Made by a program: the position numbers and the translations under genes. A stretch of 32,000 nucleotides of DNA from an uncultured archaeon (GTDB taxonomy: Archaea > Asgardarchaeota > Jordiarchaeia > Jordiarchaeales > Jordiarchaeaceae), in the NCBI GenBank assembly GCA_964510585.1, contig CAZECW010000090.1, positions 1 to 32,000 on the forward strand, given 5' to 3'. The notes below the pieces were generated by a model that was not told where the DNA came from, searched no databases, and saw nothing but the letters and a program-made list of their open reading frames with translations. Shown piece by piece: positions 1 through 32,000 of the stretch. Numbering within the stretch: position 1 is the first letter of the stretch; every line of letters starts with the position of its first letter.

Positions 1-1
1 T

Positions 2-154
2 GATCTGGTAAGGCTTCCCAAAGGGAAGCACAAGGGCTTTGAGGGTGTAGAAAGCGTGTCACCGCAGCCTCGGAAAGTGTTCATGAAGGTGAAAGAGACC
101 ATTCCAAACCTCGAAGTGTACAAAAGACTTTTTATGCCCCATTATATTAATTAA
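2..154 (+). CDS. Possible 3' end of an upstream gene (partial), product unknown
   Basis: Frame 2 is open from the window edge to TAA at 152-154 (DLVRLPKGKHKGFEGVESVSPQPRKVFMKVKETIPNLEVYKRLFMPHYIN*), followed by the AGGAGG RBS of the next gene. No motif recognised. A promoter-like AAAAGACTTTTTAT at 122-135 overlaps it, so it may be non-coding. Confidence 0.3.
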   Translation, partial: DLVRLPKGKHKGFEGVESVSPQPRKVFMKVKETIPNLEVYKRLFMPHYIN

Positions 155-171
155 AATTTAAGGAGGAAGAC

Positions 172-1404
172 TTGTTCATGTCTACTGAAGATGTAGATAA
201 GATGATGAAGGATTATCGGGAAAAGATTTTGGCTTCAAGAACTCGATACCAAAAATTCGTAGACATTTTCTCCTTCGTTCCCATTACGGTGTACTTCTTT
301 TCGATGGTTATCTTCACGATTTCAATCGGAGCGGGGCTTACCGCCTTGGAACATCTATTGAGGCCTTCATTGTGGTTGGGTAGTCCCACCCTCTTACCCG
401 ATTTTCAGCAGAGCGTTCTTATACATCTGTGGTTCGTAAATCCAATACCAACAATATGGAGTCAGTCGCCATGGAATGCGGCGGCCATTAGTGTGTTAAT
501 TGGCTTGGCACTGTTTGCGGTATATTTCATCTCGAGACGTATTGCTTATAAGGAAATCTTTTACCTTGACTTGGGTTTCTTGTCCTTCTTTCTTTTGGGG
601 TTAATTTTAATGTTTGTAACTCCCAACCTATTCAGCACGCTCTATTATTGTTTTCCGGGTCCACTGATTTTCGGTCTACTGGCGATTCCCGCTTGGATCA
701 CAATAGCAGCTAAAAGACCTTTTACTCATCAGTTTTCTGACCGAGTTATTCCCCCTATAATTAGGGAACTGGATATTTACAAGAAAATTCATTACATTAT
801 CGCTTCTGTCTGGGGTATGGTTTTCACAATTAACGCCATTCTGGGCTATCTCACTTATTATGCACCCTCAACGAAGCCATTGTGGGCGGCTCTATTCTTT
901 ACGCCTCTGTTCTTTTTGATTTATGCGTGGGCTTTCACTGTTCACTTTCCCGCATGGTATAGGCGGAGAGTTACGAAAACACCATTAAAAAAGGCCTCGA
1001 GACCATTGCCACGCCTGGTGAGAATAGTGGGAGTGGCCCTGATACTATTCGCAGTGTTAATTCTCTTGTTGAATCTTGGTCAGATATCCTACATATTGGG
1101 AATTTTAGAAATTATTGTTGCCGTAATTCTCATGGCTGCCGGCGTAGGAATAGTTCTGGTTAAGAAGTGGAGCTGGTATCTAACAGTGGGTGGGCTTGCT
1201 TCCCATATTGTTCTCGTATGGCTGGCTTATGTTTTTCCCAACGTTGGCTTAGTTGATTGGATAACCTCAATTAACAATTTCTTGTATAATCTCTCCTTCG
1301 CAGCTCCCTCCGAGAATTTACTGTTTCTAGCTGTAATTCTCTCAGGCATCTCATCAGTGTTCTTGTGCTACTTGTTCCCCAAGCGAAACCACTATATCTT
1401 TTAG
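172..1404 (+). CDS. Multi-pass membrane protein of unknown function (paralog A)
   Basis: 410 aa with roughly 10-11 hydrophobic segments. AGGAGGA RBS at 160-166; the likely start is ATG 178 by comparison with paralog B. The central PFTxQ...IYKKIHY..IAxVW segment resembles widespread uncharacterised membrane-protein families. Confidence 0.85.
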   Translation: MFMSTEDVDKMMKDYREKILASRTRYQKFVDIFSFVPITVYFFSMVIFTISIGAGLTALEHLLRPSLWLGSPTLLPDFQQSVLIHLWFVNPIPTIWSQSPWNAAAISVLIGLALFAVYFISRRIAYKEIFYLDLGFLSFFLLGLILMFVTPNLFSTLYYCFPGPLIFGLLAIPAWITIAAKRPFTHQFSDRVIPPIIRELDIYKKIHYIIASVWGMVFTINAILGYLTYYAPSTKPLWAALFFTPLFFLIYAWAFTVHFPAWYRRRVTKTPLKKASRPLPRLVRIVGVALILFAVLILLLNLGQISYILGILEIIVAVILMAAGVGIVLVKKWSWYLTVGGLASHIVLVWLAYVFPNVGLVDWITSINNFLYNLSFAAPSENLLFLAVILSGISSVFLCYLFPKRNHYIF

Positions 1405-1471
1405 AAAAATTCATAATACAGATGCAACAAAGGTCATGGATAATCGACGGTTTCAGACTAATTTCAACCCT

Positions 1472-1484
1472 AAAACCTTTTATC
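1472..1484 (+). promoter_or_regulatory. BRE/TATA-like promoter for the 1552 gene
   Basis: AAAACCTTTTATC (purine-rich BRE followed by a TTTTAT box) about 70 nt upstream of ATG 1552. Confidence 0.45.
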
Positions 1485-1551
1485 TTAACGCGTTTCTGAC
1501 CAGAATCCGCTTCGGAAAGTTAATAACTCTTATGTTTAGGAGGATGAATCC

Positions 1552-2781
1552 ATGTCTGCTTCCGATGATGTAGACAAGATGATGCGTGATTATCGGGAAA
1601 AAGTTTTGGCTTCGAGAACACGTTTCCAAAGGTTTGTAGATTTCTTTGGTAAAATTCCTATGCCCACTTACTTTGTGGTCATGTTTACTGGAGTCTTTTT
1701 AACGGGTTCCAGACTGAACTCCCTTGATCTTATTCTTAGGTCTCTTGTGATTCTTAACAGTCCTGACCTTTTAACTGGTTTTCAGCGGAGCGTCTTTATA
1801 CATTTATGGTTCATACCTCCCATTCCCGCTGAGTGGAATTCGTCTCTCCTGGTTCCAGGGGTGACCAGTGTTGTGGTGGGCTTTACACTATTCATAGTTT
1901 ACTTCGTTTCTAGGCGTGTGGCATACAAACAAACATACTATGTTGACCTAGGTTTCCTAGGATTCTTTTTGCTGGGTATAACTTTGCTGTTTATCTCTCC
2001 AAAAATATTTGCAACACTTTACTATTATTATCCTGCCACTCTGGTATTCCTATTTTTGGCTGTCCCCACTCTCATATCAATAGTTGCCAGGAAGCCTTTC
2101 ACCCTTCAGCACGTTGAGAGAATTTATCCTCCATCGATTAGGCAACTTGATATTTACAGAAAAATACATTATAGAGTCGCCGCCTTCTTTCTCATAGTCT
2201 TCATTATTAATGCTGCAGTTTTCTACTTCAGATTCATTTTTCCCACCGCTTCACCGGTTTTCACCGTCGTATTCTTCATGGTGTTCTACTTCCTAATTCT
2301 GGCTTGGGCCTTTATGACGCATTTTCCAGGATGGTACCGCCGTAGAGTACTAAAAACCCCCCTGAAAAAACCATTGGACCCCCTCCCCAACAGGGTAAAA
2401 ATAGCTGGGGCCCTACTGATAATTTACGGACAACTGACCTTAATAGTTGGACTCGTGCTGTCAACTACAACATTCACAGTCCTAACTTATATTATTGCCA
2501 TTGCCCTCATAATCTCCGGTGTAGGAATAATTCTGGTTAAAAAGTGGGGCTGGTACCTGACCATAGGCACACTCACATCACAGATTATCATATTCTGGTT
2601 AGCGTGGGGTTTTACCCCTCACAGTTTAACTGAATGGTTATCTTCAATTGGCACCTTCCTTGCAACCCTCTCCTTCTACCCACCGTCAGACAGCCTACTA
2701 AGCCTCTCCCTAATATTTACAGTAATTTCCACAGTATTCCTTTGCTACCTGTTCCCAAAAAGAAACTACTACCTACTTTAG
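1552..2781 (+). CDS. Multi-pass membrane protein of unknown function (paralog B)
   Basis: 409 aa, colinear with 172..1404. They share DVDKMMxDYREKxLASRTR, IHLWF, KPFT, YRKIHY, HFPxWYRRRVxKTPLKK, VKKWxWYLT and CYLFPKRNxY. AGGAGG RBS present. Confidence 0.87.
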   Translation: MSASDDVDKMMRDYREKVLASRTRFQRFVDFFGKIPMPTYFVVMFTGVFLTGSRLNSLDLILRSLVILNSPDLLTGFQRSVFIHLWFIPPIPAEWNSSLLVPGVTSVVVGFTLFIVYFVSRRVAYKQTYYVDLGFLGFFLLGITLLFISPKIFATLYYYYPATLVFLFLAVPTLISIVARKPFTLQHVERIYPPSIRQLDIYRKIHYRVAAFFLIVFIINAAVFYFRFIFPTASPVFTVVFFMVFYFLILAWAFMTHFPGWYRRRVLKTPLKKPLDPLPNRVKIAGALLIIYGQLTLIVGLVLSTTTFTVLTYIIAIALIISGVGIILVKKWGWYLTIGTLTSQIIIFWLAWGFTPHSLTEWLSSIGTFLATLSFYPPSDSLLSLSLIFTVISTVFLCYLFPKRNYYLL

Positions 2782-2899
2782 ATATTTTTTATTAGAATTT
2801 AAGATAAGAATAATGCCAGCAGGTTAGTGAAGATTTTTAACTTTATTTATTATTTAAATAAGTCCCCCTCAATCTGTTAAATTAGAACCAAGGTAACTT

Positions 2900-4048
2900 T
2901 TGGAGGTGTTTTGTTTGCCTCTAAAGATGCATGAAAAAGAGACCATGACTCCTAGGGAGAGAATGGAAACTGTTTTAAATCTACGTGAACCTGACCGTGT
3001 CCCTATTATAGCCTCCTTCCACGCGGCTCAGGCTAGATTAACTGGGATGACCATAGAGGAATTTTTCTTCAATATACCAAAATCCTATGAAGCCACAAAG
3101 AAGGTTTGGGAAATGTTTGGCGGCTTCGATGTGTACACTGGCTGTTCCCCCATTCTTGGTTACTATCTCCCGTGGCCCAATTCTCACAGCATGGTTTATT
3201 TTGATTGGACTCTTCCAAAGGGTAATATTCCCGAGCAGATGCATGAGAAGGAGCTCATGAAGCGTAGCGACTATGATCTAGTAATTGAAAAGGGTTTTGC
3301 TCCCTTTAAGAGGAGACCAGAATTAGAGAAGGACTTTATGAATTATGTGGCGCAGTTCGCAGCATTGGACACTAATAAATGGCTTGAGGAGATGGATGTC
3401 CCATCCCTGTTTGTTGGAGCCATAGAGCCCCCAGTAGATGTTATATCTTTTCTGAGAAGCTTTAACAAGTATCTTACAGATGTGGTGGAGATTCCTGATA
3501 AGGTTGTGGAGGCCTGTGAGGCTACAGTGGATGAAATGCTTGCCACCCTAGACGTGCAAATCCAGTTCCTGAGCGGTGAAAAAGGTCCAAAAGCAGTTCT
3601 CTACGGATTTTCACGCGTAGCATCAAGTTTTATTTCCCGCAAAAAGTTTGAACTATTCTGGCCCCACCTCAAAAGAATCGCGGAAGCCATCATAAGTAAA
3701 GGGTGTATCGTACAGTTCCACCTAGATAATGATTACACAGATTTTCTAGAATACTTCACAGAATTTCCTAAGGGTAAAACTTGGTTCCACCTAGACCAAA
3801 CAGACATATTTAAGGCCAAAGAAATCCTTGGAGATAGAGCGTGCCTAATGGGGAACTTGCCTCCCCAGATAACCGGCCTAGGCTCACCTAAAGAGGTGGA
3901 AGATTACTGTAGAAAACAGATAGAAGGCTGTATGGAAGGCGGAGGCTACATACTTTGCTCCTCATGTGTGCTTCCCGATGACGTTCCCGCCGCAAATATT
4001 AAAGCCATGAAGGACGCTGTAATGAAATACGGCTTCTACCGAGCCTAA
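2900..4048 (+). CDS. UroD/MtaA-superfamily protein, putative corrinoid-dependent methyltransferase (HLD-type)
   Basis: N-terminal MTPRERM...EPDRVP and C-terminal GNLP...GSPKEVEDYCRKQI...GGGYILCSSC..P..VP.ANIKAM are typical of the UroD-like TIM barrel. It carries FHLDND where MtaA has HxC. GGAGGTG at 2902-2908 favours TTG 2915 as the start. Confidence 0.8.
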   Translation: MEVFCLPLKMHEKETMTPRERMETVLNLREPDRVPIIASFHAAQARLTGMTIEEFFFNIPKSYEATKKVWEMFGGFDVYTGCSPILGYYLPWPNSHSMVYFDWTLPKGNIPEQMHEKELMKRSDYDLVIEKGFAPFKRRPELEKDFMNYVAQFAALDTNKWLEEMDVPSLFVGAIEPPVDVISFLRSFNKYLTDVVEIPDKVVEACEATVDEMLATLDVQIQFLSGEKGPKAVLYGFSRVASSFISRKKFELFWPHLKRIAEAIISKGCIVQFHLDNDYTDFLEYFTEFPKGKTWFHLDQTDIFKAKEILGDRACLMGNLPPQITGLGSPKEVEDYCRKQIEGCMEGGGYILCSSCVLPDDVPAANIKAMKDAVMKYGFYRA

Positions 4049-4098
4049 TCCCAAAACAATCTCCAGACAAAAGTACTATTTCTATTTGGAGCGGGTAT

Positions 4099-4808
4099 GT
4101 GTTGCTTTATCGTGATTCCGTCTTAGAAGCCCAGAAGCTATATTACGATATGATTCTAGAATCTGGTTTCCCTGTAAAGGAACTTAAACCAGAAGACTTG
4201 GAAGCAGTTGACTTCGGTCTAAGCAATGGGGAACCTGACTACTTTAAAAGGGGAGTCTTGGAATATACGTACTAGTAAACGAGACCGAATGCGGAAAAAT
4301 TTTATGCTTCCTCCCAAACCATTACGTGCCAGAACATCGCCACCAATCGGTGGTAGTTATGCCCAAAGGCTCCAAAATTGAGAAGGGCTACATCGATTTA
4401 AAGAAACTTGGTTTTAAGGGTTTAGACGAATTTGGGGAAGAGGCTGTCTATATGGTGCCAGAAAAAGAGAACACTTCCATTCCCAAGCGGGGTATTCTCA
4501 TCTCCGGCAAACAGGAATACTTCCACACCATAAAGGGCACCGGCTTAATGTTTTTACTAGGAAAACCCACTGACAAACCCACCTACCCTATACCCGAAGA
4601 GCATCGTCCCCACAACATCGCACTACATAAAGTCTTCCTAGAGCCAGGCGCTGGATTCCATCTGGACGCCAAAGCGCCACACAGTGTAGTTGCAGGACCT
4701 GAGGGCCGAATAGTTATAGAGTTCTCTCTGAAAAGTAGGGATCCTCTAGACATATTCACGAATCCCAAAATAGACAGAATCACCCACATAGAAGAATGCC
4801 CAAAATGA
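4099..4808 (+). pseudogene. D-lyxose/D-mannose ketol-isomerase (YdaE-type cupin), split by a 1-nt frameshift at ~4243-4253
   Basis: GTG 4099 (GGAG RBS) opens VLLYRDSVLEAQKLYYDMILESGFPVKELKPEDLEAVDFGLSNGEPDYFK, which stops at TAG 4273-4275. The -1 frame from 4248 reads KGSLGIYVLVNETECGKILCFLPNHYVPEHRH...GKQE...PHSVVAGPEGRIVIEFSLKSRDPLDIFTNPKI. Together these match the YdaE family pattern DxGL...N....C.K.L..P.Q..PEHxH...KxE...H...EFS..S.D..DIFTDP. The ORF track shows only 4326..4808. Confidence 0.8.
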
Positions 4809-4809
4809 A

Positions 4810-7512
4810 TTGAGCGAAGTGGTAACCGTGAAAAGGAGAAATGAATCCATTCTGGTTTCTCATACTCACTGGGATAGAGAATGGTACAAACCTTTCCAAA
4901 CTTTCCGAGGATATATGGTGGAAATGATTGACCGCCTGATAGACCTGATGGAGAAAAATCCTGACTATAAGCATTTTTTGCTAGACGGTCAATCCATTCT
5001 TCTTGAGGACTACTTTGAGGTACGGCCCGAAAATAAGGAACGTATACGTGCTCTCGTCAGTTCGGGCCGTTTAAGTGTTGGTCCCTTTTATGTTCTACCA
5101 GACATGTTTTTGGTCTCCGCCGAATCTATTGTGCGGAACTTGCTTCTGGGCATAACGACTGCCGAAGAGTATGGAGGGGCTCAAAAAATAGGTTATCAGC
5201 CGGATTGCTTTGGACAAATTGCTCAAACTCCCCAAATAATGAAGGGGTTTGCCTTTAAAGGATTCGTTTTCTGGAGGGGTTTGGGGGATGAAATGGACTT
5301 TCTTCCAACAACTTTTCTTTGGGAAGCTCCCAGCGGAGACCGCATACTTACTCACCAGATTGCAATTGGCTACTTTAATGTGGGTGACCTTCCCCAAGAT
5401 ACAGATGCCGCCATTACACTAATTGAAAAAACAAAAAATATGCTCCAAGAAAGAAGCAACAGAAACTTCCACCTGTTTCTTAATGGGCATGACCATGCGT
5501 TTCCCCAAGGGAACGTGCCTCAAATCATAAAGGCCTATAATGAGAAGCATCCCGATGAGCCAATAAAGTATGGAAGTTTGCAAGATTTTTTCAACCAGCT
5601 TGAAGAAAACACGCATGACCTACCCGTTTACAAGGGAGAGTTCCGGGGGGCACGCATGTTTCCCGTTTTACCCGGGGTTCTATCCGCCCGCATATACTTA
5701 AAACAAGCAAATCACAGATGCCAAACAAAACTGGAGAACTATGCGGAGCCCTTCTCCGCCTGGGCATGGTTCCTGGGGGAAAACTATGATAGGAGTTACC
5801 TTTGGCTAGCTTGGAAGTGGCTTCTTGAAAATCATCCCCACGACAGTATTTGCGGGTGTTCCATTGACCAAGTTCATAGGGAGATGGAAACTCGTTTCGC
5901 TTGGAGTGAACAGATAGCTGATCTACTCACACTAAAAGCGATGGAACGTATAGCGTCAAAAGCAACAGTTTCTGGTGAGGGATTCCCCATAGCGGTCTTT
6001 AACCCCTCCCCCTGGAAGAGAACTGGAGTTGTGGAATTCCTCTCAGAGCCTTTTCCACCCTTCACCTTTAACAGTCAACAATTTACCTTCAACCCCTCCC
6101 TCCTTAAGAGTTTGGATTTCAAGCCAGACCGCAACTTCTGTGTCGTAGACCATGAGGGAAGAAGTCTTCCCGTGGAGTTATTTGAAGAACCCGAGAACTA
6201 TGCGTTCCGATTTTTCGAGAATATGACACGTTGTACTCTGAGGTTCCTTGCCACAGATGTTCCCGCCTGCGGATACAAAATACTATACATAAAAGAGGGG
6301 AAAGCGGAGGATGTAAACTCATCTCTCAGAGTTAATGTCAAGGAGAGAATAATTGAGAATGAACATTTGAGAGTCAAGTTTAACCCGAATGGCACAATGG
6401 ACGTAACAGAACTATCAAGTGGTGTCACATTCGCCGGACTGCACATGTTTGAGGATGTGGGTGATAATGGTGACGAGTATAATTACTCTAAACTCAAGGA
6501 AGACGAGATTATTACCAGCGAAAATCTTGATGCTGAAATTTCGTTTGTGGAGCACCCCACAAGAGTGGATGCAATAGTGAAGATGGAGATGCTTCTCCCA
6601 AAAAGTTTAGAGGAGGGGAACCGTAATCGCCGCTCCCGCGAAAGGATACCTCTAAGAATAACTTCGATAATATCCCTCTTCCCTGGCTCCAGATTTGTTA
6701 ACTGTAAGACAGAAATCGAAAACATTGTCAAGGACCACCGTCTAAGAGTGCTCTTCCCTACAGGCATAAAGTCTGATGTTGTCCATGCTGATGGACACTT
6801 TGGAGTTGTTGAGAGAAGTCTGAAACTTCCAGATGACACCAACTGGATGGAGATACAAACCACAGCAAACCACCAAAACCTCTTCGTAGACATAAATAAT
6901 GGAGAAAAGGGCTTAGCCATAGCAAACAAGGGACTGCCTGAATACGAAATTTATGGGGAAAACGAGAGAACCATAGCCTTAACTCTTGTACGTTCAGTAG
7001 GCTGGCTGTCAAGAAACATAGACCATAACAACCGCAAAATCTTCGGAGGCCCAGCAATACCAACACCAGAAGCCCAATGCCAGAGGCGCCTTACAGTAGA
7101 ATATGCAGTAATACCCCACTCCGGAGACTGGGAGGAAGCAATGATTCCCAGAATAGCCAGAGAATTCGCCTATGATTTAAAGGCAGTTGAAGTCAAGAAC
7201 CCCCTACACAAGTTGCCCGCCTCCACAAGCTTTCTAGAAGTTGAACCCCCATCAATAGTTCTCTCCGCGGTTAAAAAAGCCGAGAAGGAGGAGGCCCTAA
7301 TCATTCGCATATACAACACTGGAAAAGAACAAAATGCGACAATTACCCTCAGTAAACCAGTGAAGTCAGCTAAAGTAACCAACCTCGCAGAGTATGAAAT
7401 AAATATGGAGAATTCAGTTTCAATAAAAGATAACAGAATCACAATAGAAAACATTTCACCATCAAAAATTGTAACATTAAAAATTCACACCGCAGACCAA
7501 CAAACTCTTTAA
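4810..7512 (+). CDS. Glycoside hydrolase family 38 alpha-mannosidase (MngB/mannosylglycerate-hydrolase-like)
   Basis: 900 aa. Zn-binding SHTHWDREWY, LLDGQ, nucleophile region YQPDCFGQIAQTPQI, HPHDSICGCSID, and C-terminal DHRLRVLFP, LTLVRSVGWLSR and LSAVKKAE motifs. TTG start lies 1 nt after the upstream stop. No signal peptide seen. Confidence 0.93.
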   Translation: MSEVVTVKRRNESILVSHTHWDREWYKPFQTFRGYMVEMIDRLIDLMEKNPDYKHFLLDGQSILLEDYFEVRPENKERIRALVSSGRLSVGPFYVLPDMFLVSAESIVRNLLLGITTAEEYGGAQKIGYQPDCFGQIAQTPQIMKGFAFKGFVFWRGLGDEMDFLPTTFLWEAPSGDRILTHQIAIGYFNVGDLPQDTDAAITLIEKTKNMLQERSNRNFHLFLNGHDHAFPQGNVPQIIKAYNEKHPDEPIKYGSLQDFFNQLEENTHDLPVYKGEFRGARMFPVLPGVLSARIYLKQANHRCQTKLENYAEPFSAWAWFLGENYDRSYLWLAWKWLLENHPHDSICGCSIDQVHREMETRFAWSEQIADLLTLKAMERIASKATVSGEGFPIAVFNPSPWKRTGVVEFLSEPFPPFTFNSQQFTFNPSLLKSLDFKPDRNFCVVDHEGRSLPVELFEEPENYAFRFFENMTRCTLRFLATDVPACGYKILYIKEGKAEDVNSSLRVNVKERIIENEHLRVKFNPNGTMDVTELSSGVTFAGLHMFEDVGDNGDEYNYSKLKEDEIITSENLDAEISFVEHPTRVDAIVKMEMLLPKSLEEGNRNRRSRERIPLRITSIISLFPGSRFVNCKTEIENIVKDHRLRVLFPTGIKSDVVHADGHFGVVERSLKLPDDTNWMEIQTTANHQNLFVDINNGEKGLAIANKGLPEYEIYGENERTIALTLVRSVGWLSRNIDHNNRKIFGGPAIPTPEAQCQRRLTVEYAVIPHSGDWEEAMIPRIAREFAYDLKAVEVKNPLHKLPASTSFLEVEPPSIVLSAVKKAEKEEALIIRIYNTGKEQNATITLSKPVKSAKVTNLAEYEINMENSVSIKDNRITIENISPSKIVTLKIHTADQQTL

Positions 7513-7784
7513 TTTCCACTTATCCCCTTCAATATATTGATGGCTGGAGAAGTAAAATGGTATTAGCCACTCACCTCCTAGCTTGATTTTGGAATTATCC
7601 CCTCAAGATTCAGTTGCCAAATAGGGCTTAAACTGTAAAAAATAAAAAGGATATAATGTCTCTTATTTCACCGACAATTGTTTGGATAAGAGGCATAATT
7701 TCTGCATTAGGTTGCCGCTTCCGGCTATTAGTGGAGTTTATTCCCTTGTATTCCGAATTGTGAACTTTAGTTTTTCTTCACTTT

Positions 7785-8831
7785 TTAGTCGAGTTGTATG
7801 GGATATTTTCCATATTCTCTGGCTGCTTCCATGAAGGCTCTCAGATTTTCTAGAGGAGTATCTGGTGGTACCTCGCATCCTGTGGCGAGCATGTACATTC
7901 CACCTGGGGCTGCTTGACGTATGCACTCCTTAACAGCCTGTTTCACATCTTGTGGTGTGCCCTCCAGCATGACTTTGACTGGATCTACGTTTCCCACAAG
8001 AACCACTCTGCCTGCAATCTTTTTCTTGGCTTCTGCAAGGTTGACTGGGGCGTCTATGCTAAGCATTGCGGGGCCCAGTTCGACGAGCTTGTCTATGAGG
8101 TGGCTTACGTCGCCACATACATGTAACGCGCAGAATTTTCCCTCAGCTGCCCAGGTTTTGATTACCTTTTTTAGGGCGGGGGCTGCAAACTTGTCGAATT
8201 GTTTGGGTGAGAGTGTGCCTGCTACGGGGTCTCCGAGGTTTAGCCCCAATCTAACTTCGGTTTGTGCTCTTCCCTCCTCAATGGCGAAATCTGTGGTTAT
8301 ATCCAGCATTTCCTGAACGTAGTCTGGGTTCTGTACAAGGTCCTTGTAAAAATTTTCCGGGCCCCTCAGAGCTGTGAGAAGGGAGATGGGGCCTGCGACA
8401 AGTCCGCCTACGCCTGCAACTTTTCTCAACTCGTTGGTTACTATTTCGCCAGCTTTGAGAATGTTGGGCAGCCTGCCGTCTTTTCTTGGGTCAGGCATTC
8501 GTATATTTTTAACGTCTTTCTTCAAATCTTTTACCGGGAAGTCTACTACCTCTGGGAGCCTATCCTCATGGAATTTTATTTTGCAGCCAAAAGCTTCGGC
8601 TTCGACGAGGGTGTCACCTAGGACAAGTACTACGTCTGGGGTGTATAGTTTGTATGCCTTAATAATGGCGTGGGCCATTGTTTCGGGATCAGTTATAAAC
8701 TCTTTTATGGGTACTCCTGCAAGTCTCGCGTTTCCCGCTCCCACGGAGGGGTAAGCTGGAACCCTATCTGGTTCCTGCCTGAGGAAAACTCTCTTCATTC
8801 TCTCTCTTACGGTTAACTCTTCACCAGACAT
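7785..8831 (-). CDS. MtaA/MtbA/CmuA-family methylcobalamin:thiol methyltransferase (UroD superfamily)
   Basis: 348 aa. EPDRVP; EAEAFGCKI; DPRKDGRLP; canonical Zn ligands LHVCG (HxC) and LATGCEVP (distal Cys); GNVDP. GGAGG RBS; 35 nt downstream of a corrinoid protein gene. Confidence 0.88.
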   Translation of the reverse strand: MSGEELTVRERMKRVFLRQEPDRVPAYPSVGAGNARLAGVPIKEFITDPETMAHAIIKAYKLYTPDVVLVLGDTLVEAEAFGCKIKFHEDRLPEVVDFPVKDLKKDVKNIRMPDPRKDGRLPNILKAGEIVTNELRKVAGVGGLVAGPISLLTALRGPENFYKDLVQNPDYVQEMLDITTDFAIEEGRAQTEVRLGLNLGDPVAGTLSPKQFDKFAAPALKKVIKTWAAEGKFCALHVCGDVSHLIDKLVELGPAMLSIDAPVNLAEAKKKIAGRVVLVGNVDPVKVMLEGTPQDVKQAVKECIRQAAPGGMYMLATGCEVPPDTPLENLRAFMEAAREYGKYPIQLD

Positions 8832-8866
8832 GATTTATTTAACCTCCAATACCTCGCGTCCTTTTT

Positions 8867-9505
8867 TTATCCTAAGAGTTCTTTAGCCTTTTGGACTGCT
8901 TCCCGCGCGTCTTTTCCATAGGCATCGGCGCCAATTTTTTCAGCGAAATCTTGTGAGGTGGCGGCGCCTCCTATTAGGATTTTAACACTTTCTCTTAGTC
9001 CCTCGCTATCTAGAGCCTTTATGGTGTTAATCATTTCAGCCCTAGCTGACGAGATAATTCCGGACATGGCTAGAATGTCTGGTTTATGCTTTTTAACATT
9101 CTCTACGAAGGTTTCTGGGGGAACGTTTTCACCAATGTCAATTACCTCAAATCCAGCTGACTGTAACATTATTTTAACTATGTTTTTGCCTATGGTGTGT
9201 ATATCTGTATAAGCGGTGCCCAGTAGCACCTTGCCGTGTCCGCTCGTCCTTTTCTCTTTAAGGTGCGGTTCCAGTATCTCTAAAGCTGCAGACATGGTTT
9301 CAGCCGACATTAAGACGTCAGAAATAAAGTATTCCTTATTACCAAACTTTTCCCCAACAACTTCTATGCCCTTCATTAGTCCTTTAGTTAGAGCATCGTA
9401 GGCATCTATTCCCTGTTCTAAAGCCTCTTTTGCTGCTTCCCTTGCAAGGTCCACGTTAGCCTCTATTACTGCGGTTGAAAGCTTTTCAAAGATCCTTTCG
9501 GCCAT
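8867..9505 (-). CDS. Methyltransferase corrinoid (B12-binding) protein 1
   Basis: 212 aa. Cap domain GLMKGIEVVGEKF...EYFISDV; B12 motif DIHTIGKNIV (DxHxxG); MSG; LIGGAA; IGADAY. AAGGAGG RBS. Confidence 0.92.
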   Translation of the reverse strand: MAERIFEKLSTAVIEANVDLAREAAKEALEQGIDAYDALTKGLMKGIEVVGEKFGNKEYFISDVLMSAETMSAALEILEPHLKEKRTSGHGKVLLGTAYTDIHTIGKNIVKIMLQSAGFEVIDIGENVPPETFVENVKKHKPDILAMSGIISSARAEMINTIKALDSEGLRESVKILIGGAATSQDFAEKIGADAYGKDAREAVQKAKELLG

Positions 9506-9568
9506 CTGCAGTCCTCCTTCTGACGCGAGAAGTTTTTAATAAATTGTATTTTTACCTCTACTAATCAG

Positions 9569-9586
9569 TATTATAAACTTTTGTCC
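9569..9586 (-). promoter_or_regulatory. BRE/TATA promoter of the corrinoid protein-methyltransferase pair
   Basis: The minus strand reads GGACAAAAGTTTATAATA about 65 nt upstream of ATG 9505, so this pair has its own promoter, separate from the sulfatase-like gene. Confidence 0.55.
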
Positions 9587-9638
9587 AATAAATAGTATGA
9601 ATCATAAAAACCAAAAAATAAATAATTTTTTAGAAGCT

Positions 9639-11036
9639 TTACAGAAGCCCCTCCATTTTGTACCATTCCTCAGCTGCTTTGGACATAACTTCCCTGTGGT
9701 CTATTAGTTCCCCGCCTGCGTCTTGGAGAATCCTTTGAAACATTATGTCTGCTATGTCGCGGTTTTCCTCTACAATGTTCTGGGTCTGGTTTGGATCCTT
9801 TCTCAAATCGTAGAGGTATTCTCTGCTCCTAGAATAATTCGCTATATACACCCATTCTTTGTCTCTTGTCCAGACATAACCGTTGAAGCCAGAGGTTGCG
9901 TAGCTTCGCGCCTTCCGCTCTCCGTCTATTAGAGTCCAGAGCTCTTCTCCGTCTAATGGTGTGGGAGGTTCTATTCCGAGGTATGTTAAAATGGTGGGTA
10001 CTATGTCGTGATTGTATACGAAGCCTGAAACGCGTTTACCACCTTTAAATCCTTGGGGGTGCCGAATGAAAAGCGGTATATCTACTAATTCGGGATAGAG
10101 GCCTCTGGGAATCTTACCTATTAAGTTATGCTCACCCAACTGGTGCCCATGGTCAGATGTCAGCACCACTAGTGATTTATCCAGCAGTTCCAGCTCCCTC
10201 ATTTTTTCTAAAAATTTCCCAAGCCAAGAATCAACCATTGTGACTTCGGCTGCATAGAGTGCCTTCATGTATCTCAACTCTTCGGGTGTGAGATAATCAA
10301 CACTCGTTGAGTAGTTGGGTGTGATGACTTCTCTACCAGTGTAGGGTGGATGGTAAAGGTCTCGGTATTTTTGGGGCGGATCCCAGGGCTCGTGGGGGTC
10401 AAATGAATCAATAAAGAGGAAAAATTTCTCAACATCTTTGTTTTCTTCTATCCACTTGGCTGCGGCGCTAAATACTTGGGGCGCGAAGTAGTCCTCCTCT
10501 TTTCGGCGTTCTGAAATGTTTTTGAGATACTGTGGAAGTATTGTCATCATGTGGTCACATTTTCCGCTCTGTGGTATGTAGCGTTCCAATTGTTTGGGGT
10601 CAATTTTGGGTGCAGTTTTGTAAGGGTCTGCTTCCTGGCCTCTTATTAACTGCCACTGATGGTATCCTCGATGAAAATTCATGCTCGGCTTGAAGTAGTG
10701 ATACGTGTCTGTTATGAAGGTGGTGGTGTAACCGTTTCTGCGTAGAATCTCGGCAATGGTGTTTTGCGAGTCTGGAATAGGTTGCCACCCGTAAGCTTGA
10801 ACCATATCTCCCCTGCAGGGATGGTACTCCTTGAAGGGGAAGGTGCGGATTCCCGTATGTATTGATCTTCTGAAGGGAATTGTTGGTAGAGATTCGGGAT
10901 GTGCGTCTTCAAATATGATGCTCTCTCTGGCTAGGGCATCTAGATTAGGTGTCTTTATCCAACTGTTTCCGTATATTCCTATGTGGTCTTTTCTCAGAGT
11001 GTCAAGGAGGATTACTACTACATTCAAGCCCTTCAC
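9639..11036 (-). CDS. Sulfatase-like hydrolase (alkaline phosphatase superfamily) with Thr at the nucleophile position
   Basis: 465 aa. NVVVILLDTLR.DH, TPNLDALA, PTIPFRRSIHTG (TxPxR in place of C/SxPxR), DPHEPWDPP, YAAEVTMVD, TSDHG..LGEH..IGK, LYDL..DP..T.N. Confidence 0.85.
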   Translation of the reverse strand: MKGLNVVVILLDTLRKDHIGIYGNSWIKTPNLDALARESIIFEDAHPESLPTIPFRRSIHTGIRTFPFKEYHPCRGDMVQAYGWQPIPDSQNTIAEILRRNGYTTTFITDTYHYFKPSMNFHRGYHQWQLIRGQEADPYKTAPKIDPKQLERYIPQSGKCDHMMTILPQYLKNISERRKEEDYFAPQVFSAAAKWIEENKDVEKFFLFIDSFDPHEPWDPPQKYRDLYHPPYTGREVITPNYSTSVDYLTPEELRYMKALYAAEVTMVDSWLGKFLEKMRELELLDKSLVVLTSDHGHQLGEHNLIGKIPRGLYPELVDIPLFIRHPQGFKGGKRVSGFVYNHDIVPTILTYLGIEPPTPLDGEELWTLIDGERKARSYATSGFNGYVWTRDKEWVYIANYSRSREYLYDLRKDPNQTQNIVEENRDIADIMFQRILQDAGGELIDHREVMSKAAEEWYKMEGLL

Positions 11037-11178
11037 ACCAGCTTTTATAACTGGGAAAACAATTGGTTCTATCCAAATTCCAATGATTAAACTAAGCCGC
11101 TAATTTCCGGAGCAATACTTTAATCTAATCTGTTTAAAAATATATTTTCATTAAAAACTAATCTTTCGACTCGAAAAG

Positions 11179-11817
11179 GTGATAATTATGACTGCTCAGC
11201 TCGTTGAAGCTATGGCTAACCTAGAGAGGAGCGCTGTACTGGATAATGTGGAAAAGGAAATTAAGAAGGGCACAGACCCCCTAAAAATAATAGAAAGCCT
11301 CTCTCAAGGATTAAAAATTGTGGGTGACCTTTACGATAAAAAGGAATATTTTCTAGCGGAGCTTATAACCGCCGGAGACATTTTTCAAAATGCTTTTCAA
11401 AAAATAAAACCCGTACTGGAGAAAAGGGGCCTTAAAACCCAAGTCCAAGGAAAAATAGTCATAGGAACAGTGCGCGGAGACCTACACGACATTGGAAAAA
11501 ACATCGTCATCACCATGCTTGTTTCATCTGGATTCTTCGTGGAAGACCTAGGAGTCGATGTACCTGCCGAAAAATTCATAGAAGCAGTAAAGAGAATAGA
11601 CGCAAAAATTCTGGCCATGTCAGCCCTCCTCACAGTGGCACTAGACGCCGCAAAAGAAACAATTAAACTGCTAGAAAAAGAAAACCTCAGAAACAAAGTA
11701 AAAGTCATCTGCGGAGGCGCCGCTTTCGACGAAAACACCGCCAAAAGAATCGGCGCCGACGCCTACGGAAAAGATCCCCTGGACGCAGTAAAAATCTGCC
11801 AAAAACTCCTCCAGTAA
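11179..11817 (+). CDS. Methyltransferase corrinoid (B12-binding) protein 2
   Basis: 212 aa. GLKIVGDLY...EYFLAEL; GTVRGDLHDIGKNIV; DLGVDVP; MSALL; ICGGAA; IGADAYG. GGTGA RBS; divergent from the sulfatase-like gene. Confidence 0.92.
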   Translation: MIIMTAQLVEAMANLERSAVLDNVEKEIKKGTDPLKIIESLSQGLKIVGDLYDKKEYFLAELITAGDIFQNAFQKIKPVLEKRGLKTQVQGKIVIGTVRGDLHDIGKNIVITMLVSSGFFVEDLGVDVPAEKFIEAVKRIDAKILAMSALLTVALDAAKETIKLLEKENLRNKVKVICGGAAFDENTAKRIGADAYGKDPLDAVKICQKLLQ

Positions 11818-11862
11818 ATAGCTACCTTCCGCCACAAATACCCTTTTTTTAATATTTCCTTT

Positions 11863-11990
11863 ATGATGCCTCCAGTAAAAAATATAGATCCACTGATACT
11901 GGCATCATTATTTTTTCTTTAAAAATTCATTCATCACTAAAATATGCTTCAAATAAAAGAGGGGCGGCAATAAAGAATTAGCCGCTTCTC
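11863..11990. terminator. Two hairpins between convergent genes, possible terminators
   Basis: ATGATGCC(TC)CAGTA at 11863-11877 pairs with TACTGGCATCAT at 11897-11908. GAGGGGCGGC at 11959-11968 pairs with GCCGCTTCTC at 11981-11990 using G-U pairs. T-runs lie nearby. Confidence 0.35.
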
Positions 11991-11998
11991 CATCGGAC

Positions 11999-13168
11999 CT
12001 AAAATCCTCTCATAATAGGTTCATATTCCTTGAAAAGATACCGGGATATAACGTAGCGCTGAATCTGAGATGTGCCCTCATAGATTTGGAAAAGCTTGGC
12101 ATCCCTAAACAGTTTAGCAATACGGTAATTCTCCAAATAACCACGGCCACCGTAGACCTGTAGGGCGTCAGTGGCAATCTTCATAGAGTCCTCAGAGCCG
12201 ACAAGCTTGGCTACACTGGCTGCTGTGTTGGCCTCTCGGTCTCCCCTGTCCACGAGCCAAGCAGCCTTCCAAGTCAGTAGGCGCATAGCTTCTATACGAG
12301 CATACATATCCGCCACCATTTGCTGAATTGCCTGAAAACTTGAGATCTTGTGCTCAAAAGCTTCCCTCTGCTTAGCGTAGTTGATAGCATACTCCATGGC
12401 GGAACGAGCCAAGCCCGTTGCAAAGGCACCAATAGCTGGACGGGTACGCATAAATGTGGCCATAGCCAGCAGGAAACCAACACCCTCCTCACCCAGCCGG
12501 TTTTCAACAGGAACGCGAACATTTCTAAGAATTACCGCTGCAGTGTCAGATGCTCGATGCCCCAGTTTCTCAAGAGGTTTACCAGTAGACAATCCCTCAC
12601 TCTCACGCGGAACAACAAAGGCACTTAAACCTTCATGGCGCTTTGTGCCCTTAAGCCGAGCAAAAATCACATAGTAACTGGCAAAATCACCGTTAGTTAT
12701 CCAAAACTTGTTCCCATTCAAAACGTACTCGTCACCCTGACGCTCATAGGTGGCTTTAATACCTGCCACATCACTCCCCATTCCTGGTTCTGAAGTTGCG
12801 AAGGATATGAATTTGAGTTCCTTCGTGAGTGGCGTTAAAAATTTCCGCTTCTGTTCTTCTGTGCCGGCAAGAATTATAGGTTCCGCTCCCAAATCGTTGG
12901 CGTACATTGAGGTTGCTATTCCCGGGTCGGCTGCCGCAATCTCTTCAACTACAAGCACCGACTCAAAGGATCCATAGCCCTGTCCACCGTACTGTTTGGG
13001 TATTCCCAAATTCATAAGGCCGGCTTTGAAGGCCTTTTCATAAATGGGTAGTGGAAATTCCCCACTTTTATCATATTTTGATGATACTGGAATTATTTCT
13101 TCCAATGCGAATTTGCGTGCCTTTTCGCGCAGAGCAATCTGCTCCTTAGATAGCTCAAAATCTACCAT
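11999..13168 (-). CDS. Acyl-CoA dehydrogenase
   Basis: 389 aa. FELSKEQ; FATSEPGMGSD; LNGNKFWITNG; KLGHRAS; QREAF..KI..FQAIQ; GGRGY....; RDAKLFQIYEGTSQIQR (catalytic Glu in YEG). GGAGG RBS. Confidence 0.95.
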   Translation of the reverse strand: MVDFELSKEQIALREKARKFALEEIIPVSSKYDKSGEFPLPIYEKAFKAGLMNLGIPKQYGGQGYGSFESVLVVEEIAAADPGIATSMYANDLGAEPIILAGTEEQKRKFLTPLTKELKFISFATSEPGMGSDVAGIKATYERQGDEYVLNGNKFWITNGDFASYYVIFARLKGTKRHEGLSAFVVPRESEGLSTGKPLEKLGHRASDTAAVILRNVRVPVENRLGEEGVGFLLAMATFMRTRPAIGAFATGLARSAMEYAINYAKQREAFEHKISSFQAIQQMVADMYARIEAMRLLTWKAAWLVDRGDREANTAASVAKLVGSEDSMKIATDALQVYGGRGYLENYRIAKLFRDAKLFQIYEGTSQIQRYVISRYLFKEYEPIMRGF

Positions 13169-13271
13169 AAATATCCAGCCTCCAAAAATTCATTTAGCCC
13201 TCCAATTCCAAGATTTGCTCCCCAATAAGCTTCTTTTAGTGTTGGAATCTGAAGGTTTATGTCTGAAACCA

Positions 13272-13541
13272 TCACTGCCCAACAATATTAAAGTTTTCCT
13301 CGGCATCTGCCTGTTTTAGGGTCAATGCCCCGCTTTTGCAATTCATCACACAATAAAAACAGTCAATTCGAGTCTTGCACCTTGAAATATCCACTTTAAA
13401 TCTCGGATCAATGTCTATAATTGCACCCAAAGGACATGCATTCATACAGGTTTTGCAATGTTGGCACTTTTCTGGACGGGCTAAAACAGGATAATTAAAT
13501 TTCAAGAGCACCGCCTTAGGTTGTTCACAGTAATGGAACAA
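13272..13541 (-). CDS. 2x[4Fe-4S] ferredoxin
   Basis: CQHCKTCMNACP and CKTRIDCFYCVMNC motifs. The true start may be GTG 13511 or TTG 13505. Confidence 0.8.
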   Translation of the reverse strand: MFHYCEQPKAVLLKFNYPVLARPEKCQHCKTCMNACPLGAIIDIDPRFKVDISRCKTRIDCFYCVMNCKSGALTLKQADAEENFNIVGQ

Positions 13542-13660
13542 TAATACACAACTTTTATATTTTTCCTACCTTTCCCTAACAAAATAATTCTTGCACCACC
13601 TGAAAAATAGAGTTACCGATAAGCCATTTTTCCATAAAAAAGGGGAAACTTCCCATTTAC

Positions 13661-13841
13661 CCCACTTTCCGCACCTTTGGTTTATTTTTTTCTATTTTTG
13701 CGGAATTTGCAAGTCTATAGGGGGGATGCTGAACTTTATCAAAAAATTTTTGGAAATCCCCAAATCCCCGCAATAAAAAGGAGCAGAAACTGGTAAAAAC
13801 AAAAAAATACCAAAAAATTCACAAAGGATGCGGAATGTGGG
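13661..13841. repeat. Imperfect inverted repeat with an inner pair of related TGCGG motifs
   Basis: CCCACTTTCCGCACCTTTG (13661-13679) versus the reverse complement of CAAAGGATGCGGAATGTGGG (13822-13841), which is CCCACATTCCGCATCCTTTG. Inner pair: TTTTGCGGAATTTG (~13696-13709) and CAAATCCCCGCAA (13761-13773). Confidence 0.6.
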
Positions 13842-13928
13842 ATTTACTATTTTTGAAAAATTTTTCGCGAACCCTTTTGAAAAAAGGCTATACGGCTAAA
13901 TTGTTAAACTCGATGATAAACATTGTTT

Positions 13929-14144
13929 TTAGTAGGTGTTCTCAACTTTTCTTATTCTTAGAATCCTTTTAATTTCCATCATTGAATTATATAATTCATT
14001 TAGTAATAGTAGGTCCCTTACTTCTTTCTCCTCTTTTTCCCGGAGGTAGGCTTCGTAAACGTTTTCTAATTCTTTGCAGAAATCTAAGAGATCCTCATCC
14101 GAAATTTTTTCCTCGCTTTTGTAAATCAGTTTTTCCTTCTCCAC
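13929..14144 (-). CDS. Small acidic, helical hypothetical protein
   Basis: 71 aa, E/K/L-rich. A strong GGGGTGA RBS lies 5 nt before the GTG start. No motif recognised. Confidence 0.55.
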   Translation of the reverse strand: MEKEKLIYKSEEKISDEDLLDFCKELENVYEAYLREKEEKEVRDLLLLNELYNSMMEIKRILRIRKVENTY

Positions 14145-14541
14145 TTTTTCACCCCGAGAAAATTACGTGTTAACTGTTTTTGAAATATTATGGGATAGGT
14201 GTTACTTTCTTCTTTTTGTGAACTTTTTGTACCGGATATTCTTGGTAATTTGAAATTATGAATTAGGGCTATTTAGGGTGTGTAAAACGTGGATAATACT
14301 TGAAAATTATTTTTGGAACTGATAAAGGCAAGTCTCTGACTGACCTCTTCTTAAAAAGCTGTTAGAAAAGTAATGTGAGATGGGTTTTTGGTAAAAGTTG
14401 TTAACTTCTTTATTAGTTCATCGATTGGGAAATCAAGGAAATCCATAGTACGGTGAAGTTTTCCAAAGTAGCGTCCTAGTAAACTTGATGTGCATGATAT
14501 GCTAGATTTAAAATAGTCTAAAAAAATTGGATAAGAGATTT

Positions 14542-15051
14542 TTAACTCATTAATAGTTTATTAATGCTTTTCTGGAGGTTAATGTTGATTTTTGAAAGGT
14601 AGCCTTTTCTTATCTCGAATTTTTCTAAGACGTTCCCCCCTAAATTGCTATTTTTTGTGTGATTGTATTCCTCAACGAGTTCATCTACGGTTTTTTCGAA
14701 GTCCAAAAATTTTGAGGGGTCAACTTCATCATTAGTCACCGCTCCGAATTTATACACAAATTTTTCAGCTAATTTTCGCAATAATTCTTTTACTGGTGTG
14801 TCGTCGGTGTTTTTTTCACATTTCGTTATTACTACAAAAATTATCTCGCCTAATGGATGGTAAAATAGCTTCAGGAGTTTTGTTTCCATCTTCACTATTT
14901 GGTCTTCGCAGAATTCTCTGAAAAAATTAAAAATCGCGGAAATGAATCCTCCAATTAAGACTTCATCTGGTGTATGCTCTCCGCTATCATATGCTCTGTG
15001 AAAGAGAGCGTAGCCGGTTTCCTTTATGACGTAAACCGCTTTGATGTTCAA
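14542..15051 (-). CDS. Longin-like domain protein (Asgard eukaryotic-signature type)
   Basis: IKAVYVIKETGYALFHRAY, DEVLIGGFISAIFNFFREF, IVKMET..LKLFY, IIFVVIT, and ELLRKLAEKFVYKF...F..FEKTVDEL follow the beta-beta-alpha-beta-beta-beta-alpha-alpha longin pattern. TTG start with GGGAG RBS. Confidence 0.72.
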   Translation of the reverse strand: MNIKAVYVIKETGYALFHRAYDSGEHTPDEVLIGGFISAIFNFFREFCEDQIVKMETKLLKLFYHPLGEIIFVVITKCEKNTDDTPVKELLRKLAEKFVYKFGAVTNDEVDPSKFLDFEKTVDELVEEYNHTKNSNLGGNVLEKFEIRKGYLSKININLQKSINKLLMS

Positions 15052-15389
15052 ACGTTTCAGCTCCCAAAGATTTTTTCTCTGGACATGGTTATGTTTAGTT
15101 ATTTGGTCTGTGTTTCAAGTTTCCATTTCACAACAATCATGAGATTGCTTTTTTTTGAGTCTTCCACCATGTGTCTCTGTTTTAGTTGGTTCCATACTTT
15201 TTTCCCTATTAACTATAAAAACCCCTCCCAAAAAGGTAACAAGTCCTTATATTAGCCAAGATTACTGAATACAGGGAAGCCCTAAACTCATAATCATCGT
15301 GTTATACGTTTAACTGCTAAATAGATGACAAAATTTATGAACTATGTCTTATTCGTGGAATTGGAGACAATTATGGAAGTAGAAAAACT

Positions 15390-15863
15390 ATGCCTGCTAT
15401 GAATGCTTTTCAAATATACAAGCTTTTACCGCAAACAAATTGCGGTAAGTGTGGAGAAGCAAATTGTATGGCTTTCGCTGTTCAGTTGCTTAGTGGTAAA
15501 AAAAAGCTTGAGGCTTGCACGCCACTCTTTCAGGAACCGAAGTATGCGGATAAATTAAAGCAGCTTCAAGAAATATTCACCGTAACCGACGAGGTTAAGG
15601 AAACAGGACTGGTATTCCATGAGGACAAATGTACTGGTTGTGGAAATTGTGTCATGGTATGTCCTGAAGACGTTGCTGCTTCCCCACTTATTGCGGGTGG
15701 TAAGGGCTCCCGTGCTGATGGGGTGGTGTTTCGTGTGGAGAATGGGAAGGCTAAAATAATTGATTTAACTAAGTGTAGGAGGATGGGTACTCAGAAGACT
15801 TGTCGTGTCTGTGAAATGTATTGTGGTGCGGGTGCCATTGAGATTCGTTCGGTTGGTGGTTAA
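15390..15863 (+). CDS. fwdG: Formylmethanofuran dehydrogenase Fe-S subunit FwdG-like
   Basis: N-terminal IYKLLPQTNCGKCGEANCMAFA...C Fe-S domain, plus CTGCGNCVMVCP and C...CRVCEMYC ferredoxin motifs. Ends 3 nt before fwdB. Confidence 0.75.
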   Translation: MPAMNAFQIYKLLPQTNCGKCGEANCMAFAVQLLSGKKKLEACTPLFQEPKYADKLKQLQEIFTVTDEVKETGLVFHEDKCTGCGNCVMVCPEDVAASPLIAGGKGSRADGVVFRVENGKAKIIDLTKCRRMGTQKTCRVCEMYCGAGAIEIRSVGG

Positions 15864-15866
15864 TCT

Positions 15867-17171
15867 ATGGCAAATTTTGTTCCAACTGTGTGTGTGGGGT
15901 GTGGTCTTCTCTGTGATGACATTGAAGTTAAGGTTGAGGGGGGCAAAATTGTTTCCACACTTCATACCTGTGCCCGGGGAGAGTGGACTCTGCGTAGAGC
16001 CCATAGCAATTCTCGTTTAACTTCACCACTAATTAAAAAGAATGGAAAATTGGTGAAGGTCTCTTTTGAGGATGCTTTGAGCCGTGCGGCTGAGATTCTT
16101 TCGGAGGCGGAGCGTCCACTCTTGTGGGGTTGGAGTTCTGCAAGTGTCGAGGCTCAGCGTTTGGGGATTCTTTTGGCCCAGCGTTTGGGTGGAGTTATTG
16201 ACAGCACTTCTTCCATATGTCACGGTTCTAGTATCTTGGCGGGGAGGGAAGCTGGTTTTAGAACTGCTACCTTGGGGGAAGTTAAAAATCGTGCGGACTT
16301 AATAGTTTACTGGGGTAGTGATCCTAGTCACAGTCATCCCCGTCACCTGAGTAGGTATACCATAATTCCGCGTGGAATCTATACTCAGATGGGTTACGAG
16401 CAGAAACAGCTGGTTATAGTTGATGTGCGTAAGTCTCGTACCGGTAAGGTAGCTAACCAGATTCTTGAGGTGGAGCCCAATAAGGACTATGAACTTATTT
16501 CTGCGATGAGAATGGTTCTCAAGGGTAAAAATATTAGGGACAAAGAAGTTGCCGGGATTCCAGTTAAGGTCATAAATCAGGTAATTCAGACTTGGAAAAC
16601 TCGGCAGTTCGGGGTTATTTTTGTGGGGTTAGGGCTCTCTATGAGTAGGGGTAAGTATCGCAACATAGAAGTTTTATACAAATTGGTTCAGGAACTAAAT
16701 GATTACACTCGTTTTGTAGCGATTCCCATGGCTGGACATTATAATATGGTTGGATTTAACCATGTGGCTACGTGGCTTACTGGTCACCCGTTCGGAATTG
16801 ACGCCAGTAGGGGAAACATATACTCAAATCCAGGGGAGACTACTGGAGCTGAAATTATTATGCGGGATGAATTCGACGCTATGTTGGTTTTAGCCTCCGA
16901 CCCTATCTCTACGATGCCCTTACCTATAGCGCGAAAAATTACTAGAAAACCCTTGGTGGTGGTTGATTGTTTAGAAACTCCCACAACCAAGATTGCAGAC
17001 GTTGTTCTACCCGCCGCAATGACTGGCATAGAGGTTGAGGGAACCGCCTACAGGATTGATTCGGTGCCAATAAGGCTTAAGAAGTTCTTGGAGCCCCCCA
17101 GGGACTGTAAATCTGACGAGGAGATTCTGTCTCTTCTGATTTCAAAAATTGAAAAACTGGGTAAAAAATAG
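15867..17171 (+). CDS. fwdB: Formylmethanofuran dehydrogenase subunit B (Mo/W-bis-pterin catalytic subunit)
   Basis: CVGCGLLCDDI...C; SSICHG (Cys metal ligand, not Sec); TLGEVKNRADLIVYWGSDP..SHPRHLSRY; PMAGHYN; EGTAYRIDSVP. Confidence 0.92.
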   Translation: MANFVPTVCVGCGLLCDDIEVKVEGGKIVSTLHTCARGEWTLRRAHSNSRLTSPLIKKNGKLVKVSFEDALSRAAEILSEAERPLLWGWSSASVEAQRLGILLAQRLGGVIDSTSSICHGSSILAGREAGFRTATLGEVKNRADLIVYWGSDPSHSHPRHLSRYTIIPRGIYTQMGYEQKQLVIVDVRKSRTGKVANQILEVEPNKDYELISAMRMVLKGKNIRDKEVAGIPVKVINQVIQTWKTRQFGVIFVGLGLSMSRGKYRNIEVLYKLVQELNDYTRFVAIPMAGHYNMVGFNHVATWLTGHPFGIDASRGNIYSNPGETTGAEIIMRDEFDAMLVLASDPISTMPLPIARKITRKPLVVVDCLETPTTKIADVVLPAAMTGIEVEGTAYRIDSVPIRLKKFLEPPRDCKSDEEILSLLISKIEKLGKK

Positions 17172-17214
17172 ATTCTTTTTATGTCAAATTGTAGTTGTGA
17201 ACCTGTTTTTGTTG

Positions 17215-17658
17215 TCATTCGAGCTTTATTTGCATTTTGCAGTGTCCCAATTTGAACTTTTGTGATCCCGCTACTGTTGCCTTTTTGACTTCTTCTACTG
17301 GTTTTACTGCTCCCATAAGTATTCCTGGTAGGAAGCAAACTCCGCGTAGTCCTTCTGATCTGAGTATTTCGTTTGCTGGGCAAACTTTGCATCCTTGGAC
17401 TTCGACGTTCAAAAAGTTGTTTTCTATGTTTACTTTCACCTTTTCTCCAAGTTTAAGGTCGTTTTGGAGATAGTTTTCCAGCTCAGTTTCCAGCTCTTTT
17501 AGGCTTATTTTTTCTTTATTTGTTATTTTAGAACCTAGTTCTCTGCCTAGTTTAACAAATATCTTCTGTGCGTCTTCACCTAGAGCTTTGACTAGTGATA
17601 CGTGGTATTTTTGGAACAAGCTTTCTGGGATTTCTTCAGTCACTTGGCATTCCTCCAA
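17215..17658 (-). CDS. V4R/MetOD1-like small-ligand-binding domain protein
   Basis: Helical N-terminus KLGRELG, then EVQGCKVCP...VCFLPGILMG...GHCKMQI, a four-Cys pattern seen in V4R-related folds. The start may be GTG 17643 (GGAGG upstream). Confidence 0.55.
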   Translation of the reverse strand: MEECQVTEEIPESLFQKYHVSLVKALGEDAQKIFVKLGRELGSKITNKEKISLKELETELENYLQNDLKLGEKVKVNIENNFLNVEVQGCKVCPANEILRSEGLRGVCFLPGILMGAVKPVEEVKKATVAGSQKFKLGHCKMQIKLE

Positions 17659-17749
17659 AGTTGGAAATGAGTATTTTATAATAAGCCTTTCTCAAAGGTT
17701 CATAAGTGGAAATGTTCAGGAAAACCTTTTTTCATGTTGTGTGCTTAGT

Positions 17750-18346
17750 TTAGGTTCTTCTTAGCTCCACTAGGTATTTTCTGGTCAATATGGGGTTGAA
17801 GGTGAGGCGTTTACTGATTACGAGGGTGTTCTGGTATTTAGAGTAGTATAATTTTAGACGGAGGTTTTTCTCCGACCTATTTACTAGCTTATTTATTAGT
17901 GCTTGTGCCATCTTCCTGGATTCTAGGGCTGTGGATGCAAAACGTTTCACATTTAGGCGCGTATTCCTTATGTAAACTATCCAGTCACCAAAAACAATTA
18001 AGACTACTAGAAGTAGGATTGGTACGGCGCTGAAAGGGGTAAACTCCATTCCTATTTGGTGGGTGCTGGTTAATGTGAGAAATGTGGAGATAAAACCGGA
18101 GGCAACCACGAGAAGCATTAAGAGTAGAATTAATCTGTAACCTGAAGATTTTTTGTAGGTTGTTCGCATTTCTTCCAACTTTTTCTTCAAAAGAGGCCAG
18201 TTGACCTCCGCCTCTCTTCCCACTATGTCCATTGCTCCATCTAGGCTGGGATCCCTTGACAACCTGTCTGTGAATAGAGGAGGCTTAAGTCCAGCATAGG
18301 CGTCCAACTCCTCTATCCACACTTTTAGCCTTTTTTCCAACAACAT
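17750..18346 (-). CDS. Hypothetical membrane protein (2 TM helices)
   Basis: 198 aa with two central hydrophobic segments and a basic C-terminal domain. A BRE/TATA lies upstream. Confidence 0.7.
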   Translation of the reverse strand: MLLEKRLKVWIEELDAYAGLKPPLFTDRLSRDPSLDGAMDIVGREAEVNWPLLKKKLEEMRTTYKKSSGYRLILLLMLLVVASGFISTFLTLTSTHQIGMEFTPFSAVPILLLVVLIVFGDWIVYIRNTRLNVKRFASTALESRKMAQALINKLVNRSEKNLRLKLYYSKYQNTLVISKRLTFNPILTRKYLVELRRT

Positions 18347-18395
18347 CTTTATCGCTTATCCAGGGTTGTTGAAGCTGGGAGCAAGCATTTCATAT

Positions 18396-18450
18396 ATCTT
18401 AAACTTTCCTATTATTAATCTGATAGCCTATTAGGGGAAAGTTTTAAGAT
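18396..18450. promoter_or_regulatory. Back-to-back near-identical divergent promoters (inverted repeat)
   Basis: ATCTTAAACTTTCC (18396-18409; minus strand GGAAAGTTTAAGAT) and GGAAAGTTTTAAGAT (18436-18450). Each is BRE+TATA-like and points to the adjacent gene. Confidence 0.6.
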
Positions 18451-18492
18451 TTTCGTGTGTTACTTTTCTTTGCTAATCTAAAGGGATGCCCC

Positions 18493-19596
18493 ATGATTGA
18501 GGTTTTTGAGGATCTTGTAACTAACCGTCATGTTAATGCTTTGCGATGGAAAAATAGTGGTAGGAAGATTTTCGGCTACTTCTGTTCATATGCTCCTGAG
18601 GAAATTATTCATGCTGCGGGAATTATACCTGTGAGAGTGATGGGTGGTTCCGAAGCTATTACTCTGGCAGATGTTCACCTGCCGAGTTATGTGTGTTCTT
18701 TTTCTCGCAGTTGTTACGATTTGGGCCTGAAGGATGTTTACAATTATCTGGATGGTGTAGTGTTCCCCTATACTTGTGATACTATGGTTTCGCTTTACAA
18801 TATTTGGAGGAAGGATATTAAAACACCCTATGTGGGCTTCGTTGATCCTCTATGTGCAAAGAGGGAGACCTCAAGGAAATATTTTCGGGAGGAAATTGCT
18901 CGCTTTAGGTCGTCGCTTGAAAAATTTCTGGGGAGGGAGATTTCAGAGGATTGTCTCGAGAAGTCAATTGAAATTTATAATGAGAATAGGAAACTTTTGA
19001 AGAAAATTTATGAGCTTAGAAAAAATTCGATTCCCCCCATTTCTGGAGTGGAAGCCTTAAGCGTAGTTAGATCGAGTATGTTGGCTCCCAAGGAGGAGCA
19101 CAGTCGCCTACTTGAAAACTTCCTGATTAAAATCTTAGAGAGGGAAGATGTGCCTGAGCCGGGGTTGAGGATACTTGTTTCTGGTAGTGTGATTTATGAC
19201 TCTGAAATACTTAAAATGATTGAGGATGCTGGGGGGCTCATAGTAACCGATGATCTTTGCACTGGGACCCGTTACTTCTGGGATATGGTTAACCCTAAAA
19301 CTTCTCCTCTGGTCGCCATTGCGGATCGGTACTATGAGAGGATTCCCTGCCCTTGTAATTATCCTCCCGAAAAACGTTTAGAACATATCATGAATCTTGT
19401 AAAGGACTTTAAAGTTGAGGCGGTCATCTTCGTCTTACAGAAGTTTTGTGATCCTCACTTATTCGACTATCCCTTTATGGAGGATAGATTGAAGGAGGTT
19501 GAAATACCAACACTTCTCATTGAAACTGAACATGTGAACTCGCCCATAGGTCCCCTTAAAACAAGAATCGAAGCCTTTTTTGAAACAATTCAATAA
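18493..19596 (+). CDS. 2-hydroxyacyl-CoA dehydratase / benzoyl-CoA reductase family subunit (HgdB/FldC/BzdN-like)
   Basis: GYFCSYAPEEIIHAAGIIPVRV, VCSFSRSC, FPYTCD, DDLCTGTRY, CPC, KFCDPHLFDYP, TRIEAFFE. ATG 18493 is preferred over the ORF-track start at 18457. Confidence 0.9.
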   Translation: MIEVFEDLVTNRHVNALRWKNSGRKIFGYFCSYAPEEIIHAAGIIPVRVMGGSEAITLADVHLPSYVCSFSRSCYDLGLKDVYNYLDGVVFPYTCDTMVSLYNIWRKDIKTPYVGFVDPLCAKRETSRKYFREEIARFRSSLEKFLGREISEDCLEKSIEIYNENRKLLKKIYELRKNSIPPISGVEALSVVRSSMLAPKEEHSRLLENFLIKILEREDVPEPGLRILVSGSVIYDSEILKMIEDAGGLIVTDDLCTGTRYFWDMVNPKTSPLVAIADRYYERIPCPCNYPPEKRLEHIMNLVKDFKVEAVIFVLQKFCDPHLFDYPFMEDRLKEVEIPTLLIETEHVNSPIGPLKTRIEAFFETIQ

Positions 19597-19610
19597 TTGG
19601 TGGATTAAAA

Positions 19611-20810
19611 TTGACAGAAAGAGGAAAAAAGTCTCTGGAGACTTCAAAAGAAGTCTTTAAGTTAGCTTCCCAACACTACCTGGGTGCGCATGAAGCCAAA
19701 AGGATGGGTAAACCTGTAACTTGGATGACTGGATACGACCCTGTAGAACTACTCTACGCCATGGATATCGCGGTTGTGTATCCTGAAAATTATTCTGCGT
19801 TGTGCGCCGTCACCCAAGTGGCACCAAAATTTATTGAGAAATGTGAAAGTTTAGGGTATTCTCGTGATTTGTGTTCTTATGCTAGAAATACCATAGGCAC
19901 GACATTTTCTCAGGATGCTCCCTTTGGCGGCCTTGCTCCTCCCGACTTTTTAGTTGTGGCAAGGAAATTTTGTAAGACCCATATAAAGTGGTGGCAAGTA
20001 CTAAGCCGCAGATTTAACTGCCCCCTCTTCATAATAGACGCCCCATACATTACCGGTAAAGTGGAAGACTACCACATAGACCACTACTTAGCCCAGCTTG
20101 AAGAGTTAATAGCGTTTTTGGAGAAGCAGACTGGGAAAAAAATGGACTATGATAAACTCGCAGAAGTAGTTAAACTGTCTGATAGGGCGAGCGCTCTTTG
20201 GGACGAAATTATGGAAATGCGCAAAAATGTTCCCTGCCCTGTGGGAGCCGCTGATATTTTATCCTGCATGTTTGGCATAGTGACTCTTCCCGGAACCCGT
20301 ACAGCTGTAGAGTTCTATGAGAGATTGAGGGATGAGGTTAAGGAGAGGGTCAAGAACAAGATTGGCACCGTGCCCGTGGAGAGATTCCGTCTAACCTGGG
20401 ACAACATAGTCATGTGGTATAATGTGGGATTAACAAACTACTTCCAAAAGTATGGAGCAGTTTTTGTATTTGAAGGCTACACTATGGTTTGGAGTGGACG
20501 CCTAGACCCTCAAAAACCATTAGAATCGCTGGCCAAGAAGTACCTAACACCCTTCATAGAGCTGAACAATAGGGCCTGGTCCATGGTTGAGCTTTGTAAA
20601 CAGTATAAGGTGGACGGAGCAGTAATGCACTCCAACAGAAGCTGCAAATTTTTATCACTACTACAATATGAACTAAAAGACATCTTGATGGAAGAACTTG
20701 GGATACCCTCACTAATACTAGAAGGAGACCACTGCGATGGAAGAGCCTACTCCGACGCCCAAATTAGGACCAGAATCGACGCCTTCATGGAACTATTAGA
20801 GAAGAGATAG
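19611..20810 (+). CDS. 2-hydroxyacyl-CoA dehydratase / benzoyl-CoA reductase family subunit (HgdA/FldB/BzdO-like)
   Basis: PVELLYAMD..VVYPEN, GYSRDLCSYAR, PPDFLV....C...KW, HSNRSCK, EGDHCDGR.YSDAQIRTRIDAFME. Confidence 0.9.
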   Translation: MTERGKKSLETSKEVFKLASQHYLGAHEAKRMGKPVTWMTGYDPVELLYAMDIAVVYPENYSALCAVTQVAPKFIEKCESLGYSRDLCSYARNTIGTTFSQDAPFGGLAPPDFLVVARKFCKTHIKWWQVLSRRFNCPLFIIDAPYITGKVEDYHIDHYLAQLEELIAFLEKQTGKKMDYDKLAEVVKLSDRASALWDEIMEMRKNVPCPVGAADILSCMFGIVTLPGTRTAVEFYERLRDEVKERVKNKIGTVPVERFRLTWDNIVMWYNVGLTNYFQKYGAVFVFEGYTMVWSGRLDPQKPLESLAKKYLTPFIELNNRAWSMVELCKQYKVDGAVMHSNRSCKFLSLLQYELKDILMEELGIPSLILEGDHCDGRAYSDAQIRTRIDAFMELLEKR

Positions 20811-20879
20811 ATTGATTCCTCCACTTATGCGTTGAGCCATCCGCTTACATTAACAATTGGCGATGTTGGGAGAGCCGTT

Positions 20880-21656
20880 ATGTATGTTGCCGGAATAGAT
20901 ATTGGGGCGCTTACCGCAAAATCGGTCATTTTGAAAGACGGCAAAGTTTTGGCTTTCACTGTTATTCCCTCGGGGTCAGATAGCAAGGAAACTGCACAGA
21001 AAGTTATGGATGCCACCCTAAGTAAAGCCGGACTCTGCTTGAAAAATGTTGATTTTACGGTTTCCACAGGTTATGGTCGCATAAGTGTTCCCTTTGCAGA
21101 CCTGCAGGTTACTGAGATTTCCTGCCACGCTAAAGGTGCTTATTCACTTTTTCCCACCGCAAAAACAGTGATTGATATTGGGGGACAGGACAGTAAGGCC
21201 ATCAAATTAGGCGAGAACGGTAAGGTGGTGGACTTTGCTATGAATGATAGATGCGCCGCTGGTACGGGTAGATTTCTGGAGGTTATGGCTAAGGCTCTGG
21301 AGGTGAAATTAGAGGATATGGGAGACCTCTCTCTTCAATCTAAAAATAGGGCAAAGATCAGTAGCATATGCACAGTTTTTGCGGAGTCCGAAGTAATTTC
21401 ACAAATCTCTAGGGGAACCCCCAAAGTGGACATAATAGCGGGGATACATGATGCCATTGCTAGCAGGGTCTTTGGAATGGCCAGCAGGGTAAAAATTGAG
21501 AAGGATTTGGTTATGACTGGGGGAGTAGCCAAAAATAAGGGCGTTATAAAGGCCCTGGAAGAGAAGGTGGGATTCAAAATTCTGGTGCCCGAAGAACCAC
21601 AAATAGTGGGAGCCTTGGGTGCAGCTATAATAGCCCAAGAAAAAGCAGCAAAATAG
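20880..21656 (+). CDS. ATP-dependent [4Fe-4S] activator (HgdC/HadI/BadFG-BcrAD ASKHA family)
   Basis: YVAGIDIGALTAK, STGYGR, EISCHAKGA, IDIGGQDSK, MNDRCAAGTGRFLE, ISSICTVFAESEVIS, TGGVAKN, PQIVGALGAA. ATG 20880 follows a GGGAG RBS. Confidence 0.93.
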   Translation: MYVAGIDIGALTAKSVILKDGKVLAFTVIPSGSDSKETAQKVMDATLSKAGLCLKNVDFTVSTGYGRISVPFADLQVTEISCHAKGAYSLFPTAKTVIDIGGQDSKAIKLGENGKVVDFAMNDRCAAGTGRFLEVMAKALEVKLEDMGDLSLQSKNRAKISSICTVFAESEVISQISRGTPKVDIIAGIHDAIASRVFGMASRVKIEKDLVMTGGVAKNKGVIKALEEKVGFKILVPEEPQIVGALGAAIIAQEKAAK

Positions 21657-21817
21657 TTTGAAAAACTCATCAAAGAGTGGTAAAATTTCAGATACTTTTA
21701 TACGTCCATAAAAGATAGAATTTAACAGTCATCACACTTAAAGAGTAAATAGTTAACTATTAAGATTCTGAAAGTGGCGAAAACAGGTTTGTTTAAGATT
21801 GTTGGTGGTGTTGAGGA

Positions 21818-23206
21818 GTGGCTGACATAAAGCCGAAATATTTCACGGAACAAGAAATTATTGATTTATTGTCCGAAGTGACTGATGAGGAACTACAAAA
21901 CTGTCATAAGCACGAGCTTGTCCCCTCAAAAGACGTCATTCTGTATCAAGGTATACCCGGTGAGGCCAGAGTTAAGGATTCCAAGGGTAAAGAGTACATT
22001 GATTTTACATCCCAAGCTTGGACTCTGGGAATAGGCTACATACAGCAAGACGTCATGTTTGCAGCCATGGAGCAGATGAAACGCTTATCTCACGCCCGCA
22101 ACCAGTTCCAGACGATTCCTCGTATAAAGCTTGTCAACAAACTTTCACAAATTGCACCCGGCAACCTGAAAAACGTGGTGTTAAACACTCAAGGAGGCTC
22201 TGTGGCAGTTGAAGTGGCTCTAAAATTAGCAATGGTGAACAGACCAGCGGACCAAGATATTTTCATAACTATGTGGGGAGGATACCACGGCAACACTCTC
22301 GCCATGATGGCTCCCACACACTACATGCCCCTAGTAGTTCGATACCGCGGCTTCGGAAGAGAACACTTCGTTAAATCCCCCTTCCCCTACTGCTACCGAT
22401 GCCCCTTCGGCGAAAAAGACATCTCCGAATGCGGAAATCTATGTCTAACCATGCTTCAAAAAACCATAGATTACGGTTGCCAAGGATTGCCCATAGGCGT
22501 GCTACTTGAACCCATTCAGGGACCAATGGGTGAAGTGCCGGCTCCCCCCGAGTTCATAAAGGGTGTCAGAGAGGTTTGCGATAAGAACAATCTCCTACTT
22601 ATCTTCGACGAGTCCCAAACTGCATTCGGTAGAATAGGCACAATGTTTGCAGCTGAATACTATGAGACAGTCCCCGACATTATGGCTCTCACTAAGGCTC
22701 TGGGAGGTGGATTCCCCATGGGCGCAACACTAGCCAGCGAGAAACTGGGAATGTTCACCCCCGCAGAACAGCATAGCACCTTCAGCGCAAACCCCGTCTG
22801 CTACGCCGCCGCACTGGTAAACTTGATGCTCATAGAAAAGCTGGACTTGCCCAAGAGAGCAGAAGAAATGGGAAGATACCTAATGAAAAGATTTCTGGAG
22901 CTTCAGGAGAAATACCCTATAATGGGTGATGTGCGGGGCATTGGACTATTCCAGGGAGTGGAACTGGTAAAAGACCCCAAAACAAAAGTTCCCGCAAACA
23001 CCGCAGCAGAAGAATTCGTAAATGAAGCCCTCAAAAGAGGATTAATACTCGACCTAAGCCAACCAGTAATAACCATACATGGAGACTTTTATAGAAACAC
23101 CCTAACCATAAAACCACCACTAGTAATTACACGAGAACAAGTTGACCGCGCTCTAGAAATTTTTGAAGAATGTCTACAAACAGTTACACCCCTCATAAAA
23201 GCGTAA
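21818..23206 (+). CDS. Class III (omega-amino/ornithine/GABA-type) PLP aminotransferase
   Basis: KEYIDFTS, GGYHGNT, LLEPIQG, IFDESQTAFGRIG, PDIMALTKALGGGFP (PLP Lys), HSTFSANP, GDVRGIGLFQGVELV, IKPPLVI. Confidence 0.92.
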   Translation: MADIKPKYFTEQEIIDLLSEVTDEELQNCHKHELVPSKDVILYQGIPGEARVKDSKGKEYIDFTSQAWTLGIGYIQQDVMFAAMEQMKRLSHARNQFQTIPRIKLVNKLSQIAPGNLKNVVLNTQGGSVAVEVALKLAMVNRPADQDIFITMWGGYHGNTLAMMAPTHYMPLVVRYRGFGREHFVKSPFPYCYRCPFGEKDISECGNLCLTMLQKTIDYGCQGLPIGVLLEPIQGPMGEVPAPPEFIKGVREVCDKNNLLLIFDESQTAFGRIGTMFAAEYYETVPDIMALTKALGGGFPMGATLASEKLGMFTPAEQHSTFSANPVCYAAALVNLMLIEKLDLPKRAEEMGRYLMKRFLELQEKYPIMGDVRGIGLFQGVELVKDPKTKVPANTAAEEFVNEALKRGLILDLSQPVITIHGDFYRNTLTIKPPLVITREQVDRALEIFEECLQTVTPLIKA

Positions 23207-23408
23207 AAAACTAAACCCCTCACCTTCCTTTTTTCAATTCTCCAACCGAAAAAATGAGACTCCTGCCTCCCCCTAATTGTTCTAAACAGCTTGAAAATCT
23301 ATTTATATTTCGAAGATACAATTAAGAAATTATTTAAGAAAGAAGTTGGTAAATACTTTAGCAAAAAATTGAAAAATTTAATCCCTAAGGATTCAGGAGG
23401 CTAAAGAG

Positions 23409-25007
23409 TTGGGAGAACAATGCATATTAACACATGATGTTGGCACATCAGGTAACAAAGCAGCACTAGTAAGTACATCAGGCAAAATATTAGGAGTAGC
23501 CGAGAAGAATTACGATGTGAACTATCCAAAGCCGGGATGGGCGGAACAAGACCCAAAACAGTACTGGAACGCAGTAGTAGAAACAACCAGAACCCTCCTC
23601 AAAAAAACAAAAACCAACCCCAAAGACATAATTGGAATAAGCCTAGACGCCCAAATGATGTCCGCAATACCCGTAGACAAAGACGGAAACGCCCTCAGAC
23701 CCGCAATGATCTGGCTCGACTCAAGAAGCGAAAAACAATCCGACGAATTCGAAGCCAAATTCGACCCCATAAGCCAACTACTAAACTTCGGAAACCTACC
23801 AATGACAACAGCAAAAGACGTCATCCCCAAAATCTGGTGGATTCGCGACAACGAACCAAAAATATTCCAAAAAGCCTACAAATGGTGCGACGTTAAAGAC
23901 TACGTAATACGCCAACTTGTAGGCGACTTCTACACCGACTGGAGCACCGCACTCCTCTTCGGACTCTTCCACATCCAAAACCACGTCTGGGTCGACGAAC
24001 TAATACAGGGAGTAGGCCTATCAAGAGACAAACTATGCGAAGTTGTAAAAACCACAGACATCGTAGGAACACTAACAAAAGAAGCCGCACAACAGCTGGG
24101 ACTCACCACAGAAACACCAGTAATATGCGGCGCGGGAGACGCCCCCGCCACCCACGTAGGCTCCGGCGCAATAAGAACAAACGAAGGACACCTATACCTC
24201 GGCACATCCGGATGGGTATCCGTAACAGTCGACAACTTCACCGCCGACCCCGACACAGGCATAGCCGCCATATACTCCGGAGTCCCAGGCAAGTTCATGC
24301 TCATAGGTGAAATGGAAAGCGTCGCAGCCCCCTTCAAATGGTTCAAAGACAACCTCGCAGGCCTAGAATGCCTAATGGCTATGGAGAAAGGATGCGACCC
24401 CTACGACGTCATAAACGAAGAAGCAGCGTCAGTAGGACCCGGCGCCAAAAAACTAATCTTCCTACCCTGGATGCTGGGGGAAAGAGCCCCCATACAAGAC
24501 ACCATGGTCAGAGGAGGCTTCATCAACCTAAGCTTCCACCACGGCAGACCAGAAATAGCCAGAGCAATACTAGAAGGAGTAGCCTACCACATAAGATGGA
24601 TAACAAAAAACATACAAAAAATCCTAGACCGAGGAGTCCTAGACCCAGACCAGCCCAAACCTCAAATCTCATCCCTAAACGCCTGCGGAGGAGGAGCCAT
24701 AAGCCCACTTTGGATGCAAATATTCGCCGACGTCCTAAACAAAAGAATACGCCCCCTCAAAGAACCCCGCCACGTCGCAGCACTAGGAGTCGCCATAATA
24801 TCCATGGTAGGACTAGAAATATACCCAGACTTCGAAACCGCCGTAGACAAAATCATCAAAATCGAAAAAGACTACTACCCAAACGAAAACCTAAAACCCA
24901 TATACGACGAAATGTACAACACATTCGAAGGAATCTACCCCAAACTAAAAGAAGTCTACCAAACACTCAACAAAGGCGAAACCACACAAAAACCATTAGA
25001 ACCCTAA
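23409..25007 (+). CDS. FGGY-family carbohydrate kinase (xylulokinase-like)
   Basis: HDVGTSGNKAAL, PGWAEQDP, IWLDSR, KIWWIRDNEP, GAGDA, LGTSGW, LIFLPWMLGERAP, RAILEGVA, GGGA.S.LWMQIFADV. GGAGG RBS, TTG start. Confidence 0.93.
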   Translation: MGEQCILTHDVGTSGNKAALVSTSGKILGVAEKNYDVNYPKPGWAEQDPKQYWNAVVETTRTLLKKTKTNPKDIIGISLDAQMMSAIPVDKDGNALRPAMIWLDSRSEKQSDEFEAKFDPISQLLNFGNLPMTTAKDVIPKIWWIRDNEPKIFQKAYKWCDVKDYVIRQLVGDFYTDWSTALLFGLFHIQNHVWVDELIQGVGLSRDKLCEVVKTTDIVGTLTKEAAQQLGLTTETPVICGAGDAPATHVGSGAIRTNEGHLYLGTSGWVSVTVDNFTADPDTGIAAIYSGVPGKFMLIGEMESVAAPFKWFKDNLAGLECLMAMEKGCDPYDVINEEAASVGPGAKKLIFLPWMLGERAPIQDTMVRGGFINLSFHHGRPEIARAILEGVAYHIRWITKNIQKILDRGVLDPDQPKPQISSLNACGGGAISPLWMQIFADVLNKRIRPLKEPRHVAALGVAIISMVGLEIYPDFETAVDKIIKIEKDYYPNENLKPIYDEMYNTFEGIYPKLKEVYQTLNKGETTQKPLEP

Positions 25008-25390
25008 ACCCCAACCTTTTTTTGAACAACCAACTCAAACACAACCAGCACCAACCTAAAACAGAAAAAAATCTATAACCCCAACAGTCTAATCCAAACC
25101 GTGACCAAAAACTTATCCAAATATAAACTTAAATAGTCATACACGTCACACCAAAATAAAATCAAAAAGCATCCATCTCCTAAAGTCCCCCAAACCCAAA
25201 CCTATCCAGATTAAAACAAAACAATAAAACAAAAATTAAAACTAACAAGCATTAAAACCGAAACACCACCAAAAAACGGAAAAACGTCAAAAAAATCCAA
25301 CAAAAACACTACAAAACCCTAACAGAAACGCATACACCAGCACCAAAAATTATAAAAATTGAAAGAATGAGAACAATAGCTCCAGTCAAC

Positions 25391-26695
25391 TCAAACTAGC
25401 TTACTCGTCTTCCAGGTACCCAGAGCACGACCAAGCTCCTTATGATCCTCAGCATACTTCTCCAGCGGAATACCCTTCATAGCAGCATCAATAGCCTGAC
25501 GGAAGGAAATAGCGCCAGCACGGGGGCCATCAGGATGAGCATGCATCGCCCCACCCACTCCCACCACAAAGTCCCTGCCAATATCAGCCATAATCTGAGG
25601 AACAAGCTGAACAATAATACCACCAGCAGGCATAGGCATCGTCGGCCTCAAATGATAGAATGGAAACGTCAACTCACGCCAAATCTGCAGGTAAGTCTCC
25701 TTCATAAAAGGAGCCTTCCCATACGGAGCGGGATAAACCTCTATATCCGCTCCTGCCAGTCTGCAGAATTTTCCCAGTACGAGCCTGGCATCTATTCCAT
25801 AGTGGGGTGATGGATACATGGTTGCAGCGAAATCGGTATGAGCGAGGATCGGAACTTTTATGCTTGGGTCTTCGGCTAGGTCTCTGAATGTTTCGTATCC
25901 TGTTGTGATGATGTTGACCATGAGGGCGTTGGCTCCTAGTTCTATTGCTCTTTCTGCGAGTTCTAGGGTTTTTTTGGGTCGGTCGGTTATGTTTACTGTG
26001 TAGAGTGTTTTTTCTCCTTTTTCTTCGTTTGCTTTGTCTATTGCTTCCATGAATTTTACTACTCTGTCTTCTACTCGGTTTAGTTCCATGTCTGCTAGTA
26101 GTTCGTCGTCTTTTATTAGGTCTACTCCGCCTGCTGCGACTTCATATGCTAGGTCTGCTCCTATTTCGCATGGTGAGTAGACGCAGGGTTTTATCATGTT
26201 GTTTAGTATGGGTCGGTCTTTTATTCCTAGTACTTGTCTTACTCCTTGTATTCCGAATTTTGGTCCTTTGAATCCTTGTACCCATTTTTTGGGGAAGTTG
26301 AGGTCTAATAGTTTTATTTTTCCTGCGGCTGCGAGGTTTCCGACTACTGTGCTGAATAGTAGGGGTAGGTTGGGTTCTCCGAGGTTTCTTATGGGGTATG
26401 CTATTTGTATTATCCAGTGTCTTTCTTCTGTTTTTGGTAGTTGCCATTGGTGTGGTGGGATTTCGTATACTCCTATTACTCGGGCTGCGTGTAGTTTTCT
26501 GACTTCAGGTGTTTCTTTGGGTACTGGTGTCCATGTTCCGGTGCTTTGTTCTAGTGCTGCGGCTTGGGCTAGTGTGTATCCGTCTAGCCATGAGGGTTGG
26601 ATTGTGTAGTATGTTGCGATTATGTATTCTTCTGGGTCTATGCCTTCGGGTAGTGCTTCGGGTGTTGTTAGTAGTTCGTACTTTTTTTCCACCAT
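25391..26695 (-). CDS. RuBisCO-like protein (Form IV RLP)
   Basis: ALEQSTGTW, VGN, NNMIKPCV, GGVDLIKDDE, ILAHT, RLAGAD..YPAPYGK, PAGG, VGGAMHAHPDGPRAGA.SFRQAIDA. Several residues needed for carboxylation are substituted. AAGGAGG RBS. Confidence 0.92.
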   Translation of the reverse strand: MVEKKYELLTTPEALPEGIDPEEYIIATYYTIQPSWLDGYTLAQAAALEQSTGTWTPVPKETPEVRKLHAARVIGVYEIPPHQWQLPKTEERHWIIQIAYPIRNLGEPNLPLLFSTVVGNLAAAGKIKLLDLNFPKKWVQGFKGPKFGIQGVRQVLGIKDRPILNNMIKPCVYSPCEIGADLAYEVAAGGVDLIKDDELLADMELNRVEDRVVKFMEAIDKANEEKGEKTLYTVNITDRPKKTLELAERAIELGANALMVNIITTGYETFRDLAEDPSIKVPILAHTDFAATMYPSPHYGIDARLVLGKFCRLAGADIEVYPAPYGKAPFMKETYLQIWRELTFPFYHLRPTMPMPAGGIIVQLVPQIMADIGRDFVVGVGGAMHAHPDGPRAGAISFRQAIDAAMKGIPLEKYAEDHKELGRALGTWKTSKLV

Positions 26696-26740
26696 TTTTT
26701 TCCTCCTTTCATTTTTTAGTGGTTTCCAGTGAATACATAT

Positions 26741-26774
26741 TTTTTATGCTTTTATTTTTATGCTTTTATTTTTA
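26741..26774. repeat. Short tandem repeat, 14-bp unit x2.4, upstream of the RLP gene
   Basis: TTTTTATGCTTTTA / TTTTTATGCTTTTA / TTTTTA, starting about 45 nt upstream of the RLP start codon. Confidence 0.6.
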
Positions 26775-27265
26775 TTGGGGTGTTTTGGGTGATGGTGTGG
26801 GATGGTTCGGTTATGCTTTGAAGAAAGAGCTTGCCTATAGCTGATTGTTTAATGTTTGCCCTTACCCTTTTGTCTTGTTGGTGTAATCTACTTGTTTTCG
26901 CGTTTTTATTTACTTTTCCACGTTTTCTATTCTAAACTTTGCATGGTGAAGGTTGTTAATTCGTGTGGGTGGGAAGTGAGGTGTCTTCGGTCTTTTTTAA
27001 TAATGTGTCTATTTGTTAGGGTTTTGTTTGGCGTTTGGTTTGTAGGGTTTTTTCGTGGTTTGGAGGTTTATGGAGGTAGATAAAGTGAGTCTGATTCTCT
27101 TTTGTTCTTTGTTTGAATGTTTGGTTGTCGGTTTTGTGTTTTTGTTTTTTGTTTTTCTTTTTTGGTTGGGGAGTTTGTTGGTGGCGATAGTTTTTTTAGT
27201 GGGGATGGTTCGTTATGTTATATTGTGGGTTTCTGTGTTTGTCTGTGTTGTTTGGAGGTTTGTTT

Positions 27266-27730
27266 TTGGTTGTTGAAGGTGTGACGGGTGATGTTGTTAG
27301 GGAGATTGTTGATGTGATGTGTGTTGTTTTTAATAGTCAGAGTCAGGATTTTAAGGATAGGATAAAGGGTATTACTGGTGGTTTGCGTAGGGTTTATCGG
27401 TTTGATGTTACTGACCTTGGTCTTTCTTTTGATGTTGAGCTTACTTCTGGGGGAGAGGTTGTTGTGCATTGGGATTTGCTTCCTGGGGAGCCGAATTTGG
27501 TGGTTTCTTCGGAGGCTTTGGTGTTTGATGGTGTGATGACTCAGAGGGTTAATCCTATGAAGGTTATGTTGTTGCGGAAGGTTAAGATTAAGGGTTCTCT
27601 TATGGAGGTTTCCAAGTTTAGGCCTATTCTTCCTTTGTTGAGTCCTTCTTATAAGAAGGCTAGGGTTCACATTGCGGAGAAGTATGGTTTGCAAGAGGCT
27701 TTGAAGAAGATGGATGAAGCGAAAATTTAG
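27266..27730 (+). CDS. SCP2 sterol/lipid-binding domain protein
   Basis: C-terminal pattern GEPNLVVSS....FDGVMTQRVNPMKVMLLRKVKIKGSLMEVSKFRPIL resembles the SCP2 fold. GGAGG at 27254-27258 favours TTG 27266 over ATG 27215. Confidence 0.7.
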   Translation: MVVEGVTGDVVREIVDVMCVVFNSQSQDFKDRIKGITGGLRRVYRFDVTDLGLSFDVELTSGGEVVVHWDLLPGEPNLVVSSEALVFDGVMTQRVNPMKVMLLRKVKIKGSLMEVSKFRPILPLLSPSYKKARVHIAEKYGLQEALKKMDEAKI

Positions 27731-28013
27731 TGCAAACAGTTAATGTTCTCGGGCATGTGAGGTTGTGCGGGGTTCTTTTTGCCCAAGGGTTTTTGTATTG
27801 TGGGATTTTTGTTTATTGTTGGTCTGTGGGATTGTTTGTAGAGGTTGGTTTTTGGTTTTATACCTGATTTTTTGGATGCTTTTTTATGTTTTTGTGGGTT
27901 TTCTGGTGGTGTGTCTTGTTTTTGTGTGGCTTTTTGGTTTCAAAAGTTTAAAAAGGGTGAGGGGCTTACTGGTGAATTTGTCTGTGGTTTTGTTGATAGC
28001 TTTTTGATGGGTT

Positions 28014-30011
28014 ATGGTTATGTGGTTATTTTTTGTGAGGTTTCTCAGGGGCTTGTATAGGGTTCCTTGCAGGTATCCTTTTGGTTACCTGATTGTTTTA
28101 GTGGAGGTTGTTTTTGTTTGCTTGTTTTTTTGGGGTTTATCTCCTTTTGAGGGGAGTGTGGTGGTTTCTCTTTTTCCTTTTGGGTATTTTTTCTTTTTTA
28201 GTTTGGTTGTTGATGTTGTTTTTTGTTTTTTTCTTTTTTCTAGGGACTCTTTTGTTTTTCCGGAGCTTGGTTTGAGATGTAGGGTTAATGTTTTTTCGGC
28301 TATTGTGGCTGTTACCTTGTTGCTGTTGCTGTTGTTGGTTTATCCTGTTTTGTGGGGTTTGGCGAATCATCTCTTGGTGATAAGGGCAACGGTCAATCAA
28401 ATGTTTTTGTCTTATGTTCTCTCTCTGCCCGTTGCAGTTGATTCTTTTAGGCTTTACAATTTGTATCGGGGGGTCAATGGTTTGGTTTTGTACTCTATGG
28501 GTTTTATTGCTTCTAGCACAGATGTTGTGGATAGAATTTTCTGGATTGTCAGCATTCGGTACTTTTATCTTTTGCCCGCGACTGAGAGGTTGAGTCGGGT
28601 TCGGTTTTTGAGGTTTCCTGTGGCTGTTGCTCCTGCTGTTTATTTGGTGGAGGTTTTTCAGTTGGCGGGTTCTCCGCTTACTTATATGGTTTCGGCGATT
28701 GTTTATTGTGTGGTGATACCTACCCTTATTTTTGAGGCTGTAGCTTTGGGCACTTCGACAACTTTTCGCTCTGGTGAGGTTAGGGTTCGGGTGAGTCAGT
28801 TTGATGTTATCCGCAGGTTGATAACTTGGGATATCTTGAGGGATACTGGTCTGGAGGATACTTTGTGTTTTGCCGATTTTAGAGAAACCTTCAGGGTGTG
28901 GACTGGAGTGGTGGCGTTTAAAACGGGGGAGGGGGAGGCTTCCTTGATGGTGGTTCCTTCGCTGCACCCTGGGCCTTTACTTTCTTTTTGTGGTTCTCTG
29001 CTTTCCTATAAGATTTCTGAAGCTTTGAGGGAAAATTATGAGTTAGTAATGGTTCCCCACTCTCCAAGTACGCATGATTTTAATCCTTCGTCGGCTTCCG
29101 AAATATATAGGATTGTGGAAGCGGTTCGCGGCTTTCTGGGGGGTGGGGATATGGAGTTTTACGAGTTTGCTTCGCCCATTTTTTCTGAGGAGAGTGTTGG
29201 AAGGGTGGGAAGATTGCGGGTCTTTTGTCAGGCTTTTAGTAATGGTGTAGACCAAAAGGTGCTAGTTTTCTGCGACCTGTCCGACGAGAACAACGGCGAC
29301 ATATCATATGGTGTAGGAAATTATCTCATTGAAACCGCTAAAAATGTGGGAGCAAAAGACGCCATAATTATCGACAAACACTTTTATCCCCACAGGGAGG
29401 AGCGTCCCCTCTACATGGAGGATCCCCTTGCTGAGGAGCTAAGAGCACTGGTGGAGAAGGCTGTGGGTAGAGCTTTGCAGTCCAGAAAAGAAAGGTTTTC
29501 GTTTGTGGGGTCCAAAATCACTAGGCGCGAGATAGAATCAGAGTGTGGAGAACTCGCTAAGGCTATAGGAAGGGATGGAATATCCATATTTGTTATAGAG
29601 TTGGAAAAAAGTAGGGAAAAATCTGCCTACATTCTCATAGATGCAAACACGGTGGAGCCCAAGTTAGGGGAAAAAATATTGAAGCTTTTTCTCAAAAGTG
29701 GATTCAGGGAAGATAATACTATAATTATGACCAGTGACACCCACCAAGACTTACATTTTCTAAAGTCGTTCGGCTCAAAAGAGGAAACCCACGAACCAAC
29801 CCTTAAAATAATTGAGAAACTTTTAGGCCAACTATCAAAACCCCGAAAAGCGTCGGTATCCCTGAATCAAGTGCTGAGCGAAGTGGATGTGTGGGGTCCG
29901 CTAAACGGAGAACGCTTTTTCACAGTCCTACTCAAAGCTTTCCCTAGAGCCTTATCCGCCCTACTACTCTACTGGTTGGTGGCCTTTATACTATCCCTAC
30001 TTACACTCTAG
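28014..30011 (+). CDS. DUF2070-family archaeal membrane protein
   Basis: Hydrophobic N-terminal third, then VPSLHPGPL...GS, HSPSTHDFNP, G.DGI, IDAN and TSDTH motifs, and a C-terminal TM helix. The start is uncertain. Confidence 0.75.
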   Translation: MVMWLFFVRFLRGLYRVPCRYPFGYLIVLVEVVFVCLFFWGLSPFEGSVVVSLFPFGYFFFFSLVVDVVFCFFLFSRDSFVFPELGLRCRVNVFSAIVAVTLLLLLLLVYPVLWGLANHLLVIRATVNQMFLSYVLSLPVAVDSFRLYNLYRGVNGLVLYSMGFIASSTDVVDRIFWIVSIRYFYLLPATERLSRVRFLRFPVAVAPAVYLVEVFQLAGSPLTYMVSAIVYCVVIPTLIFEAVALGTSTTFRSGEVRVRVSQFDVIRRLITWDILRDTGLEDTLCFADFRETFRVWTGVVAFKTGEGEASLMVVPSLHPGPLLSFCGSLLSYKISEALRENYELVMVPHSPSTHDFNPSSASEIYRIVEAVRGFLGGGDMEFYEFASPIFSEESVGRVGRLRVFCQAFSNGVDQKVLVFCDLSDENNGDISYGVGNYLIETAKNVGAKDAIIIDKHFYPHREERPLYMEDPLAEELRALVEKAVGRALQSRKERFSFVGSKITRREIESECGELAKAIGRDGISIFVIELEKSREKSAYILIDANTVEPKLGEKILKLFLKSGFREDNTIIMTSDTHQDLHFLKSFGSKEETHEPTLKIIEKLLGQLSKPRKASVSLNQVLSEVDVWGPLNGERFFTVLLKAFPRALSALLLYWLVAFILSLLTL

Positions 30012-30123
30012 AATATGTGCACACCCAAAATATTCAAAATTCTTAGTTCTAGGAGGTAAAAGGCTGGATTCAAGGAGGGGGACGTTTAACCATTGATGAT
30101 ATGCGCTATTGGTGTTTATTGGT

Positions 30124-32000
30124 TTAGAGAATTGTGCTGATTGTGTCTGCGAGGTTTTCTTTTTCGCTTTGAATTATGTTTTCAATGGTGTTTGCGGTTA
30201 CTTCTTCTATTTTGTAGTATGCGCCTTGAGCGTTTTCGGCAATTATTTTCATGTAGCCCACGCTTGGTGCAAAAATGTTGGGAACTTTTTCGGTGTCTAT
30301 TGATATGAGGTGTATTCCTTTGTCGTAGAAGAGTTTGGAAAGGGCTTTGAGCTCCTTTTCAATGTTGGCGCCGGGGCTGAGTGGCACGTTGGCGTGGCCG
30401 TCTGAGATGACCACAACTATTGGCACCGTAGAGCCGATTTTCAGTTTCTGGTTTTCAATAACTCTCAATGCTTTGTAGAGCCCGGCGGCCAGTGGTGTTT
30501 TTCCAGTTGAGGACAGGTCTCTTAGGTACTTTTTTCCAAGGATGAGGTGCTTTGTGGGTGGGACTAGAACTTCTGCCTGTGTGGACTTTAATATTATTAT
30601 TCCCACGTAATCTCTTTTAGGATATGATGCTGTTAGGATGGAGTAGGCTGCGCCCTTGGCTGCCTCGATTCTCTCATGAATGTTCATGGAGCTACTGGAG
30701 TCCACAACCAGTACTATGAGGAAGGAGATTTTGGTTTTTCTCATTTTGAATCTTAGGTCTTGGTGGTCTACTTGAAAAGATTCTTGGCCCCCGTTGTTGT
30801 TTTGGGAGAGTCTTAGAGCCGCGGCTTTTAGTGTGGCGTCAAAGGCTACGTCATGAAACTGGTTTTGGAACAGGCGGGGTTTTATGTAACGTCCCTTCGA
30901 TGTTTCTGATGTGACTGGAAACCTCTTTCCGTAGCCTCTGGCAGCCCTCCTAAGGTGTGTAGCTATGTTCAGCATTTTGGTTATGTTAATTGGCCTTCCA
31001 ATTTCACCAATCTTATTTTTGGGAGCTTTGCCCGCAACTCCAACTAGGTCTTGGATGCTGCTTTGGGTGCTCCTCTTCTCTGTTTCTGTTTCTTTTTTTG
31101 TTTGTTTTTTCTGGGTGCTGGGTGGATTGGAATTTTCCTGCAGGTTTTGAAGGGCCTGTTCGAGTTCCTTTTCTTTAGATTCGATTTCTTCGAAGGGCAG
31201 TCTTCTAAGCCTGTGGGGAAGAGCCAGCTTCGCGGCTTTTGTTATGTCCTCCATAGTAACTTCTGTCCTTCCTTCAAAGGCTGCCAAGGCTTTAGCAGTG
31301 CCCACAATTACAATGTCTGCTCTATGGGTATGGACATTCAAATCCAAGCACAACTTGGAAACAATGTCCAGAAGGTGATCACTGATTTCCACTCTGTTTA
31401 AAAGTTCTCGGGCTCTGATAATTTTTTCCCGCAATTCTCTCTGCAGTGAACTGTATTTTTCCTGGAAGGCCTTGGGGTCTTTTTCAAACTCCTCTCTTCT
31501 TCTAACTATCTCCTTTCTCTGTTCTACATCCTTTAGGGCCTCTATTTGTACACATAATCCGAATCTGTCAGATATTTGAGGTCTTAGTTCTCCCTCTTCG
31601 GGATTCATGGTTCCTATAAGAATGAACTTTGAGGGGTGAGCAACAGAAACTCCTTCCCGTTCCACAATATTTAGACCCATAGCCGCAGAGTCCAAGAGCA
31701 CATCTACCAGGTGATCCTCTAATAGGTTCACCTCGTCCACATATAGTATCCCCCGGTTTGCCTCCGCGAGGAGCCCCGGCTCTAGGCGGGCCCGCCCCTC
31801 TTTTAAGGCTGTCTCAACATTTAAGGAGCCAACCACCCTATCCTCGGTGGCGCTCAGCGGTAAGTCCACTACCTTCATTTTTCTTCTTTCCACTGGAAGT
31901 TCTTCTCCCCGCTCATACTTGTGCAAGCACTCGTCACACATTTCTGAAGTGTCTCTTGGATTACAGTTAAAGGGACATCCCTTTACAAACTCTATTTCCG
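30124..32000 (-). CDS. Mg/Co-chelatase BchI/ChlI-type AAA+ ATPase fused to a vWA domain (ChlD-like), 5'-partial
   Basis: The frame stays open to the window edge ([24 protein letters not shown]). Motifs: [55 protein letters not shown]; v[26 protein letters not shown]. Confidence 0.9.

Follow-up and report, generated by a model that had tools for sequence, protein, structure and literature searches.

A UroD-superfamily methyltransferase and its corrinoid protein beside sugar genes in an Asgard archaeon: a possible carbohydrate-linked methyl donor

Known corrinoid methyltransferases and sugar demethylation

Among the closest described systems is CdmB/CdmC (PDB 9RUI; PMC13222342), with which Acetobacterium dehalogenans transfers methyl groups from chloromethane to a corrinoid. 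CdmB has 429 residues, N-terminal extensions, a hydrophobic channel and no bound metal. MtoB, MtvB, OdmB and VdmB share its sector of the superfamily, uncharacterised clades are reported there, and CdmB homologues have been reported in Asgard archaea (PMC13222342). MtoB, MtoC, MtoA and MtoD form the methoxydotrophy system of Methermicoccus shengliensis, and acetogens possess MtvABC, Odm and Vdm (PMC8630106). These systems are encoded in single operons, act on aromatic methyl ethers and combine a UroD-type MT-I, a corrinoid protein of ~22 kDa, a RACo-type activase and an MtrH-type MT2 whose methyl acceptor is a pterin. For carbohydrates, a cytochrome P450 that demethylates 6-O-methyl-D-galactose is encoded among glycan-degrading genes of marine bacteria (PMC6292453). 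Besides this P450, the literature searched yielded no route for carbohydrate demethylation, nor any biochemically described case of a corrinoid system demethylating an alkyl (sugar) methyl ether.

The stretch analysed here (32,000 nucleotides, hereafter the window) comes from a hot-spring Asgard archaeon. Its UroD-superfamily protein UroDL and its corrinoid protein 2 resemble CdmB/CdmC in associating a TIM-barrel MT-I with a separate small corrinoid protein. However, the match to CdmB is limited to the C-terminal half, UroDL has only ~373 residues with an invariant His-Asp-Cys triad and many polar invariant residues, and it is adjoined by sugar genes instead of a gene for a CdmA-type MT2. The genome holds all four kinds of Mto-type component, a likeness by component type, but MT-I and carrier are 7 kb apart and MT2 and activase genes lie on other contigs.

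Gene content and family assignments

Open reading frames combined with Pfam and NCBIfam scans confirmed the gene positions given in a preliminary description of this locus, with one correction, a frameshift in the isomerase gene. Upstream, on the + strand, lie two polytopic membrane proteins: paralogue A (172–1404), of unknown family, shows many hydrophobic spans in its translation and had no match in Pfam and NCBIfam scans, and paralogue B (1552–2781), ~50% identical to A, found no usable relative in an ESM Atlas search. On Jordarchaeia-type contigs that include this upstream region, two or three tandem copies precede the UroDL orthologue. Paralogue A is possibly a transporter.

UroDL (2900–4048, + strand; likely start at the ATG at 2927) had been proposed to be a corrinoid-type methyltransferase, and our data agree: within the UroD superfamily it belongs to the MT-I sector. 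Pfam URO-D covers its C-terminal half alone (residues 171–377, 84 bits). In the PDB sequence search the best match was CdmB 9RUI (E 9e-26, 94 bits), and MtaA 4AY7 was found at E 3e-4 and 23 bits. NCBIfam MtaA and MtbA models scored 25–59 bits against cut-offs of 235–600. By sequence comparison, UroDL is nearest to the MT-I enzyme CdmB and not to MtaA. The AlphaFold2 model (pLDDT 94.8) has the UroD/MtaA fold, and the top Foldseek match was MtaA (TM 0.66–0.73), a methylcobamide:coenzyme M methyltransferase like MtbA. All 28 orthologues compared share H274, D276 and C356, and many invariant residues of the protein are polar or charged. The equivalents of the triad in a related family (35–40% identity) are His, Asp and Glu. 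The three residues align with the His-x-Cys...Cys residues of MtaA, which we take to be its zinc ligands; UroDL has His-x-Asp, with Asp for the first Cys. None of the three is found in CdmB at the positions aligned pairwise with UroDL. We infer an MT-I direction for UroDL and a metal site at the His-Asp-Cys triad. Orthologues of the protein occur in ~20 Asgard genomes.

A D-lyxose/D-mannose isomerase homologue of the cupin type (4099–4808, + strand) and a GH38 alpha-mannosidase of the cytoplasmic type (4810–7512, + strand) follow. The reported gaps, 50 nt between 4048 and 4099 and 1 nt between 4808 and 4810, were borne out. UroDL, isomerase and GH38 are probably co-transcribed. In the assembly the isomerase spans two frames (4099–4275 and 4248–4808) with a frameshift near 4253. 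At this site the window reads GGG-GAG, one base fewer than the GGGTGGG or close variant of five relatives, and the frame is uninterrupted in all five relatives aligned there. No Pfam or NCBIfam model matched the two halves, and no Pfam model matched an intact orthologue. Without a profile match, the identity of the isomerase follows from clear PDB sequence matches to the Thermofilum and Bacillus YdaE D-lyxose isomerases (7NZO, E 4e-26; 2Y0O, E 3e-21). Their metal-binding motifs are kept, with His-x-His, Glu and His positions aligned; the protein carries an insertion of ~55 residues. The GH38 gene, present in single copy as the sole GH38 of the genome, encodes four Pfam GH38 domains and matches 3LVT, 5KBP and 2WYH (E 1e-122 to 1e-131). 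The match to the Streptococcus pyogenes alpha-mannosidase 2WYH is clear and the metal-binding motif is kept, but with 624 bits against the NCBIfam mannosylglycerate hydrolase model it remains under the E. coli MngB equivalog cut-off of 1138. Together, GH38 and mannose isomerase constitute a self-sufficient mannoside route.

On the opposite strand are an MtaA/MtbA-like methylcobamide methyltransferase of the MT2 type (7785–8831), corrinoid protein 1 (8867–9505) and a sulfatase-fold hydrolase (9639–11036). Corrinoid protein 2 (11179–11817) is again on the + strand. The MtaA-like protein closely resembles its family: Pfam URO-D covers its full length (250 bits), NCBIfam PRK06252 gave 205 bits for a cut-off of 244, and HVC at 237–239 with C319 forms the His-x-Cys...Cys motif. 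Pfam detected B12-binding and B12-binding_2 domains in corrinoid protein 1 and B12-binding domains in corrinoid protein 2; at residue 101 the former has DIHTIG and the latter DLHDIG. The hydrolase (Pfam Sulfatase) has Thr at the formylglycine position of its motif T-I-P-F-R. Its gene was the sole match in the genome ORF set to two sulfatase queries, and corrinoid protein 2 is its neighbour in all genus-level loci long enough to show it.

As previously noted, the window contains neither an MttB-type MT1 nor a RamA-type activator. The three MttB-family genes of this genome are on contigs C158, C187 and C99, whereas C99 and C33 carry its two activase genes of the RACo/RamA type. MtaB and MtmB had no match among the Pfam-scanned ORFs. 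The genome also encodes at least four MtrH, 17 UroD and at least 17 corrinoid proteins.

A methyltransferase-corrinoid protein pair split by an insertion

Outside the Jordarchaeia/Freyarchaeia-type lineage, the orthologue of corrinoid protein 2 begins within ~30 nt 3' of the UroDL orthologue. In nine loci, drawn from metagenomes and two other families, such an orthologue (61–66% identity) is directly 3' of the UroDL orthologue. When four of these corrinoid proteins were compared with the present genome, corrinoid protein 2 was the clear best match (275–294 bits, the next at most 182), giving a reciprocal best hit. In the related family, a corrinoid gene abuts the UroD-like gene in 10 of 14 loci and is two genes away in one more. 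Given this adjacency outside the lineage, UroDL and corrinoid protein 2 are a cognate methyltransferase-carrier pair. Here they are ~7 kb apart, split by an insert that comprises the isomerase, GH38, MtaA-like, corrinoid protein 1 and sulfatase-like genes. The preliminary description missed that the partner of UroDL is corrinoid protein 2 and not corrinoid protein 1. The latter is the partner of the MtaA-like gene, with which it is present or absent. It had likewise been overlooked that these two genes form a variable insert: they are absent from two genus members and one metagenome contig, and on another metagenome contig (L052) the MtaA-like gene is reduced to a C-terminal remnant.

The same description held that its proposal would be refuted if the UroD, YdaE and GH38 synteny were not conserved. 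The trio is confined to Jordarchaeia/Freyarchaeia-type genomes and was not found around UroDL orthologues in four other Asgard families. Inside the lineage it is kept in five genus genomes and five metagenome contigs (UroDL identity 81–98%, GH38 identity 74–94%), whereas the adjacent pair of MtaA-like and corrinoid protein 1 genes is present in some loci and missing from others.

Sugar genes recur beside UroDL in separate branches of its tree. A GH3 gene lies directly 5' of the orthologue in one Loki genus; locus L057 combines an orthologue with a second GH3 (37% identical to the Loki one), an MFS_2 sugar transporter and a sulfatase; in L056 the neighbour is a xylose-isomerase-like TIM barrel. 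A GH116 gene is near one member of the related family. A general link of this methyltransferase clade to carbohydrate breakdown gains independent support from the GH3, sugar-transporter, sulfatase and sugar-isomerase-like neighbours elsewhere and from a corrinoid-GH3 pair in the present genome. The specific trio is not conserved beyond the one lineage, and the earlier interpretation is, overall, partly supported. About half of the independent UroDL contexts lack a carbohydrate gene and contain thiolase/DUF169/Fe-S genes (sister family), peptidase or purine genes, or an SDR.

Similar juxtapositions were seen within the genome. Its sole GH3 gene, on contig C121, follows the gene of a corrinoid protein, with two UroD paralogues facing it, and a GH1 gene is 1.35 kb from another UroD gene. 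Of the ten GH genes tested, three had a UroD or corrinoid gene no more than 1.5 kb away, versus 1.8% of all ORFs (binomial P 7e-4; 0.011 without GH38), in post hoc tests on six GH families only. Among the best 24 non-genus Asgard GH3 matches, a single one had a UroD gene within 1.5 kb, indicating that the GH3-UroD link is not general.

Candidate methyl donors

From gene context, we tentatively favour a carbohydrate-linked methyl donor for UroDL and corrinoid protein 2. Since sugar-cleaving genes adjoin UroDL both here and in distant relatives, the enzyme may demethylate sugars or glycosides without oxygen. The locus is a composite of three modules. In the first, the conserved Asgard pair, UroDL would bind the methylated substrate and bring it to the Co(I) carried by corrinoid protein 2; methyl-Co(III) would be unloaded by an MT2 encoded elsewhere, for which MtrH-type genes are present, and a RACo activase, also encoded elsewhere, would re-reduce the cofactor. 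The second is the start of the insertion, where GH38 would free mannose from imported mannosides and the isomerase would convert it to fructose. The third, on the opposite strand, consists of the sulfatase-like gene and the variable MtaA-like/corrinoid protein 1 pair. The donor would be a carbohydrate-derived O-methyl compound, in this lineage most likely an O-methylated mannose or mannoside; 3-O-methylmannose or a similar compound is pure conjecture. The His-Asp-Cys site perhaps holds a metal that activates the ether oxygen, the isomerase could use the sugar once it is demethylated, and substrate uptake may be the task of the two membrane proteins encoded upstream. If so, the 6-O-methyl-D-galactose P450 would be a functional analogue of the UroDL system, although it is oxygen-dependent, unrelated in fold and different in chemistry. 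Against a carbohydrate-linked donor, GH38 and the isomerase need no methyl chemistry, as mannosylglycerate or plain mannosides suffice; the isomerase is frameshifted in the assembly.

The neighbours may share no substrate at all, which we regard as doubtful yet a serious contender. UroDL and corrinoid protein 2 would harvest methyl from an unrelated small compound, the isomerase and GH38 would be an independent mannoside/mannosylglycerate salvage module inserted by chance, and the other GH juxtapositions would reflect the many Asgard UroD paralogues. The confinement of the trio to one lineage, the numbers of UroD and corrinoid genes in the genome, the rarity of UroD neighbours at GH3 loci and the non-carbohydrate half of UroDL contexts all fit. 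So does the near absence of the isomerase from other Asgard genomes, suggesting recent acquisition, and comparison of contig lists showed GH38 to be common in Asgard archaea with no UroDL-family member nearby. However, at least three independent juxtapositions involve different GH families around one orthologous clade, the within-genome enrichment has P of about 1e-3 to 1e-2, and the tight co-directional spacing is kept at the GH38 divergence given above despite loss of adjacent genes.

GH3 and GH116 include aryl-beta-glucosidases. The glycosidases could free methoxylated aromatic aglycones from phenolic glycosides, the aglycone and not the sugar being demethylated by an MtoB/MtvB-like aryl methyl ether O-demethylase. 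The corrinoid-GH3 locus on C121 carries CoA ligase genes of the aryl-acid type, which fit such aglycones better than methyl sugars; among its genes are a PaaK-like ligase, an ADP-forming CoA ligase and a member of the isochorismatase family. AMP-binding ligase genes also lie near the two UroD paralogues most similar to UroDL (C32 and C62). Moreover, the characterised O-demethylating MT-I enzymes of the superfamily named in PMC8630106 and PMC13222342 all act on aromatic methyl ethers. We nevertheless consider this unlikely: the partners of UroDL are a mannose isomerase, GH38, an MFS_2 sugar transporter and a xylose-isomerase-like barrel instead of aromatic-ring genes, UroDL matches CdmB at low identity and in the C-terminal half only, and polar or charged residues are frequent among its invariant positions. 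Among natural products, alpha-mannosides of methoxylated aromatics are not known to be common.

Finally, it is improbable that UroDL is an MT2 that takes the methyl from corrinoid protein 2 and passes it to a thiol or another acceptor, or a CdmB-like user of methanol or halomethane, with irrelevant sugar neighbours: the MtaA-like fold, the residues kept at the MtaA motif and the proximity to CdmB would suit it, but His-x-Cys is replaced, the MtaA/MtbA scores are far under their cut-offs, CdmB lacks the triad and binds no zinc (PMC13222342), and the locus already includes a genuine MtaA-like gene whose motif is complete.

Beyond corrinoid protein 2, an acyl-CoA dehydrogenase gene (11999–13168, − strand; three acyl-CoA dehydrogenase domains in Pfam) adjoins it across the genus and is present in loci L031, L046, L047 and L050, a conserved neighbour with no shown link to the methyl/sugar system. 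Positions 15390–17171 encode an Fe-S protein and molybdopterin oxidoreductase pair.

Gene arrangement and lineage distribution

ORF listing and Pfam/NCBIfam scans bore out the genes named for 2900-11817 in the preliminary description. A divergent UroD-family gene on the plus strand (2900-4048, hereafter UroDL) is followed after 50 nt by a D-lyxose/D-mannose isomerase homologue (4099-4808) and, after a further 1 nt, by a GH38 gene (4810-7512), spacings that likewise agree with those first noted. Three minus-strand genes are convergent with this run: an MtaA-like gene (7785-8831), the gene of corrinoid protein 1 (CP1, 8867-9505) and a sulfatase-fold gene recognized by Pfam Sulfatase (9639-11036). 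The gene of corrinoid protein 2 (CP2, 11179-11817) is divergent and lies on the plus strand. Upstream of UroDL, two membrane proteins of about 410 residues, paralogous to each other and of unassigned family, are encoded in tandem (172-2781, plus strand); no relative was found in Pfam, NCBIfam or the ESM Atlas.

The isomerase homologue owes its identity to PDB sequence matches with 7NZO (E 4e-26) and 2Y0O (E 3e-21). Its His-x-His, Glu and His positions are kept, as the PEHRH, GKQE and PHS motifs align, and it carries an insertion of about 55 residues. Pfam gave no match at E 0.001, even with an intact orthologue, and neither did an NCBIfam scan of the two halves of the window protein. The window copy is frameshifted: in place of its GGG-GAG, five relatives have GGGTGGG or a near variant and keep a single frame. 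A programmed -1 frameshift was ruled out because the relatives are one base longer and are read through in one frame; the site is also, on inspection, not a canonical slippery heptamer. Membership of the third protein in GH38 is indicated by four GH38 domains in Pfam and by PDB matches at E 1e-131. Against the equivalog model of the mannosylglycerate hydrolase MngB it scored 624 bits, below the cut-off of 1138.

UroDL homologues number about 1,500 in the databases; the contexts compared here are those in Asgard genomes and on metagenome contigs. Of 400 Asgard genomes, about 20 have an orthologue with 65-98% identity, as do 13 metagenome contigs; up to 20 kb was fetched around each orthologue and the window proteins were mapped onto it. 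A further scan of the genome contigs revealed no UroDL loci beyond these. The UroDL-isomerase-GH38 run was present in 5/5 members of the genus and on five Jordarchaeia-type metagenome contigs, and was absent from all other loci compared. The wide conservation of UroD-YdaE-GH38 synteny, on which the preliminary description had made its proposal of O-methylated sugar demethylation depend, thus does not hold, and the arrangement is restricted to the Jordarchaeia/Freyarchaeia-type Asgard lineage, to which the window belongs. Within the phylum the isomerase is nearly limited to the genus of the window, while GH38 is widespread (309/400 Asgard genomes). A general association between the UroDL family and GH38 was rejected, the listed matches of both sharing no contig.

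CP2 as the carrier of UroDL

Nine loci, drawn from metagenomes and two other families, have a corrinoid protein gene about 30 nt or less downstream of the UroDL orthologue. The corrinoid proteins adjoining UroDL orthologues are 61-66% identical to CP2 but only about 38% to CP1. For 4/4 partners tested, CP2 was the clear best match in the genome of the window (G000), and the reciprocal best hit held. Because of these nine adjacent orthologous loci and the clear best match of CP2 to the four partners, UroDL and CP2 are, as judged from gene order and homology, a cognate pair. The DxHxxG motif of CP2 reads DLHDIG. In the lineage of the window, the two genes retain their order and strand, with about 7 kb of inserted genes between them.

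A more distant family with 35-40% identity to UroDL (loci L071-L084), common in Loki-type genomes, consists mostly of pairs of a corrinoid protein and a UroD-like protein. The corrinoid gene abuts in 10/14 loci and lies two genes away in one more. At those 10 loci it is upstream, often with an overlap of a few bases, which is the reverse of the UroDL order. A sister family of the same order (G112-G116) has a UroDL orthologue at 70-73% identity, no CP2 orthologue (best 49% identity) and no GH38; its UroDL sits amid thiolase, DUF169, C_GCAxxG and Fe-S genes.

The MtaA-like/CP1 pair is variable within the insert: it is missing in two genus members and on the metagenome contig L050. What is left of it on the metagenome contig L052 is a 58-residue C-terminal remnant of the MtaA-like gene (4853-5023), which abuts the sulfatase-like gene; CP1 is missing there. 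This remnant looks like a deletion scar, suggesting that the pair was lost rather than originally missing. In all genus-level loci that reach far enough, the sulfatase-fold gene adjoins CP2. The 9639-11036 protein lacks the formylglycine motif C/S-x-P-x-R, with Thr in its place (T-I-P-F-R), and it was the sole sulfatase-family match in G000 with two sulfatase queries. L057 and L071 likewise have a sulfatase or alkylsulfatase gene close to a UroDL-type gene.

The window had been said to lack MttB-type and RamA-type genes. This was upheld for MttB and the corrinoid activase RACo, and both are present elsewhere in G000. No MtrH or RACo gene was found in the window; such genes are on contigs C99, C33, C29, C208 and C71. 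Nor does the window hold a one-operon set of the Mto/Mtv/Odm type, comprising a substrate:corrinoid methyltransferase (MT-I), a corrinoid protein, a pterin MT2 (the enzyme unloading the methyl-corrinoid) and an activase. In the whole genome we counted 17 UroD, at least 17 corrinoid protein, 3 MttB, at least 4 MtrH and 2 RACo activase genes. Since MtrH and RACo genes are encoded elsewhere in the genome, MT2 and activase would be available in trans. On C99 (9008-14158; L097), MttB-like, corrinoid protein, RACo activase and MtrH genes stand in a row. This apparently complete four-component module likely provides activase and MT2 for orphan pairs such as UroDL/CP2.

Sugar genes near UroD-family and corrinoid genes

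On separate branches of the UroDL tree, orthologues have further kinds of sugar gene beside them. In one Loki genus, a GH3 gene lies 60 nt upstream of the UroDL orthologue on the same strand. The GH3 at locus L057 is a different one, sharing only 37% identity with the Loki GH3, and is accompanied by genes of an MFS_2 sugar transporter and of a sulfatase. On L056, a xylose-isomerase-like TIM barrel is encoded 20 nt downstream of the UroDL orthologue. A GH116 gene is found one gene from a member of the 35-40% identity family.

Similar proximity was seen at other loci of G000. Immediately after a corrinoid protein gene comes its sole GH3 gene, which faces two UroD paralogues (C121:29288-35070, corresponding to L096:5289-11071). 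These paralogues are divergent and upstream of the corrinoid-GH3 pair; isochorismatase-family, PaaK-like ligase and ADP-forming CoA ligase genes lie downstream of GH3. The corrinoid-GH3 pairing is retained in at least 4/5 other genus members, the locus of G121 ending at a contig edge. On C39 (210-3661; L100), a GH1 gene of G000 is in divergent orientation to a metallo-beta-lactamase-fold gene and to another UroD gene, an MtaA-like one 1.35 kb away. In the six GH families tested, 3/10 GH genes of G000 have a UroD or corrinoid gene no more than 1.5 kb away, versus 1.8% of ORFs overall (binomial P 7e-4, or 0.011 without the GH38 that prompted the finding, both tests being post hoc).

From these gene contexts, we take the locus to be an MT-I/carrier pair that would have acquired a mannoside module (GH38 and mannose isomerase) in its operon. 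It is nevertheless a serious possibility that UroDL/CP2 and the sugar genes are neighbours only and share no substrate. About half of the UroDL contexts are without any sugar gene, and the enrichment of GH genes near UroD and corrinoid genes rests on the post hoc tests mentioned. Among the best Asgard GH3 matches outside the genus, only 1/24 loci has a UroD neighbour, and a general Asgard association between GH3 and corrinoid genes was rejected as a rule on this count.

Of the readings weighed, homology and gene context most favour, at somewhat below even odds, a carbohydrate-derived O-methyl compound as the methyl donor. A methoxylated aromatic aglycone is an improbable donor for UroDL; the aryl-acid-type ligase genes at the C121 corrinoid-GH3 locus do point to aromatic aglycones there.

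Family placement and putative metal site of UroDL

UroDL adopts a predicted UroD-type TIM barrel (Pfam URO-D match; AlphaFold2 model with pLDDT 94.8). The top Foldseek matches of the model were MtaA and UroD (TM 0.62-0.73); CdmB was not listed among its matches against the PDB, and the run confirmed the fold only. In a PDB sequence search, the closest solved relative was CdmB (9RUI, E 9e-26, 94 bits), the match being confined to the C-terminal half of UroDL, versus only E 3e-4 and 23 bits for MtaA. The UroDL sequence is thus, by these scores, nearer to an MT-I member than to MT2 members, CdmB being the sole MT-I reference compared. Against NCBIfam models of the MtaA/MtbA type, UroDL reached 59, 45, 40 and 25 bits, where the cut-offs are 244, 400, 235 and 600.

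The His-x-Cys...Cys motif of MtaA/MtbA, which in MtaA we take to be a zinc-thiolate site, is missing from UroDL, where it is replaced by His-x-Asp...Cys. Residues H274, D276 and C356 align with the MtaA motif and are invariant in 28 orthologues. In the 35-40% identity family, His, Asp and Glu occupy these positions, Glu replacing the third residue. The MtaA-like protein of the window has the His-x-Cys...Cys motif (HVC at 237-239 and C319) and scored 205 bits against PRK06252 (cut-off 244) and 195 bits against TIGR01463 (cut-off 235). With its His-x-Asp motif and scores far below the MtaA/MtbA cut-offs, UroDL is very unlikely to be an MT2 or to perform other chemistry.

CdmB, a chloromethane MT-I, binds no metal, whereas some O-demethylase MT-I enzymes contain zinc (PMC13222342). 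MtoB, MtvB, OdmB and VdmB share a sector of the UroD superfamily with CdmB; this sector includes uncharacterised clades, and Asgard archaea carry CdmB homologues (PMC13222342). We tentatively propose, as a rather doubtful reading of the sequences, that UroDL/CP2 could be the first corrinoid-dependent, oxygen-independent O-demethylase of methylated sugars, here O-methyl-mannose or glycosides, in which a His-Asp-Cys metal site would activate an alkyl methyl ether. Such an enzyme would let Asgard archaea both lift the block on methylated glycans and supply C1 metabolism with the methyl group.

Sugar methyl ethers block glycan breakdown. In the literature searched, we found no report tying corrinoid methyltransferases to methylated sugars, and the sole carbohydrate demethylase found described is an oxygen-dependent P450 (PMC6292453). 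If the proposal is true, Asgard archaea would have, in a B12-dependent demethylase of sugars or glycosides, an anaerobic counterpart to this P450. The UroD-type methyltransferases would gain a new class of substrate and a new variant of metal site, and the breakdown of carbohydrates would be joined to methyl-group (Wood-Ljungdahl) metabolism in the archaea most closely related to eukaryotes. Regardless of the substrate, a methyltransferase clade that is uncharacterised and widespread among Asgard archaea now has a named cognate carrier, and UroDL with CP2 offers biochemistry a defined two-protein target.

Two minor observations concern the loci compared. Contig L069 (DATKTP010000257.1) agrees with C257 of genome G123 in length and in UroDL coordinates; it is publicly labelled Candidatus Deferrimicrobium, yet G123 is grouped in the phylum of the window, and the label probably reflects a mistake in binning or naming. 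Membrane proteins like those at 172-2781 are encoded upstream of UroDL in the lineage of the window only, and the closed genome G117 has three copies.

Follow-up and report, generated by a model that had tools for sequence, protein, structure and literature searches.

A RuBisCO-like protein of Asgard archaea belongs to a conserved kinase–deaminase module that may break down hydrophobic 2-amino-1,3-diols

The few RuBisCO-like proteins (RLPs) characterised so far all act on RuBP-like substrates via an enediolate (PMC10176493). Among described systems, MtnW (YkrW; PDB 2oek, 2zvi), the DK-MTP-1-P enolase of methionine salvage, acts on a 1-phospho-2-keto compound and requires MtnB and MtnX as partners. 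OiaX, the 3-oxo-isoapionate-4-phosphate decarboxylase/transcarboxylase, is a kinase-coupled catabolic RLP performing C–C chemistry; it pairs with a four-carbon acid sugar kinase and works without a deaminase. A further lineage, which we take to be ‘IV-Aful’, is represented by O28685 (AAB89661.1) of Archaeoglobus fulgidus. Our literature search, outside which some primary RLP papers lie, found neither an assigned function for the O28685 lineage nor a paper on the gene module described below or one linking RLPs to sphingoid bases. The lineage itself is already known; its pathway is undescribed as far as the literature found goes, and we here propose a candidate substrate.

The window, i.e. the whole 32,000-nt stretch of DNA that was analysed, comes from a 96% complete genome of an uncultured Jordiarchaeales archaeon, which also encodes a form III RuBisCO whose active site is complete; near-identical loci were found in Ca. 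Jordarchaeia (Freyarchaeia) MAGs. Open reading frames and Pfam domains agree with the initial annotation in placing a class III aminotransferase, an FGGY kinase and an RLP at 21,818–26,695 (Table 1). Among the matches listed, all three proteins fall short of the cut-offs of characterised NCBIfam families, and the aminotransferase of every NCBIfam cut-off. As had likewise been proposed, the trio is not a single operon in this genome: a gap of 203 bp separates the aminotransferase and kinase genes, oligo-T tracts lie 3′ of both, and the RLP gene is convergent with that of the kinase. A promoter and terminator scan, run with a bacterial model on this archaeal host, gave chance-level matches only. 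A search of the sequence for RNA runs returned only shares of ≤0.11.

Table 1. Features of the window discussed in the text
Feature	Position	Strand	Remarks
HGD-D pair and activator	18457–21656		also in Hadarchaeales
Class III PLP aminotransferase	21818–23206	+	462 aa; PF00202; PLP Lys293, Asp264; would catalyse the amine-to-ketone step
FGGY kinase	23409–25007	+	532 aa; PF00370/PF02782; distinct clade, not XylB or GlpK
RLP, A. fulgidus O28685 lineage	25391–26695	−	434 aa; PF02788/PF00016
RLP H294, R295T, H327V, loop-6 K334	25715–25840	−	distal phosphate site non-polar; loop-6 Lys kept
RLP KDDE carbamate/Mg motif, K201–E204	26102–26113	−	intact
RLP K175-P-C177 (K177C)	26183–26191	−	Cys in 113/116 homologues; Asp in A. 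fulgidus
SCP2 lipid-carrier protein	27215–27730	+	PF02036; divergent from RLP

RLP residues were aligned to one form I RuBisCO, one form III RuBisCO and one MtnW, and an OiaX reference was also compared. The alignment reproduces the assignments of the initial annotation: E60, T65, N123, K175, K201/D203/E204, H294, K334 and G403/G404 are kept, K177, R295, H327 and S379 are replaced by Cys, Thr, Val and Ala, and the Lys that MtnW carries at the N123 position is missing, this RLP having Asn. Over 116 homologues, E60, T65, N123, K175, K201, D203, H294, K334 and G403 are invariant, and position 327 is Val in 113 and Ile in three. Position 295 is Met in 112 of them, Thr being peculiar to this genus; S379A, equally peculiar to it, is a local change and no clade feature, because position 379 is Ser in 111/116. 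At the RuBP-site positions K177, R295, H298 and H327, all intact in the host’s own form III enzyme, the RLP reads C, T, A and V, and the residues lost are mainly those holding the far half of RuBP. The initial annotation took such substitutions to preclude RuBP carboxylation. Loss of the P5 site indeed argues against RuBP, but it is compatible with carboxylation of another substrate, because K334, E60 and N123 are invariant. The predicted structure (pLDDT 92) has the RuBisCO/RLP fold and resembles MtnW (2oek, TM 0.86, the nearest solved structure), the C. tepidum RLP and form III to much the same degree (TM 0.86–0.89).

Phylogenetically, the RLP and O28685 (60.8% identity) fall into one clade (support 97/95), whose members include Thor-, Loki- and Helarchaeia, Hadarchaeales and Chloroflexota sequences and which is separate from MtnW, with which the initial annotation had considered a possible grouping, and from OiaX. 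The A. fulgidus protein shares the E60/N123/K334/M-or-T295/V327 pattern and is directly preceded by a gene for a saccharopine-dehydrogenase-like (SacDH) deaminase; it differs by Asp at position 177 and by this SacDH-type partner in place of a class III aminotransferase. OiaX is alike in being coupled to a kinase, here of the FGGY type, but has only 29% identity, keeps R295 and belongs to another clade, the RLP scoring 182 against an OiaX cut-off of 700.

The partners of the RLP are conserved well beyond this genome. Across 80 genome loci, a kinase lies within 8 kb of the RLP at 34, and a deaminase-type gene likewise at 34, far more often than the 2.3% and 3.2%, respectively, obtained for a random gene of the host genome. 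We then scanned 41 Asgard genomes (11 from two related families, and many close kin), assigning proteins to the kinase clade at >550 bits and counting as amine-to-carbonyl enzymes the window-type class III aminotransferase, a HemL-like aminotransferase or SacDH. The RLP occurred in 20 genomes, 18 of which carry the kinase clade and all of which carry an amine-to-carbonyl enzyme, whereas 19 of the 21 RLP-less genomes have neither the kinase clade nor these deaminases; the two exceptions, 87% and 81% complete, hold both partners. Module genes were jointly lost within three other families as well (f7, f9 and f15).

Three non-homologous amine-to-carbonyl families are interchangeable in one slot of the module. 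The HemL-like aminotransferase is the partner in Loki- and Helarchaeia and SacDH in Thorarchaeia, Archaeoglobi and Hadarchaea, while orthologues of the window aminotransferase (48–56% identity) occupy six RLP loci (L018, L126, L149, L186, L199, L200); SacDH and an aminotransferase were never found together at one RLP locus. Operons were found in several gene orders, namely RLP–aminotransferase–kinase (L149), aminotransferase–kinase–RLP (L186 and L200 of Chloroflexota), SacDH–RLP–kinase (L184 and L188 of Hadarchaeales, and L198), kinase–RLP–SacDH (L299 of Dehalococcoidia) and SacDH–RLP (A. fulgidus), with a further same-strand operon at L289. The kinase and the aminotransferase, or its stand-in, are hence conserved with RLP orthologues, the point on which the initial annotation had made its reading depend, and RLP, kinase and deaminase almost certainly constitute a real conserved module. 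A Fhs/FolD/FtcD block and a 331-aa gene were rejected as module parts, as they reflect Thorarchaeia synteny only.

The kinase scores 320 for TIGR01312 (XylB; cut-off 380) and belongs to a clade with full support (100/100), apart from XylB and GlpK, that contains RLP-linked as well as aldolase-linked kinases. Nested within it are the kinases of three loci (L327, L329, L330) lying tail-to-tail with homologues of sphingosine-1-phosphate (S1P) lyase, which match solved S1P lyase 1 with an E value of 3.5e-79; these archaeal homologues are putative lyases, assigned by sequence, and might cleave short amino-diol phosphates instead. Seven of the 121 genomes of the Archaeoglobus-containing phylum bear the kinase, together with the RLP in three and with S1P lyase in four, never with both; one Hadarchaeales genome carries RLP and S1P lyase together. 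The 41 Asgard genomes, host included, yielded no S1P lyase, the matches there being ~390-aa MfnA-like proteins, and plasmid S1P lyases have no annotated kinase neighbour. On plasmids (Butyrivibrio, Burkholderia ambifaria), the nearest kinases instead lie beside a class II aldolase together with an aminotransferase, the latter being the best match of the RLP-linked HemL-like enzyme (41% identity); aldehyde dehydrogenase is also among the aldolase-type partners. Since the kinase clade is partnered by aldolase and aminotransferase in these cases, the RLP appears to fill the slot of a C–C cleaving enzyme, and the partnerships with RLP, S1P lyase and aldolase suggest that one kinase family feeds three alternative routes, two of them ending in a C–C lyase. 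Yet another kind of partner, a HisC-like gene, lies ahead of the kinase in five genomes; four of these lack HisB, and the fifth has a second hisC-like gene adjoining hisB. The HisC family acts on a P-O-CH2-CH(NH2)-R group.

As the P1 site is intact, the RLP substrate should have the form P-O-CH2-C(=O)-CH(OH)-R. The amine from which it would arise by deamination and phosphorylation is probably a 2-amino-1,3-diol, given the HisC-like partners, the S1P-lyase-linked kinase clade, the aldolase and aminotransferase partners on plasmids, and the non-polar distal site seen together with SCP2 and the amidases of L199 (below). The FGGY kinase would accordingly act on C1 of this diol or of its 2-keto product. 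We consider it an even question whether the diol is a long-chain (sphingoid) base; such chemistry has a precedent in the bacterial aminotransferase FumI, which converts a sphinganine analogue to its 2-keto form (PMC3136697). The initial annotation had envisaged a mono-phosphorylated keto substrate made from an amine, which stands as the best reading, whereas its amino-sugar or amino-polyol source is probably incomplete, the kinase clade, the HisC-like partners, the distal site and the SCP2 neighbours favouring a hydrophobic 2-amino-1,3-diol such as a sphingoid base.

In L149 and L199, too, the gene immediately upstream of the RLP encodes SCP2, which makes three lineages against a background of 0.1–0.5%. 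The copy in the window, the sole SCP2 detected in the host genome, is probably accessory to the module. In L199, two PF03417 amide hydrolases lie between kinase and RLP, and a PF03417-like amidase homologue is found on C34. There is no ceramidase among the conserved neighbours of the module, and a search for PF04734 ceramidase gave no match in the host genome or in the controls. Generic lipid genes (HGD-D, i.e. 2-hydroxyacyl-CoA dehydratase, pair and activator, acyl-CoA dehydrogenase, enoyl-CoA hydratase, 3-hydroxyacyl-CoA dehydrogenase, acyl-CoA ligase, AbfD-like) were rejected as evidence: they occur near 20–23% of RLP loci vs. 24% background and therefore carry no weight, SCP2 alone being above background.

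The same module might handle a 2-amino-1,3-diol or amino-polyol that is short and soluble, with the RLP isomerising or cleaving a ketose 1-phosphate, an option that we regard as possible but rather doubtful. The co-occurrence data leave chain length unfixed, RLP loci show no enrichment of lipid genes, and in L199 and L281 the module has amino-acid permease-like genes nearby. Short sugars are the usual substrates of FGGY kinases and class II aldolases, yet this kinase clade also pairs with S1P-lyase homologues. The non-polar distal site and SCP2 adjoining the RLP in three lineages likewise argue against a short substrate, and an ordinary aminopentitol would presumably be converted to a pentulose with no need for an RLP.

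We favour, with confidence that stops midway, an oxygen-independent breakdown, via the RLP, of a hydrophobic 2-amino-1,3-diol, for which a sphingoid base is the likeliest candidate. Sphinganine or phytosphingosine would be scavenged from dead biomass; the aminotransferase would take off the C2 amine and the kinase phosphorylate C1, in either order, and the product would resemble the C1–C3 half of RuBP, extended by an alkyl chain. This 1-phospho-2-keto-3-ol would be bound in the intact P1/Mg-carbamate site of the RLP, which would convert it to the 2,3-enediolate and then most likely break the chain. C–C cleavage is the most likely RLP reaction because the protein takes the position held elsewhere by lyase or aldolase and no other cleaving enzyme is conserved nearby. 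The favoured chemistry would be RuBisCO-type carboxylation and C2–C3 hydrolysis, with 3-phosphoglycerate and a fatty acid as products (the latter 2-hydroxylated if phytosphingosine is the start), a CO2-dependent cleavage made possible by the retained E60, N123, K334 and Mg/carbamate site. Unlike an aldolase, it would need no C4 hydroxyl. K177 is required in true RuBisCO, and K177C argues against carboxylation, though the sampled OiaX likewise lacks K177 and, as this RLP, keeps K334. Isomerisation or phosphate elimination are also conceivable RLP reactions. It is a speculative proposition, which we deem unlikely, that the RLP truly carboxylates a sphingoid base after its deamination and phosphorylation and hence performs a CO2-incorporating cleavage of a long-chain substrate.

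It is improbable that the RLP serves methionine or 5′-deoxyadenosine salvage, either as an MtnW-type enolase or as an MTRu-1-P 1,3-isomerase like that of R. rubrum (DeepYkr), and that its neighbours are unrelated to it. To be sure, MtnW is the best NCBIfam, PDB and fold match, its P1 and Mg site is likewise intact, and a non-polar distal site, common to both proteins, would also suit a methylthio tail. However, the two share only 37% identity, MtnW lacks E60 and K334, and the RLP remains under both MtnW family cut-offs (363.7 vs. 409 and 312 vs. 513.6), has Asn in place of the MtnW Lys and lies in a separate clade. Queries from Priestia gave no tblastn match for MtnX, MtnB or MtnD in the 96% complete host genome, where TIGR03328 also stays under its cut-off; no cupin, the partner expected of an R. 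rubrum-type isomerase, is among the conserved RLP-neighbour clusters identified, and no mtn genes were found near the RLP, as the initial annotation had stated. The sub-cut-off scores, the Asn and the missing MtnB, MtnX and MtnD make an MtnW role unlikely. MtnA, above cut-off on another contig of the host genome, gives an MTRu-1-P role a slight chance, but is also present in control genomes without a PF00016 match (such as T. maritima and S. acidocaldarius), and salvage would leave the tight kinase/deaminase link unexplained.

It is very improbable that the module is biosynthetic, making an amino-polyol or a sphingoid-like lipid part: transaminases and amine dehydrogenases are reversible and no conserved uptake system is found among RLP neighbours, but the ATP-dependent kinase and the alternative partners (lyase, aldolase plus aldehyde dehydrogenase) suggest breakdown, and the distribution is patchy with co-loss. 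Mere chance proximity of the three genes in this genus is hardly credible, since, although the trio is not one operon here and Jordarchaeales and many Loki genomes have RLP loci without either partner, those same genomes encode the partners elsewhere and at least four other lineages have true operons.

The module defines three enzymes and a short list of candidate substrates, and as the cultured A. fulgidus DSM 4304 carries one version of it, the question is directly testable. If the favoured reading is true, it would explain how sphingolipid backbones are removed by the microbes of anoxic sediments, and labels such as methionine-salvage enolase and xylulokinase would need correcting in many database entries. 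Should the RLP carboxylate, it would represent a form IV enzyme that fixes CO2 as Asgard archaea, Archaeoglobi, Hadarchaea and Chloroflexota degrade sphingolipids anaerobically, and a living model for the relation between RuBisCO and RLP chemistry.

Two further known routes bear comparison. Eukaryotic long-chain-base degradation, by sphingosine kinase and S1P lyase, resembles the proposed pathway in that a 2-amino-1,3-diol is phosphorylated at C1, as we infer for the module, before the chain is cleaved; relatives of the present kinase, moreover, adjoin S1P-lyase homologues. It differs in that the module uses an FGGY kinase, a separate amine-removing enzyme and, as proposed, cleavage by the RLP, no S1P lyase having been found. 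The L-fuculose/L-rhamnulose route likewise employs an FGGY C1 kinase to form a ketose 1-phosphate, and bacterial relatives of our kinase use a class II aldolase; in the present module, entry would be by deamination instead of isomerisation, with the RLP replacing the aldolase.

In close relatives, the RLP gene contains an extra ~30 nt that include an in-frame TAA (at L113, L115, L116, L010 and the two loci in the table); this insert is probably an archaeal intron. It falls at RLP codons 321–322, where the window copy is free of such an insert, and the RLP genes of genomes G021 and G031 are likewise broken into pieces. Strand composition flips sharply, A+C dropping from 0.67 to 0.29, at a point roughly 50 bp away from where the insert falls. 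This switch, the strongest among dozens of same-sign switches in the window's genome, is common to same-genus loci and absent in L008 and L011.

Genome G000 encodes a second kinase of the module's clade, divided between two contig ends (L180, L181), which adjoins an AbfD/HpaB-family gene and has an unbroken counterpart in genome G003. In three lineages, the kinase neighbors a gene of ~410 aa without NCBIfam match, whose product appeared peptidase-like by eye and is a candidate amide hydrolase.

Directly upstream of the window's aminotransferase lies a 2-hydroxyacyl-CoA dehydratase-like gene set, and a non-orthologous set of this kind flanks the Hadarchaeales operon; these neighbors were left out of the evidence for the module.

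Coordinates of accessory features in the window and compared loci
Feature	Source	Position
GH38 alpha-mannosidase, sulfatase, URO-D/methyltransferase-family proteins (2) and corrinoid proteins (2)	window	2900–11817
2-hydroxyacyl-CoA dehydratase-like pair and activator	window	18457–21656
Composition switch, interval	window	22300–29200
Composition switch, point	window	about 25785
Insert point of relatives	window	25730–25735
Stretch with the RLP insert	L005	2860–3030
Stretch with the RLP insert	L114	7257–7430
Second kinase	C118	36500–37551
Second kinase	C107	139–1107
~410 aa gene	L278	6429–7688
~410 aa gene	L125	3207–4418
~410 aa gene	L325	3086–4345
RuBisCO-family protein	L169	7995–9239
Sister RLP	L161	1968–3293
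Sister RLP	L162	8004–9332

Outside the module, the sister RLPs (46–47% identity) also possess IKPC and K334, and adjoin XylB-like or GlpK-like kinases placed outside the module's kinase clade, probably representing separate sugar pathways. The 414-aa L169 protein harbors K177C, yet retains R295, H327, K334 and S379. Its branch lies between those of form III and of the RLPs, and it is a possible intermediate.
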